A DNA stretch of 64,000 nucleotides, from assembly GCA_965217585.1 (NCBI GenBank), contig OZ244561.1:1632001-1696000 (forward strand), written 5' to 3'. The notes below the pieces were generated by a model. It saw only the letters and a program-made list of their open reading frames with translations, was not told the origin of the DNA and did no database searches. Shown here piece by piece: positions 1 through 64,000 of this stretch (positions within the stretch are counted from its first letter, which is position 1; each line of letters opens with the position of its first letter). The DNA is from Candidatus Latescibacterota bacterium. GTDB taxonomy: Bacteria > Latescibacterota > UBA2968 > UBA8231. Both the position numbers and the translations under genes were made by a program.

Positions 1-40
1 CTTTGTTGCCGTTTGCGCTGTGTCCGTTCGCTTTCGCCAT
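1..40 (-). CDS. 5' end of a gene running off the window (MAKANGHSANGNK...); possibly recA, from context only
   Basis: ATG at 40 preceded by SD-like GAGGGG; frame open to the window edge; only 13 codons visible. Confidence 0.45.
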   Translation of the reverse strand, partial: MAKANGHSANGNK

Positions 41-73
41 GAAAATCCCCTCAATTAAAGTGTGGTATCGGTC

Positions 74-553
74 CTAGCCCGCCCACTCGACCAAGTAGGA
101 CGACGAGCGAATGACCACGTTGCTGTACAGGCCGGCGACCACATCGTCGGCCACAATGCCCCACCCCCCGGGCAGGGCTTCTAGCTGCCGCGCCGGGGGC
201 GGCTTGACAATATCGAGGACGCGGAAGACGAAGAAGCCCGCGATGGCCGTCCCAGCACTCGGGGGCAAAAATGCCACTGCAAAGAGAAAGCCCACCCCCT
301 CGTCAACGACGACCTGCCCGGGGTCCTTGCCCCATTCCGGGGCCGCCCGGCCCGCGCTGTATACCCCAATGGCCGAGGCGAGCAAAAGCACACCGAACCA
401 CTCCAGCATCCCCAAAGAGGGAAAAAACAGCCAGTACAACAGGGCGACGAACGCGGTCCCAGCCGTACCGGGTGCCCATGGGGCATAGCCGACAAAAAAA
501 AGCGTGGCGATCAGTCGGTTCAGAAAAAACGTGTGTCCTCTCGCCGCGCTCAG
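74..553 (-). CDS. pgpA: Phosphatidylglycerophosphatase A; start probably upstream of the ORF-track start (CTG 553 or nearby)
   Basis: Motifs GYAPWAPGTAGT (upstream of 439, same frame), DPGQVVVDE, FRVLDIVKP, GGWGIVADD. Confidence 0.88.
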   Translation of the reverse strand: MSAARGHTFFLNRLIATLFFVGYAPWAPGTAGTAFVALLYWLFFPSLGMLEWFGVLLLASAIGVYSAGRAAPEWGKDPGQVVVDEGVGFLFAVAFLPPSAGTAIAGFFVFRVLDIVKPPPARQLEALPGGWGIVADDVVAGLYSNVVIRSSSYLVEWAG

Positions 554-1152
554 GGTTCCTTGTAGGAAGAGGTCGCGCGGAACAGGTAGTGAAAACCCGA
601 CAGCAGCGTCAGCAACAGCACCCCCGCCAACAGTGCATTGGCCAAAAGCTGGATTAGCTGGTCGTCGAGAAAGAATAGATGACCTGCGGCAAAGCGCCCT
701 ATCGCCTCCTCAAGGCCAATGACGAAAAGTATGAAGATAACCGTGAAAAGCTGGACCGCGGTTTTCCACTTGGCCAAGCGCGAAGTGACCATGGGGCGGC
801 CCCGGTACAGCCCGTAGAGGCGCATGCCCGTGATCAGGATGTCGCGCCCGACGATGGGCAAGACCAGCCAAAAATTGACCATTTCGTCTAACGCTAGGGC
901 AACAAGTGCCGACGTTACCAAGATCTTGTCGGCCAACGGATCCAAAAAGCGCCCTAGCGGCGTTACTTGGTTGCCTGCGCGCGCTAGTTTGCCATCGTAG
1001 AAATCGGTTAGCGAGGCCGCGCTAAAGACGACGAAGGCAAGACTTTTCAAATACCAAGTATCGGCGAAGAGCAGCAGCAAAAACAGCGGCGTCAAACCGA
1101 TCCTGAGCGCGGTCAGTCCATTGGGCAAGTTAAAGATATCGCGTCGGTCCAT
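550..1152 (-). CDS. pgsA: CDP-diacylglycerol--glycerol-3-phosphate 3-phosphatidyltransferase
   Basis: NLPNGLTALR; CDP-alcohol phosphotransferase motif TDFYDGKLAR...GRFLDPLADK; ATG at 1152. Confidence 0.92.
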   Translation of the reverse strand: MDRRDIFNLPNGLTALRIGLTPLFLLLLFADTWYLKSLAFVVFSAASLTDFYDGKLARAGNQVTPLGRFLDPLADKILVTSALVALALDEMVNFWLVLPIVGRDILITGMRLYGLYRGRPMVTSRLAKWKTAVQLFTVIFILFVIGLEEAIGRFAAGHLFFLDDQLIQLLANALLAGVLLLTLLSGFHYLFRATSSYKEP

Positions 1153-1159
1153 GACTACC

Positions 1160-1756
1160 TTACAGCGGAGACCGGCCGGCAAAGGCAAGCGAGAGCGTGA
1201 CGCTGTCGGCCAAGTCCAAATCCGCGCCAACCGGCAGGCCGCGCGCCAACCTCGACACCTTGGTCAGCGGCATGAGTTGCTGAGCGATGAAGTGAGCGGT
1301 GGCATCGCCCTCGGCGTTGGCATTGAGCGCTAGCATCACCTCGTGTACGCCCTGCTGGCGCGCGCGCTCGACTAAGGAGTCGATGTGCAAATCCTCGGGC
1401 AGCACTCCGTCTTGGGGGGAAAGCACCCCGCCGAGCACGTGATACGCCCCGGAGTAAAACTGGCTCATCTCAAAGGCCAGCACATCGCTGGCTTCGGCCA
1501 CCACGCAGATAAACTGCTGGTCGCGCCGAGTGTCTCGGCAGACTTCGCATAGAGCCTCGCCCTTTTGGGTGAAATTGTAGCAGGTAGCACAGTGTTCGAT
1601 CTGGTCTTTGGCGGCAATGAGCGCCTTGGCGAGCAACTCGGCTTCCTCGCGCGGCTTCTTGACCACATAGAGCGCCAAGCGCTGCGCTGTCTTGCGGCCG
1701 ATACCGGGCAGCTTGGCAAATGCGACGATCAAATCTTCGAGGGCCAGAGGTTCCAT
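1160..1756 (-). CDS. recR: Recombination mediator RecR
   Basis: HhH LPGIGRKTAQRLA, C4 zinc finger CATC...CEVC, Toprim YHVLGG...EGDATA, RLARGLPVG. Confidence 0.96.
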   Translation of the reverse strand: MEPLALEDLIVAFAKLPGIGRKTAQRLALYVVKKPREEAELLAKALIAAKDQIEHCATCYNFTQKGEALCEVCRDTRRDQQFICVVAEASDVLAFEMSQFYSGAYHVLGGVLSPQDGVLPEDLHIDSLVERARQQGVHEVMLALNANAEGDATAHFIAQQLMPLTKVSRLARGLPVGADLDLADSVTLSLAFAGRSPL

Positions 1757-1764
1757 GATATCTC

Positions 1765-3435
1765 TCAGACTAACTCGCCGTCAAAAGTGTCGAGCACCGA
1801 GCGCAGGGTGGGGTCGGACTCGGGCTGGCTCGCCGCCTGTGGAGCCGGCTGATCGTCCTTCTTTTCTACGGCATCCAAGCGCAGCCGCCACCCGTATTTT
1901 GCCTCGGCTATCGCCTCTACGCTTTCTCGGTTATTTTTCACTTGGGTCATGGCAAAGCGGTCGGCGGCCCCAAAGCTCAGCTTGAGTACGTGGCCCTCCA
2001 AGCTGTCTAATATCGCCCCTTTAAGAAAATGGCCCAGTGGCGGCTTGGCGGCGCGCACGGCATTGACTAGCTCGGCCCAAGTAGTGCGCACCTGATCAAA
2101 GGTCGGCGCGGCAGCACCAGCGGCATTGCTTGACTCAGCCGGGGCGGCGACTTGCTGCTGGGCAGGAGGTGGGGGCACAGCCTGTTCGCTGCGACCGCTT
2201 GGGGGCGGGGGCGCGGCCTGTTCGCTGCGACCACTTGGGGGCGGGGGCGCGGCCTGTTCGCTGCGATTGCTTGGAGACGGGGGCATGGCCGGGCGCGGCG
2301 CGGCACTTTCGAGCGACTGCAAGCGGCGCAGCAGCTCGCCCACATCGACAGACCGGCCCATCAGCGCCAGATGCACCAAGGCGATTTCCACGCGAAAGCG
2401 CGGCTGTACCGAGCGCTTTATATCCGCTTCTAAATCCAAGAGCGACTGCATCATGCGGAGCAGGTCTTCGACCGCCATAGCGGCCGCGAGCTCACCACAG
2501 CGACGGCGGGCGTCTTCGGCCATATCCAGCTCGTCGGTCCCGCCCTGTATTTTGGCGAAGAGCAAGTGGCGCAAAAGTTCGACTAGGCCATAGACGAACT
2601 CCTCAATATCGACCCCTTCGTCAACGGCTTGGGCGACGATATCCAGCACCCGTGCGGGTGCCGCTTCGCGCATGGCGTCGAGCAATTCAAAGTAGAGGCC
2701 GCGATCGACGAGACCCAACACCCGTACCACGGCTTGCTGCGACACCTCCGCGCCCAACGAGACCACTTGATCGAGTAGGCTCTCGGCGTCGCGCAGGGCA
2801 CCGTCCGCACGGCTAGCCAACAGGTGGAGCGCCCCTTCCTCGACCGCGATGCCCTCGGCTTGGGCAATGATGCCGAGATGGGCGGCGATCTGCCCGCTTG
2901 AGATGCGGCGAAAATTAAAGCGCTGACAGCGCGAGAGAATGGTGTCGGGTACCGACTGCACCTCCGTGGTGGCGAAGATGAAAACCACGTGCTCCGGAGG
3001 CTCCTCCAGCGTCTTCAACAGCGCATTGAACGCCGCGGTCGAGAGCATGTGAACTTCGTCGATGATGTAGATCTTATAGACGCCTTCGGTCGCGGCGTAA
3101 CGCACGACTTCGCGCAACTCGCGGATGTCATCGACGCTGTTGTTGGAGGCCCCGTCGATCTCCAGCACGTTCATGCTGGTGGCGGTGGCGATGCTTTTGC
3201 AGGAATCGCATGCCTCACAGGGATTGCCGTCGCGGCGGTCAGCGCAGTTGAGGACCTTGGCGAGAATCCGCGCGGTCGTAGTCTTGCCCACGCCGCGCGG
3301 GCCGCAAAACAGGTAGCACTGCGCGATGCGCCCGGAGTGGACGGCATTCTTTAAGGTGGCAGTGATATGCTCCTGCCCGACGACTTCGTCGAATTGGCGA
3401 GGACGCCACTTGCGCGCTGTTACCTGATAGGCCAT
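1765..3435 (-). CDS. dnaX: DNA polymerase III subunit gamma/tau
   Basis: MAYQVTARKWRP start, Walker A GPRGVGKTT, IIDEVHML, SRCQ; Pro/Ala-rich linker. Confidence 0.96.
   Translation of the reverse strand: MAYQVTARKWRPRQFDEVVGQEHITATLKNAVHSGRIAQCYLFCGPRGVGKTTTARILAKVLNCADRRDGNPCEACDSCKSIATATSMNVLEIDGASNNSVDDIRELREVVRYAATEGVYKIYIIDEVHMLSTAAFNALLKTLEEPPEHVVFIFATTEVQSVPDTILSRCQRFNFRRISSGQIAAHLGIIAQAEGIAVEEGALHLLASRADGALRDAESLLDQVVSLGAEVSQQAVVRVLGLVDRGLYFELLDAMREAAPARVLDIVAQAVDEGVDIEEFVYGLVELLRHLLFAKIQGGTDELDMAEDARRRCGELAAAMAVEDLLRMMQSLLDLEADIKRSVQPRFRVEIALVHLALMGRSVDVGELLRRLQSLESAAPRPAMPPSPSNRSEQAAPPPPSGRSEQAAPPPPSGRSEQAVPPPPAQQQVAAPAESSNAAGAAAPTFDQVRTTWAELVNAVRAAKPPLGHFLKGAILDSLEGHVLKLSFGAADRFAMTQVKNNRESVEAIAEAKYGWRLRLDAVEKKDDQPAPQAASQPESDPTLRSVLDTFDGELV
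2170..2275. repeat. In-frame 36-bp tandem repeat (about 3 copies) in the dnaX linker encoding (R)SEQAAPPPPSG
   Basis: gcctgttcgctgcga recurs at 2180, 2216 and 2252 (period 36). Confidence 0.9.
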
Positions 3436-3485
3436 TTGCGTTGCTCGACACAACCAAGCTGAAGGGAATAAAGAAAAAATTTAAA

Positions 3486-3757
3486 GGCCGTGCACCCATC
3501 TTCGACCCCGCCCTCAGGTCTGCCCAGAGCCAGTTGGCTCCAACCGGACCGCTCTGCGGCACACCAAGAGACATTCTTTACCGCTGCTACCTTCCGGTCC
3601 TGACGGGGTTCAGAAGCTCTTGATTGCGCAGAATCCGGTTTTCAGCGCCACTTTGCTCCGGTCGAACAAGAGGTGCGAAAACCTCTGGATGGGAATTCAA
3701 TCCCGCTATAGCGGATTGCGGGTACAGGGCACCGCTATCTCCCCATCTAGCACGACC
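3486..3757 (-). ncRNA. ffs: Signal recognition particle RNA, large (Alu-domain-containing) bacterial type
   Basis: Helix 8 motif TCAGGACCGGAAGGTAGCAGC; 5' GGTCGTGCTAGATGGGGAGATAGCGGTGCCCTGTACC resembles Bacillus scRNA; complementary ends; about 272 nt; directly upstream of dnaX. Confidence 0.92.
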
Positions 3758-3795
3758 TAAAATATTGCATTTCACCAGCGAGTATCCGGAAAATA

Positions 3796-3871
3796 TGGTG
3801 GAGCAGATGGGGATCGAACCCACGACCTCCAGATTGCGAACCTGGCGCTCTCCCAGCTGAGCTACTGCCCC
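3796..3871 (-). tRNA. tRNA-Ala (CGC)
   Basis: GGGGCAGTAGCTCAG...anticodon loop TT-CGC-AA...GTTCGATC...CCA; 76 nt. Confidence 0.95.
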
Positions 3872-3885
3872 ATCCGGATCAATTA

Positions 3886-3976
3886 TGGCGGAGAGAGTGG
3901 GATTCGAACCCACGGTAGGGGGTTACCCTACACACGATTTCCAGTCGTGCACCTTCGACCACTCGGCCATCTCTCC
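3886..3976 (-). tRNA. tRNA-Ser (GGA)
   Basis: GGAGAGATGGCCGAGTGG, loop CT-GGA-AA, long variable arm, GTTCGAATCC, GCCA end. Confidence 0.95.
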
Positions 3977-3998
3977 ACAAAAAACACGTTGCCTTAGA

Positions 3999-4088
<90 letters not shown>

Positions 4089-4093
4089 CCAAT

Positions 4094-4579
4094 CTATTTG
4101 GCCGCTCGCAGGGCGGCAAAAAACCCCTTGAGCAACTCGGCACATTCTCGCTCTAGCACCCCGCCGCGGACCTGACAGCGATGATTGAGCCGAGGATCCT
4201 CCGCGACATTGCGCAACGAGCCGCAAGCACCGGATTTAGGATCGGCGGCCCCGAAGACCAGCCGCGGCACCCGGGCCAAAACCGCAGCTCCAGCGCACAT
4301 GGCGCAAGGTTCCAAAGTGACGTAAAGCGTCGTCGCCAACAAGCGCCGCGTACCTAATGCTGCTGCTGCTTGGCGCAAGGCCAGCATCTCCGCGTGAGCC
4401 GTGGGATCCTGCACCGATTCAATGGCGTTGCCGGCCCGGCCCAAAACCCGCCCGGCCCCAACGACGACAGCACCGACGGGCACCTCGCCGCGACGGCCGG
4501 CTCGCTCGGCCTCGTGCAGGGCTTCGCGCATCCAATGACCGTCTTCAGCGAATGAGCTAAGTTCTTCCGTAGAATTCAT
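4094..4579 (-). CDS. tadA: tRNA adenosine(34) deaminase
   Basis: EVPVGAV, DPTAHAEM, TLEPCAMC, DPKSGACGS, RLNH. Confidence 0.95.
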   Translation of the reverse strand: MNSTEELSSFAEDGHWMREALHEAERAGRRGEVPVGAVVVGAGRVLGRAGNAIESVQDPTAHAEMLALRQAAAALGTRRLLATTLYVTLEPCAMCAGAAVLARVPRLVFGAADPKSGACGSLRNVAEDPRLNHRCQVRGGVLERECAELLKGFFAALRAAK

Positions 4580-4614
4580 TTGAGGCCGTTTTAAGGGGCC
4601 TCCCAAGCGGTGTA

Positions 4615-4643
4615 AATATAACGGCTGCCCAAAACAAGAGCAA
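4615..4643 (-). promoter_or_regulatory. Putative sigma70 promoter for tadA and the tRNA cluster
   Basis: TTGCTC-17 nt-TATATT on the minus strand in the intergenic gap. Confidence 0.5.
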
Positions 4644-4657
4644 GGCTTAGTGGCGCT

Positions 4658-5083
4658 TCAAAAGCGCTTGCGATAATGATCGCGGGGAAACAGAGAACAG
4701 GCCCGGCGCTGCCAGTAACTTTCCTCGTCGGGAGCGATTTTGCGGTCGAGCGGATCGCGCCCCAAAAGGCGCATGCCAAGCCCGATCAGCGTAAAAAGCG
4801 TGTAGAAAACCAGCCCCAAGAGCAGGTGGATATTGACAAAGGCCACGATCCTCGCCAGCCACATATAGGGAAAGTAGATCGGCTTCAGCGCAACGGGCAG
4901 CGCCAATCCGGCCCCGAGAAACACCAGCGAGGCCGCGAATACCAATTGCTTCGCGCCGATGGCGTCTCGGTACCACAGATAGCCACCTAGCAATGCCAGC
5001 AACGCCGCCAGCACGAGTCCGAATCGGCGCAAATCGCCGCGTGTGGGAACCGCAACCCCCCAGTAGCTCTTGACCTCAGTCAA
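4658..5083 (-). CDS. SxtJ-like membrane protein
   Basis: LRRFG...WMxLA-like region...FYTLFTLIGLGMRLLGRDPL...SYW...HYRKRF pattern; TTG 5083 with AGGAG upstream, overlapping the carbamoyltransferase stop. Confidence 0.8.
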   Translation of the reverse strand: MTEVKSYWGVAVPTRGDLRRFGLVLAALLALLGGYLWYRDAIGAKQLVFAASLVFLGAGLALPVALKPIYFPYMWLARIVAFVNIHLLLGLVFYTLFTLIGLGMRLLGRDPLDRKIAPDEESYWQRRACSLFPRDHYRKRF

Positions 5084-6899
5084 GTTCGAACTCCTCTTGC
5101 CAATCCCGCTCTTCCTGCCACTGCGGCTGGTCTTTCTTGTCCAAGACATAAGAGCCTAGGACCAAAAAATCCATCTCGGTCCGCATGAAACAGCGATAGG
5201 CATCTTCTGGGCTTTGGACGATGGGTTCGCCGCGCACGTTGAAGGACGTGTTGACCACCACTGGATATCCGGTCAGGCTCTGAAAGGCGCGAATCACGTC
5301 GTAGTAGCGCGGGTGATCTTGCCGACGCAGCGTCTGCACTCGCGCCGAGTAATCCACGTGGGTGACGGCCGGCATATCCGAGCGCGGCACATTTAGCTTG
5401 TCGATGCCGAACAGCCGCTGCTGGGCCTCGCTCATGGGAATCTGCCGTTCCGCTTTAATTGGGGCCACTTGCAGCATGTAGGGCGAGTCGGCATCTAGCT
5501 CAAAGAACTCGTGTACGCATTCGCGCAGCACCGTCGGGGCAAAGGGGCGGAAACTCTCGCGGAACTTGATCTTGAGGTTCATCACCGACTGCATCTGAGT
5601 TGAGCGCGGGTCGCCGAGAATCGACCGGGCGCCGAGCGCGCGCGGCCCAAATTCCATCCGCCCCTGAAAAAAGCCGACGACCTTGCCCGCGGCCAACAGC
5701 TCGGCCACGCGCACCGGCAACTCGTCCTCAGCGAGCTTTTGCGCCACCCCCGCCTGCTGCTCAATGCACTGATAGATTTCTTCGTCCCCGTACTCAGGCC
5801 CTAACAGCGCCCCTCGCATCGCGTCGTTTGCGCCGTCTGCCACCCGCTTGTGGCCCAAGTGGTTATGCCACAGCGCCAGCGCGACGCCCAAGGCCCCGCC
5901 GGCATCGCCTGCGGCCGGCTGGATCCAGATGTTTTCAAAGGGGCCCTCGCGCAAGATGCGGCCGTTGCCGACGCAATTGAGTGCCACGCCACCGGCCATG
6001 CACAAATTTTTGAGCTTGGTTTCTCTGTGCACCGTGCGGGCAATGCGCAACATGACTTCCTCGGTGACGACCTGACAGGAGCGCGCAATATCCATCTCGC
6101 GCTGCGTCAGCGGCGTCTCGGGCCGCCGCGGCGCTCCCCCGAAGAGCTTGTCCATGGCCCGGCTGGTCATCGTCAGGCCGGATAGGTAGTTGAAATAACG
6201 AGTGTTGAGCTTGAAGGAGCCGTCGTCCTTCAGGTCAATGATCTCGTTGAGCATCAGATCGACGTACTTTGGCTCGCCATAAGGGGCCAGCCCCATCAGC
6301 TTGTACTCGCCGGAGTTGACCTTGAAGCCCGCAAAATAGGTAAAAGCCGAATAGAACAAACCCAGCGAGTGGGGAAACTTGATGTCGGCCAGCGTGTGAA
6401 TTTCGGCATCCCGGCCGTAGCCATAGCTGGTAGTGGTCCATTCGCCGACCCCGTCCAAGGTCGCGATCGCCGCTTCTCGATACGGAGACGGATAGAAGGC
6501 CGACGCGGCGTGCGACTCGTGGTGGTCGCTGAACATTACCGGTACATCGCAGCCTAGCTCTTCTTGGATTAACTGCGGAATCCACAGTTTTTTTTCCAGC
6601 CAGACCTTCATGCTCTTCCAGTAGAGGCGGAGTCCCAACGGCGCAGTGCCGAGATGCGTTTCTAGCAGGCGTTCAAAGGTCAGCAGGGGTTTGTCGTAAA
6701 ACCCCACGCAGTACAGGTCTGTGGCCTCAATACCGCCTTCCCGCAGACAGTAGCTGACGGCGTGAGCAGGAAAATCTGGATCGTGTTTAACGCGCGTGAA
6801 TCGCTCCTCCTGAGCAGCAGCGACGATCTCTCCGTCGCGCACCAAACAGGCCGCGCTATCGTGGTAGAACGCGGAAATGCCGAGGATATAGGTGGCCAT
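5076..6899 (-). CDS. Carbamoyltransferase (NodU/CmcH/TobZ family)
   Basis: ILGISAFYHDSAA, EERFTR, HHESHAAS, DGVGE, EYKLMGLAPYG, GGVALNC, EFGPRALG, FRPFAP, NTSFN. Confidence 0.95.
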   Translation of the reverse strand: MATYILGISAFYHDSAACLVRDGEIVAAAQEERFTRVKHDPDFPAHAVSYCLREGGIEATDLYCVGFYDKPLLTFERLLETHLGTAPLGLRLYWKSMKVWLEKKLWIPQLIQEELGCDVPVMFSDHHESHAASAFYPSPYREAAIATLDGVGEWTTTSYGYGRDAEIHTLADIKFPHSLGLFYSAFTYFAGFKVNSGEYKLMGLAPYGEPKYVDLMLNEIIDLKDDGSFKLNTRYFNYLSGLTMTSRAMDKLFGGAPRRPETPLTQREMDIARSCQVVTEEVMLRIARTVHRETKLKNLCMAGGVALNCVGNGRILREGPFENIWIQPAAGDAGGALGVALALWHNHLGHKRVADGANDAMRGALLGPEYGDEEIYQCIEQQAGVAQKLAEDELPVRVAELLAAGKVVGFFQGRMEFGPRALGARSILGDPRSTQMQSVMNLKIKFRESFRPFAPTVLRECVHEFFELDADSPYMLQVAPIKAERQIPMSEAQQRLFGIDKLNVPRSDMPAVTHVDYSARVQTLRRQDHPRYYDVIRAFQSLTGYPVVVNTSFNVRGEPIVQSPEDAYRCFMRTEMDFLVLGSYVLDKKDQPQWQEERDWQEEFELD

Positions 6900-6906
6900 A
6901 AGGAGC

Positions 6907-6935
6907 TTGACAAAATGGGGTGTAGCAGCGATACT
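6907..6935 (+). promoter_or_regulatory. Putative sigma70 promoter of lysA (divergent intergenic region)
   Basis: TTGACA-17 nt-GATACT. Confidence 0.55.
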
Positions 6936-6992
6936 GAAAAGTTGTTCATAACCTACGGATTCTATTGAAAAATATCAAGTTAGGGTCATTTA

Positions 6993-8258
6993 ATGGAACG
7001 GCTTTCACTTCTCTCTGCAGACCAAGTTCGCGCCGTCCAGCGCCAGTTTGGCACGCCCACCTTTGTCTATGATCAAAAGGCGTTGGAATCCCAAGCCCAA
7101 AAGGCACTGGCCTTCCCCAATGCCCACGGCCTGACGGTTCGCTACGCGGTGAAAGCCTGTCCGGCAGCCGGCGTGATCCGCATTCTCAACCGCGCCGGCT
7201 TGCACATCGACGCGAGCAGTGGCTATGAAGCGCTGCGGGCCATGCGCGCTGGCGTCCCCCCGGCCCAGATTCAGATCACGGCTCAACAACTACCCGACAA
7301 TCTAGAAGACCTAGTGCGCCAAGGCGTAATCTTTAACGCTTGTTCCGTGCACCAGCTCGAAGCCTATGGCCGACTGGGCCGTGAAGTCTCCGTGCGCGTC
7401 AACCCAGGCCTAGGCTCGGGGCACAGCAACCGCACCAATACGGGCGGGCCTTCGTCGAGCTTCGGCATCTGGCACGGACACCTCGACCAAGTGCTCGCAA
7501 CGGCCGCCGGCCACGACCTGCACATCACCGGCTTGCACAGCCATATCGGCTCGGGCAACGACCCAGAAGTCTGGCAGCACTGTGCCCGGCTGACGCTGGG
7601 TGTGGCCGCCAAGCTACCCGAGGTCCGGCGCGTGAGTATGGGCGGCGGTTTCAAGATTGGGCGCATGGCCGACGAAGTATCGACCGACTTGCGCGAAGCC
7701 GGCCAACCTGTCGCCGACGAATTCAACCGCTTCGCCCGAGAGCACGGCCGCAAACTGCATCTGGAAATCGAACCTGGGACCTTCTTGGTGGGCAACGCCG
7801 GTGCCATCGTCTGCAGCGTCGTCGACGTAGTCGATACCGGCCAGCAGGGCTATTGCTTTATCAAGGTCGATAGCGGCATGACCGAAGTGCTGCGTCCCAG
7901 CTTGTACGGAGCGCAACACCCCATCGCGGTGGTCCCGGCCACATCAGAGGAACGCGGCCAAGGCGAGTACCTAATCGCCGGCCATTGCTGTGAAAGCGGG
8001 GATATTCTCACGCCAGCACCCGGCAACCCCGAGGAGCTGGCACCTCGTTTACTCACCGAGCCGCGCATCGGCGACGCGGTTTTTATCGGCGGCAGCGGAG
8101 CCTATTGCGCTGGCATGGCAGCCAAAAACTACAATTCCTTCCCGGAAGCATGCGAAGTGTTGCTCGGCACAGACGGCGAGCTTCATCTGCTGCGCCAGCG
8201 CCAGACCCTCGACCAGATCGTAGCCAACGAGTCCCTACCCGCTTTCCTCAGCGCCTGA
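6993..8258 (+). CDS. lysA: Diaminopimelate decarboxylase
   Basis: PLP lysine in YAVKA, DASSGYE, HSHIGS, GGGF, EPGTF, CESGD, GAYC...NYNS. Confidence 0.88.
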   Translation: MERLSLLSADQVRAVQRQFGTPTFVYDQKALESQAQKALAFPNAHGLTVRYAVKACPAAGVIRILNRAGLHIDASSGYEALRAMRAGVPPAQIQITAQQLPDNLEDLVRQGVIFNACSVHQLEAYGRLGREVSVRVNPGLGSGHSNRTNTGGPSSSFGIWHGHLDQVLATAAGHDLHITGLHSHIGSGNDPEVWQHCARLTLGVAAKLPEVRRVSMGGGFKIGRMADEVSTDLREAGQPVADEFNRFAREHGRKLHLEIEPGTFLVGNAGAIVCSVVDVVDTGQQGYCFIKVDSGMTEVLRPSLYGAQHPIAVVPATSEERGQGEYLIAGHCCESGDILTPAPGNPEELAPRLLTEPRIGDAVFIGGSGAYCAGMAAKNYNSFPEACEVLLGTDGELHLLRQRQTLDQIVANESLPAFLSA

Positions 8259-9278
8259 ACTGCGTAGCTTCGGGTCCAGCGCGTCGCGCAGCCCGTCGCC
8301 CAGCAGGTTGTACAGGGTCACGGTCGCAAAAATGGCCAAGCCCGGCACGACCACCAGCCACCAAGCCGCTGCATTGCTGCGCGCCCCAGCCAGCAGGGCA
8401 CCCCAAGTGATCACTTCTGCCGGTATCCCCACCCCCAAAAAGCTCAGTCCCGACTCGGCGAGAATGGCACCGGCTACCCCGAAGGCCGCCGGGATCAGGA
8501 TCGGGCCGATGGCATTGGGCAGGATGTGGCGGAACATGATCCGCCCGTTTGAGTACCCGAGGCTGCGGGCGGCGGCCACGTAATCGTAGCTACGCACCTG
8601 CAAAAACTGCGAGCGCGTCAAGCGGGCGATACCGACCCAACTCGTAAGGCCAATAATGATCATGACGAAGAACAGGCTCGGCGGAAAAAACGCCGCGGCC
8701 GTCAGGATTAGGAAGAAGCTGGGGATCGCGGCCCACAGCTCGAAAAGGCGCGAGAGTGCCAAGTCGATCCAGCCTCCGAAGTAGCCGGCCAACGCCCCTA
8801 AGACCAAGCCAATGGCCAGCGATATGCCCACGGCCACTAGGCCGATGGTCAAGGCGTAGCGCGTACCGTGAATCAACCCCGAGAGCACGTCGCGCCCCAA
8901 GCGGTCCGTGCCCAGCCAGTGCTCGGCTCCCGGGGGCTGGTACTTCTCCCGCAAGCGAATTTCGCCCGGGGCATACGGCACCGGCGGGAAGATGGCCTCC
9001 TCTAGCTTGAGCTTTTTGAAGTTGCGGCGGCGCTTCAATTCCGCCGGCCAGTCCATTGCCCCCAAATAGACTCCGTATTGGCGGAAAGCCGGAAAGTAGA
9101 TCTCGCCTTTGTACTTCATGTAGTAAGGCTTGTCGCCAGCCAGTAAGTCGGCGCTTAAGGCCAAAATTCCCAGCAAGACGACGCCCAAGAGACTGAGCAG
9201 AGCGGGTTTGTTTTTTTTGAACTGCCTCCAGACGACCTGCCCGTAGGACTGCCCTTGTGCAACGGCTTTCGCGTTCAT
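8235..9278 (-). CDS. Peptide/nickel ABC transporter permease (OppC/DppC family)
   Basis: HWLGTDRLGRDV, EAA-like YVAAARSLG, HILPNA, NLLGDGLRDALDP. Confidence 0.93.
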   Translation of the reverse strand: MNAKAVAQGQSYGQVVWRQFKKNKPALLSLLGVVLLGILALSADLLAGDKPYYMKYKGEIYFPAFRQYGVYLGAMDWPAELKRRRNFKKLKLEEAIFPPVPYAPGEIRLREKYQPPGAEHWLGTDRLGRDVLSGLIHGTRYALTIGLVAVGISLAIGLVLGALAGYFGGWIDLALSRLFELWAAIPSFFLILTAAAFFPPSLFFVMIIIGLTSWVGIARLTRSQFLQVRSYDYVAAARSLGYSNGRIMFRHILPNAIGPILIPAAFGVAGAILAESGLSFLGVGIPAEVITWGALLAGARSNAAAWWLVVVPGLAIFATVTLYNLLGDGLRDALDPKLRSSGAEESG

Positions 9279-10574
9279 CTACACACTCGCAAAGTCGATG
9301 CGCGGGTCCACGGCTTTGAGCAAAATATCCGCCACCAAGATCCCCGCCAGCGACAGGGCCGCGCCAATGGTGAAGAGTGCCATGGCCACGGGGTAATCGC
9401 GCACGATGACCGACTGGAAAGCCAAAAAGCCCATGCCTGGAATGGTGAAGATCGTCTCGATAAACACCGAACCCGCGATCATTCCCGGCAAAAGCCCCGC
9501 CAGCAGCGTCACAATGGGAATCAGAGAGTTGCGCAGCACGTGGCGCAGCACCACAACTCGGTAGCGCAACCCCTTGGCTTGGGCTGTGCGCACGTAGTCC
9601 AGCCGCAAATTCTCCAGCATGCTGGTGCGCATATAGCGCGAGATACCGGCGAAGCTGGCGTAGGTCGAAGCCAGTACCGGTAAGACCATGTGGTGGGCGT
9701 GGTCGGTCAACAGCCGCCAGAATCCCCAGTCTTCCCCAGCGTCCAAGGATTGGATACCGGAGGCTGGAAACCAGTGGAAGAATTCCTTGTTGCAGAAAAA
9801 CAGGATCAACAGCATGCCTACCCAGAACGAAGGCATCGACCAGAGCATGAAGGTCCCGGTGGTAGCCAAGCGGTCGGTAGCGGTATTTTGCTTGACCGCG
9901 ATCACTATGCCCAGCGGCACGCCGACTAGATAGGCAAAGACTAGACTGATGAGGTTGATTTCCAGCGTGATAGGCAGCCGGTCGAGGATGTGGTCAATGA
10001 CCGGTTCCTGGTCTTTGAAGGAGCGCCCTAGATTCAGCGTCACCAAACGCCAGCTATCCGTCTGCACCAGTTCCAAGCCAGACCCGGCATACGCGTAGTT
10101 TTTAGCTGGCGAGAAAAGGCGGCTCTGCCAGAAAGGCGACTCGACTAGCTCGTTGACGCGCTCGGGGCGCAGGCGGCGAAAATGCGCCAAGAAACGCGCC
10201 TTGCGCTCTTCGCCCTCAAGCGCGGCCAACTCGGCCCGCGCCGCGTCTGGCAACTCGTCGAGCACGGCGTCGGCCAACAAGGCTCCTCGGTCGAATGCGC
10301 CTAGGTCCTCCACGCGCAGGACCAGGTTGGAAAGCCAGTGCAAATACTGGAGGTATAGAGGTTGATCCAACCCGAGCTGGCGACGCAAATCTCGGCGCGT
10401 CTTCTCCATGTCCGCCTGATGGTCGGTGGAGAGCCCTTCGCCGCCAGCGGCCCCGCCCAAGAACAGATCGACCGGGTCGCCGGGCGCCAAGCGCATAATC
10501 AGGAAGGTCAGTAGGGTGATGCCGAGGAGGGTTGGGATGGCCAGCAGAATGCGCTGGATGGTGTACTGCAGCAT
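9279..10574 (-). CDS. Peptide/nickel ABC transporter permease (OppB/DppB family) with an enlarged periplasmic loop
   Basis: APGDPV, LGLDQPLYLQY, DYVRTAQAKGL, HVLRNSL, ETIFTIPGMG, RDYPV, DPRI. Confidence 0.93.
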   Translation of the reverse strand: MLQYTIQRILLAIPTLLGITLLTFLIMRLAPGDPVDLFLGGAAGGEGLSTDHQADMEKTRRDLRRQLGLDQPLYLQYLHWLSNLVLRVEDLGAFDRGALLADAVLDELPDAARAELAALEGEERKARFLAHFRRLRPERVNELVESPFWQSRLFSPAKNYAYAGSGLELVQTDSWRLVTLNLGRSFKDQEPVIDHILDRLPITLEINLISLVFAYLVGVPLGIVIAVKQNTATDRLATTGTFMLWSMPSFWVGMLLILFFCNKEFFHWFPASGIQSLDAGEDWGFWRLLTDHAHHMVLPVLASTYASFAGISRYMRTSMLENLRLDYVRTAQAKGLRYRVVVLRHVLRNSLIPIVTLLAGLLPGMIAGSVFIETIFTIPGMGFLAFQSVIVRDYPVAMALFTIGAALSLAGILVADILLKAVDPRIDFASV

Positions 10575-10599
10575 GGTGGATTACAGCGCGGGACGCTTT

Positions 10600-11706
10600 T
10601 TACTCCTCTAGTTCCTCGGCCCGCGCATACGCCGCCTTGCTCTCCTCAACCAAGTCCTTGTGGGCGTAAACCGTCCCTAAGCGCTTCCACACCAAGGCAT
10701 TGTCTGGCATTTGTTCGGCGAGCTGCTCCAAGAGCGGCAGCGCACCATCGTAGTCCTTTGTGGCCAAGTGGACCATGGCGAGATTGTAGAGCGTGTCCCC
10801 ATAGTACTCTTTGAACTCGGCAACCTGCGCGTTAACATCCTGCGCCGCAGCGAGTGCGTCTTGTGAGTTGGCTCCCCGCGCCGCAGCGAGTGCGTCCTCG
10901 TAGTCCTTTTTTATGAGCTCGACTGCCTGCTCATAGGCCCGCTTCGCCGCAGTGTACTTTTCTTGTTGCCAGTAGAGGTTGCCCAAGTTGAAGTGGGGCC
11001 TGAAATCATCGGGGTTCAGTTCGATAATCTTAAGAGAATTGGCCTCGGCATTCTCGTAGTCCTCGGCTTGGGTTTGAGCGATGGTAAGATAGGTCAGGGC
11101 ATTGAGGTTCTCGGGATTGATTTTGGCCACCTGTGACAAGGCACGGATGGCCTCATCGAGGCGATCATTTTTTAAGTAGAGCGCCCCTAAGACAAGAAAG
11201 GTGTTCTCGTCTTCTGGATCCGCCGACACGACTTTCTGGCAGGTAGCAATGGCCGCATCTATGCTGTCGATTTGGGAATAGACTTGGGCGAGCCCCCGCC
11301 AAGCATCGAGCGCACTTTCGTCGATGATGGTAGCGTTGTGAAACGAGTGCCGCGCCATGACGTAATTCGGGGCCTCGCCTTGAGCATGAACGACGCCGGC
11401 ATTGTACTCGCGCGCCCAAAATTGGCGGCGCGTTTGTTCAACCTCGCTTTGAAATTTGGAATCGCTCTCGGCGTGCGCTAGGTGCTCGGCCATTTCGCCA
11501 TAGCGGCCCTCTTCCCCTAAGAGCTTGCCCATGAGCAAGTGAGCCTCGTAATTTTCCGGCTCGGTCTGCAAGACTAGGGCGAGTTGTTTTTTGGCCTCTT
11601 GCGGCTGCTCCTGCTTGATATAGAGCTTGGCCGCCGTCATGGTCGAACTCTGACATCCCAATCCGGCGACGGCGACGAGCACCGCCAGCCAGCACACGCA
11701 CTTCAT
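10600..11706 (-). CDS. TPR-repeat lipoprotein
   Basis: Lipobox GLGC; repeated TPR helices (AHLLMG, AWRGLA, HFNLGNLY, LYNLA, WKRLG). Confidence 0.85.
   Translation of the reverse strand: MKCVCWLAVLVAVAGLGCQSSTMTAAKLYIKQEQPQEAKKQLALVLQTEPENYEAHLLMGKLLGEEGRYGEMAEHLAHAESDSKFQSEVEQTRRQFWAREYNAGVVHAQGEAPNYVMARHSFHNATIIDESALDAWRGLAQVYSQIDSIDAAIATCQKVVSADPEDENTFLVLGALYLKNDRLDEAIRALSQVAKINPENLNALTYLTIAQTQAEDYENAEANSLKIIELNPDDFRPHFNLGNLYWQQEKYTAAKRAYEQAVELIKKDYEDALAAARGANSQDALAAAQDVNAQVAEFKEYYGDTLYNLAMVHLATKDYDGALPLLEQLAEQMPDNALVWKRLGTVYAHKDLVEESKAAYARAEELEE
10842..10896. repeat. Duplicated 19-bp unit (period 36 bp) encoding DALAAA twice within the TPR gene
   Basis: gcgccgcagcgagtgcgtc at 10842 and 10878. 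Confidence 0.8.
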
Positions 11707-11723
11707 TGTCAATCCCCCGCGAG

Positions 11724-11758
11724 AAAAACTGCGCGGCGCACGTCTTGTGCGCCGCGCA
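11724..11758 (-). terminator. Intra-cluster rho-independent terminator or stabilising hairpin
   Basis: 12-bp perfect stem TGCGCGGCGCAC/GTGCGCCGCGCA, 5-nt loop, followed by GTTTTT on the minus strand. Confidence 0.75.
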
Positions 11759-11768
11759 ACGGTCGAAC

Positions 11769-12791
11769 TCAGAACCCAAACTGAAAGGTAAAGGTATTGA
11801 GGGCGTCGAAATACTCGACCGTAGTATAGGCGTAATCGACGCGTAAATCTTTAAGCGTCCCGGCCTCCAGATTCAGACCAAAGCCGAAGCTGGTGCCATA
11901 GATGTAGTCGTCGGTCGAGTTGGGTGCATAATCGAAGCCAGCGCGCAGGGCGAAGAAATCGGCCAACATATACTCGGCACCCAACCGGTACTGGTCGTAG
12001 GCGAAATTGTTGTGCCGGAAGACCGAGGACAAGTTGACCGCGTCCATATAGCGATAGCTCAGACCGAGCTCGAACGTCGAGGGCAGGTCAGCCGAGCTAG
12101 CCTGTATATTGTAGTCAGAGGGTCCGCGGCGCGCTTCGTTAATCTGGCCGCGACGCAACAGACCGGAACCGCCAAACTGCATCCGCGTGCCGATGTGCTT
12201 GAGCGCCACGCCCAAGTCTAGGCCGGCAATCCCGCCCAGATTGGCGTATTGCAAACCGGCGCTAAACGAAGTCGCGGTGGCCTCGACGCGCTGGATGCGG
12301 TTGATGATATAATGGCTGGTAATCCCGACGGCGATGCGATCAGTCAGTTCCTTCGCAAAGGTCAGGCCCAAGGTGAAGAAGGTCGGCGAATAGGTCGCAC
12401 CGGTGCCGTCGGGGTTGGCCTCGGTCGTCACTGGGATTGCGCCGAAATTTAGTGCCTTGATGTTGAGGGCCAGCGAGCCGACGCTCTTGAAGTTGGCACC
12501 GGTAGCCAGATAGTTGATGCGGGTATCCGCCAGATAGGACATCGTCGAAAACAGGATGCCCGCGTTGGATTCGGACTTGGGCAGACCTGCTGGGTTCCAG
12601 TGCAGGGCCTCCAGACCAGCAGTGGTGGCGATCGAGGCACCGCCCAAGGCCATGTCGCGTGCGCCGACCGGAATCAGCAGTTCCGGCGCGGCGGCCGTAC
12701 CGGCGCGGTCTTGGCCATCGGCAAAGGCCGTAGCCGAGGCCAAAACCAGCGCCAGCAGGATCGTCGAGATGCGAAAGCTGTGTCGAAGCAT
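11769..12791 (-). CDS. PorV/PorQ-like (UPF0164, FadL-superfamily) outer-membrane beta-barrel
   Basis: Signal peptide; LLIPVGARDMALGGA...ALHWNPAGL hatch motif; amphipathic strands; C-terminal TFQFGF. Confidence 0.85.
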   Translation of the reverse strand: MLRHSFRISTILLALVLASATAFADGQDRAGTAAAPELLIPVGARDMALGGASIATTAGLEALHWNPAGLPKSESNAGILFSTMSYLADTRINYLATGANFKSVGSLALNIKALNFGAIPVTTEANPDGTGATYSPTFFTLGLTFAKELTDRIAVGITSHYIINRIQRVEATATSFSAGLQYANLGGIAGLDLGVALKHIGTRMQFGGSGLLRRGQINEARRGPSDYNIQASSADLPSTFELGLSYRYMDAVNLSSVFRHNNFAYDQYRLGAEYMLADFFALRAGFDYAPNSTDDYIYGTSFGFGLNLEAGTLKDLRVDYAYTTVEYFDALNTFTFQFGF

Positions 12792-12831
12792 GGAATAGTC
12801 TCCTGTTTCTCCCTTTGAGATCCTGTGCACC

Positions 12832-15800
12832 TTAGAAGCTCTCCAAGAATTGCTGCTCTTGGATGACGGCCAGCTTGAGGATTCGACTCATGCCGGTCCC
12901 TGGCAGCTCGATATGGGCGATATACATGCCGCTGGCCACCGGCAACTGGTTTTGGTTTTGCAGATCCCAGCGCGTGAACTGCGACGGGTCATCCTTCTCA
13001 ATCGTGCGCACTAGCGTGCCGCTCATGTCGAAGATGCGAATATTCGCCTTGGGCGGCAGGTGGTTGAAGGTCACGAAGTGGCTGTAACGGCTGGTCTCCG
13101 CCGAGTTGACGCCGAGGTAGGGATTGGGGAAGACGTTGATCTTCCCGATGTTTTCCTTGGCCAACGCTTCGGAGTACGCCTCGGCCGTCACGCTAAACTC
13201 AAACTCGTCCTCACCGGCCACCACGGTATTGCCGATGGTGATCTTTATTACGTCGCCCGTCGACCAGACCGAGGCACCTCCCTGGTAGAAGAAGTAAACC
13301 CACGTGGTATTCTCGTCCGTCAGTTCGTGGATCTTGGTCGGATCGTAGTCGGTGTGGACGATGGTGATATAGTCGCGACCCGGCATATTGTAGGTCTGGT
13401 GGTAGACAACGCTATCCTCGTCTCTCGACCCGTCGGCACCGCGGTCATAAAACACGGCGTTCAACTGGCGCGGATTGTCCGGATCTTCCACGTCCCAGAT
13501 CTCAAAGGGCACGCGCTGGAGGAAGGCACCGGTTGAATCCGACACCTCGGCGGGTTTGAAGGGATGCGCCGCGATATCGCGCTCGCCGCTGCCACCGCTG
13601 ACACCACCGAGGGTTGCCATCGAGCCACCCTCGACGATTGCGGTGCTATCGGCGTCCCACACGCCGGTGAAGCGGAACTCGATATCGCGCACCAGCCGAT
13701 TGTCACCAGCACCGCCGCCATCCCAGAAGGTCGAACCATAGCCGTCGGGAAAACCGAAGAGCGTACCGTCACTCCAGAGGTGAAGGTCGCCATCCTCCGG
13801 ATTGGCGTCGTTGGTCACTTCGGCACTGATATAGGTCGTCGGATTGGTGAAGACCAGATTACCTACCTTGACCTGGAGGCCTTCGACGATGGGATAGCTC
13901 TCGTCGAGGGAAATATTGCTCTCCCGGTCAACTAGGATCTCTCCGCCTCGCGACAGGCTCCAAGTCGCGTCGTCGTTGAAGGTGACCTTGTAGGCCGCCT
14001 GCTGCAGGGCCGTGGGGTCGATCACCTGTGCCCATACACTGGCGTCGCCGATGCCCTTGGTGTGTTCGACGGGCAGCAGCTCACCGGGGTCCTCATGGGT
14101 ACGCGTGATGCCCGGAGGCGCAACTTGTGGAACGCAGATGATGCTCTGCGGGCTGCTTTCTAGGGTGGTGGTCGTCGCCGCCTCGGCCGAAGTGGCGCGG
14201 CTATAGGCAGTCACCGCGAAGTAGTACTGCTGGCCATTGACCAGCGGACCGCCGCGTATCGCGTCGCTGGTCATGGTGATATATCGCTGGAGACCACTGT
14301 CGTTACCGATCTGCAAAGGCACATCCAGAACCACGCCAGACTGCTCGTCGAGAGCGATACCCAATATGGTCGTCACGCCGTTGACTAGATCAAAAGTGGC
14401 GATCTTGGTAGCCTGGCCCAGCGTCGCCTCGGCCGAAGGCAATTGGTAAACATTATAACCTTCAAAGTCAAAACCGGGCGAACCCACACTTTCGGTCTTG
14501 GCCACCGACTCTGGGTCCCAACCCCAGTTAAGTACGATGGTCTGGTCGAGCTCGACCAAGCGGACATTGGGCTGGGTCGGCGGCTTGGGCACCTGAAAGA
14601 AGCTGTTGTAGGCGTCCTGTACGAACTGGTCGGTGAATTTCAGCTTGGAGACGCTGCGCAGGCGGTCGCTGCTGATCGCGCCCAGCAGCGCGACCACCAC
14701 TTCTTGGGTGTCGCCCAATGCCATCTCGAAAGGCCCGGTGGCCAGCACTATGCGCCGGTCGCCGGCCGGCAGCGGCACGCCGTCGTTCCAGCCGGTGGCT
14801 CTGGTCGGATCGCCGTCGAGCGTGAACTTGGTGTCGGCATTGGTCAGCGGATTGGTGTAGGGCACGGGGTTTTCAACATCGTCCTGCGGCTGGAAGCCGC
14901 GCAGCAGATTGTACCACTGCTGAGTGCCTATGTATTCGCCCAGTTCTGGATCGGATATCGCACTGCCGGCGGCAAAGTACACGAAGGCCGTCATCGGCAA
15001 GTTCTTGTAGCCGGGACGCAGCCCGTCGTTGAAGATGGCCACCGAACTCTCGTCGAGCAGTTGATTGCCCTCTTCGTCAACGGCGATGTTGCCGTCGTCG
15101 TCTAGCTGATAAACCGGTACGATCGGGCCTTGCAAAAAGTCGTAGCCGGCGGCCGGTGGGGCCAAGCCGAAGGTGACGTAGTGCGAGTCGTCGTCGATCG
15201 AGTTGTACACATAACCCAAGCTCAGGCCGACGTCAGCACCGGCAAAGTCGTCGCCGAAATCGCCCAGATCTGGATCGGACCACTGGGCGAAATACATGTC
15301 TTCGATCACGGCATCGTCCGTGGCCTCGGCGGTGCCCTTGTAGATGATCTTGTACTTCTTGAAGATCACGTCGCCCAAGGCGTCGCTGCGCGCATAGCCC
15401 CAGAGCGTGACCTGGGTCTCCAAGCCGATGGGCAAAGAGCCGTAGAGATTGGTTGTGGCACCCTGGTCCAGATCGTTTATGGCAAACCAGATTACCTGGT
15501 CCGCATTGGCCAAACCTGGCTCGTCAACCGAGGGGTCGTACTGCCCGTTTCCGTCGTTGTCGTAATAGGGCGCACCCAACTCGGCCGGCCACTCCGTCCA
15601 ATCGCGCTCGTACTGGGCGCGCACCGCCTCCTCGTGGGCGGCGGTGACCTGGCTCAAACCGATGTTGAGGACCTCGGAGGCGTCTAGCCGCAAATCCGCG
15701 GTCGCCCAATCGCGGCGGATCCGATAGAGCCGAGCCGTTTCGCGGTCCTGGGCCACGCCCTTGGACTCAATGACGCCTGGCACCGTGCCGATCTCGTACG

Positions 15801-16122
15801 TCTGACCGCCTACGCGCAGGTCTTGGTCATTGCCGTCCTGGACCCGCCCACCCCAGATGATGCCGTCCTGGAAGATGACTTGGTCGGTCGAGCGCGGGTA
15901 GGTCACGCCCGAATTGCTGTTGAGCGGGTTGCGGGCCGACCAGCCATCGCTTTGGATCCACATGGCCATATTATTGATGTTGAGCAGGGTCCGTTGAGTG
16001 GACACCTCGATCTCATCTTGGGCCAGTTTGGCGGCCGGTGCGCCCCGCCCTTCGCGGGCCTGGACAGTGCCGACTAGGAGCAAGAGCGTCGCCGCCGCAA
16101 ATAGGTAAACAAACTTTCTCAT
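12832..16122 (-). CDS. Large acidic secreted protein with a T9SS type-A C-terminal sorting domain
   Basis: Signal peptide; C-terminal INVFPNPY...IRIFDMSGTLVRTI...WDLQNQNQLPVASGMYI...KLAVI; DxDGNG Ca-binding-like motifs; FN3-like segment. Confidence 0.85.
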   Translation of the reverse strand: MRKFVYLFAAATLLLLVGTVQAREGRGAPAAKLAQDEIEVSTQRTLLNINNMAMWIQSDGWSARNPLNSNSGVTYPRSTDQVIFQDGIIWGGRVQDGNDQDLRVGGQTYEIGTVPGVIESKGVAQDRETARLYRIRRDWATADLRLDASEVLNIGLSQVTAAHEEAVRAQYERDWTEWPAELGAPYYDNDGNGQYDPSVDEPGLANADQVIWFAINDLDQGATTNLYGSLPIGLETQVTLWGYARSDALGDVIFKKYKIIYKGTAEATDDAVIEDMYFAQWSDPDLGDFGDDFAGADVGLSLGYVYNSIDDDSHYVTFGLAPPAAGYDFLQGPIVPVYQLDDDGNIAVDEEGNQLLDESSVAIFNDGLRPGYKNLPMTAFVYFAAGSAISDPELGEYIGTQQWYNLLRGFQPQDDVENPVPYTNPLTNADTKFTLDGDPTRATGWNDGVPLPAGDRRIVLATGPFEMALGDTQEVVVALLGAISSDRLRSVSKLKFTDQFVQDAYNSFFQVPKPPTQPNVRLVELDQTIVLNWGWDPESVAKTESVGSPGFDFEGYNVYQLPSAEATLGQATKIATFDLVNGVTTILGIALDEQSGVVLDVPLQIGNDSGLQRYITMTSDAIRGGPLVNGQQYYFAVTAYSRATSAEAATTTTLESSPQSIICVPQVAPPGITRTHEDPGELLPVEHTKGIGDASVWAQVIDPTALQQAAYKVTFNDDATWSLSRGGEILVDRESNISLDESYPIVEGLQVKVGNLVFTNPTTYISAEVTNDANPEDGDLHLWSDGTLFGFPDGYGSTFWDGGGAGDNRLVRDIEFRFTGVWDADSTAIVEGGSMATLGGVSGGSGERDIAAHPFKPAEVSDSTGAFLQRVPFEIWDVEDPDNPRQLNAVFYDRGADGSRDEDSVVYHQTYNMPGRDYITIVHTDYDPTKIHELTDENTTWVYFFYQGGASVWSTGDVIKITIGNTVVAGEDEFEFSVTAEAYSEALAKENIGKINVFPNPYLGVNSAETSRYSHFVTFNHLPPKANIRIFDMSGTLVRTIEKDDPSQFTRWDLQNQNQLPVASGMYIAHIELPGTGMSRILKLAVIQEQQFLESF

Positions 16123-16137
16123 AGCTTCCTCTCTTTC

Positions 16138-19100
16138 CTAGAAATCGAACTGCAGACCGAAGCGAATCTGGCGCGGCGCGTCGTAGATATCGCCGCCCTC
16201 GTTGGACCAGTAGGCTTGGCGGTTGGCCAAGTTGATCGCCTCGTAGAGTTGCACGTACTGTTGCCCGCCGCTGGCCTCGACGATCTGCTGACTCAGCTCC
16301 GGGTTGGTCAGGAAGCCATCGTCCTTGTCGGTGCCGGTGCGGTTGTACACGTTGAGCACGTTCTTGCGGTTGAAGAGGTTGATAACATAGCTATAGACCT
16401 TGGCGTTGAGACCAAACAGCGAGAAGCCCTTGTCGAGGCGCAGGTTGGTCTTGAAGGTCCACGGCGTCGTCGAGCGGTTGATCGACTCGAGCGGCTTGCG
16501 CGAGCGCGGGTCGAAGCTGTCGAGTACACCGGCGTTTTCTGGACCGCGCTGACCGATCGAACCGGTGACCAAGGTAAAATTGTGTCCGCTCGTGAAGCTC
16601 AGCAGCAGGTTGGCCCCCAGACTCCGCAGAAGTGGGTTGGGCTCGTTGTCGGGGTAGCGGTAGTCTAGGTAGATCGAGCCGCGGTGCGTCTCGTTAAAGT
16701 CGAGCGGCGAGATGATCGTCGGCAGGTTGGTCTCGTTCTCAACCCCGGAAATGGCCGAACCAGTATATGAACCCGTGCCGCGTGCATCGGACAGGGTGTA
16801 GTTCAGTTCGGTCCGTAGGTTATTGACGCGCCTGAGCTTGAACTGGAACTCGATGCCCTTGGTCGTGGCGAAGTCGCCGTTTTGCAGATAGGCGTACGCG
16901 CCAGCGTCAACCGCGCTAGCCGAGAGCTGCTGCTTGCGCAACTGCATCTGCCCTTTGACGTCGCGGTAGAAGCCCGTGATGTCGAAGGAGGCGGATTCGG
17001 CGAACTGACGTTCGAAGCCAATTTCGTACTGGGTAGTCCGCATCGGCTCGATGTCGTAGGCGGTCGGATAGCGAATGTAGTTCTGGCCGCCCAACTCTAG
17101 GGCGAGGCGTGCGCCGCCGGCAAACATGGCGCGCATCGCCGGCATTTGCGAGAAACGCCCGTATTGCACGTGAAAAACCGTCAAATCCGACACCGGGAAC
17201 GACATCCCCAAACGCGGGCTAATATCGGTGTACGTGGCGGTCTTTTCCATCGACGCGAGGTCAATGGTGTAGTTTTCCGGATCGCGCACCGGTGCGGCCG
17301 GGTCCTTGAAGCGCCAGCTATCCGCGTCGAAGTAGTCGATGCGTAGACCGGCGTTGATGATCAGGTCATTATACTCGACTTTGTCCTGGATAAAGACGGC
17401 GGCTACCGTCGGGTGGCGCGGTGCCTCTAGCCCCTCGCCGTCGGCCTCGCGGCCGAACTCGTCGAAGCCGAAGAAATCGCTGGCGCTAGTCGAGCGCAGC
17501 AATCTGATCAGATCCTGCTTGCTACCCTTGCCATCGTCAAGACCCTCGGCTGTCTCGATCAACTCGTCGAGGATCTGGTCTTCGCTGATCTCATCGTTGT
17601 AGTAGCGGTCGTACACCGCGTCCAACTCGGGATAGGTATTGGCTATCCCCGAGCGGATCGAACGCAACGAGATCCCATAGCGCCGCGAGGTCCAATTCTG
17701 GTAGTCGAAACCGGCCCTGATCTGATGCACGTCGGTCTGCTTGGTCCAGCTACCGGCCAGCCCCCAATAGCCATCCGACGTGGTGCCGTAGGAGGTCGTA
17801 CGCGAACCCGGGCGGTTGAAGGGAAAGCCGGCCAGATCGTAGGGCCTAGGCCCCGAACCCTGCTGGGTATAGGGCGTGTACTCGCCCGTGCCCTCGAGGG
17901 CACGCTGTACGGCAACGCTGTCGTTGTACACCCACCACCGATCCTCGAAAAGCGGGTCGTAGGACGTGGCATCCTGCTTGTAGAGGCTCACGTTGAGTTC
18001 GTAGAACATGCTCTTGTCGAGCAGGTGGGTGAGCTTGGCGTTAATCAGGTTGGAGGACGCTTCCGACTCGACCAAACGCCGGGTGTTAAAAGCATTGCGG
18101 ATGGGCGCTCCGTTGCTTTCAAAACTCCCGTCCGAGTACAGATTCGTGAGGCGGAGCTGGACGGGGTAGTAGTCGAGCAGCAAGGTCCCGTTGAAAATGT
18201 TCCCTACACTACTCGTGTGCGGAATATTGCCGGGCTTGATTTCGAGCTGCTCGATCCGGTCGGGAACGGGATTACCCTCCTCGTCCTCGCCCCAGTGCCG
18301 GCGGCCACCGCGGAGGCCGGTGTCTTCGAGATCCTCGAAGGTAAAACCCGACCAGTAGGTCGGCCAAGAACCGAGGTTGAAGCGCTGACCGGCCAAGAAG
18401 GCGCGAATCTTCTGGCTACCCGCAACCGGACCACCGGCGGTGATCACCTGATTGGAATAGCCGTAGGAATAGGTGCCGAAGCGCTGCTCATAGTCGGAGG
18501 TAAAATTGTCCGACTCAGAGACGATCTCGAAGTCCCAGTCGCTGCCGCCGGTGCGCAACTCTTGCAGGATAATGCCGGCGTTGGCACCGCCGTACTCGGC
18601 GTTGAAGCCGCCGGCCTGGAGCTGGATTTCCTCCAGTGCCTCGACGATCAGTCCCACCGCGCTGGCACCAGTGACCACATTGCGGACGCTGGCCCCCTCG
18701 ACGTAGTAGCCGATCTCGTCGCCGCGCGAGCCACGGATATGCAACGTCCCCTCGTCATCAACCACGCCGGTCTGCAGGGCCAAGACTTGGCCGACGCCTC
18801 GGAGCGGCAGAATCTCGAGATCCTCGGCATCGACGATGCGCACCGCATTGGTGGCGTTTTTGTCGATGATCGGCCGCTCGGCTCGGATTACCACTTCCTC
18901 GACCTGGATATCCGAAGAAGTCAATTCAACGGCGATATTCGTAGTCAGGTCGGCGGAGACCCGCACATCCTCGACGGTATAATCCGCGTAGCCGATATAC
19001 GTGGCCTTGAGGGTGTAGGTACCCGCTGGCACATTGAGAATAAAAAAGCGGCCCTGCTCATCTGCCGTGGCCCCTAGCTTGGTATCTACCACCACGACAT

Positions 19101-19248
19101 TGGCATGGGGCAACCCGTCCCCGGTGGTGGCATCCTTGACGGCACCAGCTATTTTGCCGCCTGTACTGGCCTCGGCCGGAGCCAAGCTCAGCGCAAGCAG
19201 GACGCCCAGTGCGGTCAGGACGCGAAAAACGCCTTCAAACTTGGTCAT
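16138..19248 (-). CDS. TonB-dependent receptor with an N-terminal carboxypeptidase-regulatory-like domain
   Basis: GKIAGAVKD...GATADEQGRFFILNVPAGTY; plug HIRGSR...GGFNAEYG; SPRLG; NLFN; C-terminal PRQIRFGLQFDF. Confidence 0.93.
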   Translation of the reverse strand: MTKFEGVFRVLTALGVLLALSLAPAEASTGGKIAGAVKDATTGDGLPHANVVVVDTKLGATADEQGRFFILNVPAGTYTLKATYIGYADYTVEDVRVSADLTTNIAVELTSSDIQVEEVVIRAERPIIDKNATNAVRIVDAEDLEILPLRGVGQVLALQTGVVDDEGTLHIRGSRGDEIGYYVEGASVRNVVTGASAVGLIVEALEEIQLQAGGFNAEYGGANAGIILQELRTGGSDWDFEIVSESDNFTSDYEQRFGTYSYGYSNQVITAGGPVAGSQKIRAFLAGQRFNLGSWPTYWSGFTFEDLEDTGLRGGRRHWGEDEEGNPVPDRIEQLEIKPGNIPHTSSVGNIFNGTLLLDYYPVQLRLTNLYSDGSFESNGAPIRNAFNTRRLVESEASSNLINAKLTHLLDKSMFYELNVSLYKQDATSYDPLFEDRWWVYNDSVAVQRALEGTGEYTPYTQQGSGPRPYDLAGFPFNRPGSRTTSYGTTSDGYWGLAGSWTKQTDVHQIRAGFDYQNWTSRRYGISLRSIRSGIANTYPELDAVYDRYYNDEISEDQILDELIETAEGLDDGKGSKQDLIRLLRSTSASDFFGFDEFGREADGEGLEAPRHPTVAAVFIQDKVEYNDLIINAGLRIDYFDADSWRFKDPAAPVRDPENYTIDLASMEKTATYTDISPRLGMSFPVSDLTVFHVQYGRFSQMPAMRAMFAGGARLALELGGQNYIRYPTAYDIEPMRTTQYEIGFERQFAESASFDITGFYRDVKGQMQLRKQQLSASAVDAGAYAYLQNGDFATTKGIEFQFKLRRVNNLRTELNYTLSDARGTGSYTGSAISGVENETNLPTIISPLDFNETHRGSIYLDYRYPDNEPNPLLRSLGANLLLSFTSGHNFTLVTGSIGQRGPENAGVLDSFDPRSRKPLESINRSTTPWTFKTNLRLDKGFSLFGLNAKVYSYVINLFNRKNVLNVYNRTGTDKDDGFLTNPELSQQIVEASGGQQYVQLYEAINLANRQAYWSNEGGDIYDAPRQIRFGLQFDF

Positions 19249-19284
19249 GTGTTCCTCCTTTGTAGGGTAGTTCTCAATACCCCT

Positions 19285-19998
19285 TCACATCAGATGCAAC
19301 CAGTCTCCTAAGAGAAAGGTCACACGCCCGATCAACAGCGAAACCCTCGCCATAATGGTGTAACCAAACGAGGCCCCAAACGAGACCATCAAAAACCATA
19401 TCCCCACCTTGGAGATATGACCCGCCGCGCCGGTGTGCTCGACGGAAAAGAAGAAATAAACCAACACCCCTACTACCCCCACTAAGACGATCAGCAAATT
19501 GAGCCCCTCCAAGCTCCAAGTTAGTGGTTGTAATGTAGGTTCAACTTGGGCCAAGATAAAGGAAGAAATATATCGGGGAATCGTCAGGCCGGCCCCGAGC
19601 CCCACAAAGAATGCAAAGGCATAGCGGCTGAGCCAACCAAAGCGCAGCGAAAAGCGCGTCAACATCAACAGCCCGAGCACCGTGGGAGCCAAAAGCCACC
19701 AATTGGGCGTCTCCCCTTCCCCCGGATCGGTCCATTCGGCGATGAGCTCGCCGTAGATCGTCGGGTACCAAGTCTGGCCGAATATATACGCCGCCGCCAC
19801 GCCGACAAAAACGTGCTCGGCGAACTTGAACAGCGGGTTGTCCTTGTAGAGGAAGCTATAGAGCGCCAAGGTCATGCCCGCCGCGACAATGATGCCCAAA
19901 CCCGTCCAGTCCGCCGCCAAAATCCCACTGGCCACCAAGCCGATATTGACCGCGGCAAACAGCAGGATCACGCCCAAAAAGACATTCGTATCGCGCAT
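19285..19998 (-). CDS. Uncharacterised polytopic membrane protein (about 7 TM) of the GlmL-like module
   Basis: Hydrophobic segments throughout; YSFLYKDNPLFKFAEHVFVG; SD GAGGAG; alternative start TTG 20010. Confidence 0.8.
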   Translation of the reverse strand: MRDTNVFLGVILLFAAVNIGLVASGILAADWTGLGIIVAAGMTLALYSFLYKDNPLFKFAEHVFVGVAAAYIFGQTWYPTIYGELIAEWTDPGEGETPNWWLLAPTVLGLLMLTRFSLRFGWLSRYAFAFFVGLGAGLTIPRYISSFILAQVEPTLQPLTWSLEGLNLLIVLVGVVGVLVYFFFSVEHTGAAGHISKVGIWFLMVSFGASFGYTIMARVSLLIGRVTFLLGDWLHLM

Positions 19999-20006
19999 GG
20001 CGGCGA

Positions 20007-20837
20007 TCAACTCCTCTGCTCGGATGAAGTTCGCCGAGCGGCGAAGTGCGCGATATTGCCGAGAATCACGAAGATCGCGATGACCAAATGAGCCATTGAC
20101 TGGGCGCTCATGCCTTTGCTGGCACTGCCAGGACGTTCAATCAGGGTCTCGTATTCGGCTGCGCCGGCTAGACCACCGAGCAGGCCGCCGAGCTGTCCCG
20201 AGTCGAGGAAGGGATAGAGATCGGGAGCCATCACCGCGGTGCAGCCAGCGACAAAGGGAAAGCCGTACTTCTCCTGCCCGTAGGGGATCCACCAGAACTC
20301 AATCGAATCCCCGGCAGCTAAGTCTAAGACGAGGGCGAAATCGCGCAGCGAGCGCAAACCGCGCGTCAAATCCAAGTCGCCAGTATCCGCGCCCCATTGG
20401 TCCTGCGGGAAGGCACTGCGGAAGTCCTGCCCCATATTGAGAATGACGCTAAAACCGCCCGGCTTGTAGCCCATAAAGGCATAATCCACCCCGTACTCCA
20501 AATCGAATTCAGCCGCTATCTCCTCCAGTACCTGTTGGGCCAGCCCCGGTGCCTCGGGCCACAGGCAAATGGCCACCACCTTGAGGTCGCGGCGGAAGGC
20601 GTGGCGCAAAATGGCATGCGACATCGGCAGCATTTCAGGTGCCGTGCTGGCACCGTAAGCAAAGGAAACCAGCACAATGTCCCCTGCGTCGAGTTTCTCG
20701 AACTGGTCGTACGCGGCTTTTACTTCGTCCGTCGGCGTGATCGGCAGGGACATCCCGGCCAGCAACGGCCCAGCCACGCTGATAAACACTAGGGCGAAAA
20801 TGATGCGACGGTCGATAGCGAGCAGTCTGTGCATCAC
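20007..20837 (-). CDS. Uncharacterised membrane-anchored alpha/beta protein (N- and C-terminal TM) of the GlmL-like module
   Basis: TM-soluble domain-TM layout; YGVDYAFMGY, PFLDSGQLGGLLGGLAGAAEYE; start overlaps the upstream stop. Confidence 0.8.
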   Translation of the reverse strand: MMHRLLAIDRRIIFALVFISVAGPLLAGMSLPITPTDEVKAAYDQFEKLDAGDIVLVSFAYGASTAPEMLPMSHAILRHAFRRDLKVVAICLWPEAPGLAQQVLEEIAAEFDLEYGVDYAFMGYKPGGFSVILNMGQDFRSAFPQDQWGADTGDLDLTRGLRSLRDFALVLDLAAGDSIEFWWIPYGQEKYGFPFVAGCTAVMAPDLYPFLDSGQLGGLLGGLAGAAEYETLIERPGSASKGMSAQSMAHLVIAIFVILGNIAHFAARRTSSEQRS

Positions 20838-21490
20838 TCAGCTCCTCCGCCCAAATACGAGCGCTCAATCCCAAAAATGATCCGCAGTGAGGTAGCAATA
20901 GCACCCAGCGACACGCCGAGCAGGATGCCGCGCTTGGCCGCCAAGTTGGGCACGGTCAACAGCCAATCGGACACCAGCGGAAAATACTCGGATATCTCCC
21001 GGCCAATGGGCACGCGACCCAGCATGACGATGACCGCCGCGACCAGTAGCAGCGCGGCCTCGGGCGTGCGGGCGCGGAAAGTTCGGTATGCCGCCGAGGC
21101 AATAAAGAAGGCCAGAAGCGAAAACATGGTCCCAGCACAGGGAAGGTGGACGTAGTCGAAGAGCCACTTATAGCCCCCGGCCTCAGCTTGCGCGACGAAG
21201 GGGCCCAAGCCGTCGTTGTACACGACGAAGCCCATCATCACCGCGAAGCTTAAAATGGCGATCAAGCTATAGGCCCAGCCGGCGACGCGCTGGCGAATCC
21301 GCTGCCAGTGCAAGTTGAGCAGGCTATAGAGGCCGAGCAAAAAGGAAAACGCGAAGACGATGCGCACCCATAGCGCCATCTCTCGCTCCAAACTCTGCGC
21401 GTGGCCGTGGGGTATGTAGTAGATGACAATGCCGAGCATACCGAAGGCGAAGGCGACGACCAGCGGCAAAGTTCGACTAAGAAAAATCAT
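20834..21490 (-). CDS. Uncharacterised polytopic membrane protein (about 6 TM) of the GlmL-like module
   Basis: Hydrophobic segments; TMFSLLAFFIASAAYRTFRAR, LRIIFGIERSYLG; SD GGAGG. Confidence 0.8.
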   Translation of the reverse strand: MIFLSRTLPLVVAFAFGMLGIVIYYIPHGHAQSLEREMALWVRIVFAFSFLLGLYSLLNLHWQRIRQRVAGWAYSLIAILSFAVMMGFVVYNDGLGPFVAQAEAGGYKWLFDYVHLPCAGTMFSLLAFFIASAAYRTFRARTPEAALLLVAAVIVMLGRVPIGREISEYFPLVSDWLLTVPNLAAKRGILLGVSLGAIATSLRIIFGIERSYLGGGAE

Positions 21491-21499
21491 CGCGCCCTC

Positions 21500-22744
21500 C
21501 TAGGGGCTAAAAAAGTGCGTCAACTGCGGCCACCACTCCAAGGTCGCCAGCAGCGTACCCAGCACTAAGACAGCCAGCAGAATGGCCTTACCGGCATCTT
21601 GGCCCTTGAGACTGCCCAGCATCCGCGGTTCGCCCGACAGATAAGCACTGGCTGCGTAGAGCTCTTCGCCGAGCAGGGTATAGTCGCAGGTAGTAATAAA
21701 GAACGGCAACTGGGTGAAAGCATCGGTGCCGGCGATCTGGATCGCCCCGGTCGTCGCCCCGGTCTCGGCTAACAGCAGCGACTCGGCGTAGAAATATCCC
21801 ATCATAATGTGAGCCGCCGGACGGTCGCGGACCATAATGCCCTCGACTGCCGCCGCATAGCTGAACTGCTCGGTGCTAGCGACAAAGACGTGGTCGGGAT
21901 TGAAAGCGTCGGGCCGTCCCGCCTCCACATACGAGGCTTTCACCGTCTCTTGGCTGACAGACATAACTACTGGGTCTGGAGCCACCACCCGCAGCGCGGT
22001 GTCGTATTCGGCCGTGCGCCGCGCGACCCGCCCCAAGATATTGACCGCGGCAATGGTCGGTATCTGGCTCATGTCGCGCAGGCCGTGAATGAAAAGCACC
22101 GGCTTGCCCATCTCGGTCGCCCGCCCCAGTGCCTCGTCGAGTGCCTCTAACCCGGCGATGCGGCGGATCTTGAGTTCGCGCCGCCGCGCAATGCCAATGT
22201 AGCCCATGATAAGCCCTGAGAACACAAGGCATAGTACCAGATTATTGGTCTTGGCGCGATTGAAAAGATTGCCTGTGGACTCGGCGTTGACGATCACCTT
22301 GCCGCGGATCGCGCCCCCGGCCGATCGCACATCGACGTGAAAGTAATAGGTCTTGCCGTCTTCTAGCGGCGTCTTGCCGCCCGCGCCGGCGAAATCCTCG
22401 ACGTTGACATAGTGGTGATTCCCCAGATCGGCCCCACGCCCAAAAAGCGCCGGTGCCTCGGACATCAAATTCTTCGTGGCCGCAACCTCGGCCACGACGC
22501 GAAAAGGTCCGCTGGGCGAGTCGGCGATGGCGACCTGATACATCGCATTTTCGCTGATCTGCTGATCTCGCGGCCAAGTCAGCGTAATGCTGCCGCCGCC
22601 GTCGTTGGGCGTGTCGAAGGCTTGGACCTCGATCGGCGGCCTAGGGTGTGCCAGCAACGCGCCGAGCCCTTGTTCCGCATTTTCCGCCGCGCTCGCCAAC
22701 GGCCAAGCCAAGACTAATGAAGCCAGCCAGTTTTTTGCTCTCAT
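21500..22744 (-). CDS. Membrane protein with a signal peptide, FN3-like periplasmic domain and DUF6754-like C-terminal domain
   Basis: Signal peptide; DTPNDGGGSITLTW...YYF FN3-like part; TM; IRRIAGLEALDEALGRATEMGKP...QLPFFITTCDYTLLGEELYAASAYLS; C-terminal TM (family name recalled, not searched). Confidence 0.8.
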   Translation of the reverse strand: MRAKNWLASLVLAWPLASAAENAEQGLGALLAHPRPPIEVQAFDTPNDGGGSITLTWPRDQQISENAMYQVAIADSPSGPFRVVAEVAATKNLMSEAPALFGRGADLGNHHYVNVEDFAGAGGKTPLEDGKTYYFHVDVRSAGGAIRGKVIVNAESTGNLFNRAKTNNLVLCLVFSGLIMGYIGIARRRELKIRRIAGLEALDEALGRATEMGKPVLFIHGLRDMSQIPTIAAVNILGRVARRTAEYDTALRVVAPDPVVMSVSQETVKASYVEAGRPDAFNPDHVFVASTEQFSYAAAVEGIMVRDRPAAHIMMGYFYAESLLLAETGATTGAIQIAGTDAFTQLPFFITTCDYTLLGEELYAASAYLSGEPRMLGSLKGQDAGKAILLAVLVLGTLLATLEWWPQLTHFFSP

Positions 22745-22748
22745 ACCT

Positions 22749-23864
22749 TTATTCCTCAATCAACTCCACATTTGCCCGTGGCACTACCGCCTGTTTCCCG
22801 TCTTCAAACTCCACGGCCAATACCCGCACTCGCGCCCCAGACTCCACCGCGCACAACTCGGTCGGCAAGTCACTGACGCGCCCAATCCGCCCAAAATAGG
22901 GCATCCGAATCACCCGCAACAAATCACCCACCTGCAACCCTTCCGCGCCCGCCCGCACCTCTTCTTCCTCTTTGTCAGCAGCTGTGGGGACGATAATCTC
23001 CGGCCGCAACACACCGGCGCGGATCTGGGTCGCTCCAGCCATGGACGCATCCATGCCAGCGCACGCTTGCAAAATATCAAAAGTCTTGCGGGCCATGGCG
23101 ACGCGGCCGAAGCCCTCGGTCGCTACCACCGTCAGGCCGATTTGCTCGGTGCCGGTGATGGCCACGCCCAAATCGCGGCCGAGCAGGTCGCGCAAGTCGC
23201 GGTCGCGCAGGCCGCCGCCGATCAACCCCACAGCACCTGCCTGCCGGGCCTGTTCCACGGTCTCCGTGCTAATCAGACTGCCAACCACTACAATCTTGCC
23301 CGCCACTTCCGGTCCCAGCGGCCCGGCGATGGCGTCTGGGGCCTCAACCGCCAAGTGCAGCGCGCCCCAGCACTCGCCCCCTACGCCGAAAATGCCCTGG
23401 ATATAAGCACCTCGCGCTACGACGCGCACGCCCTCCTCGGCAAAAACTTCCTCGACGACCCCATCCACGTACGCTAGTACTTCGACCGGCTTAGGCGCTT
23501 GGCGCAGTATCACCTGCCCAGTCACTGGCGAAATGCTCTCAACGGTGCCGCTGACCGGCGATTCAACTGTGGCCTTGAACCACCGAATAAATGGCCTAGT
23601 CTCGGCGAGTGGCTCGCCGGCTTCGACTCGGTCGCCCTCTTGTTTGAGCATATAGCCAGCTAGCTCTTGCGGCGGGATGCCCAAGCGGTTGACCAAGTTG
23701 AGGGTCGCCACATCGCCCGGCAGTTCGGTGCGGGCCACAACTTGGTCGCGGCGCACTGCTTGGCCGCGCTCGACGACAACTTCGCCTTTGAGGGGCAAAC
23801 GCCGCTCTTTGTGGACGACTGCATATTGCGTCACGCGCAGTCCAGGAGTATAAGCATGGGCCAT
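22749..23864 (-). CDS. Uncharacterised soluble protein with barrel-sandwich-hybrid repeats and a C-terminal KOW-like motif
   Basis: VERGQAV, KQEGDRVEAGEPLAE...ESPVSGTV, AYVDGVV repeats; GATQIRAGVLRPE; LQVGDLLRVIRMPYFGRIGRV. Confidence 0.8.
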   Translation of the reverse strand: MAHAYTPGLRVTQYAVVHKERRLPLKGEVVVERGQAVRRDQVVARTELPGDVATLNLVNRLGIPPQELAGYMLKQEGDRVEAGEPLAETRPFIRWFKATVESPVSGTVESISPVTGQVILRQAPKPVEVLAYVDGVVEEVFAEEGVRVVARGAYIQGIFGVGGECWGALHLAVEAPDAIAGPLGPEVAGKIVVVGSLISTETVEQARQAGAVGLIGGGLRDRDLRDLLGRDLGVAITGTEQIGLTVVATEGFGRVAMARKTFDILQACAGMDASMAGATQIRAGVLRPEIIVPTAADKEEEEVRAGAEGLQVGDLLRVIRMPYFGRIGRVSDLPTELCAVESGARVRVLAVEFEDGKQAVVPRANVELIEE

Positions 23865-23867
23865 GAG

Positions 23868-25649
23868 CTACTCGTATAGGTTTAACGCCTGCTGCCAGCC
23901 GCTTATCTGACGCCGGCGGTCGCGGTCTGTCACCATCTGGATGGGTCGCCCGCGGCCATCCAGCACTAGCCCTACGACCCCGCCGCGCACCCGCGCATTT
24001 AGGGCCTGCCCCGGGCCAGCACCCACATCCCAACGCCGCGCCGGCTGGAGTGAGACTTCGACCTCCTCGCCGTCGGCCAAGGGCATCCACTGTAGCTGGC
24101 CGACCTGCAATTGGCCGATTTGACTCCCGCTGGGCAGGTCTATTTCGTATTGGAGGCAAACCTCGCCGTCCTTACCCTCGCCGACGGGAGCCACACAAGT
24201 GCCCAAGTAGATCAGGCAATCGCGCTCAAAAACCTCGGTGGCGGCTCGCTCGTCAACAGTCGAGAGCACCCCCAAGTGAGGCATCATAAAGATGCTATCG
24301 ACCGCCAAGCGGGTGACACCTGCGGGCTGGAAGGCATCTATGAGCATGGCGCAACTTTGCTCGCGGCGAGGCGCGTGCGAGAGCACGCCACCGCTGCCGA
24401 CTAACATGTCTAGCGCCATCATCTCGACTAAGCTCTCGCCGGTGGCCTCCTGTTCAAAGACATCGGCCAGCGTGCGCTTGCTCTGCACCCCCTTCAACCC
24501 CACTGCCAACGCCCGGTGCTGGTCAAAGGCCAAGCGCAGAGCCTCGCGGGCAATGGCTTGCTCGACTTGCAATTCCTGCATGAGCTGCGGGATGGTCGTC
24601 GGGCGGATCATCTTGTTTTTGATCCGGTCGCGGAGGTCGGCCTCCTCAATGTCAAAGGGAACCCAGCGCATGATGTGGTCGAGGCCGGCCTCGGCCAGCA
24701 CGTTGGAGACGCTATAGGACATGCCGAGATTGGCACTGACCGTGCGGTTGAACACGCCGTCGAAGACGCTGAACACGTCGGTCGTCGCCCCGCCGATATC
24801 CACACCGACGACGTTGATCCCCTGCTGGCGGGCAATGGTCTGCATGATTTGGCCCACCGCCCCGGGCGTCGGCATAATCGGTGCGCCGGTCCAGCCCATC
24901 AGCTTGCGGTAGCCAGGCGCTTGCGCCATGACGTGTTCGAGGAAAAGGTCGTGAATGACGTGCCGCGCCGGGTCCAGATTTTCCTCTTCGAGCACGGGGC
25001 GGATATTCTCGGTAACGGTCAGGGCCATCTTCCCCCCCAGCGCCTTTTCGACCTCCTCGCGCGCGTCCTCATTGCCCGCAAAAATAACCGGCAACTTAAA
25101 GCCCGCGCCAAAGCGGGGCTTGGGATCGGCCGCGCTGATGAATTCGGCCAACTCGACCACATGGCTGACGGTGCCGCCATCCGTGCCGCCCGACAGCAAT
25201 ACCATATCGGGGCGCAATTGGCGGATGCGCTCTATCTTTTCGTGCGGTAAGCGCCCATCATTGGCGGCGAGCGCGTCCATGACGATCGCCCCGGCACCCA
25301 AGGCGCAACGCTGCGCGCTCTCGCCGGTCATCGCCAGCACCACGCCGGCCACCACCATCTGTAACCCGCCGCCGGCACTGCTCGTCGAGATGTAGATATC
25401 AACCCCGACATCGCCGTCTGCCGGAGTGATGATCCGCTCGCCATCGAGGATCTGCCGCCCAGAAAGCTCCTCGACCTCTTGAATGGAGTTAAGCATCCCC
25501 CGGGTGACATCCTCAAAGGGGGCCTCGACCGTGGTTGGGGCCTCGCCGCGAAAGGTCTGGCGATACCCTTCGTCCTTCTTTTCGATCAGGATCGCCTTGG
25601 TCGTCGTACTGCCGCAGTCGGTGGCGATAACTACGTTGAGGTCATCCAT
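23868..25649 (-). CDS. GlmL/MutL(glutamate-mutase)-like ASKHA (actin/Hsp70-fold) ATPase with a C-terminal extension
   Basis: Phosphate-1 DCGSTTTK, SSAGGGL, GGTDGG, IMPTPGAV, phosphate-2 DIGGATTD, RTVSANLGMSYS, adenosine GSGGVL. Confidence 0.85.
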   Translation of the reverse strand: MDDLNVVIATDCGSTTTKAILIEKKDEGYRQTFRGEAPTTVEAPFEDVTRGMLNSIQEVEELSGRQILDGERIITPADGDVGVDIYISTSSAGGGLQMVVAGVVLAMTGESAQRCALGAGAIVMDALAANDGRLPHEKIERIRQLRPDMVLLSGGTDGGTVSHVVELAEFISAADPKPRFGAGFKLPVIFAGNEDAREEVEKALGGKMALTVTENIRPVLEEENLDPARHVIHDLFLEHVMAQAPGYRKLMGWTGAPIMPTPGAVGQIMQTIARQQGINVVGVDIGGATTDVFSVFDGVFNRTVSANLGMSYSVSNVLAEAGLDHIMRWVPFDIEEADLRDRIKNKMIRPTTIPQLMQELQVEQAIAREALRLAFDQHRALAVGLKGVQSKRTLADVFEQEATGESLVEMMALDMLVGSGGVLSHAPRREQSCAMLIDAFQPAGVTRLAVDSIFMMPHLGVLSTVDERAATEVFERDCLIYLGTCVAPVGEGKDGEVCLQYEIDLPSGSQIGQLQVGQLQWMPLADGEEVEVSLQPARRWDVGAGPGQALNARVRGGVVGLVLDGRGRPIQMVTDRDRRRQISGWQQALNLYE

Positions 25650-25977
25650 GCTTTTGGCTTTCGCGCTGGGCAATGGCCTCCGCGAGCAAGTCTATGCTCT
25701 GGCGTCGCTCCAACATGTGCGTAAAGCGCTGGTACTCGTCGCGCGAAAAAACCAGCGTGGCAAACGGGGCTAAAAAGGTCAGGGCTTGGCTGCCCAAAAA
25801 GTTGAGGGGACGGCAAGCCTCCAACGCCATGGACGCTGCCGCTCCCATGCGGCGACGTACTATAAACTCGGCCAGCCGCTCGGCGAGCGCGCGCTCGTCC
25901 TCAGACCAACCCGTCTCCGGGTCTTCGAGGGCAAAAGCGTGCCGCCACTGCGTTTTTAAGCTATTGACTTGGAACAT
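25642..25977 (-). CDS. Hypothetical protein (about 111 aa)
   Basis: Overlaps both neighbours; LEACRPLNFLGSQAL core. Confidence 0.7.
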   Translation of the reverse strand: MFQVNSLKTQWRHAFALEDPETGWSEDERALAERLAEFIVRRRMGAAASMALEACRPLNFLGSQALTFLAPFATLVFSRDEYQRFTHMLERRQSIDLLAEAIAQRESQKHG

Positions 25978-26377
25978 GGCACCGGACGAAGCGCGCAACT
26001 TCTTCGCGGTTTTGATCGCACCGCAAAAAGACGCCGCGAAAAGAGTCCAGCCGACCCGGGCGGGCGGAAGGACGCAAAAAAATACCGTCCCGATGCTCGT
26101 CTGCTCGACGGAATTCCGCCCAAGAACGACGCTGTTTAAGGCCGAGATGTTCGCTGCTTATCCCTTCGCCGTCGAGCGCGTAGCGCGTAGCAAAGAAATA
26201 GCGCGACAGCGAGACGGTCAAGGCTCCCAGTGAAAACACCCCATAAAACCAATGCTCAAAACCAAACGCCGCCGCCGCTGAGGAAGCGACGATGAGCGCG
26301 ACTAGCAGTATCGACTTGGCCGGCCTCTCCCGGCGCAGGGGGTGGCTCTCCCAGCGAAGGACGTCTGTGGAGGACAC
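25961..26377 (-). CDS. Small membrane protein (2 TM plus a beta-rich soluble domain)
   Basis: GTG start after the SBP stop; two hydrophobic helices followed by YALDGEGI...RRSWAEF. Confidence 0.7.
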   Translation of the reverse strand: MSSTDVLRWESHPLRRERPAKSILLVALIVASSAAAAFGFEHWFYGVFSLGALTVSLSRYFFATRYALDGEGISSEHLGLKQRRSWAEFRRADEHRDGIFLRPSARPGRLDSFRGVFLRCDQNREEVARFVRCHVPSQ

Positions 26378-26392
26378 GGAGGACGCGTCCTA

Positions 26393-28234
26393 TTAGTACA
26401 TCTGCTCTTCCTGCGCGACCCACCAGTCTTGCAAGCGGACACCGGGGGGATACCAAGTGACGCCGCTGAAGCGCCGACTATAGGCTTGGGACGAGCGCGA
26501 CTTCCACATGAAGGTGTACGGCTGTTCTTCGCGTAGGATCTCCTGAAAGCGGCGATAGAGCTCGATGCGCTTATCCACGTCAAACTCGCGGCGGTAGGAC
26601 TCCAAGATGTTATCAACTTCGTCGTTGATAAAGCTCACGTGGTTGGAGCCGTTTTTTACCGCTTGGGAGGAATGCCAGATCTGGTAGCCGTCGGGAGCAA
26701 AGCGCAGGCTGCCGGTCCAGCCCAACACTATTGCGTCAAAATCCTTGCTCTTGACCTTTTGCAGGAAGATCGACCAGTCTAGCTCGCGCACTTGACAGTC
26801 AATGCCGATATCTTGCAACTCGTATTGGACCGTCAGGGCGATGTCTTTGCGAATCTGGTTGCCCGAGTTGACCAAGATCTCAAAGCTAAATGGCACCAAC
26901 TCCCCATCGATGGTCTTGTCGAGAATGCCGTCCTCGTCGGCGTCCGCCCAGCCAGCCTCTGCGAGCAGGTCGAGGGCGTGGTCGGGATCATACGTGTACG
27001 GCGCGAGGGCGTGGTTGTATTCGGGGCGGAACTTGTTGATCGGCCCCTCCACCGTCTCGGCCAAGCCGAACATGATGTTCTCCACCATGCCTTCTCGGTC
27101 GGTCAAATAGGTCATGGCTTGGCGCACCTGCTTATCGCCGAAAATCGGATGGTTGTTGTTCCACCCTATGTACATATAACCCTCGGAGTAGCTGACGCCT
27201 TTGAGGAAGCGGCGGTTGAAGTCGTCCGACCAACTCTTTTCCTTGAACTCCAGAGGACGCAGGCTGTGGTAGTCGAGGTGGCCGTTGGTCAGCTCGATGA
27301 ACGCCGCGTCGGTATTGTTGATGATGTTAAAGACGATCTTATCGACAAAGCCGGGCGGCAGCAGCCCTTCCACATCCCGACCCCAGTAGTTTTCATTCCG
27401 CGTCAGCACGACCTTCTGCTGAGTGACCAAATCGCGCTCTGGATCTTCAATCATGTACTGCCCCGACCCGAGAGCCTTGCGATTGAAATTTTGGTTGAAC
27501 TGTTCAGCAAAGCGCTGGACTCGTTCCTTGTGCGGCCCCTCCTCCCAAGAGCCATCCACCAAGCTCTTAAAATCGACCGAATCCATCAGCCCCTCTGGGT
27601 CGTAGAAATGCTTAGGCAGGATGGAGAAGCCGCCCAAGATCAGGTCATTGCGGAAATAAGGCTCGCGGCAAAGGAAGCGAATCTTGTTGGTGCCCACGAT
27701 CTGCACGTCCCGGACGGTAGCATAGTAGTTGCGCAGATGCGGCGCTAGCACTTGGGGGTTGTGGATGACCTTCATGCTGAAGACTACATCCGCAGCCGTC
27801 AGCGGCTTGCCGTCTGAGAAGTACACTCCGTCGCGCAACTCAAACGTGTACGTCAGTTTGTCCTCAGCAATCTCTGGATAGCCGACGGCCACCCAGCCCC
27901 GCAGGTTGTACGGGGGATCATGGTCAGCGTCGAGCAGGGTCTCAAAAATATGCCCCAGTACCTGGCTAGCACTGGCATCGCTGGAGGTGTACGGGTTGAG
28001 CTTTTCGGGGTCGGACAGCATGTGACGCACCATCCAGTCGCCGTGGGTCGGCTCTTCACCTCCCTCGTAGCGCAGCGGCACCTTTTCGGTGCCGTCGAGT
28101 ACGACGATATCTTTGGTACTCATGAGAATTTCCTGCACTACTTCCCATGCTGAAGAGGGGTCATGGGAAGTAGTGCAGGAAATGACGCAGACGCCCAACC
28201 AAGCGGCCACAACGAACATTTTAACTTTCGGCAT
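26393..28234 (-). CDS. Peptide ABC transporter substrate-binding lipoprotein (family 5)
   Basis: Lipobox VISC; DPEKLNPY, YTFELRDGVYFSDGKPLTAADVVFS, VRQAM, YDPDHALDLLAEAGW. Confidence 0.93.
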   Translation of the reverse strand: MPKVKMFVVAAWLGVCVISCTTSHDPSSAWEVVQEILMSTKDIVVLDGTEKVPLRYEGGEEPTHGDWMVRHMLSDPEKLNPYTSSDASASQVLGHIFETLLDADHDPPYNLRGWVAVGYPEIAEDKLTYTFELRDGVYFSDGKPLTAADVVFSMKVIHNPQVLAPHLRNYYATVRDVQIVGTNKIRFLCREPYFRNDLILGGFSILPKHFYDPEGLMDSVDFKSLVDGSWEEGPHKERVQRFAEQFNQNFNRKALGSGQYMIEDPERDLVTQQKVVLTRNENYWGRDVEGLLPPGFVDKIVFNIINNTDAAFIELTNGHLDYHSLRPLEFKEKSWSDDFNRRFLKGVSYSEGYMYIGWNNNHPIFGDKQVRQAMTYLTDREGMVENIMFGLAETVEGPINKFRPEYNHALAPYTYDPDHALDLLAEAGWADADEDGILDKTIDGELVPFSFEILVNSGNQIRKDIALTVQYELQDIGIDCQVRELDWSIFLQKVKSKDFDAIVLGWTGSLRFAPDGYQIWHSSQAVKNGSNHVSFINDEVDNILESYRREFDVDKRIELYRRFQEILREEQPYTFMWKSRSSQAYSRRFSGVTWYPPGVRLQDWWVAQEEQMY

Positions 28235-28267
28235 ATTCTTCCCTTTGTACTAGCTATACCAAATCCA

Positions 28268-29188
28268 TCACACGAAGGTCAACCATCCGTGCCGATCCTC
28301 GACTTCGACGCGAACCACTGCGAAAAAGGCGTCTTGTATCTGCGCCGTGATCGGCCCGCACTTCCCACAGCCGATCGGCACTTGGTCGACGGCACGGATC
28401 GGCGTGATTTCGGCGGCCGTGCCGGTGAAGAACACCTCGTCGGCGATGTAGAGGAACTCGCGCGGAATACCGCGTTGCTCTACTCGCATTCCCAGATCGC
28501 GTATCAGGGTAATGGCGGTGTGGCGGGTGATGCCCGGCAGGATGGCAAAACACGATTCGGGCGTGTAGATCGAGCCGTTCTTGATGACAAAGATGTTCTC
28601 GCCGCTGCCCTCGCTCACCAACCCATCCGTTCCCAAGACAATGCCCTCGTCATAGCCGTTCGCATTGGCTTCGATCCGCACGAGCTGCGAGTTGAGGTAG
28701 TTGCCGCCCGCCTTAGCCAAGGCGGGAAACGTATTCGGGGCCATGCGATTCCACGACGAGGTGCAGACCGAAACGCCGTTTTTGAGCGCCGCCTCTCCGA
28801 GGTACTCTCCCCACTCCCAAACGGCGATCACTACATCAACCGGGCATCCCATCGGATCAACTCCCAAGTTCTCATAGCCGCGGAAGACGATCGGGCGGAT
28901 ATAGCAGGCCGCGAGTTGGTTGACGCGGATCGTCTCGAGGATGGCCTCTCTGATTTCCTCGCGCGTATAGGGAATTTCCATGCGGTAGATTTTGGCGGAA
29001 TCAAATAGCCTATTGACGTGCTCGTCGAGGCGGAATACGGCCGAGCCTTTCGCGGTCTTGTAACAGCGAATGCCTTCAAAAACGCTCGAGCCGTAGTGTA
29101 TTACATGGGAGAGCACGTGGATCTTGGCGTCGTCCCAATCGACCAATTGGCCATTGAACCAGATTTTATCGCATTTGGGCAGGGGCAT
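28268..29188 (-). CDS. ilvE: Branched-chain amino acid aminotransferase
   Basis: [48 protein letters not shown]; SD AAGGAG. Confidence 0.96.
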
Positions 29189-29263
29189 GTAGAGAATCTC
29201 CTTGGGCAAGCATGCGATTAATTAAGGTAACACCGCTGCGAAACCGTTACCAGTGTTAAGCAA

Positions 29264-31234
29264 TTACAGCGATCGCGAATAGGCCACATTCAAGCTGTTA
29301 AACGTACCGCTGCGCTGGTGACTCCGACTGCCCCGCAAGGTGAGCTTATTGTCGCTGCCGACTGGGTTGTAGTTGAAGTTCGCCGCTAGGTTCCGGTGTT
29401 TATTGTGGCGGTTGAGAGAGCGCGACTGTGCGAGCGTGGAGTAGTTGTAATCCCACTGGCGGGCGAGCTTGTAGGCGTAGCTTACGCCGGCCGAGTAGTC
29501 GGCGCTGGGCGAGTAGGTCATGCCAAATTGGATGGAGTGTGTGGCGTTTTCCTCTTCGACAATCTGGGCACCATTTTCCAAGATCAAAGTGCCGTCATCG
29601 TTGGCCGAGTAGTTGTAGCGCGCGTTGAGCGCAAGGTCGTCGAGGACCTTGCGCCGGAGCGAGTGCCCCATGCTCCAGCCGCGGCGGATATTGCTTTTGC
29701 GCGACGACTCGCGGCGATTGACTTCGCGGTCGAAGTCGTAAATGGTGCGCCTCGCAGAGACGCTGAATCTGTGCGAAAAGGACGCGCTCATGCGCTCGTA
29801 ATTGGTGCCGATACTGAGCGAGAGGTTGCGGTTGCGCGAGTTATCCCCGGCGCGGGTGGCGTGCATGTTCACGCGGTGTAAAAAGCTATTTTTGAGATCG
29901 ACATTGAGCTTGGTGCCCGAGCGCAGGGTTGCGTCGTAGCTAAGGGTAACACTGTTGTTGAAGGTGTCGCGGTCCTGCTTGGGATCCCCTGGATTTTCCG
30001 AGCGTTTGATCTCGCCAAAGGTCGCCAGCCGCAGCGAGTGCGCATCGGATAGGGGCCAGTTGAGAGAGCCGTTGAGAAAGAGGTTGCGGTCGCTCAGGTC
30101 GGAGCTTGGATCGCGGCACGTTCCATCCGCCGAGCGCGTGAAGTGGCTATCACAAAGGCTGGTATCGGGTACCCTCACCGCCAGCCTTCGCATGTCGCTG
30201 CCCTTGAAGCGGACGCTAGAGTTGAAGACCAGCTTCTCGATCAGCTTGCCCGAAAGTGACGCGTCCCAGCTAAAGTTCTCGCCGAGGCGATCGGTGCCGA
30301 AGAAGCGGTTGTCTAAGTCCTGGACCGCGTTGGCGCTGTTGGTGCGCTCGTTTTGACTGTACGAGGCGCGGTTTTGTATTTTGAAGCCCCCTAGATCGAA
30401 CTTCACACTGGAGGAGAAGCTAGTGCGGCGCGTTTCCGATAGCTCGGCGTTGACCATCGTGTCGCGCAGCACGGTCTCGCCGACCACGCCCTCGCTGATG
30501 GCGCGGCGCGTGAAACCTTGCTGAGAGCGGTTCTCAGACATACTCAGACCGACGCGCACCTCGCCGGGGAAGGTATAGCTCACATTGCCGCTCAGCCGCT
30601 CGCTGCGATTCTTGTTGTGTTCGAGCGTATCGTCCGTTTTGCTCAGCGAAATCGAGTTGTTCAGCTTCTGGCTCGCAATCTCGATGTCAGGCGAGACCCT
30701 CAGCGAAGCATTATAGCGGATCCCGGTCTCCTTGATGGTGCTGTCGAGGCTAGCGCGGCTAGCGCGGGTGGCCGTGATTAGGCTCGGGGTCAGGCTGGCA
30801 CTCAGACTCTTGAATGGGCCGCTGCTCAACGGCTTGGACCTAAATCCAAAGTTAAAGGACTGGCTGCGCGTCTTCTGCTTCTGTAGCGTTAAGTTGCGCG
30901 TGCTCATGCTGGCACCGAGGCTGATGGTGGCCTTCGGGCCGAGAATCGGATAGTTGATCGAAGATCGGCCCGAGGCATTGTCCTGCCAACTTTTGCCGCC
31001 GCTGCGATCATCGAGGGAAAACCCCATACTCGCCAATGCGTTAATCGTCAGCTTGGACGTCGAATCGCCCACCGCCGAGAACCGCACGGGCGTCGAGTAG
31101 CTCCAGCTAGGAAACGAGTGGTTCCAAGAGGTGCGGGAACTGGAGCGGCTGAAGTTGAGCTTGTAATGCTGCGCATCGGCCGCCGCCCATGCGGCCAAGA
31201 CGAGCCACGCCACGTGCCACAGGACCGGCTTCAC
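29264..31234 (-). CDS. Uncharacterised Ser/Arg/Asn-rich putative outer-membrane beta-barrel protein
   Basis: GTG start overlapping the rsmA stop; signal peptide ending AADA; many alternating strands; C-terminal LNVAYSRSL. Confidence 0.7.
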   Translation of the reverse strand: MKPVLWHVAWLVLAAWAAADAQHYKLNFSRSSSRTSWNHSFPSWSYSTPVRFSAVGDSTSKLTINALASMGFSLDDRSGGKSWQDNASGRSSINYPILGPKATISLGASMSTRNLTLQKQKTRSQSFNFGFRSKPLSSGPFKSLSASLTPSLITATRASRASLDSTIKETGIRYNASLRVSPDIEIASQKLNNSISLSKTDDTLEHNKNRSERLSGNVSYTFPGEVRVGLSMSENRSQQGFTRRAISEGVVGETVLRDTMVNAELSETRRTSFSSSVKFDLGGFKIQNRASYSQNERTNSANAVQDLDNRFFGTDRLGENFSWDASLSGKLIEKLVFNSSVRFKGSDMRRLAVRVPDTSLCDSHFTRSADGTCRDPSSDLSDRNLFLNGSLNWPLSDAHSLRLATFGEIKRSENPGDPKQDRDTFNNSVTLSYDATLRSGTKLNVDLKNSFLHRVNMHATRAGDNSRNRNLSLSIGTNYERMSASFSHRFSVSARRTIYDFDREVNRRESSRKSNIRRGWSMGHSLRRKVLDDLALNARYNYSANDDGTLILENGAQIVEEENATHSIQFGMTYSPSADYSAGVSYAYKLARQWDYNYSTLAQSRSLNRHNKHRNLAANFNYNPVGSDNKLTLRGSRSHQRSGTFNSLNVAYSRSL

Positions 31235-32058
31235 AGCCCCTCCTTGCCTAAGCGCGAGTAGGCGTCGCCCAGCCGGATGAATTCCTCTAGCGACAATTCC
31301 TCCGGGCGGCGCGTTAATTCGATACCCGCCTGCTGGCCTAGCTCTTGCAGCCAAGGCCGGCCCCCCTCGGGATTGAGGCCGAGGAGCGAATTGCGCAGCA
31401 TCTTGCGCCGCTGGCCAAAGGCTCGGCGCACCAAGCGGTCAAAACAGCCCACGTCCTTTACTGCATAGCGGGGCTTGGGGGCAAAGCGCAGTTCGACTAC
31501 GGCCGAATCCACCGCCGGCACAGGCCGGAAGCAATCGCGCCCCACCTGCAAGTGCATCTCCACTTCGGCTCGCATAGCCACCAGCACCGACAGCAAGCTG
31601 TAATCCTTTGAACCGGGGCTAGCGACCAAGCGCTGAGCCACTTCGCGTTGGACCATGACGATGGCACGGCTGATACAACCGGCGTGTGCGATGAGGTGAA
31701 AGATCAGCGGAGCGGTGATATTGTAGGGAAGGTTGCCGACAATCAGCAGCCGATGACCGCCCGCGTCCCGCAGAACCTCCCCGAGATCGACTTGCAGAAT
31801 ATCTCCTTCGATCAAGCGCAACCTACACGCGTCTTGGCGTGCGCACAGCAAGGCCACCAAGTCGCGGTCGATTTCCACGGCCACTAGGCGATCCACAGAA
31901 GCGAGCAGCACCTCGGTCAACGCGCCCCGGCCCGGGCCAATCTCGACGACCACCTCGCCAGCGGCCGGGCGCACCAGCCCAGCAATGGCCTCTATGACAC
32001 CTCGGGCGACGAGGAAGTGCTGGGCAAAGCGCCGCCGCGGTCGGTGGGCATTTACCAA
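31231..32058 (-). CDS. rsmA: 16S rRNA m6,2A dimethyltransferase KsgA
   Basis: RFAQHFL, EIGPGRGALT, EIDRDL, GNLPYNIT, MVQREVA, RRKMLRNSL. Confidence 0.95.
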   Translation of the reverse strand: MVNAHRPRRRFAQHFLVARGVIEAIAGLVRPAAGEVVVEIGPGRGALTEVLLASVDRLVAVEIDRDLVALLCARQDACRLRLIEGDILQVDLGEVLRDAGGHRLLIVGNLPYNITAPLIFHLIAHAGCISRAIVMVQREVAQRLVASPGSKDYSLLSVLVAMRAEVEMHLQVGRDCFRPVPAVDSAVVELRFAPKPRYAVKDVGCFDRLVRRAFGQRRKMLRNSLLGLNPEGGRPWLQELGQQAGIELTRRPEELSLEEFIRLGDAYSRLGKEGL

Positions 32059-33191
32059 CGCCGCACCCTCGCCAAGCTGGGGTCGGGTGGAGGCACCAGC
32101 GCTGGCCCCCCACGGCGCAAGCCGCGCCACAGGTCGGTCAACACCAACTGCGGATTGGCATTGTGCTCCAAGGCCTCGGCCGCACGGTCGATCTCCAAGG
32201 CGACTCGGGCAGCGTCTATCTTCTCCAGCAAGTTTTCCAAATAAGGACGCCGATCTACATGGACGACGGACGCGTCTCGGCCGTGCGCCAACAGGAAGAG
32301 ATCCCGTAGATACAGGCCACAGACTTGCAAAAAACACTCTAGCTGGCCCCGATCGCCGCCCAACTCCTCGAGGACGCTCCAATAGACCTCGTCTCGCTGC
32401 TCTGAGCCACCAGAGAGAAACGACTCAACCAACCGCCGCGTTCCGTCAAACGCCCCGGCAGCCACCTCTTTGGCCTGCTGCAACGAGCCAGCCCCCATGC
32501 GCACGGCAAGCTCTAAGCACTCCCCGGCCACGCCCTCTTGTTCGAGCTGCGCCCGCAAGGTCGCCGCATCTAAGGGACTCAAAATCATGCGCTGGCAGCG
32601 CGAGAGCACGGTGGGCAAGAGGCGCTCCGGTGCCGCCGAAACCAGCACAACGACGGCGCGGGCCGGTGGCTCTTCCAAGAGCTTGAGCAGCGAATTGGCA
32701 CCCGCCGGATGCATCCGCTCAGCGGCGAAGATCAGGCCGACTTTGCGCGGAGATTCCCTCGGCGCAAACGCCAATTCTCTTTGCAACTGTCGCAGGTGCT
32801 CAACCGCGATATTGGCGTTGCTGGGCAGAGCCGCGCTCGCGCTGCGGACGTACTCTACTACGGACTCGTGCAAGTCCGCCGGTGAAGGCTTCTGCTTGCC
32901 TCGGCGAGGAGGTAGCGGCAAGGCGGTGTGGAGGTCGGGATGTATGAGCGAGGCGATCTTGCGGCAACTCGGACAGAGGTTGCAGGCGGAGGGGCCGCTG
33001 CCAAGGCACAGCAGGGCTTTCGCCCACGCGAGTGCAAAGCGCCGTTTGCCGGTTCCCTCGGCCCCGCAGATGAGAACCGCATGGGGGATGCGGCCCGATT
33101 CGAGCCAAGCTGCGGCCACGGCCCCAGCCCGATCTCGACGAGCCAGATCGCTAAACTCCCCGGAGTGCGGGGTGCCGCCCGTGCTGTACAA
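32052..33191 (-). CDS. holB: DNA polymerase III subunit delta'
   Basis: HAVLICGAEGTGK, C..CNLCPSC...HPD, ANSLLKLLEEPP, LLPTVLSRCQ. Confidence 0.9.
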   Translation of the reverse strand: MYSTGGTPHSGEFSDLARRDRAGAVAAAWLESGRIPHAVLICGAEGTGKRRFALAWAKALLCLGSGPSACNLCPSCRKIASLIHPDLHTALPLPPRRGKQKPSPADLHESVVEYVRSASAALPSNANIAVEHLRQLQRELAFAPRESPRKVGLIFAAERMHPAGANSLLKLLEEPPARAVVVLVSAAPERLLPTVLSRCQRMILSPLDAATLRAQLEQEGVAGECLELAVRMGAGSLQQAKEVAAGAFDGTRRLVESFLSGGSEQRDEVYWSVLEELGGDRGQLECFLQVCGLYLRDLFLLAHGRDASVVHVDRRPYLENLLEKIDAARVALEIDRAAEALEHNANPQLVLTDLWRGLRRGGPALVPPPDPSLARVRRW

Positions 33192-33199
33192 TCCAATCC

Positions 33200-34309
33200 T
33201 TATTTCTGCAACAGGCTATCTTGATTGTCCAGAGCAAAAAAGTGGGCTTTATCTATCTCGACGGCCAACCTTACCGTTTGGTCAACTTGCGGCATGTGTA
33301 GCGGATCGACGCGGGCGACGAAAGCGGTCTTGCCGGTGGTCAGGTTGAGGAAGACCTCGTTGCCCATCGGTTCGACCACTTCGACCTTGGCCGCAATTTC
33401 GACGGTCTCGACATTGCGGCCAATGGTATCCGGGTCGTGGATGTCTTCCGGGCGGATGCCCAGCGTCACCTCCTGACCCAAGTAGCTGCCTAGCTGCTCG
33501 CTGTGGCCGGCGGGCAGGGCGAGTTGCACATTGCCTTCGTCGAAGACTAGACCGCTGCCGTTGGAGGATAGCTTGCCGCGGATGAAGTTCATGGAGGGAC
33601 TGCCGATAAAGCCGGCGACGAACTGGTTGACGGGTTTGTTGTAGAGATGGAGAGGCTTGTCGATCTGCTGGATTAGGCCATCGCGCATGACCACGATGCG
33701 GTCTCCCATGGTCATGGCCTCGACTTGGTCGTGCGTCACGTACACCATGGTGGCCCCTAGGCGGGTGTGCAACTTGCTGATTTCGGTGCGCATCTGCACC
33801 CTCAGCTTGGCGTCGAGGTTGGAGAGCGGTTCGTCAAAGAGGAATACCTTGGGCTTGCGGACAATGGCGCGCCCCACCGCCACGCGCTGGCGCTGACCGC
33901 CCGAAAGCGCTTTGGGCTTGCGCTCTAGTAACTCTTGGATGCCGAGTATATCGGCCGCTTCTTGGACCCGCGCCTCAATCTCGTCTTTGGGATATTTCCG
34001 CAGCTTAAGCCCAAAGGCCATGTTTTGATAGACGCTCATGTGCGGGTAGAGCGCGTAATTCTGGAAGACCATGGCGATGTCGCGATCCTTGGGGGGCACG
34101 TCGTTGACGAGCACCCCATCTATCGAAATCTCGCCTGCGGTGATTTCCTCAAGCCCGGCAATCATCCGCAGCGTCGTGGACTTGCCGCAGCCCGAAGGGC
34201 CGACGAGCACCACAAATTCCTTGTCCTTGATCTCGATATCGGCGTCGTCCACCGCTACCACGTCTTTGTCGTACACCTTGCGGATATTCTTCAGAATTAC
34301 TTCAGCCAT
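33200..34309 (-). CDS. Stand-alone sugar ABC ATP-binding protein (MalK/MsmX/UgpC family)
   Basis: [29 protein letters not shown]-terminal TOBE; no sugar permeases adjacent. Confidence 0.93.
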
Positions 34310-34379
34310 CGCGTCCCTCTTCTACTGTTATGGGCTTTGGCGGTTATTGTCGGGAAAGAGCTAGAGTATAATAAATAAA

Positions 34380-34835
34380 TTACAAAATCTCTATGTTGCG
34401 CTCCATTAAAACGGCGTCGTCCGGAGGATCTCTGTAGTACGCCGCCCGCCGCCCTACGGTCTGGAACCCCGCCTTGCGGTAGAGCGCCCGCGCGGCTCGA
34501 TTTGCCGAGCGCACTTCGAGCGCACAACAACTAGCGCCCTGTTCTGCGGCCAAGCGCAATATCCGCCCCAACAACTGCCCAGCCCACCCCTGGTTCCGAC
34601 ATGCCGGATCTACTGCGAGATTGGCGAGTTGAAAATCGCGGCCGGCGAAATAACCCAGCGCGTAGCCGATCAGTTCGCCGCTGTGCAAAAGCCCCAAACA
34701 CAGGGCCTCTCTATCTGCAAGTAAGTAGCGAAAATCGGCCTCGCTCCACGGATTGGCGAAAGAGCCTCGCTCAATATCCATCAGGCGATGTAGGTGGATC
34801 GGCCCTAGCGGTACGAAGCGACTCTCGCCGCTCAT
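34380..34835 (-). CDS. rimI: Ribosomal protein S18 alanine N-acetyltransferase
   Basis: PWS, NLAVDP, LEVRSANRAARALYRKAGF, YY..P..DA; follows tsaB. Confidence 0.88.
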   Translation of the reverse strand: MSGESRFVPLGPIHLHRLMDIERGSFANPWSEADFRYLLADREALCLGLLHSGELIGYALGYFAGRDFQLANLAVDPACRNQGWAGQLLGRILRLAAEQGASCCALEVRSANRAARALYRKAGFQTVGRRAAYYRDPPDDAVLMERNIEIL

Positions 34836-35530
34836 GCCCGCGCTAGGGGACGGGCGTCGGGCGAGCGCAAATACTCGGGTTCCACTGAATCCAAGTCCTC
34901 AGTCTGGCCCTTCTCCAGCTTGGACAGCGCCAGCCAGCCAATGGTCCCGGCGTCGGGACGGGCGCAGGGCAGGGGTGCAAATTGCGCGGCCGAGTTGCCC
35001 GCCAACAGATCGCGATAAACCGAGGCCCCGTCTCCGGTGTAAATCGTCGCCGCGCTAGCCCGCTCTCGGACCAACTGCGCTGGTGCGATGGCCCGGGGCG
35101 GTGCCAATTCGACCGGAACGCCTGTCGCCGTGTCGTAGAGAGCGGCATAGACCTCGCGCTTGCGCGCATCAAGAACAGTACAAACGGGCAGGCGAGCAAA
35201 GGGCAGACGGGCAGCCAATGCCTCCAGCGTTGAAACGGCCACTAGATGCTTGACCGCGGCCAAACACAAGCCCTTAGCCGCGCTCAGCCCGATCCGCAGG
35301 CCAGTAAACGACCCCGGCCCAATCGCGACGGCTACGGCCTGTACTTCCTCGACGCCCACATCTGCTGCCGCTAGTGCTGCCTCCATCTCGCCAAAAAGTC
35401 GCTGTGAATGCTGCAATCCCACATCGAAATATCGGCTGACGACGATCCCTTCTGCCGTGCAGAGCGCCACGCTGCCGACCGGGGTAGCCGTGTCCAACGC
35501 CAGAATCACGTCGCGGCCGGGCGCGCTCAT
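34832..35530 (-). CDS. tsaB: t6A biosynthesis protein TsaB
   Basis: ILALDTAT, HSQRL, GPGSFTGLRIG, DARKREVY, EPEYLR. Confidence 0.93.
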   Translation of the reverse strand: MSAPGRDVILALDTATPVGSVALCTAEGIVVSRYFDVGLQHSQRLFGEMEAALAAADVGVEEVQAVAVAIGPGSFTGLRIGLSAAKGLCLAAVKHLVAVSTLEALAARLPFARLPVCTVLDARKREVYAALYDTATGVPVELAPPRAIAPAQLVRERASAATIYTGDGASVYRDLLAGNSAAQFAPLPCARPDAGTIGWLALSKLEKGQTEDLDSVEPEYLRSPDARPLARA

Positions 35531-36552
35531 AAAAGCTCCAATTGCTCGCCGGGGCCGGGCGGCGGCTCGAGGCCGAGACGATCCCAAGCCCGCGGCATGG
35601 CCACGCGACCTTTGGGGGTGCGCTTGATAAACCCTTCCTTGATCAAATAAGGCTCGACCACTTCCTCGAGGGTCTCGGCTTCCTCGCCGATTATGGCCGC
35701 CAGATTGCTCACGCCGACCGGGCCGCCGTTGAATTTTTCAATAATGGCCCGCAGCAACGCGATATCCATCTCGTCGAGCCCCATCTCGTCGACGCTGTGG
35801 ATGACAAGCGCCTTTTGCACTACTTCGGCATGGATCTCGCCTTCGCCTTCCACTTGGGCAAAATCGCGCGCGCGGCGCAGCCAGCGCTTGGCAATCCGCG
35901 CCGTGCCGCGGGAACGACGGGCAACTTCCATCGCGCCCGATTCTGAGACCGATAAATTCAGCAGGCGAGCGTCGCGCTTGACGATCTCGGCTAGTTCGGC
36001 GACCGAGTAGTAGTCGAGGTGGGCATTGAGCCCAAAGCGCGCGCGCATCGGCGAGGTCAACAGACCCTGACGCGTCGTGGCCCCGACTAAGGTAAAAGGC
36101 TCTAACGCTACGCTGATCGAGCGGGCCGCCGGGCCTTGGTCGATGATGATGTCAATTTTGAAGTCTTCCATCGCCGAGTACAGGTATTCCTCGACCACGC
36201 GGTTGACGCGGTGAATCTCGTCGATGAAGAGCACGTCGCGTGGCTCCATGGTCGTGAGCATGCCAGCCAAGTCGTGCGGACGCTCGAGCAAAGGCCCTGA
36301 CGTGGGATAGATTTCAACGCCTAGCTCTTTGGCGATCACATACGCAAGCGTCGTCTTGCCCAGACCGGGCGGACCGTACAGCAGCACGTGATCCATGGCC
36401 TCGCCGCGCTGCCGAGCAGCTTCAATGGCAATGCCTAGCTGCTGCTTGGTCTTCTCCTGGCCCAGCATCTCGGCCAGGGACTGAGGACGCAGCGTATTGT
36501 CGAAGGGAAGGTCGTCGTCTGCGCTACTAGGATCTATTGGTCGATGGTCCAT
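35527..36552 (-). CDS. ruvB: Holliday junction helicase RuvB
   Basis: LRPQSL, GPPGLGKTT, FIDEIHR, GATT, SRGT, EPYL...RTPKGR. Confidence 0.97.
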   Translation of the reverse strand: MDHRPIDPSSADDDLPFDNTLRPQSLAEMLGQEKTKQQLGIAIEAARQRGEAMDHVLLYGPPGLGKTTLAYVIAKELGVEIYPTSGPLLERPHDLAGMLTTMEPRDVLFIDEIHRVNRVVEEYLYSAMEDFKIDIIIDQGPAARSISVALEPFTLVGATTRQGLLTSPMRARFGLNAHLDYYSVAELAEIVKRDARLLNLSVSESGAMEVARRSRGTARIAKRWLRRARDFAQVEGEGEIHAEVVQKALVIHSVDEMGLDEMDIALLRAIIEKFNGGPVGVSNLAAIIGEEAETLEEVVEPYLIKEGFIKRTPKGRVAMPRAWDRLGLEPPPGPGEQLELL

Positions 36553-36562
36553 AGCCGGGCCT

Positions 36563-37153
36563 TCAGCGCTCCTTGAGGGCCAGTTTGATTAGCTGTTGCA
36601 CACTCAGGTCGGTGCCGTGCTTTTCGACGGCCTTGCGCACCGCCTGACGAGCGGCAGGTGCTGCGTAGCCCAATGTCATCAGTGCCTTTGCCGCCTCCTC
36701 GCTCGCGCCAGCTTTGGCCGGCGAGGCCGCCTCGCCGGCCACCGGGGCACTCAAACGGACCTTGTCCTTTAGATCGAGCACCAAGCGTTCCGCGGTCTTG
36801 CGACCAATGCCCTTGATCGCCGTCAGTTCGTTTACGCGCTCCTGTAAGATGGCCTCCTGCAAGTCGCGCAGGGTCATACCCGACAGCACGGTCAGCGCCG
36901 AATGAGGGCCGATGCCCGAAACGCCGATCAGCAACTCAAAGACCTCCCGCTCTTCCTCATCGGCAAAGCCGAAAAGCTCCATGCGATCTTCGCGCACGTA
37001 GAGATAGGTAGATAAATGGACCGCCTCGGAGGCTGGGGGTAGTTGGTCGAAAGTTATCAGGGATATGGCCAAGCCATAACCCACGCCTCCGACGTCGACG
37101 ACGGCATGGGTAGGTGATTTGGACAGGAGTGTTCCGCGCAGGTGTGTTATCAC
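36563..37153 (-). CDS. ruvA: Holliday junction DNA-binding protein RuvA
   Basis: GTG start ITHLRG, GGVGY, VRED..LFGF, VSGIGP, IKGIGRKTAERL. Confidence 0.95.
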   Translation of the reverse strand: MITHLRGTLLSKSPTHAVVDVGGVGYGLAISLITFDQLPPASEAVHLSTYLYVREDRMELFGFADEEEREVFELLIGVSGIGPHSALTVLSGMTLRDLQEAILQERVNELTAIKGIGRKTAERLVLDLKDKVRLSAPVAGEAASPAKAGASEEAAKALMTLGYAAPAARQAVRKAVEKHGTDLSVQQLIKLALKER

Positions 37154-37161
37154 GGATATAC

Positions 37162-37701
37162 CTAACGCCGGACCACGCGGCTCAACAAGGCTTCTATCTC
37201 GGGCTTGCGCTGACCTCGGCCCTCGCATACAACCCGGCCGGCCTGCTGGGTGTGGCATAGCGCAATGGCTAAGGCGTCTGATGCATCGAGGGGCTTGGGC
37301 CGTTCCTTCAGACCCAGACTGCGGGCCACCATGAACTGGACCTGTTGCTTGGTCGCTTGGCCATTCCCGGTCACCGACTTTTTAACCCTCGTCGGCGCAT
37401 AGTGAGCAATGGGCAAGCCGGCTTTGCGCATGGCGATGATCAGCACACCTCTCGCTTGGCCTAGCTTGGCCGCCGCTGTGGCGTCCTTGCCGAAGAACGT
37501 GGTTTCGATCGCGCCCTCGTCTGGGGCGTATTCGCCGATGAGCCGCGTCATCTCGTCGAACATGTAAACCAGCCGATCCTCAAACTCACTTTCCTTCGGA
37601 CGGATGCAGCCGCAGGTAATATAGCGAGCCTTGCGCTTGCTATATTCGACGAAGCCATAGCCAGTGCTCGTGCTGCTAGGATCTACTCCGAGAACAAGCA
37701 A
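37162..37701 (-). CDS. ruvC: Crossover junction endodeoxyribonuclease RuvC
   Basis: LGVDP, TGYG, IE, LGQARG, VKKSVTGNG.A.K.QV, DASDALAIALCH. Confidence 0.95.
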   Translation of the reverse strand: MLVLGVDPSSTSTGYGFVEYSKRKARYITCGCIRPKESEFEDRLVYMFDEMTRLIGEYAPDEGAIETTFFGKDATAAAKLGQARGVLIIAMRKAGLPIAHYAPTRVKKSVTGNGQATKQQVQFMVARSLGLKERPKPLDASDALAIALCHTQQAGRVVCEGRGQRKPEIEALLSRVVRR

Positions 37702-37713
37702 AGCGAGGACTCA

Positions 37714-38472
37714 CTAAGCCTGAGCCATAAGTTTTTCGAGCTCGTCTTCTCGGAGATCGAAATTGGAAAAGACCTTCTGTACGTCGTCTAAATCCTCCAA
37801 TGCCTCAAGAAGGCGGATGATTTTCTCGGCCTCTTCGCCTTGTACTTCGAGCACATTTTCGCTTTTGGGCATCCAAGCCAACGTCGCCTGGGCGAAGGCA
37901 ATGCCGTTGTCCTCCAGTGCCTTTTTAACTGGCTCCAAGTCGGCAACCGGGGTCATTACTTCGTGGACTTGGTCGCCATCCTGGATATCCTCGCCCCCCG
38001 CATCTACGACCGCCAACAGGAGGTCGTCTTCGGAAGCATTGGCCTTGTCTACTTCGATAACGCCCTTGTGTTCAAACATCCAAGCTACCGCCCCACTCTC
38101 TGCGAGGTTGCCGTTGTACTTAGTGAATACATGGCGAATTTCGGAAACCGTGCGGTTGCGGTTGTCCGATAGGGTTTCGACTATGATGGCCACCCCACCC
38201 GGTCCATAGCCTTCAAAGAGGCCCTCCTCGTATACCGCCCCCGGCTCGTCGCCGGTGCCGCGGCGTATGGCGCGCTCAATTGTTGCCGCGGGCATATTGG
38301 CCGCTCTGGCATTCTGGACTGCCGTGCGCAGATTCGGGTTGATTTCCTCATCACCTCCGCTACGGGCGGCCACTGAAAGCTCGCGAATTAACTTCGTAAA
38401 TATCTTGCCGCGCTTGGCGTCGTTAGCACCTTTTTTGCGCTTGATCGTACTCCATTTGGAGTGGCCGGACAT
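37714..38472 (-). CDS. yebC: YebC/PmpR family protein
   Basis: MSGHSKWSTIKRKKG, EGYGPGG, DNRNRT, DDVQKVFSN. Confidence 0.96.
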   Translation of the reverse strand: MSGHSKWSTIKRKKGANDAKRGKIFTKLIRELSVAARSGGDEEINPNLRTAVQNARAANMPAATIERAIRRGTGDEPGAVYEEGLFEGYGPGGVAIIVETLSDNRNRTVSEIRHVFTKYNGNLAESGAVAWMFEHKGVIEVDKANASEDDLLLAVVDAGGEDIQDGDQVHEVMTPVADLEPVKKALEDNGIAFAQATLAWMPKSENVLEVQGEEAEKIIRLLEALEDLDDVQKVFSNFDLREDELEKLMAQA

Positions 38473-38557
38473 CGGCTTTATCTCCTTGCTAATCCCCACA
38501 CTCACTTCCTCTGTCAAAACAGAAGCACTGCTGGGGAAAAATCGGCTGTTTTCTATG

Positions 38558-38586
38558 ACAATATTAAGATAAAAAAACCCACGCAA
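38558..38586 (-). promoter_or_regulatory. Putative sigma70 promoter for yebC-ruvCAB
   Basis: TTGCGT-17 nt-TATTGT. Confidence 0.45.
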
Positions 38587-38589
38587 TCC

Positions 38590-38630
38590 AAAAAGCAAAG
38601 GGCCGCCGACCACTTGGCCGACCGCCCTTC
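38590..38630 (-). terminator. Putative terminator after the EF-G2 gene
   Basis: Imperfect GC-rich stem AAGGGCGGTCGGCC/GGTCGGCGGCCCTT followed by TGCTTTTT. Confidence 0.55.
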
Positions 38631-38652
38631 ACAACGAGTAAAAGCAAGCTTC

Positions 38653-40722
38653 TTACGCCGCTTCTCTTCCCTTGTTCTTCTGCGAATCCTCGATGATTTT
38701 AGCCATGATATCTCCGGGTACGTCCTCGTAGCGGTCGAATCTCTGCGCGTGGAATCCCTTGCCCTGCGTCATTGAGCGCAGCAACGTGGCGTAACGGTCT
38801 ATTTCCGCTAAGGGGGCCTCGGCGTGGATGACCTGGAAATGGCCAGCTGTGTCCATACCGCTGATCCGACCCCGCCGCGACGAGAGATCGCCCATTACGT
38901 CGCCCATAAACTCCTCGGGCACCGTAATCTCCAGATGGTAGATAGGTTCTAGCAGGATCGGTTTGGCTTTGAGGAAGGCACCCCTAAAGGCGTGAGAACT
39001 GGCCAACTTAAAAGAAACCTCGTCTGAGTCTACCGGGTGGTGCTTACCGTCGTACACGGTGACAGCCACATCAATGACTTGGTAACCGGCCACGGGCCCT
39101 TGGCTCAGAGACTCGACGATGCCCTTTTCCACCGCAGGGATGAAGTTGCTCGGGATATTGCCGCCGACGACCTCATTGAGAAACTCAAAACCTTCACCGC
39201 GCCCCTTGGGAGCAATGCGCAGAAACACTTCGCCAAACTGCCCCCGTCCGCCCGACTGTTTCTTGTGCCGGTATTGTGCCTCGGCGTTGCCGCGGGTCGT
39301 TTCTCGATAAGGAATCCTCGGCACCTCCATATCGATCTCCACGCTAAAGCGCTCCTTCAGGCGACTAAGGAGAGTTTCCAGATGCAACTCACCTTGGGCG
39401 AGGAGGATCGTTTGGCGGACCTCGCCGTCGTATTTCATGATGAAGCTTGGGTCTTCCTGGTGCAACTGGGAAAGTCCGGTGGCCATGCGCTCCTCGCCGC
39501 CCTGCTCCTTGGCGTGAATAGCCACGCGAATTAGCGGTTCGGGGAATTCAATGCCCGGAAGTTGTAGCAACTCGCCCTTGGCGCAAAGCGTATCGGTCGT
39601 ATGGGTGCCCTTGAGTTTGACTAAGGCGACGATATCGCCGGCCTCGGCACTTTCGACCTCGATCCGCCTGTTGCCGTTGAGGTGATAGATCTGACCAATG
39701 CGCTCGGTACTGCGGTTGCTTGAGTTGGCCACTTCGTCGCCGGGCTTGATCGCGCCAGAGAAGAGGCGCAGCAGAGAAAGCTCACCTACGTGCTGCTCGG
39801 CCAAGGTCTTGAACACCAAGGCAGCTAAGGGCGCGGTAGCGGTACCTTCAAGCTCAACTTCCTGTTCCTCGCCATCCTGGAATCTGAGTCCTGCAGCCTC
39901 GACCGGCGACGGCCCGTATTGCACCAAGGCGTCCAGCAGCCGATCGATGCCGACATTGTTGTAGGCATCTCCGAAAAAGACCGGAAAAATTTCGAGCCGT
40001 AACATAGCCTGGCGCAAACCAGCAACTATATCCTCTGTGGTCAATTCGCCCTCGCTGAAATACTTCTCCATCAGTTCCTCATCGGTCTCGGCGATGGATT
40101 CTACTAGCTGCTCGCGCAACTCTTCGGCGCGGCTCTGGACCTCCTCAGGTACTTCTCCTTCAGTGGCCTTACCATCTTGGTACGCATAGGCTCTCATGGC
40201 AACCAAATCGACAATATGGTTGAATCCCTCACCGGGGTTTACCGCCATTTGCAAAGGCACGACTTGGCGCCCGAAGCGCCCTTGAACCATTTCTAAGACT
40301 TGATCGGCGTCGGCATCGGCGCGATCCATCTTGTTGATGAATAGCACCCGGGACAAATTGTAATCGGCAGCGAAATTCCAAGTCCGCTCGGTGCCGATCT
40401 CTACTCCGGTAACCGAATCGACGACAGCGACTGCCGCGTCGGACACTCGCAGCGCCGCCTTGGCCTCGGAGATAAAGTCTGCATAGCCCGGCGTATCCAT
40501 TAGGTTGAGGTGATGATCCTGCCACTGGCCATTTAGCAAAGAGACCTTGAGCGAAATCTGGCGCTCAATCTCGGCCGAATCGCAATCTGATGTCGTCGTC
40601 CCGTCATCAATGCGTCCCAAGCGGTTTACGACGCCCATGTTGAATAACATGGCCTCCGACAGCGCTGTTTTACCCGCGCCGCTATGGCCACACAGAGAAA
40701 AATTCCTCGTTTGTTCGCTCAA
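38653..40722 (-). CDS. Elongation factor G paralogue (EF-G2 type)
   Basis: Five-domain EF-G layout; GHSGAGKT, ERQISL, DTPGY, NKMD, HKKQSGGRGQFG, HPVDS; not in an rpsL-rpsG-tuf operon. Confidence 0.92.
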   Translation of the reverse strand: MSEQTRNFSLCGHSGAGKTALSEAMLFNMGVVNRLGRIDDGTTTSDCDSAEIERQISLKVSLLNGQWQDHHLNLMDTPGYADFISEAKAALRVSDAAVAVVDSVTGVEIGTERTWNFAADYNLSRVLFINKMDRADADADQVLEMVQGRFGRQVVPLQMAVNPGEGFNHIVDLVAMRAYAYQDGKATEGEVPEEVQSRAEELREQLVESIAETDEELMEKYFSEGELTTEDIVAGLRQAMLRLEIFPVFFGDAYNNVGIDRLLDALVQYGPSPVEAAGLRFQDGEEQEVELEGTATAPLAALVFKTLAEQHVGELSLLRLFSGAIKPGDEVANSSNRSTERIGQIYHLNGNRRIEVESAEAGDIVALVKLKGTHTTDTLCAKGELLQLPGIEFPEPLIRVAIHAKEQGGEERMATGLSQLHQEDPSFIMKYDGEVRQTILLAQGELHLETLLSRLKERFSVEIDMEVPRIPYRETTRGNAEAQYRHKKQSGGRGQFGEVFLRIAPKGRGEGFEFLNEVVGGNIPSNFIPAVEKGIVESLSQGPVAGYQVIDVAVTVYDGKHHPVDSDEVSFKLASSHAFRGAFLKAKPILLEPIYHLEITVPEEFMGDVMGDLSSRRGRISGMDTAGHFQVIHAEAPLAEIDRYATLLRSMTQGKGFHAQRFDRYEDVPGDIMAKIIEDSQKNKGREAA

Positions 40723-40798
40723 TTTGACCCCTCCTGAATTAAGAGGGTCTTAATTAATTGGCCCACATTGGCGTTGTCAAGGTATTTCCATAAGACAC

Positions 40799-40828
40799 AA
40801 AAAAGCCCACCCCCGAAGGGATGGGCTT
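40799..40828 (-). terminator. rRNA operon terminator
   Basis: AAGCCCATCCC-TTCG-GGGGTGGGCTT followed by a T run. Confidence 0.85.
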
Positions 40829-40835
40829 AAAAAAA

Positions 40836-40952
40836 TCCGGCGGCGTCCTACTCTCCCACTAGGCGACCCCAGCAGTACCATCGGCGCAAGAGGGCTTAAC
40901 GGCTCTGTTCGGAATGGGAAGAGGTGTTTCCCCTCCGCTATGACCACCGGAA
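40836..40952 (-). rRNA. rrf: 5S rRNA
   Basis: CCCATTCCGAAC, GCCGATGGTACTG, GGGAGAGTAGG; ends approximate. Confidence 0.95.
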
Positions 40953-41032
40953 AACTCAAATTCTCTTCAACAATCGAATACAGGTCCACACCAAAAGCGA
41001 TGCAAAACTCCAGTATTGCTGCGACAATAAAT

Positions 41033-44054
<3,022 letters not shown>

Positions 44055-44160
44055 AAAAATCACTGTCCCAACACTACTAGAGATTATGCATCACGGTGTC
44101 TCGAGCAGTAAACACATAACGCGCTTCCACTCGGTAAACCTTAGATTACTTAATTGGTGT

Positions 44161-44187
44161 GAACCTGTATTCGATTGTCAAAGAGCA
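44161..44187 (-). promoter_or_regulatory. Spacer boxA and 23S processing-stem arm
   Basis: GCTCTTTGACAA boxA-like; CCTGTATTCGATTG is complementary to CAATCGAATACAGG near 40971. Confidence 0.7.
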
Positions 44188-44198
44188 AAAAGCCTGAA

Positions 44199-44275
<77 letters not shown>

Positions 44276-44364
44276 GAAAATCGAATAACGCACATGAGGA
44301 CAGGTCGAAGAGTAAAACATTGACCTAGGCGGATAATGTCAGAAGTCTAAACTCCCAATAATCC

Positions 44365-45926
<1,562 letters not shown>

Positions 45927-45978
45927 AGAAAGATCTGATGTACTACTTTTTGCAAATCCAAGCTCTTCGACGCTGGAC

Positions 45979-46010
45979 CCTCATGTACGTTATTCGATTT
46001 TCAAAGATCA
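45979..46010 (-). promoter_or_regulatory. Leader boxA and 16S processing-stem arm
   Basis: GATCTTTGAAAA boxA-like; CCTCATGTACGTTATTCGATTTT pairs with AAAATCGAATAACGCACATGAGG at about 44277-44299. Confidence 0.7.
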
Positions 46011-46040
46011 ATACCGCTCAGGTATCGAGCGTAACATCGG

Positions 46041-46069
46041 AAAATAGTATACAACTCTTCCTCTGTCAA
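46041..46069 (-). promoter_or_regulatory. Putative rrn promoter
   Basis: TTGACA-17 nt-TATTTT with an A/T tract upstream. Confidence 0.6.
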
Positions 46070-46122
46070 GAGGGAAAACAAAATATCGGCGTCAAAGACA
46101 GAATCGATACAACGCTCCCATA

Positions 46123-47361
46123 TCAACCCCAGCTAGAGGCACCCTTCAATTCGCCCTGCCTTTCTAAGGCGATGCGCTCGAAGTAACCGCTACGACGATA
46201 GGCACCTAGGGGATCGGCTTCGGCCCCCAGTTCCTGGCGCACAGTCGCCAGCAAGGGCCGCACATCCGTGTCATAGGCATTGCGCAAGATTTCTTCGCAT
46301 GCCACTACGTCGTCCTCCGCCTGAGCCTCAGCTAGTGCCGTGCGGTCGACCAGCAATGCACGGGTATAGGCCGTCTGTATATTGAGCACTGACTGGATCA
46401 TCGCCTCGACTTTGGGCTTGATAATATGGCTTTGATCAATCATGTAGGCAATATTAGCCGCTGCGGCACCGCGCCGCTCAGCGTTGAGGATCTCGTGGTA
46501 AATCAGAAAAACCTCGTAGAGGTTGACCGATCCGGTCGTCACATCGTCATCGGCGTATTTGCGGTTGTTGAAGTGAAAACCACCCATCCGACCCTCGTCG
46601 AGGAGCAAGGCCACTAGGTGCTCAATATTGGTGGAGAGGGGATGGTGCCCTAGATCAACCAGCACTTCGGCCTTCGGCCCGGCCTTAATGGAGAAATTTA
46701 GCGCCATACCCCAGTCGGCAATGTCCGTATGGTAAAATGCCGGCTCGAAGAATTTGTATTCAATGAGCATCCGTGCCCCTTCGGGCAGCATTGCGTGAGT
46801 CTCACGCAGACATTCTTCAAATCGCCGCTTGCGTTCGATGATATCGTCTTGGCCCGGGTAGTTCGTACCGTCGGCAAACCAAAGGCTCAGTACTGTGGAC
46901 CCTGTCTGCTGCATGATGTCCACGCACTCGTGCATGTGCTCAAGCGCTTTGCGACGCACGGCCGGGTCCCGATGGCCGAAACTGCCCAATTTGTACTCAG
47001 GCTCTTGGAAGACATTGGGATTGATTGCCCCAATGCACACACCCAATTCCGTCGCTTCTTGCCCCAGAGCGTCGTAGTCATCCACTTTATCCCAAGGGAT
47101 GTGCAAAGCCACGCCGGGACAGACACCCGTCATCTTATGCACTTGGGCCGCGTCGGAAAGCCGCTCGTGGACGTCGCGGGCGGCACCGGGCTGTTTGAAA
47201 ACGCCAAAGCGCGTCCCAGAATTGCCATATCCCCAAGAGGGCGTCTCGATCTCTTGGGCTTTGAGCTTGGCTTTGACTTCTTCGACTTCGATCCCTTGGC
47301 CTGAGAGCATCTCGGCTAAAGCTGCGAATTGGGCCTCTATATTGTGCTCTGGAATTCCCAT
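46123..47361 (-). CDS. rhaI: L-rhamnose isomerase (RhaI type, xylose-isomerase-like TIM barrel)
   Basis: [61 protein letters not shown]. Confidence 0.88.
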
Positions 47362-47446
47362 TCTGCCTCTCCTTTAATTATCGGGCCTAGTAGGTCAAAT
47401 CCGGCAAGTCGGGACGGAAATTAAGCTCAGCCGCTGCGACCCGCAC

Positions 47447-48409
47447 TTAGGCGTTCTGCAGAACTTGTAGCTGAAGTTCGAGGTTGCGCAACCCGGCTTC
47501 GCCGGATACGAGCGGAGCTCGTTTGGGCTGTATCGCCGCCTCAGCAAACTGGACGATGAGCAGCGACATAAAATCATCGCCGATTAGCTCTGATTCACCG
47601 GTGCTGAGCACCGAGCAATAAGTTCCATCGGGCGCAGACCGCCCCGTGCAATCGACCAAAAAGCCATTAACGCCGAATCGCCGCAGGGGTTGGCCCGCGT
47701 GCAGATCGCGGACGATGATTTCGCAACGACAACTTCCCGTCGAGTCGGCAAAACTGAAGCAGGCCCCCACTTCCCCGCTCCCGGACACCACCTGTAGCGA
47801 CGCAGGCTCAATGACCCCGTCGGGCATCCAAGCCAAGAGCATGCTCAAAGGATGGGGAGCCATATCAATCCACACCTCCGCGGCGCAGCGGCGACGCCCC
47901 CGGGCCAAGGTCTCCATTTCCGCGTAAAAGGATTCTATGGTAGCGAGCGAACCACGGGCCTTTTCGTATAGCTGCCGGTAGTACGGCAGCGCGGCAGTGT
48001 ATTGAGTACAAACACCCAAGTGCAGATTGGTTTGCCTCGCCAAATCAACCAAGACCCGCGCCTGCATCTGCGTCTGCTCCGCCCCATCCGAATGCCAGAC
48101 TAAGGGCTTTTCGCAGAGTACGTGACAACCCCGTTCAAGAGCGCATTTAACACTGTCGAAATGGGCCTCGTTCGGCAGACAGACATCGACCACATCGGGC
48201 GCTTCTTCGGTCAGCAGCTGGTCCAAGTCCCAATAGCCCTGGCCCGAAAAGGGAAAAATATCGCCTAGAACGCGCTCTGTAGCAGCGACACTTTCCCGAT
48301 TGCGGCCCAAAAAGCCAACGACTTGCGCACCGACGCGGTGGAACCACTTGGCGTGATGCTTGCCGATGCCGCTGGCACCGGCGATGGCGACGCGCAGGGC
48401 CCTTTCCAT
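47447..48409 (-). CDS. Gfo/Idh/MocA family oxidoreductase
   Basis: Rossmann IAGASGIG, HVLCEKP, DMAPH; SD GGAGGAGG. Confidence 0.85.
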   Translation of the reverse strand: MERALRVAIAGASGIGKHHAKWFHRVGAQVVGFLGRNRESVAATERVLGDIFPFSGQGYWDLDQLLTEEAPDVVDVCLPNEAHFDSVKCALERGCHVLCEKPLVWHSDGAEQTQMQARVLVDLARQTNLHLGVCTQYTAALPYYRQLYEKARGSLATIESFYAEMETLARGRRRCAAEVWIDMAPHPLSMLLAWMPDGVIEPASLQVVSGSGEVGACFSFADSTGSCRCEIIVRDLHAGQPLRRFGVNGFLVDCTGRSAPDGTYCSVLSTGESELIGDDFMSLLIVQFAEAAIQPKRAPLVSGEAGLRNLELQLQVLQNA

Positions 48410-48423
48410 TCCTCCTCCAATAC

Positions 48424-48454
48424 AAAAAGAGCCGACAGCCCATCTGTCGGCTCT
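48424..48454 (-). terminator. Rho-independent terminator after the small basic ORF
   Basis: GAGCCGACAG/CTGTCGGCTC 10-bp stem followed by TTTTT on the minus strand. Confidence 0.8.
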
Positions 48455-48489
48455 CCCAAGCAAGGCCGATGGCCTCCAGCTTTAGCTGT

Positions 48490-48606
48490 TTACTTCTTCC
48501 GCGGTGACAGCTTGGCCTCCTGAGCGCGTTGCTTCAAGCGCTTTTTGCGCCGCTGTCGCCGACTCCTCAATTCCTTATCCCTCATTCTGCCTTTACTCGA
48601 ACCCAT
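48490..48606 (-). CDS. 38-aa highly basic small protein MGSSKGRMRDKELRSRRQRRKKRLKQRAQEAKLSPRKK (missed by the ORF track)
   Basis: ATG with SD AGGAAGGA; TAA stop; own downstream terminator; fills the intergenic gap. Confidence 0.7.
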   Translation of the reverse strand: MGSSKGRMRDKELRSRRQRRKKRLKQRAQEAKLSPRKK

Positions 48607-48669
48607 CTGTGTATCCTTCCTAAGAATAAGAAGCGGTTGCCGGCAATATATCCGGTGGCACCACTGAGG

Positions 48670-49593
48670 TCAAGCGAGGATCATCCGCAAAAGGGCCATG
48701 CGCACGTAAAGCCCGTTGTGGGCTTGGCGAAAATAGGCCGCCCGCGGATCCGCGTCCACTTCCGGGTCAATCTCGTCGACGCGCGGCAGCGGGTGCATGA
48801 CAACCGCGTGTTCCTGCATACAGTCCATCACCGAGCGATTGACAATGTACTTGCCCCGCGCCTGCTCGTATTCTCCAGTACGGTCGCCAAAGCGCTCCTT
48901 TTGGATGCGCGTCTGATAGACGACATCGGCCTGCCTCGCCACCTCATGTAGGTCGTCCACCTCCTCGAAAGGGACCTGGTGCCGCTGCAAGTACTCCTTT
49001 ATGTCGTCCTTCATCCTCACCGTCTCAGGCGCGACGAAGTACATCTTAACGCCCTCGTATTTGGCCAACAGATAGCACAGCGAACGCACCGTCCGTCCAT
49101 TGGCCAGATCTCCCACCAGAGCAATTGTAATTTTTTTGAGGCGTCCGATCTCGCGCTGGATGGTAAAGAGGTCCAACAGAGCCTGGGTCGGGTGCTGCCC
49201 GGCCCCATCGCCGGCGTTGATCACCGGGATGCCAGCGACAGCAGCAGCTCGATTGCTAGCTCCGCTTTCGTAGTGGCGCAACACGATTACGTCCGAGTAC
49301 CCGGCGACGACGCGAATGGTATCCTCAAGGGTCTCCCCCTTGGCCGCCGAAGAAAATTCCTGTGCGCTCTCGGTTGTAATCACCGTCCCACCCAACCGCG
49401 TCATCGCCGATTCAAAGGACAACCGCGTGCGCGTACTAGGCTCGTAGAACAGCGTCGCCATGACCCGGCGATTGAGGATATTGGATCCGTAGTGCTGCAC
49501 TACTTGCTCCATCTCTTGAGCCGTGGAGAAAATGGCGTCTATCAAGTCTAGGTCGAATTGCTGAGCTTCGAGGACGTGATAAAGGCGATCCAT
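48670..49593 (-). CDS. pyrB: Aspartate carbamoyltransferase catalytic subunit
   Basis: FYEPSTRTRLSF, KGETLEDT, NAGDG..HPTQALLD, RIQKERF, HPLPR. Confidence 0.96.
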   Translation of the reverse strand: MDRLYHVLEAQQFDLDLIDAIFSTAQEMEQVVQHYGSNILNRRVMATLFYEPSTRTRLSFESAMTRLGGTVITTESAQEFSSAAKGETLEDTIRVVAGYSDVIVLRHYESGASNRAAAVAGIPVINAGDGAGQHPTQALLDLFTIQREIGRLKKITIALVGDLANGRTVRSLCYLLAKYEGVKMYFVAPETVRMKDDIKEYLQRHQVPFEEVDDLHEVARQADVVYQTRIQKERFGDRTGEYEQARGKYIVNRSVMDCMQEHAVVMHPLPRVDEIDPEVDADPRAAYFRQAHNGLYVRMALLRMILA

Positions 49594-49603
49594 CAGGTGT
49601 ACC

Positions 49604-50041
49604 TCAACTGCCTTCCCGCTCCCCCAATACCGCCATAATCTCCGCCTCTGCGGCCACTTCCTCCCCTACTAGTGCTCGCCCCTGCAACTTACAAGACCCG
49701 CCCCGCTGCCTGAGCACCTTTAGCTCCAGCCGCAGTTGGTCCCCCGGCACTACCGGGCGGCGAAATTTGCAGCGATCAATCCCGGCGAAAAAAGGCACCT
49801 TGGATTCGGGATTTTCCACGCCGTGCAGCATCATCGCGCAACCCGCTTGCGCCAGTGCCTCGACGATCAGTACTCCGGGCATGACCGGATAACCGGGAAA
49901 ATGCCCTTGGAAAAACGATTCGTTGGCCGTCACATTTTTCAAGGCCACGACGCGTTCCCCAGGCACCAATTCGAGGATGCGGTCGATGAGCAACAGCGGA
50001 TAGCGATGTGGCAGTAGGTCGAGAATCTCCGTTAGGTTCAC
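49604..50041 (-). CDS. fabZ: 3-hydroxyacyl-ACP dehydratase (stand-alone)
   Basis: LPHRYPLLLID, FQGHFP..PVMPGVLIVEALAQ, FRRPVVPGD. Confidence 0.96.
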   Translation of the reverse strand: MNLTEILDLLPHRYPLLLIDRILELVPGERVVALKNVTANESFFQGHFPGYPVMPGVLIVEALAQAGCAMMLHGVENPESKVPFFAGIDRCKFRRPVVPGDQLRLELKVLRQRGGSCKLQGRALVGEEVAAEAEIMAVLGEREGS

Positions 50042-50574
50042 TCCTCTGCCTCTTCCTTTTCCTTCTCCATCAGTTCCAGTAGCTGCTCGGTCAGATCGTA
50101 CGCCTCCTTGGCGAACACTAGCCCGCTCGAAGGCGCGGCGGCGTCGAAAATGAAGTCGTAGCCCTCTTCCTCGGCCATGCCCTGAATGGCATCGTTGATC
50201 TTTTTAAAGATCGGCTCGGACAACTCGATATTCTTGCGCATCAACTCGCCTTCGGGGCCGAATTTCTCTTGGGTAAATTGTCGGAGTTGCTGCACTTTGG
50301 TCTCAAACTCGGCCTGTAGTTCCGCCTTTTTCGCCTCGCTCAACAGCAACTCCTGCCGACGAAAATCCTCTTCCAGCTTAAGCAGCTTGGCCTCGCGGTC
50401 CTTGGCCTGGTTCTCGTAATCCTGGCGCAGCTGGTCCAACGTGCGCTGCGCATCCCGGAATTCAGGTAGGCGCTCTTTGAGCACTTCTGAATCGATATAA
50501 CCTACTTTTAGTTGAGCCGAAGCACTAGTGACGCAACAGGCCACGACGAGGGCGAACAATAGGGCGCGTTTCAT
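50038..50574 (-). CDS. skp: OmpH/Skp periplasmic chaperone
   Basis: Signal peptide, KVGYID, coiled coil, GYDFIFD...DLT. Confidence 0.9.
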   Translation of the reverse strand: MKRALLFALVVACCVTSASAQLKVGYIDSEVLKERLPEFRDAQRTLDQLRQDYENQAKDREAKLLKLEEDFRRQELLLSEAKKAELQAEFETKVQQLRQFTQEKFGPEGELMRKNIELSEPIFKKINDAIQGMAEEEGYDFIFDAAAPSSGLVFAKEAYDLTEQLLELMEKEKEEAEE

Positions 50575-50669
50575 ACGTACTCCTCTTTATGGACGAAAAT
50601 CAATTGGATTGAGGTTGCTTTCATTTTTAATTCAACTGCGCTACTCTCGCTGCAACGGGTGTCAGACAA

Positions 50670-50972
50670 CTATTTGATCTGCATCTTGATCTTGGATCGC
50701 TTGCGCCGCGACAAGGAGAGCCCGCCGAAACCGCTGATAACGGCAATGTAAAACCCAGCATCGTACCACCAGCCGGTGTTTTGCGTTTCATAGAGGCGGA
50801 TAGCCGAGTCAAACAGGCCCCAGATGAGCGATATGGGAGCAATCCAACCGTGCCATATTCCCCAGAAAAACCCGGCGGGATTCACCTCGGTGTGTTTCCC
50901 GTCGCCAGGGACACACCCGGCAAGAGAAATCAGAACGATTAAGACAAGTATGCAGATCAACTGTTTGGCCAT
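50670..50972 (-). CDS. Small putative lipoprotein / membrane protein
   Basis: Lipobox LAGC; PAGFFWGIWHGWI...YE..NTGWWYDAGF. Confidence 0.7.
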   Translation of the reverse strand: MAKQLICILVLIVLISLAGCVPGDGKHTEVNPAGFFWGIWHGWIAPISLIWGLFDSAIRLYETQNTGWWYDAGFYIAVISGFGGLSLSRRKRSKIKMQIK

Positions 50973-51164
50973 AGCAAATCTCTCGTCGACCCGTTCTTCT
51001 GTATAACCCGCTGTTTTCTCTTACCCCAAGTAGGTGTATAATACCGATTTGACTTTTTAGTGTCCTAATTACCCTCTTCTCTTGGGGGAGACTTATTAGG
51101 ACAGACGATTAGCAAAACGGTATAAGATACTACTTGGCATAAATTTGTGAAACAGCGGACATAA

Positions 51165-51199
51165 GAAGGCCCAAGATGCCAGACGACATCTTGGGCTTC
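51165..51199 (-). terminator. Hairpin/terminator downstream of bamA
   Basis: GCCCAAGATG/CATCTTGGGC 10-bp stem, followed by CTTCTTAT on the minus strand. Confidence 0.65.
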
Positions 51200-51223
51200 G
51201 TCTTTTGCCCCTGCGATCGGGAA

Positions 51224-53629
51224 CTAGTAAAACTGCGGTCCAAACTGGAAGTGAGTCTTCCAGCCAGCCGGCGCGCCATCGACTTTCTCGCGGTCAAAAC
51301 CATAGCCGAAGTCGAAGCCGATCATCCCCAGCATCGGCGTCTGGACGCGAAAACCAAAGCCCAGCGAGCGCCTGAGCTTCAAGGGATTGAGTTCGGGAAT
51401 CATCCTCCAAGCGTTGCCCGCATCTGCAAAGAGGATGCCGTACACTTGTTGCTCGGCTATCGGAAAGCGGTACTCTAGATTCAACACCATCATCGAGCGG
51501 CCGCCGAGAGGAATCCCGCTGGCCTCGTCCTTTGGGCCCAAAGAGTAATCCGGATAGCCCCGGACCTGTCCGTCCCAGTAATCAATACCGCCCGGAGTAA
51601 ACAGGTCATAATACGAAATGTGGTTGTCGTCCCAGTCGGAAAAACCATCTATAACCGCGACTTTGGTCTCCAAACTCCAGACGAACTTCCACCAACTCGG
51701 CCGGTAGTAGTTGAAATTCACTTCGTGGTTGTGGAAGTCCACATCGCCAGCAACGATCGAGGAGGCGACCGATGGAGTGTAGCTAAAGAGCGTGCCCTTG
51801 GTCGGGAACTCGGCCCGGTCGCGCGTATCGCGCGTATAGATCAACTCAAAGCGGCTCGTAAGCCGATCTTGGTATCTGGGATCGCTTGCCAATGGAGCGT
51901 TGCCGTCTGCAAAGTCAGAATAGCCTTGGCTATAAAGGCGATAACCCAACGAAAGGCTGGAATTGGCCGGTTTCTTCAACCGCCGGCCCACGCGCACATT
52001 GATCGACTTGCGATTGGATTTCCAGAGGATCGAATTGCTATTGTTTAGCCGATAGTCGGCTCGCCGGTAGTCGTAGTACTGGATGTTTTGCGTATAAGCG
52101 CGCGCCGACAAACTAGTCGGGGTGTCGAAGAGCCAAGGCTCGGTAAAACCGACTAGGAACTGCTCGCGTCGGGTGCCAAACTCCCAGTTAAAGTCTAGAC
52201 TCTGGCCCATCCCGCGGAAGTTGGGAATCTGCAATCCGAGCTGGCCCACCATCTTGTCGCGGTCTGAATACCCCGCCCCCATAGACGCTTGCCCGGTCTG
52301 CCGCTCATCGACGTTAAATACCATATCCACCAGCCGCTCGCCTTCGCCTGTGCTATACTGAGGCTGGATTTGCACATCCTTGAAGAAGTTCAACAGATGT
52401 ATGCGCCGCTGACTTTCTTGGACGAGATTCTGCTGATAAATATCGCCCGGACGCAATTCGATCTCGCGCCGGATCACCTTCTCCCGCGTCTTGGTGTTGC
52501 CGGCGATTTCGACCTTGCGGATCGTCCACGGCTGCCCCTCAAATACCTGAAACGACACGTCAATCGAGTCGTTGCGAATCGTCTCCTGCGGCACTACGCG
52601 CGTGTCCAAGTAGCCCTTCTCGTAATAGACAAAGCGCGCCAAATCGGCCAACTCTGGCCCCGAGCGCCCATATACCATCCCCTCCTGCAACTCCAGCTTC
52701 CCCACTAACTCGTCGGTGCCGAAGAGCGAGTTGCCCTCCCAAGCGACTTGGCCCAACCGGTACTGTAGCCCCTCGTCGATTTCCACATCGATGAACAAGT
52801 GCCGCCGCGTCGAGTCGTAATAGACGCTGTCGCGCACTATGGCTGCCTGCTGGAAGCCCAAGCTGCGATAGTACGCCAGCAGCCTCTGCTTGTCCTCCTC
52901 ATACGTATCGCCGTTGAACTCGCTCTTGCGCCACCAGCGCTTCTCCTTGGTCTCCATCAGCGACACCAACCGGCGCGGCTCTGGGCCTTGGCTATCCCAT
53001 TTTTGCGGACGCCGTGGACTCCGCGCTGGCAACTCTCGGCTGTCGATCACCGTGCCGTCGGCGCGGTGCTGGACCAAGCGGATCTGCTTGATCTGCACCT
53101 TGGAGCCCTCGTTGATGTCGTATTGGAGGAATACCTCGCCCTCTTCCGCGCCGGCAAAGGTCTGGCCCTTGACCTCGGCGCGCAGATAGCCCTTCTCCCG
53201 ATAGAGGTCGAGGATTTTCTGCTCGCCCCGCACCACATCCCTCGGCGCGATAACCTGACCGGTGACCAAGCTCAGCGCTTCTTTGAAGTCCTTCTCTTTG
53301 AGGTTTTTCTGCCCCTTGAACTGCAAACCCTCTAAGGCCGGGTATTCTTCAACCATGATGATCAGGTTGATTCCCTCGGGGACGGGATCGCCCCATATCT
53401 GGATATCCTCAAAGACGTTGAGCCCTTGGAGATCGCGCACCGCCTGCTGCACGTTCTCTTGCGACAGCTCAACTCCAGGCTCCAAGCCCACTGTGGTCAA
53501 GATCAACGACTTGGCCACCTTGCGCAGCGCACCCTGCACCTCGATCGAGACAACCTTCTGGGCCTCGACCGCGCTCCCCATCAACCCCACAGAGACAACT
53601 GCAAAAAGTATAGTGCGGAAAATTTTCAT
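51224..53629 (-). CDS. bamA: Outer membrane protein assembly factor BamA
   Basis: Signal peptide, POTRA repeats (GNTKTREKVIRRE), VRGY lid motif, C-terminal HFQFG. Confidence 0.95.
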   Translation of the reverse strand: MKIFRTILFAVVSVGLMGSAVEAQKVVSIEVQGALRKVAKSLILTTVGLEPGVELSQENVQQAVRDLQGLNVFEDIQIWGDPVPEGINLIIMVEEYPALEGLQFKGQKNLKEKDFKEALSLVTGQVIAPRDVVRGEQKILDLYREKGYLRAEVKGQTFAGAEEGEVFLQYDINEGSKVQIKQIRLVQHRADGTVIDSRELPARSPRRPQKWDSQGPEPRRLVSLMETKEKRWWRKSEFNGDTYEEDKQRLLAYYRSLGFQQAAIVRDSVYYDSTRRHLFIDVEIDEGLQYRLGQVAWEGNSLFGTDELVGKLELQEGMVYGRSGPELADLARFVYYEKGYLDTRVVPQETIRNDSIDVSFQVFEGQPWTIRKVEIAGNTKTREKVIRREIELRPGDIYQQNLVQESQRRIHLLNFFKDVQIQPQYSTGEGERLVDMVFNVDERQTGQASMGAGYSDRDKMVGQLGLQIPNFRGMGQSLDFNWEFGTRREQFLVGFTEPWLFDTPTSLSARAYTQNIQYYDYRRADYRLNNSNSILWKSNRKSINVRVGRRLKKPANSSLSLGYRLYSQGYSDFADGNAPLASDPRYQDRLTSRFELIYTRDTRDRAEFPTKGTLFSYTPSVASSIVAGDVDFHNHEVNFNYYRPSWWKFVWSLETKVAVIDGFSDWDDNHISYYDLFTPGGIDYWDGQVRGYPDYSLGPKDEASGIPLGGRSMMVLNLEYRFPIAEQQVYGILFADAGNAWRMIPELNPLKLRRSLGFGFRVQTPMLGMIGFDFGYGFDREKVDGAPAGWKTHFQFGPQFY

Positions 53630-53630
53630 A

Positions 53631-56099
53631 TCAGTTCGTGGTCGCGCGCTTCTTCTTCACCTCTTCGCCCGCACCCTCTCGACGCTCCTCGTCGAAAACT
53701 AGTTCCTCGCCCTTTTTGGTGACGCGAATGCGACTGCCCTCGCCAAAGCGGCCCTGGAGAATCTCCTCGGCCAGCGGATCTTCGAGCATCTTCTGGATGG
53801 CCCGCTCCAAATAGCGCGCTCCATACGCCTGATCAAAACCCTTGTCGGCGAGCAACGTTTTGGCTCCGGGCGTAACTCGCACTTGGATGTCCTGTAGTGC
53901 CAAACGCGCTTTGAATTCCTCCAAGCGAATATCTATGATGGCGGCGATGTGCTCTTTGTCGAGCGCGTGGAAAATGATGGTGTTGTCAACGCGATTGAGG
54001 AATTCGGGGTTGAAGGTCCTTTTCAAGGCGTCGTTGATCTTGCCCTCCATCAGCGCGTACATCGAGTCGGAATCGGACTTCTGAAAGCCCAATACACCGC
54101 CCGTGCCCACATCCCGACTACCCGCGTTAGAGGTCATAATCAGCACGGTGTTGCAGAAATCTACTTTGCGGCCCGTGCTATCGGTAAGGCGCCCCTCGTC
54201 GAGAATCTGCAACAGGATGTTGAAGACATCGGGATGGGCTTTCTCGACCTCGTCTAGCAGAACCACTGAATAAGGACGGCGGCGAACCCGCTCGGTTAGC
54301 TGCCCTCCCTCGTCAAAACCCACGTAGCCCGGAGGTGCGCCAATCAGGCGCGACACCGCGAATTTCTCCATGTACTCAGACATATCGACCGCAATCAACG
54401 CATCGGCGTCGTCGAAGAGGAATTCGGCTAGCCGCTTGGCCAACTCGGTCTTGCCCACGCCCGTCGGGCCGAGAAAGATAAACGAACCGATGGGCCGCTT
54501 GGGATCCTGTAGGCCCGCGCGACTGCGTCGGATAGCCCGCGCAATCGCGGTGACCGCCTGCTTTTGACCGACGATTTTTTTTGTGAGCGCGTCTTCCATG
54601 GCCAGCAGGCGCTCGGTCTCGGTCTTGGCCAGCCGCGAGATCGGGATGCCGGTCATACTGGCGATGACCTCGGCGATGTCGTCTGTCGTCACTTCGACTA
54701 CTTCGTCGCGGACCGCTTCCTCCCAGGCTTGGCGTTTGTTTTGTAGCTGTTCATTCAAATGGAACGCCTTGTCGCGTAGCACGGCGGCGTCCTCGAAATC
54801 TTGGCGCTCGGACGCTTCATTTTTTTGGCGGTTGATCTCCTGTATCTCGGCCTCAATTCGACCGATCTCTTCCGGCGGACTAAGCCGAGCTAGATGTACG
54901 CGCGAGCCCGTCTCGTCAATCACGTCAATGGCCTTGTCGGGCAAGTAGCGGTCGCTTATGTAGCGGTCGGCTTGGCGCACCGCATAGGCAACGACATCGT
55001 CGGCAAACTCCACGTGATGGTGGCTCTCGTAGCTGGAGCGCAGCCCCTTGACGATCTCAACGGTGTCCTCGACCGAGGGTGGATCAACCATGATGCTCTG
55101 AAAGCGCCGCTCGAGGGCCCCGTCCTTTTCGATGTGCTTGCGATATTCGTCGAGGGTGGTGGCCCCGATGCACTGCAATTCGCCGCGCGCCAAAGCGGGC
55201 TTGAACATATTGGAAGCATCCAACGTGCCCTCGGCACTGCCGGCACCGACAATGGTGTGCAACTCGTCGATGAAAATGATGACTTCGGAGTTTTGCTGGA
55301 GCTCGTTCATCACCGCCTTGATGCGCTCTTCAAACTGGCCCCGGTATTTGGTGCCGGCGACCACTCCGCCCATGTCGAGGGTGACCAAGCGTTTGTCGAG
55401 GAGGATCTGCGGCACGCGCTTTTCAATGATGCGCTGGGCCAGCCCTTCGACAATGGCCGTCTTGCCGACGCCCGGGTCGCCAATGAGGACGGGATTGTTC
55501 TTCTTGCGGCGGCTGAGCACTTGCGTGACGCGCTCAATCTCCTTCTGGCGACCGATCACTGGGTCTAGCTTGCCCTCGCGCGCCAACTGGGTCAGGTCGC
55601 GGCCAAAGTGGTCGAGGAAGGGCGTCTTGCTTTTCTTGCCCTTTTCCTTGCGTCCAGTGGTCTTGCCTTCGAGCACGGCCAAGGTCTCTTCCATGGCTGC
55701 TTTGTAATCGACCCCAAAGGCGGCCAAAATCTGCGCAGCAACCCCCTCCTTGTCCTTGAGCAGAGCCAAGAGCAGGTGTTCGACGTCGACGAACTGCGTT
55801 TTCATCTCCTTGGCCTCATTGACCGCCACTTCAAGGATCTTTTTAGCGCGGGGGGTGTAGGGCACCTCGCCGATAGTCATGGTGCCGCCCGAGGTCGTCA
55901 CGTAGTCTTCCACCGACTGTTTGACCGTCTCCAAGCTCAACCCCAAGTTCGTCAGCACGGCCACGGCCTTGCTCTTGCCATCCTTGATAATGCCCAACAG
56001 CAGATGCTCGGTGCCGACGTAATTGTGGCCTAAGCGCGCTGACTCCTCACGCGCTAGCTTCACTATCTGTCTTAGGTTTTCGGTGAACATGTTGTCCAT
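53631..56099 (-). CDS. clpC: ATP-dependent Clp protease ATPase ClpC
   Basis: Clp-N repeats, [11 protein letters not shown] middle domain, [13 protein letters not shown]. Confidence 0.96.
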
Positions 56100-56225
56100 C
56101 TAGTCGTCCTCCACAATCCGCCTATGTAAGTAAGGAAGCTTGATTCTCGACAATTCGGAGAGCGTGAATTGAATATCGAGCATTAAAAATCTCGATTTTG
56201 AACCTACCAAAAGGGCAGATTGTTG

Positions 56226-57290
56226 TCAAGATGCCCCCCCCTGTTCGGCCCAGCACCGCCTCACTAGTTCGGCGCGGCGCACATCGCGGTCTGCCGACGA
56301 GAGATCCGCTCGGGCTTCGGCCTGCAAATGCGAGGGCTGGGTAACGATCATTAGCTGGTTAATAAAGCCGCGAGGCAAGCCGTCGATCATCCCCAAACTA
56401 CATCCTAAACGCACCGCCGATAGCAAGTTCATAAACTCCTGACCGCTCAACACCCGCGCGTGTTGCAAAATCCCATAAGCCCGCCAAACCTTGTCCTCCA
56501 CTTGCGCCGGTGCGTCTGCCAGCAGGGCGGCCTGCGCCTCCTTTTCGTGGCCCATAATCTGTTGGGTCACCTCGGAGAGCTTCTCGACGATCTCCCCTTC
56601 AGCTACGCCTATGGTGGCTTGGTTGGATATCTGAAACAGGTTGCCGACCGCATTGGTGCCTTCTCCGTAGAAACCGCGCACCGCGAAAGCCATCCAGGCC
56701 AAACCGCGCATCACCCGCTCCATATCCTTGGTCAGGACTAAGGCCGGCAGATGGATGAGCACCGATATCCGCAAGCCCGTCCCCGTATTGGTCGGGCAGG
56801 CTGTCAAGAAGCCCCAGCGCTCCGATTGCGCCCAATCCAATTCGCTCCTGAGCGCGTCGTCGAGCGCATCAACCCGCTGCCACGCCGCGTGCGTTTGCAA
56901 ACCCGGGAGGATGGCCTGTAAGCGGAGGTGATCCTCCTCGTTGATCATCACGCTGAGCGACTCGTCCGCATTGAAGAGCACGCCGCGCTGGCCCTTGCTT
57001 TTGGCGAGAGCCGGGCTAATCAGGTGGCGCTCCACCAGCAACTGGCGCTGGTTGGCTTGTAGGGCGTTCATTTGGAAAAAGGCCGCATCGCGCATCGGGC
57101 GGCACTTTTGGGCGGCACTCAGGACCTGTTCAATGATTTTCTCTTGGTCTTCGAGCGTGGTCTTCGGCGCAAAGGGCCGCGCTGCGAGATTGCGGGCCAA
57201 GCGGGCGCGGCAACTAACGACCATGCCGTCGGCATCCCCTTCCCCGCTGAGCCAGCTAGCCGCATTGTAAACGAGGTCCTCAATATTCAC
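56226..57290 (-). CDS. mcsB: Protein arginine kinase
   Basis: RARLARN, LVERHLIS, NEEDHLR, LTACPTNTGTGLR, FQISNQ. Confidence 0.94.
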   Translation of the reverse strand: MNIEDLVYNAASWLSGEGDADGMVVSCRARLARNLAARPFAPKTTLEDQEKIIEQVLSAAQKCRPMRDAAFFQMNALQANQRQLLVERHLISPALAKSKGQRGVLFNADESLSVMINEEDHLRLQAILPGLQTHAAWQRVDALDDALRSELDWAQSERWGFLTACPTNTGTGLRISVLIHLPALVLTKDMERVMRGLAWMAFAVRGFYGEGTNAVGNLFQISNQATIGVAEGEIVEKLSEVTQQIMGHEKEAQAALLADAPAQVEDKVWRAYGILQHARVLSGQEFMNLLSAVRLGCSLGMIDGLPRGFINQLMIVTQPSHLQAEARADLSSADRDVRRAELVRRCWAEQGGAS

Positions 57291-57292
57291 GG

Positions 57293-57799
57293 CTATTTTC
57301 CTTCGAGGACGCGGATGCGGTCCCTGAGCTGAGCCGCCTCTTCAAAGGCCTCTTCCGCTACCGCTTGGGCCAGCTCGTCGCGCAATCGCTCCAGCTCGTC
57401 GGCTGCCTGGGCACTTTGTGCCGCCTCCATCGGCCCCTTGCCCTGGTGCCTGTTGTCGCCGTGGATGCGCTTGAGCAGGCGCTCTAGCTGTGAGGCGAAG
57501 GCATCGTAACAATGCGGGCAGCCGAGGCGGCCAATCTTCTTGAACTCCTCGTAGCTCATCTCGCAAGTCGGACAGCGCGCTCCCCCGTCGCCTTCGGCTC
57601 CGGCCAACTTGGCCAACTCTATCTTGATTTCCTTCACCAGCACGGGCGCGTCTTTGGCCTGCGCAGCCGGGGCTATCCGCACCTTGATGTTTTTTTCGCT
57701 AGCGCACTCATGGCAAAGCAAGAGCGTCTGTTTTACGTCGTCAACGATATGGGTATAGGCCACTACGGCCTCGCGCTTGGCGCACACTCCGCATTTCAT
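57293..57799 (-). CDS. mcsA: McsA (CxxC motifs plus UVR domain)
   Basis: CGVC, CHEC, CPTC, GCPHCY, EAFEEAAQLRDRI. Confidence 0.9.
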   Translation of the reverse strand: MKCGVCAKREAVVAYTHIVDDVKQTLLLCHECASEKNIKVRIAPAAQAKDAPVLVKEIKIELAKLAGAEGDGGARCPTCEMSYEEFKKIGRLGCPHCYDAFASQLERLLKRIHGDNRHQGKGPMEAAQSAQAADELERLRDELAQAVAEEAFEEAAQLRDRIRVLEGK

Positions 57800-58488
57800 G
57801 CCGCACCGTCTTCCATCTGCAACACACCCGCTTCTATGCGTCCCTGGCGATCCATGCTCTGGGCCAGTTGGCGGTCGTGGGTCATCACCACAAAAGCCTG
57901 CCCGCGCTCCCGGGCCAATCCGGCGAGTAGTTGGTGCAAAGACTCGCTGGCCGCCTCGTCGAGATTGCCCGACGGCTCGTCGGCCAGCACGATCAACGGC
58001 TGGGTGATCAGCGCTCGCACCATGGCCACCCGCTGACACTCGCCGCCCGACAGCGTCCCAGGCCGGTGGTGCAAGCGGTCGGCTAGCCCGACGGAATCCA
58101 TCAGCTCAAGGGCCTCCTTACGGCGATCGACGCCAGCAACCCGCGCCGGCAACAAGACGTTTTCCAGCGCGGTAAATTCCGGCAGCAGGTAGTGAAATTG
58201 GAATACGAAGCCAATGTGCCGATTGCGAAAGCGCGATAGCGCCTGATCTTCGAGGTTGAGCACGTCGATGCCGGCGATCCGCAATTGGCCGGCCGTCGGC
58301 AGGTCGAGCGTACCCAACAGGTGCAGCAAGGTGCTCTTGCCAACTCCAGACTCGCCCATAACTGCGACCAACTCGCCCGCCCGCACTGCTAAGTCCACGC
58401 CTTTGAGCACTTCCAAGCCCTCGCCGCCGGTGCTGAATACCTTGCGCAAACCGCGCGCTTCGAGGATGATGTCGGCTTGTTTCACCAT
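57796..58488 (-). CDS. lolD: Lipoprotein-releasing ABC ATP-binding protein
   Basis: GESGVGKST, GFVFQFHYLLPEF, LSGGE, ADEPSGNLD. Confidence 0.9.
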   Translation of the reverse strand: MVKQADIILEARGLRKVFSTGGEGLEVLKGVDLAVRAGELVAVMGESGVGKSTLLHLLGTLDLPTAGQLRIAGIDVLNLEDQALSRFRNRHIGFVFQFHYLLPEFTALENVLLPARVAGVDRRKEALELMDSVGLADRLHHRPGTLSGGECQRVAMVRALITQPLIVLADEPSGNLDEAASESLHQLLAGLARERGQAFVVMTHDRQLAQSMDRQGRIEAGVLQMEDGAA

Positions 58489-58489
58489 G

Positions 58490-59755
58490 CTACATTATAT
58501 ACCTAATAGCTTCTACGGGCATCAACCCAGCGGCCTTGTGCGCCGGATAAATCGACGTCGCCAAGCAGATGACCATGCTAATCGCCGCCACTAGCGCAAA
58601 GTCCACGACATCCATATCCACGGGCAACGAACTGATGAAATACATGTCCCCGGGAATGGAAATCAGGGCGAAGCGCTGTTGGGCAAAGCAGAGCGCAAAG
58701 CCGATCAAGCAACCCAAGAAGGTGCCGATGCCACCAATGACCAAGCCCTGATAGATAAAAATGCGATAAATCTCGCCCACGGTGCAACCTATTGTCCGCA
58801 AGATGCCGATCTCGGGCGTCTTGATCAGCACCGACATGACCAAGATCGACATGATGTTAAAGGCAGCGACCAGCACGATGAGGCTCAACGCGAGGAAGAT
58901 CGCCCATTTTTCCAACTCGATCCAGCGAAAAAACTCGGGGAAAAGCTGGGTCCAATCGCGCACTTGGTAGGGATAGCCCAACTCCTTGGCTAGGCGGTCG
59001 CGGATCTCAGGCGCTTGGTAGATGTCTTCGACGCGGACGTGGACATCGGTAATCGCATCGCCCAATTCGAGCATGCGCTGGGCGTCTGCTATATGAATAA
59101 AAGCATAGTTATCATCATACTGGTACATGCCGCTTTCAAAATGATCGGTCACAAAAAAAGACCACGGGCGGGGTGAGAAGCCGTCCATCACGGCTGCTTC
59201 CACATCGAGATTTTGCACCGTCATCAGCAACACCTCAGAACCCGGCCCCACATGCAAGCGTCGCGCCAAGTACTCGCCGAGGACAATCCCCCGCTTATTT
59301 AGCTCTGCGAGCAAGCCGAGGCGCAGCTGCCTTTCTGGATCGGCATAGCGCAGGTGTTCGGTCAGGTCGGAAACCATCGGAAAGGTCGCCGGATCAATGC
59401 CCCACACGGGAATGCCATCGACCCGACCCAAGTCGAGCTGCGAAGCAACAATGACCTTGGAATCCACCACCGGTGCCGCGCCCACGACCCCGGCAGCGCC
59501 TTTCACCTGCTGCAGCAGCGCGTCCCAGTCCGCGATGGGGCCGCCGTCGAAGCGGCGAATGTTGACATGGGCGTTCATGCCGATCAGCCGATTTTTGACT
59601 TCGCCGGCAAAGCCATTTGTCACCGAGAGGATGATCACCAAAGCCGCTACCCCCAAGACCACTCCGCCAACGGCCATATAGGCAATGACTGAGAAGAAGC
59701 CCTCGCGCTGTTTGGAGCGCAGGTAGCGACAGGCGACAAACAAGGCGATGCTCAC
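58490..59755 (-). CDS. lolE: Lipoprotein-releasing ABC permease (LolC/E)
   Basis: GVAALVIILSV.NGF, IVLVAAFNI, EIGILRTIG, YPAHKAA; GTG start overlapping the prfB stop. Confidence 0.88.
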   Translation of the reverse strand: MSIALFVACRYLRSKQREGFFSVIAYMAVGGVVLGVAALVIILSVTNGFAGEVKNRLIGMNAHVNIRRFDGGPIADWDALLQQVKGAAGVVGAAPVVDSKVIVASQLDLGRVDGIPVWGIDPATFPMVSDLTEHLRYADPERQLRLGLLAELNKRGIVLGEYLARRLHVGPGSEVLLMTVQNLDVEAAVMDGFSPRPWSFFVTDHFESGMYQYDDNYAFIHIADAQRMLELGDAITDVHVRVEDIYQAPEIRDRLAKELGYPYQVRDWTQLFPEFFRWIELEKWAIFLALSLIVLVAAFNIMSILVMSVLIKTPEIGILRTIGCTVGEIYRIFIYQGLVIGGIGTFLGCLIGFALCFAQQRFALISIPGDMYFISSLPVDMDVVDFALVAAISMVICLATSIYPAHKAAGLMPVEAIRYIM

Positions 59756-60847
59756 GCTTGTCCCTCGGTCAAATAGGCCCGGATGAATCGGTCGATGTCT
59801 CCGTCCATTACCGCTTGGACATTGGCCGTTTCGCAAGCGGTGCGGTGGTCCTTGACTATGGTGTATGGATGGAGCACATAGGAGCGGATCTGCGAGCCGA
59901 AGTCAATGCTCTTCTTGGTGCTCTCCACCGCAAGCTGCTTCTGCTTCTGTTCGTCCTTGAGGTGCTGGTATAAACGCGCCTTCAGCACCTTAAACGCAGT
60001 GGCCTTGTTCTTGAACTGCGAGCGCTCGTTTTGGCACTGGACGACAATGCCGGTGGGCAGATGTGTGACCCGCACGGCCGAGGCGGTCTTGTTCACGTGT
60101 TGGCCGCCCGCGCCCCCGGAGCGGTAGGTTTCGACCTTAACGTCCTCGTCGTTGAGGTCCACCTCGATATCGTCTTCGACTTCTGGATAGACAAAGACCG
60201 AGGCAAACGAAGTGTGCCGGCGGCGGCTCGTATCAAAAGGCGAGAGCCGCACCAAGCGATGGACGCCGGCCTCGGCCTTGAGGTAGCCATACGCATAATC
60301 TCCCCTAACCTCAATGGTTGCGCCCTTGATGCCAGCTTCCTCGGCCTGCTGCAGATCCACGACCGCGCATTCCATGCCGCGGCGCTCGGTCCAGCGCGTG
60401 TACAGGCGCATCAGCATCGACGCCCATTCGGCTGCGTCCGTGCCCCCTGCCCCCGAGTGGATGACCAAAATTGCGTTCTTGGGGTCGTCCTCTTCGCTGA
60501 GCATCGTGCGAAACTCCAATTCGCCAATGCCCCGCATCGCGTGCTCGACCTCGGCTGCGACCTCGGTCAGCGCCTCTGCATCCCCCTCTTCGGCCGCCAT
60601 CTGCCGCAGTTGGTCCAAATCCTCCAACTGCGCGTCCAAGGTCTCCCAATCAACGATGGTGTCCTTGAGGATGCGCGTCGCCTTGCCGACGGATTCGGCC
60701 TGCCGCCGGTCGCTCCAGAAGTCCACAGCCGCCATGCGTTTTTCTAGTGCGGCCAGCTCTTCCTTCTTGCCGCTTATGTCAAAGATACCCTCTCAGCCGC
60801 TCTAGCTGCTGCCGCCCGCTTACCAACTGTTCCTCAATCGTGGCCAT
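59752..60847 (-). CDS. prfB: Peptide chain release factor 2 with programmed +1 frameshift (join 60847-60782, 60780-59752; about 364 aa)
   Basis: SPF and GGQ motifs; GAGAGGGTAT-CTT-TGA-C after codon 22. Confidence 0.96.
60778..60794 (-). promoter_or_regulatory. prfB autoregulatory +1 frameshift site
   Basis: Internal SD-like AGGG followed by TAT CTT TGA C. Confidence 0.92.
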
Positions 60848-61361
60848 TGTCGTCTTCCTCGGTTTCGTTGTAGCGATCAAAAAGGAGGCTTTCGTGCTTG
60901 CGCTCAGAGGGTATTTCAAAGAGTAGCTGCCCCTCGTACACCGCGCCCTTGGTCCCCTCGAGCTCGTCGCTGTGCTCAATAAAAAACGGCGATCGCGACA
61001 GCGGGTAATACCGCCGCCCGCGGTCGTCAACGAGCTGAAAACACCGCGGCACAATCGCCCAGGCGAGCTGCAAATTCACCTGCAAACGCACGTCGATGAG
61101 CACGAACTTGTGGCCCACGTCGGGCGGGCCGTGGAAAAAGTGCATGTAGCGCACCCCATCCGGAGGCACCGTCAGGGCAACTTGGTTGTTGATGTTGGCG
61201 AACAGGTTGGTCAAGTTTTCCAGCTTGTCCGCCGATTTGCCCGTCAGGCTCACCCCAATGTAGATCGGCACGAAGAGAGTCACGCCGCCCAAGGCGAAGC
61301 GGTTGAGCAGCCGCAGGCGTTTGTTGAACTGCTTCTTGCGCTCGCTTGCGGGGATCACCAT
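60834..61361 (-). CDS. Membrane-anchored protein with an Ig-like (DUF4352-like) domain
   Basis: One N-terminal TM; KFVLIDV...FQLVDDRGRRY...GQLLFEIP. Confidence 0.65.
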   Translation of the reverse strand: MVIPASERKKQFNKRLRLLNRFALGGVTLFVPIYIGVSLTGKSADKLENLTNLFANINNQVALTVPPDGVRYMHFFHGPPDVGHKFVLIDVRLQVNLQLAWAIVPRCFQLVDDRGRRYYPLSRSPFFIEHSDELEGTKGAVYEGQLLFEIPSERKHESLLFDRYNETEEDDNGHD

Positions 61362-61379
61362 AGCGTCTCCTCAGAGAAC

Positions 61380-63044
61380 CTAGCGCACAAGGGCAATTTT
61401 GCCCAAGTGGCTGCGGTTAGGCGACCGCAGTTGATAGAAGTAGATCCCGTTGGCCACGGCCCGACCCGGCGTCCAGCGCGGGGCGCGGCCCGGCCGATCG
61501 TGGCTCCCCGGCCACAGGTCCCAACGCTCGGCAAACACCAACCGGCCCGCTACGTCAAAAACCCTCAACTCGACGCGGCCGCGCTCGGCTAGCTGCACCG
61601 GAAAATGCACCTCCCCGTCCCGCGCTGGATTGGGAAAGGGTGCCAACAGACGGTCCTCCCTCGGCAGCACCTCGGAGAGACCACTGGCCGCCAGCGCGTT
61701 TATCTGCCCCCAGCCATACACCGTGTCGGGACCGGCCTCGCCCAAGTCCAGCGCGGTCGAGCGCAAAGCCTCTAGCACTTGGGCCGACTCCCATTTGGGA
61801 TGGATTTGCAACAACAGGGCGCACACCCCGCTCACCAAGGGCGCTGCAAAGGATGTGCCGCCCTTGCGCACATAGCCGCCGCGCCGCAGATCCGCGACCA
61901 CCACGCCGCTGCCGGGCGCGACCACATCCGGCTTGATGCGACCATCGGCCGTTGGCCCCCGCGAGCTAAAGGAGGCAATCTGCGGCACGCGCTCATCGCT
62001 GCCGGGCATATCTACCGCCCCCGCCGCAATCGCGCCATCGGCGTCTGCCGGGACCGTTATGTAGTGCCAATCCCCGTTGGCCTCATTGCCCGCGGCCACC
62101 ACCACCACGATGCCGCGCCGCACCGCCAGCGCCGCCGCCACGCTCGTCAGCGCGGTTTCCCCGTCCAGATCCGCCGGCGAGTATCCGGTGCCGTCGTCCC
62201 ACCTATTGTAGCCCAGCGAGCTGTTGACCACCTGCGCCCCCAAGCTGTCGGCCCATTCCAAACCGGCAACCCAGCGATCCTCCTCCGAGGGCAACTCGGG
62301 CAGGGTGTCGTCTAGTTCGGTCTTGGCCAAGATGTACTCGGCGTCGGGCGCCACGCCGATAAAGTGATCGGGGTGGTAGCCTGCCAGCAGGGAAAGTACT
62401 TGGGCACCGTGCAAGTTTTGGCTGCCGCTCATTTCGTCGCCCGTGATGGGTTGATCGGCCTCGTCGCCGACGACCTCATCACCATTGACAAAGTCGCGCT
62501 GGGCCACCACGCGGATTGCGCCAAAGGCCGCGTGCTCGGCGTAGTGAAAGCCGTTGTCGAGCAAGGCCACGCGCACCCCGGCACCTGTAAAACCCCGGTC
62601 GTGTAGGGGGGGAACGGCGATTTGGGCCAACTGCTCAAAGGCGAGGCCATAATGGCTTTGCAGCAACTTGGGGCTGGCAAGCGGCACCGGCGACCGCGGG
62701 CTGGGCCGCTGCAAGCGCTGCACGGGCCGAATTGCGACGACAAAGTCCGCGGCCTGCACTCGGCGCTGCACCTCGGGCGAGACCCGAGCACTGATCGCGT
62801 TGAGCCAACGCGAGGAAAAGCGCACCTCCGCCCCCATCTCCCGCAGGCGCTCGATATAGTGCTGGCTGACGGGCAGGTCCAATTCCGCGTCTGCATGACC
62901 GGCCCCCAAATCCACCCAAGCGATGCGCTGTCCGTCGGCATCTGTTTTGTCGCGCAACAGAATCCAGATATTCTGATCCGCCGCGACCGCCCAAGCCCCG
63001 GCGTGCATCAACAGGGCCGCACACCACCACACTCTCTTATTCAA
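61380..63044 (-). CDS. Subtilisin-like S8 serine peptidase with a T9SS C-terminal domain
   Basis: Triad LDNG, HGAQV, GTSFAAP; oxyanion AAGN; FPNP...VFDVAGRLV...VANGIYFY...GKIALVR; start uncertain. Confidence 0.9.
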   Translation of the reverse strand: MNKRVWWCAALLMHAGAWAVAADQNIWILLRDKTDADGQRIAWVDLGAGHADAELDLPVSQHYIERLREMGAEVRFSSRWLNAISARVSPEVQRRVQAADFVVAIRPVQRLQRPSPRSPVPLASPKLLQSHYGLAFEQLAQIAVPPLHDRGFTGAGVRVALLDNGFHYAEHAAFGAIRVVAQRDFVNGDEVVGDEADQPITGDEMSGSQNLHGAQVLSLLAGYHPDHFIGVAPDAEYILAKTELDDTLPELPSEEDRWVAGLEWADSLGAQVVNSSLGYNRWDDGTGYSPADLDGETALTSVAAALAVRRGIVVVVAAGNEANGDWHYITVPADADGAIAAGAVDMPGSDERVPQIASFSSRGPTADGRIKPDVVAPGSGVVVADLRRGGYVRKGGTSFAAPLVSGVCALLLQIHPKWESAQVLEALRSTALDLGEAGPDTVYGWGQINALAASGLSEVLPREDRLLAPFPNPARDGEVHFPVQLAERGRVELRVFDVAGRLVFAERWDLWPGSHDRPGRAPRWTPGRAVANGIYFYQLRSPNRSHLGKIALVR

Positions 63045-63681
63045 CGGGGGGTTCCCTCGTATCCAGCACCTCCACCCCTTCGGGGACCTCAAAAGCAAAA
63101 ACCTCGTCGGCTATCCTCTTGTTGGTGCGGTGATCCCTGAGCACGTACGCGGTGCGATTGCCATTGGCCTCGCGCTGCTCTACTTGCAGCAGAAACCACC
63201 TCCTGGAATCCACCCAGATCCGCATCTGTTCGACCACAGAGGATTCGTTTTCCGGTGCCATGACCAGCAAATAGCAAGGCCGCCCCCCCAACGCACTCTC
63301 CTCCACCGCAATGGGCACGTAGCGCTCGGTATAGTCGAAAAACACTTCCCAAGGGGTCTTTATTTTCGCCTCGTATGGGCTGACCACCACTTGGCCGTTG
63401 TGCACGACATACGACCAAACGGCCTCGCCATCGGCCACCACCACATCGCCACCTTCCAGTTCAATGCGAAAGCGGTTCGGACGGCGCAAATAGATCCGGC
63501 CCTCGCGGCTGCGGTACTTGTCCAGCACCGCCCAGTAAAATTGCTTTTCAAAGCGGGCTGAAAACGTCTTGTAGCTAGAGAGACGCTTCTGTACCCTAGC
63601 GATGATTTCTTCACCGCTCTGCCCGAGGGCTGCGCTCGCTGCCAAGCCCAAACAAAAAACAGGCCACAACCACAGTCTCAT
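63037..63681 (-). CDS. lolA: Outer-membrane lipoprotein carrier protein
   Basis: Signal peptide; [31 protein letters not shown]; follows ftsK. Confidence 0.85.
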
Positions 63682-64000
63682 TCTTCCGCGTACTCCTCTT
63701 CCGCGCTTTCGACGAGAATCTGGCGCGGCTTAGCCCCTTCGATTGGCCCGACGATAGCGGCGGCCTCCAGCTCGTCCATCAGGCGCGCGGCGCGGGAATA
63801 ACCAACTTTCAAGCGCCGCTGCAAAAACGACGTGGAGGCCTGCTGGTGTTCGCAGACTAAGCGCACGGCCTCGTCAAAGAGGTCGTCGCGCATATTGGAA
63901 CCCGCGTTAATATCCACCTGCTCGGAAAACACCGCAACTTCCTCGGCCTCGTACTGGCTCTCCTTCAATGCCTCAACCAAGCGCTCGGTTTCCTCGCCAG
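63678..64000 (-). CDS. ftsK: FtsK DNA translocase, 3' end (gamma domain); partial
   Basis: DDLFDEAV...[25 protein letters not shown]...KPRQIL. Confidence 0.92.

What the first reader, a model, noticed from the sequence alone, without database searches (positions are those of the whole stretch)
19285..25649. Six-gene membrane module built around a GlmL-like ASKHA ATPase with no glutamate mutase: candidate new ATP-coupled membrane machine
Seen: six genes with gaps of 9 bp or less, or overlaps. They encode an actin/Hsp70-fold ATPase with intact phosphate-1 (DCGSTTTK), phosphate-2 (DIGGATTD) and adenosine (GSGG) motifs, a soluble barrel-sandwich/KOW protein, and four membrane proteins. Established: GlmL/MutL is described as an accessory factor of B12-dependent glutamate mutase and is encoded next to the mutase subunits. 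No mutase subunit or B12-binding domain is seen in this window. Inference: the ATPase has a different role, as the cytoplasmic engine of a multi-subunit inner-membrane complex (transporter, translocase or energy transducer) whose function I do not know to be described.
Basis: partly seen in the sequence, partly recalled or inferred. Interest (0 to 1): 0.88.

Follow-up and report, generated by a model that had tools for sequence, protein, structure and literature searches.

The report
GlmL-like ATPase eight-gene membrane module
A tightly packed set of eight genes, two more than first reported, pairs an actin/Hsp70-type ATPase and its partner protein with uncharacterised membrane proteins; it recurs across several bacterial phyla without glutamate mutase, and its function is unknown.

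Summary
The six genes are real, at the stated coordinates. The unit is larger: two small conserved genes (U1 25961-26377, U2 25642-25977) precede the ATPase, giving U1-U2-A-B-C-D-E-F.

- **Synteny:** all six genes lie in the same order in 66 of 80 related loci, and C-D-E-F in 77 of 80.
- **Co-occurrence:** in two phylum samples the ATPase family (PF13941) and the membrane marker DUF6754 are present or absent together (123 both/23 neither/5 discordant of 151; 51/143/7 of 201).
- **No mutase link:** glutamate mutase E is missing from this 7.3-Mb genome and found in 3 of 151 phylum genomes. A separate short GlmL sits beside mutase S in a relative.
- **A and B act together:** 39 natural A-B fusion proteins exist, and the complex prediction passed (0.78 against 0.00 for controls).
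- **B's folds:** NqrA/RnfC-type barrel-sandwich, swivelling beta/beta/alpha and KOW domains.
- **C's layout:** signal peptide, periplasmic FN3 domain, then cytoplasmic DUF6754.
- **Neighbours:** Opp/Dpp-type ABC importer genes flank or interrupt the module in 55 of 80 loci.
- **Expression:** contigs from sponge RNA libraries cover the cluster.

Physical coupling of A·B to the membrane proteins, and the function, remain inferred. I found no description in print.

The parts
25961..26377 (-). U1: 138-aa small membrane protein. A Kyte-Doolittle scan finds one hydrophobic stretch near the N terminus (19-42); by eye I read it as two spans followed by a roughly 80-aa tail.
   Evidence: ORF. Hydrophobic segment 19-42. 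tblastn finds it in 62 of 80 related loci at 30-94% identity, upstream of U2 and A. No Pfam family above cut-off.
25642..25977 (-). U2: 111-aa protein with a central hydrophobic stretch. Its stop codon overlaps the start codon of A.
   Evidence: Sequence read. tblastn finds it in 69 of 80 loci at 31-95% identity. No Pfam or NCBIfam family.
23868..25649 (-). A: 593-aa ASKHA ATPase of the MutL/GlmL family (PF13941). It is a long form, with an extra C-terminal domain of about 115 aa (about 480-593).
   Evidence: PF13941 at 423.5 bits. Below the NCBIfam cut-offs: GlmL equivalog 231 against 475, TIGR01319 162 against 204. 30% identical to a canonical 470-aa GlmL of the same phylum. 65-85% identical to clade members from other phyla, with nucleotide-binding motifs invariant.
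22749..23864 (-). B: 371-aa soluble partner of A with three domains. These are an NqrA/RnfC-type barrel-sandwich hybrid (about 50-125), a swivelling beta/beta/alpha domain (about 150-295) and a KOW/SH3-like domain (about 307-371).
   Evidence: Pfam RnfC_N 27.9 bits. AlphaFold2 model with mean pLDDT 84.5. VIA-align: 2wqd_A Z 9.8, rmsd 2.6, 105 aa; 4u9o_A Z 7.8, 64 aa, 27% identity; 1m1g_A Z 8.7, 54 aa. Predicted complex with A scores 0.78 against 0.00 for controls. Natural A-B fusions exist.
21500..22759 (-). C: 419-aa DUF6754 protein. Layout: signal peptide, periplasmic FN3 domain (about 37-166), TM 172-192, DUF6754 domain (inferred cytoplasmic), TM 387-411.
   Evidence: PF20539 at 376.8 bits. 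TM segments. FN3 fold: Z 12.3 to 5z06_B, rmsd 1.7, 90 aa, with many FN3 domains at Z 10.5-12. The DUF6754 part of the model has pLDDT below 50. The topology rests on the positive-inside rule and is inferred.
20834..21490 (-). D: 218-aa polytopic membrane protein (about six hydrophobic segments) with no known family.
   Evidence: No solved relative found with a profile search. 44-80% identity over 33 homologues.
20007..20837 (-). E: 276-aa protein with N- and C-terminal TM segments around a domain of about 200 aa (inferred periplasmic). No known family.
   Evidence: The Atlas returns only unnamed clusters, whose commonest phyla are Latescibacterota, Fidelibacterota and Chloroflexota. Not detectably homologous to C.
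19285..20010 (-). F: 241-aa polytopic membrane protein with no known family.
   Evidence: No solved relative. Not detectably homologous to D.
26393..28234 (-). Associated gene: family-5 solute-binding protein of an Opp/Dpp/Nik-type ABC importer. It ends 15 bp before U1.
   Evidence: SBP_bac_5 at 251 bits. Below every NCBIfam equivalog cut-off. A same-strand homologue lies less than 1.5 kb upstream of A in 26 of 80 loci, and between A and B in 6 of 80.
8235..10574 (-). Associated genes: two Opp/Dpp-type ABC permeases (9279-10574 and 8235-9278). They lie in the next transcription unit downstream.
   Evidence: BPD_transp_1 and OppC_N. A strong terminator-like hairpin separates them from the module's unit.
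11769..19248 (-). Lineage-specific downstream genes in the same direction: G, a SusC-like TonB-dependent receptor (16138-19248); H, a 1096-aa protein with a T9SS sorting tail (12832-16122); I, a PorV/PorQ-family protein (11769-12830).
   Evidence: Gaps of 36, 15 and 1 bp. This gene family set is present in only 21 of 80 related loci.
11728..11760 (-). Terminator-like hairpin (14-bp stem, 10 G-C pairs, T tail) just after gene I. Probable end of the transcription unit.
   Evidence: This is a consensus scan only.

Best explanation
The locus encodes a conserved eight-protein system, U1-U2-A-B-C-D-E-F, that works as one unit. It is not a glutamate-mutase accessory.

A is a long-form GlmL-family ASKHA ATPase. 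B has barrel-sandwich, swivelling and KOW domains. A and B form a cytoplasmic complex in which B lies across A's nucleotide cleft and grips a clade-specific invariant loop (A 340-360).

I infer that ATP binding and hydrolysis in A moves B's swivelling domain, as in the Hsp70-like reactivases of B12 enzymes. I further infer that this work passes to an inner-membrane assembly made of C, D, E, F and probably U1 and U2. That assembly exposes protein-binding domains in the periplasm: FN3 here, and beta-propellers or large extensions in relatives.

The system most likely acts with a neighbouring Opp/Dpp-type ABC importer, in uptake or handling of a peptide-like substrate at the envelope.

Shown: the gene set, its conservation and co-occurrence, the absence of mutase, the A-B partnership and the domain folds. 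Inferred: coupling of A·B to the membrane proteins, the direction of energy flow and the substrate.
For: **Gene order.** All six genes are in the same order and strand in 66 of 80 loci. C-D-E-F is present in 77 of 80, and the three exceptions end at a contig edge. All eight genes are present in 60 of 80. The loci carry record titles naming Latescibacterota, Gemmatimonadota, Planctomycetota/Brocadiales, Bdellovibrionales and Handelsmanbacteria.

**Co-occurrence of PF13941 and PF20539.** In 151 genomes of the window's phylum: 123 both, 3 DUF6754 only, 2 MutL only, 23 neither (my reading). In 201 genomes of the Planctomycetota sample: 51, 2, 5 and 143. In 4 genomes where A is not next to C, one A-type gene lies elsewhere in the genome (4 of 4; the fifth genome, that of L073, has A next to C and served as the positive case).

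**Not a mutase accessory.** Met_asp_mut_E is not found in the own genome and is found in 3 of 151 phylum genomes. A separate 470-aa GlmL (532 bits) follows a methylaspartate mutase S gene in a relative. A is 30% identical to that protein.

**The A·B unit.** 43 of 44 long relatives of B carry PF13941, and 39 of them are 989-1022 aa. One, read residue by residue, is A followed by B. The complex prediction gave ipSAE 0.78, 0.79 and 0.78 in three runs, with the best of 3 controls at 0.00. That mark was reached by 58 of 80 solved complexes and 2 of 110 mismatched pairs. The runs agree in at least 91% of contacts, and partner pLDDT is at least 84. No solved relative of A exists by sequence, so the pass is unlikely to come from memory.

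**Reactivase analogy.** The alpha subunit of the B12 glycerol dehydratase reactivase joins an Hsp70-like ATPase domain to a swivelling domain (passage read in PMC7674605). B's central domain has the swivelling fold.

**ABC link.** Pfam confirms SBP_bac_5, permease and oligo_HPY ATPase genes. At least one such gene lies in 55 of 80 loci, in three different arrangements: SBP upstream of A in 26 of 80, ATPases after F in 23 of 80, and SBP between A and B in 6 of 80.

**Expression.** Contigs assembled from RNA libraries of three studies cover the cluster. One of 8884 nt spans 19553-28448, and one of 9137 nt spans 13774-22913.
Against: No direct evidence joins A·B to C-F. The only B-C joined protein (P0121) is a single, C-terminally truncated read-through on one contig and may be an error. 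The roughly 810-codon open frames I suspected of being B-C fusions are not fusions, because B and C lie in different frames.

A and B lie away from C-D-E-F in some genomes (L064, L075, L077, L081). Separate function is therefore possible.

The DUF6754 domain could not be modelled (pLDDT below 50). No transport, channel or motor motif was recognised in C-F.

25 of 80 loci show no ABC gene in the fetched flanks, and the loci are related, so the ABC link is not independent in every case. The window itself has no oligo_HPY ATPase gene.

RNA-library contigs do not prove transcription, and they cannot show a single transcript (tool caveat). The complex score is a model's own confidence, obtained with my own alignments.
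Confidence: 0.5

Rival explanations
1. Pathway neighbours, not one machine. A·B is a soluble ATP-dependent enzyme, or a phosphotransfer or chaperone pair, acting on a substrate brought in by the Opp/Dpp-type ABC importer or on the importer itself. C-F/U1/U2 form a separate membrane transporter or processing complex in the same pathway. The genes share operons because of shared physiology, without physical energy coupling.
For: The ABC importer genes interleave with the module. A·B can sit apart from C-F. B's central domain has the fold of the mobile phosphotransfer domains of enzyme I and rifampin phosphotransferase. A has a weak hydantoinase/oxoprolinase match (24.8 bits). A class IV aminotransferase gene lies upstream in the window, and its gene family is present in 25 of the 80 loci (gene order).
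Against: No invariant histidine occurs in B 152-294. Presence and absence of A and DUF6754 agree almost perfectly in two phyla, which is tighter than usual for loosely linked pathway genes. 25 of 80 loci have no ABC gene nearby.
Confidence: 0.22
2. Envelope-sensing or envelope-assembly device. C is a receptor-like protein whose variable periplasmic head (FN3, BamB-like beta-propeller or large extensions) binds an envelope protein or polymer. A·B is the cytoplasmic output or regulator, for example positioning or gating. The role lies in cell-envelope biogenesis, surface-protein handling or signalling, not nutrient import.
For: The periplasmic head is variable. 671 DUF6754 proteins of 735 aa or more were found. 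Of the 120 listed, 33 carry PQQ-type beta-propeller families and 5 carry fn3 (my count). Heads of 1276-1312 aa occur in a planctomycete. The window's unit continues into SusC-like, T9SS-cargo and PorV-family genes. A TolB-like PD40 protein follows in 20 of 80 loci. An OmpA-family gene lies between two copies in L092.
Against: The outer-membrane neighbours are lineage-specific (21 of 80 and 20 of 80). No signalling domain was recognised in any of the eight proteins.
Confidence: 0.15
3. Membrane-tethered actin-like cytoskeletal element. A polymerises like other ASKHA proteins and is anchored by the membrane proteins, by analogy (recalled, not tested) with MreB-MreC-MreD or MamK systems.
For: A has the ASKHA fold family and very high conservation (65-85% identity across phyla). 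A polytopic membrane protein and a bitopic protein with a periplasmic domain sit in one operon.
Against: I know of no reported filament for the GlmL family (recalled). B is predicted to cover A's nucleotide cleft as a 1:1 partner, and the two are often fused. That fits an enzyme or chaperone unit better than a filament.
Confidence: 0.05
4. Conventional role after all. A is the reactivase of a B12-dependent mutase or another radical enzyme encoded elsewhere, and its placement next to membrane genes is incidental.
For: Family membership (PF13941). GlmL/MutL is described as a chaperone for reactivation of glutamate mutase (figure legend read in PMC4682846). The genome has one good B12-binding domain hit.
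Against: Met_asp_mut_E is absent from the own genome and found in 3 of 151 phylum genomes, against 125 of 151 with MutL. Genomes that do have a mutase carry a second, short GlmL next to it. A tracks DUF6754 instead.
Confidence: 0.03

Closest known systems
GlmL/MutL, accessory (reactivating) protein of B12-dependent glutamate (methylaspartate) mutase; Pfam PF13941, NCBIfam NF040745
   Same: Full-length PF13941 match. Invariant ASKHA phosphate-1, phosphate-2 and adenosine motifs.
   Different: - Below the equivalog and subfamily cut-offs.
- 30% identical to a canonical GlmL of the same phylum.
- Extra C-terminal domain of about 115 aa.
- Never next to glmS/glmE here.
- Partnered, and often fused, with protein B.
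- Co-occurs with DUF6754 rather than with the mutase.
Reactivases of B12-dependent diol/glycerol dehydratase (DdrAB/GdrAB)
   Same: An Hsp70/actin-type ATPase works with a swivelling domain, and ATP hydrolysis drives a domain or subunit rearrangement (passage in PMC7674605). A plus B offers the same two elements.
   Different: Here the swivelling domain is on a separate or fused partner that also carries barrel-sandwich and KOW domains. There is no beta subunit and no B12 enzyme nearby. The presumed client is a set of membrane proteins. I made no direct structural comparison with a reactivase.
N-terminal barrel-sandwich hybrid domain of NqrA and RnfC (Na+-NQR and Rnf complexes)
   Same: B residues about 50-123 match RnfC_N above the gathering score. 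They superpose on NqrA 4u9o_A (Z 7.8, rmsd 2.1, 64 aa, 27% identity) and RnfC 8ahx_C (Z 7.7). In those complexes the domain belongs to a peripheral cytoplasmic subunit of a membrane complex (recalled).
   Different: B has no flavin or Fe-S domains. D, E and F match no Rnf/Nqr family in Pfam. The energy source here would be ATP, not redox.
Mobile (swivelling) phosphohistidine domain of PEP-utilising enzymes such as PTS enzyme I and rifampin phosphotransferase
   Same: B 152-294 shares the fold: 2wqd_A Z 9.8, rmsd 2.6, 105 aa; 5hv1_A Z 9.1.
   Different: No invariant histidine in this domain. The nucleotide-binding partner is an ASKHA fold, not ATP-grasp.
Mechanotransmission-type ATPase membrane complexes (MacB, LolCDE, FtsEX); analogy only, recalled
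   Same: The proposed logic is the same: cytoplasmic ATP hydrolysis drives work by periplasmic domains of a membrane complex.
   Different: No ABC-type nucleotide-binding domain or FtsX-type permease belongs to the module. No homology was detected.

Membership tests
GlmL/MutL glutamate mutase accessory protein | Full-length match to Pfam MutL (PF13941) with intact ASKHA nucleotide-binding motifs | tested here: met
   423.5 bits, profile positions 1-450 of 450. Motif residues invariant in 29 sequences.
GlmL/MutL glutamate mutase accessory protein | Reaches the curated NCBIfam cut-offs (NF040745 equivalog, TIGR01319 subfamily) | tested here: not met
   231.2 bits against 475, and 162.4 against 204.05.
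GlmL/MutL glutamate mutase accessory protein | Encoded with glutamate mutase subunits glmS/glmE, or at least the mutase is present in the genome | tested here: not met
   No Met_asp_mut_E in the own genome. Found in 3 of 151 phylum genomes. A canonical short copy next to mutase S exists separately in a relative.
GlmL/MutL glutamate mutase accessory protein | Reactivates inactivated glutamate mutase | not testable with these tools
   Needs a biochemical assay.
B12-enzyme reactivase (DdrAB/GdrAB type) | Hsp70-like ATPase combined with a swivelling domain | tested here: inconclusive
   The two elements are present on A and B and are predicted to bind. No direct comparison with a reactivase structure was made.
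B12-enzyme reactivase (DdrAB/GdrAB type) | Adjacent B12-dependent client enzyme | tested here: not met
   No B12-binding or mutase/dehydratase domain in the cluster. The nearest good B12-binding hit is about 3.5 Mb away.
Rnf/Nqr ion-translocating complexes | RnfC_N/NqrA_N barrel-sandwich domain | tested here: met
   27.9 bits against a cut-off of 25.6. Z 7.8 and 7.7 at 27% identity.
Rnf/Nqr ion-translocating complexes | Rnf/Nqr membrane subunits and flavin/Fe-S domains | tested here: not met
   D, E and F give 0 Pfam and 0 NCBIfam families. B has no cofactor domain.
PEP-utilising enzyme mobile domain | Swivelling beta/beta/alpha fold | tested here: met
   2wqd_A Z 9.8, rmsd 2.6, 105 aligned. 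The Z value is only moderately above the background of 7-8 stated by the tool.
PEP-utilising enzyme mobile domain | Conserved phospho-accepting histidine | tested here: not met
   No invariant or nearly invariant His among B residues 152-294 in 29 sequences.
DUF6754 (PF20539) | Match above the gathering score | tested here: met
   C scores 376.8 bits against a cut-off of 27. The family has no assigned function, and 0 papers hold the name.
Opp/Dpp/Nik-type ABC importer (neighbouring genes, not the module itself) | SBP_bac_5 binding protein, two BPD_transp_1 permeases, two ATPases with an oligo_HPY tail | tested here: inconclusive
   The binding protein and permeases are present in the window, but no oligo_HPY ATPase is. 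ATPases follow F in 23 of 80 related loci. All scores lie below the NCBIfam equivalog cut-offs, so the substrate is unknown.

The most novel reading that the evidence does not exclude
This is a previously undescribed kind of ATP-powered envelope machine. It is spread over many little-studied bacterial phyla and absent from the 14 control model genomes. A reactivase-like ASKHA ATPase fused or bound to a swivelling-domain adaptor (A·B) does mechanical work on a dedicated four-to-six-protein inner-membrane complex. The interchangeable periplasmic heads of that complex (FN3, beta-propeller, giant extensions) capture a substrate or partner and hand it to an Opp/Dpp-type ABC importer. It would be the first case of a GlmL-type 'reactivase' whose client is a membrane complex rather than a B12 enzyme.
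Probability: 0.35. Interest if true: 0.85.

Novelty: categorically new. Interest (0 to 1): 0.72.

Why it matters
GlmL-family genes are routinely annotated 'glutamate mutase L', as in the source names listed. For this clade that label is wrong, which would misdirect metabolic reconstructions of Latescibacterota, Planctomycetota/anammox relatives, Marinimicrobia and others.

The module is large and widespread:
- At least 8000 sequence clusters of near-length DUF6754 proteins, which was the scoring cap.
- A further 671 long forms.
- Nearly universal and single-copy in the window's phylum (126 of 151 genomes).
- Very strongly conserved (A 65-85% identical across phyla).
- Covered by RNA-library contigs from sponge-associated communities.
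- None of its eight proteins has a tested function, and six have no informative family.

If A·B drives the membrane complex, this would add a new way of coupling ATP to work at the bacterial envelope. It would also widen the known roles of reactivase-type ASKHA ATPases. The predicted A-B interface and the natural fusions give concrete constructs for biochemistry and cryo-EM.

Tried and rejected
- **B-C fusion.** DUF6754 hits with open frames of about 804-814 codons looked like B-C fusions. In two fetched examples B and C lie in different frames, so they are not fused. One database protein (P0121, 707 aa) does join B to the start of C. It is a single truncated sequence and I do not rely on it.
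- **Lipoylation or biotinylation of B.** This was prompted by a lipoate/biotin ligase-family gene, which is present in 13 of 80 loci and lies upstream of the module in the gene-order map. The lysine at the lipoyl-like position (K97) is present in 28 of 29 sequences and is Arg in one, so it is not strictly conserved. I dropped this as a main idea.
- **Paralogy.** Profile-profile comparisons gave no detectable homology for C against E or for D against F.
- **Structure of C.** The DUF6754 part has pLDDT below 50, so only the FN3 domain is usable.
- **ESM Atlas.** No usable hit for the DUF6754 part once its own family was excluded. E returned only unnamed clusters.
- **Solved structures by sequence.** None for A. 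For B, one weak RnfC hit, E 0.02. Profiles of C, D, E and F gave nothing meaningful.
- **Foldseek on the whole B model.** Only weak domain-level KOW and barrel-sandwich hits. VIA-align was more informative.
- **Defence systems.** 0 PADLOC families for all eight proteins.
- **Flanks in Planctomycetota and Bdellovibrionales loci.** No shared theme beyond the module.
- **Literature.** 'DUF6754' gave 0 papers and 'PF13941' gave 0. 'GlmL' alone gave 869, mostly unrelated. 'glutamate mutase'+'GlmL' gave 1. Latescibacteria/oligopeptide/MutL gave nothing relevant, as did ASKHA/membrane complex. TIGR01319/'glutamate mutase L'/'GlmL-like' gave 1 irrelevant paper. These searches are the basis for saying I found no description in print. 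Subscription journals are not covered, and supplements were not consulted.
- **Coverage gaps in RNA contigs.** Runs X1 and X2 cover the region only in pieces. I draw nothing from the gaps.

Full report
**Observation.** Their junctions are a 3-bp gap, an 11-bp overlap, a 9-bp gap, a 4-bp overlap and a 4-bp overlap.

A matches Pfam MutL (PF13941) over the whole profile (423.5 bits). B reaches the RnfC_N gathering score (27.9 against 25.6 bits). C is DUF6754 (376.8 bits). D, E and F match nothing in Pfam or NCBIfam.

**The unit is larger than reported.** Reading the DNA upstream of A shows two more small genes. U1 (25961-26377) encodes 138 aa with a hydrophobic N-terminal part. U2 (25642-25977) encodes 111 aa, and its stop codon overlaps A's start codon. 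Both are conserved at the protein level next to A in related loci: U1 in 62 of 80 and U2 in 69 of 80. Neither matches a known family. A family-5 solute-binding protein gene ends 15 bp before U1.

Downstream of F, three more genes follow in the same direction with gaps of 36, 15 and 1 bp. They are a SusC-like TonB-dependent receptor, a 1096-aa protein with a type IX secretion sorting tail, and a PorV/PorQ-family protein. A strong terminator-like hairpin comes next at 11760-11728. Two Opp/Dpp-type permease genes lie beyond it.

**Conservation and co-occurrence.** Of these, 557 were confirmed as relatives, and the best 80 loci were kept. Their record titles name Latescibacterota (the closest, 86-93% identity, so the window is very likely from that phylum), Gemmatimonadota, Planctomycetota including Brocadiales, a Bdellovibrionales MAG and Handelsmanbacteria.

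In these 80 loci:
- All six genes are present in 66, always in the same order and strand, and within 7 kb in 55.
- C-D-E-F is present in 77. The three exceptions end at a contig edge.
- All eight genes are present in 60.
- Four loci have 8-10 kb of upstream DNA without A. In each of those genomes one A-type gene lies elsewhere (the fifth genome searched there, that of L073, has A next to C).

Whole-genome searches gave these counts:

| Sample | Genomes | DUF6754 | MutL | Both | DUF6754 only | MutL only | Neither |
|---|---|---|---|---|---|---|---|
| Window's phylum | 151 | 126 | 125 | 123 | 3 | 2 | 23 |
| Planctomycetota | 201 | 53 | 56 | 51 | 2 | 5 | 143 |

The overlaps are my reading of the two tables for each sample. 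In the first sample all five discordant genomes are fragmented, and four of them are 57-87% complete. Related genomes are not independent, but the same pattern in two phyla is strong evidence that the ATPase and the membrane genes belong together. Neither family reaches its cut-off in the 14 control model genomes.

**Not a glutamate mutase accessory.**
- The window's genome (one contig, 7.32 Mb, 94.6% complete) has no Met_asp_mut_E match. It has one good B12-binding domain hit about 3.5 Mb away.
- Across the phylum sample the mutase E family is found in 3 of 151 genomes, against 125 of 151 with MutL.
- Genomes with a second, higher-scoring MutL hit (500-533 bits, frames of about 480-530 codons) exist. 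In one of them that 470-aa protein directly follows a gene that passes the NCBIfam equivalog for methylaspartate mutase subunit S (197.6 bits against 110).
- A is only 30% identical to that canonical copy and carries about 115 extra C-terminal residues.
- A scores below the NCBIfam GlmL equivalog and subfamily cut-offs.

The published view of GlmL/MutL as a chaperone for reactivation of glutamate mutase is stated in a figure legend of PMC4682846 (passage read). So A belongs to the family by sequence but fails its functional context.

**A and B form one unit.** Two independent lines agree.

First, a search for long relatives of B returned 44 proteins. Of these, 43 carry PF13941 and 39 are 989-1022 aa, the size of A plus B. 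Their sources include NCBI, JGI, ENA and Tara records, and their names include Neomarinimicrobiota and Planctomycetota. One that I read through is A, with its motifs and C-terminal domain, followed by B starting at its conserved N-terminal peptide.

Second, the complex prediction of A with B passed:
- It scored ipSAE 0.78, 0.79 and 0.78 in three runs, with the best of three controls at 0.00.
- That mark was reached by 58 of 80 solved complexes and 2 of 110 mismatched pairs. These counts hold only roughly, because my own alignments were used.
- The runs agree in at least 91% of contacts, and partner pLDDT is at least 84.

The predicted interface uses A's invariant 340-360 loop. It also uses residues at the nucleotide cleft (14, 288, 425-428). 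On B it involves the N-terminal peptide, the barrel-sandwich domain, invariant loops of the central domain (220-235, 251-253, 279-282) and the KOW domain. No solved relative of A exists by sequence, so memory of a known complex is unlikely to explain the pass.

**Folds.** B's AlphaFold2 model is confident (mean pLDDT 84.5). VIA-align against 48,161 chains gives:

| Residues | Best matches | Fold |
|---|---|---|
| 152-294 | Enzyme I 2wqd_A (Z 9.8, rmsd 2.6, 105 aa); rifampin phosphotransferase 5hv1_A (Z 9.1); C-terminal domain of pyruvate kinase 2e28_A (Z 8.7); aconitase X small subunit 7cnr_B (Z 8.5) | Swivelling beta/beta/alpha domain |
| 51-123 | NqrA 4u9o_A (Z 7.8, 27% identity); RnfC 8ahx_C (Z 7.7) | Barrel-sandwich hybrid |
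| 307-371 | NusG 1m1g_A (Z 8.7); NdhS-, PsaE- and PetP-like chains | KOW/SH3 |

These Z values are only moderately above the tool's stated background of 7-8, so they name folds, not functions. No histidine is conserved in the swivelling domain.

C's model is good only for residues 37-166, a fibronectin type III fold (Z 12.3 to 5z06_B, with many FN3 domains at Z 10.5-12). With its signal-peptide-like N terminus and the basic stretch after TM 172-192, I infer a periplasmic FN3 head and a cytoplasmic DUF6754 domain. Long forms of C replace the FN3 head. 671 relatives of 735 aa or more were found. Of the 120 listed, 33 carry PQQ-type beta-propeller families and 5 carry fn3 (my count). Two planctomycete copies have heads of about 1000 aa with no Pfam match.

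**Neighbourhood.** Pfam shows that the gene families recurring around the module are those of an Opp/Dpp/Nik-type ABC importer. At least one such gene lies in 55 of 80 loci, in three arrangements:
- The binding protein lies less than 1.5 kb upstream of A in 26 of 80 loci, as in the window.
- Two ATPases with the oligo_HPY tail lie directly after F in 23 of 80, including one Brocadiales-titled locus.
- The binding protein and permeases are inserted between A and B in 6 of 80.

The window has the binding protein and permeases but no such ATPase. The genome's eight strongest oligo_HPY matches form four pairs, all far from the window. The outer-membrane genes downstream in the window recur in only 21 of 80 loci. 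The ABC link suggests a shared physiological task, but 25 loci lack it in the fetched flanks, and the substrate cannot be named because all scores fall below the equivalog cut-offs.

**Expression.** Runs recorded as sponge metatranscriptomes hold 24-46% of the sampled words of the cluster. When four runs from three studies were laid on 11000-29500, contigs covered the whole module at about 95% identity. One of 8884 nt spans 19553-28448 (F through the binding-protein gene). One of 9137 nt spans 13774-22913. One of 5535 nt spans 22908-28448. Such contigs show that near-identical sequence is present in RNA libraries and bridges the gene junctions. They do not prove a single transcript or exclude DNA carry-over.

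**How it most likely works.** The eight proteins act as one system.

Shown:
- A·B is a cytoplasmic ATPase unit.
- C-F, and probably U1 and U2, are membrane proteins with domains on both sides of the membrane.
- The two sets are inherited together.

Inferred:
- ATP turnover in A moves B's swivelling domain. The analogy is with B12-enzyme reactivases, whose alpha subunit joins an Hsp70-like ATPase domain to a swivelling domain and uses ATP hydrolysis to release a subunit (passage read in PMC7674605).
- This work is applied to the membrane complex, perhaps through A's free, clade-specific C-terminal domain or through U1 and U2.
- The periplasmic heads then act on a substrate or partner in concert with the ABC importer.

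I put this at about 0.5. The main rival (0.22) is that A·B and C-F are pathway neighbours without physical coupling. A sensing or envelope-assembly role (0.15), an actin-like filament (0.05) and a hidden B12 client (0.03) are less likely.

**Novelty.** Every name given by a source is 'hypothetical', 'DUF6754 domain-containing protein' or 'glutamate mutase L'. Full-text searches for DUF6754, PF13941, TIGR01319, 'glutamate mutase L' and related word sets found no description of this module. The ATPase belongs to a known family, but I know of no described system that combines it with these partners. I therefore rate the system as a new kind, with the caveat that its function is unproven and that it may prove to be an accessory of a known ABC importer.

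Noticed in passing
L081:6215-13485 (Planctomycetota-titled MAG); also paired DUF6754 hits about 3.3 kb apart in G256, G317, G170, G206, G246 and G351: The membrane part C-D-E-F occurs as a tandem duplicate (C D E F C D E F) in some Planctomycetota, while only one A-type gene is found in the genome of L081.
   Followed up: partly
L092:858-4796 and L092:7942-11772: Two DUF6754 proteins of 1312 and 1276 aa have N-terminal regions of about 1000 aa with no Pfam match. An OmpA-family coiled-coil protein gene lies between the two copies.
   Followed up: partly
L088:7435-11377 (genome G135, same phylum): A methylaspartate mutase S gene and a canonical short GlmL are followed by a 619-aa ORF with no Pfam or NCBIfam match. 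The Met_asp_mut_E search of the phylum sample listed no hit for this genome. The ORF may be a divergent large subunit or a wrong ORF call.
   Followed up: no
window 11769-19248: A SusC-like TonB-dependent receptor, a 1096-aa T9SS-sorted protein and a PorV/PorQ-family protein follow F with gaps of 36, 15 and 1 bp, and end at a strong terminator-like hairpin. RNA-library contigs bridge F into these genes.
   Followed up: partly
window about 28448-28450: RNA-library contigs from three runs (X2, X5, X9) all stop matching the window at this point and continue with a similar unlike sequence. This suggests that the strains in those samples have a different gene upstream of the binding-protein gene (tables 7 and 8).
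   Followed up: no
L037:922-1797 and 12 other loci: A lipoate/biotin protein ligase-family gene (LplA-B_cat) sits just upstream of U1 in one arrangement of the module. B's barrel-sandwich domain has a lipoyl-like lysine (K97) in 28 of 29 sequences.
   Followed up: partly
L089:7808-11934 (Bdellovibrionales MAG): Here A and B form their own pair behind an HtrA-like protease gene. By the coordinates they seem to lie a few kb from U1-U2-C-D-E-F, if that is the same contig. So U1 and U2 stay with the membrane genes rather than with A.
   Followed up: partly
window 29264-31354: A 696-aa minus-strand ORF with no Pfam or NCBIfam family is conserved upstream of the aminotransferase and binding-protein genes in 25 of the 80 related loci.
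   Followed up: no
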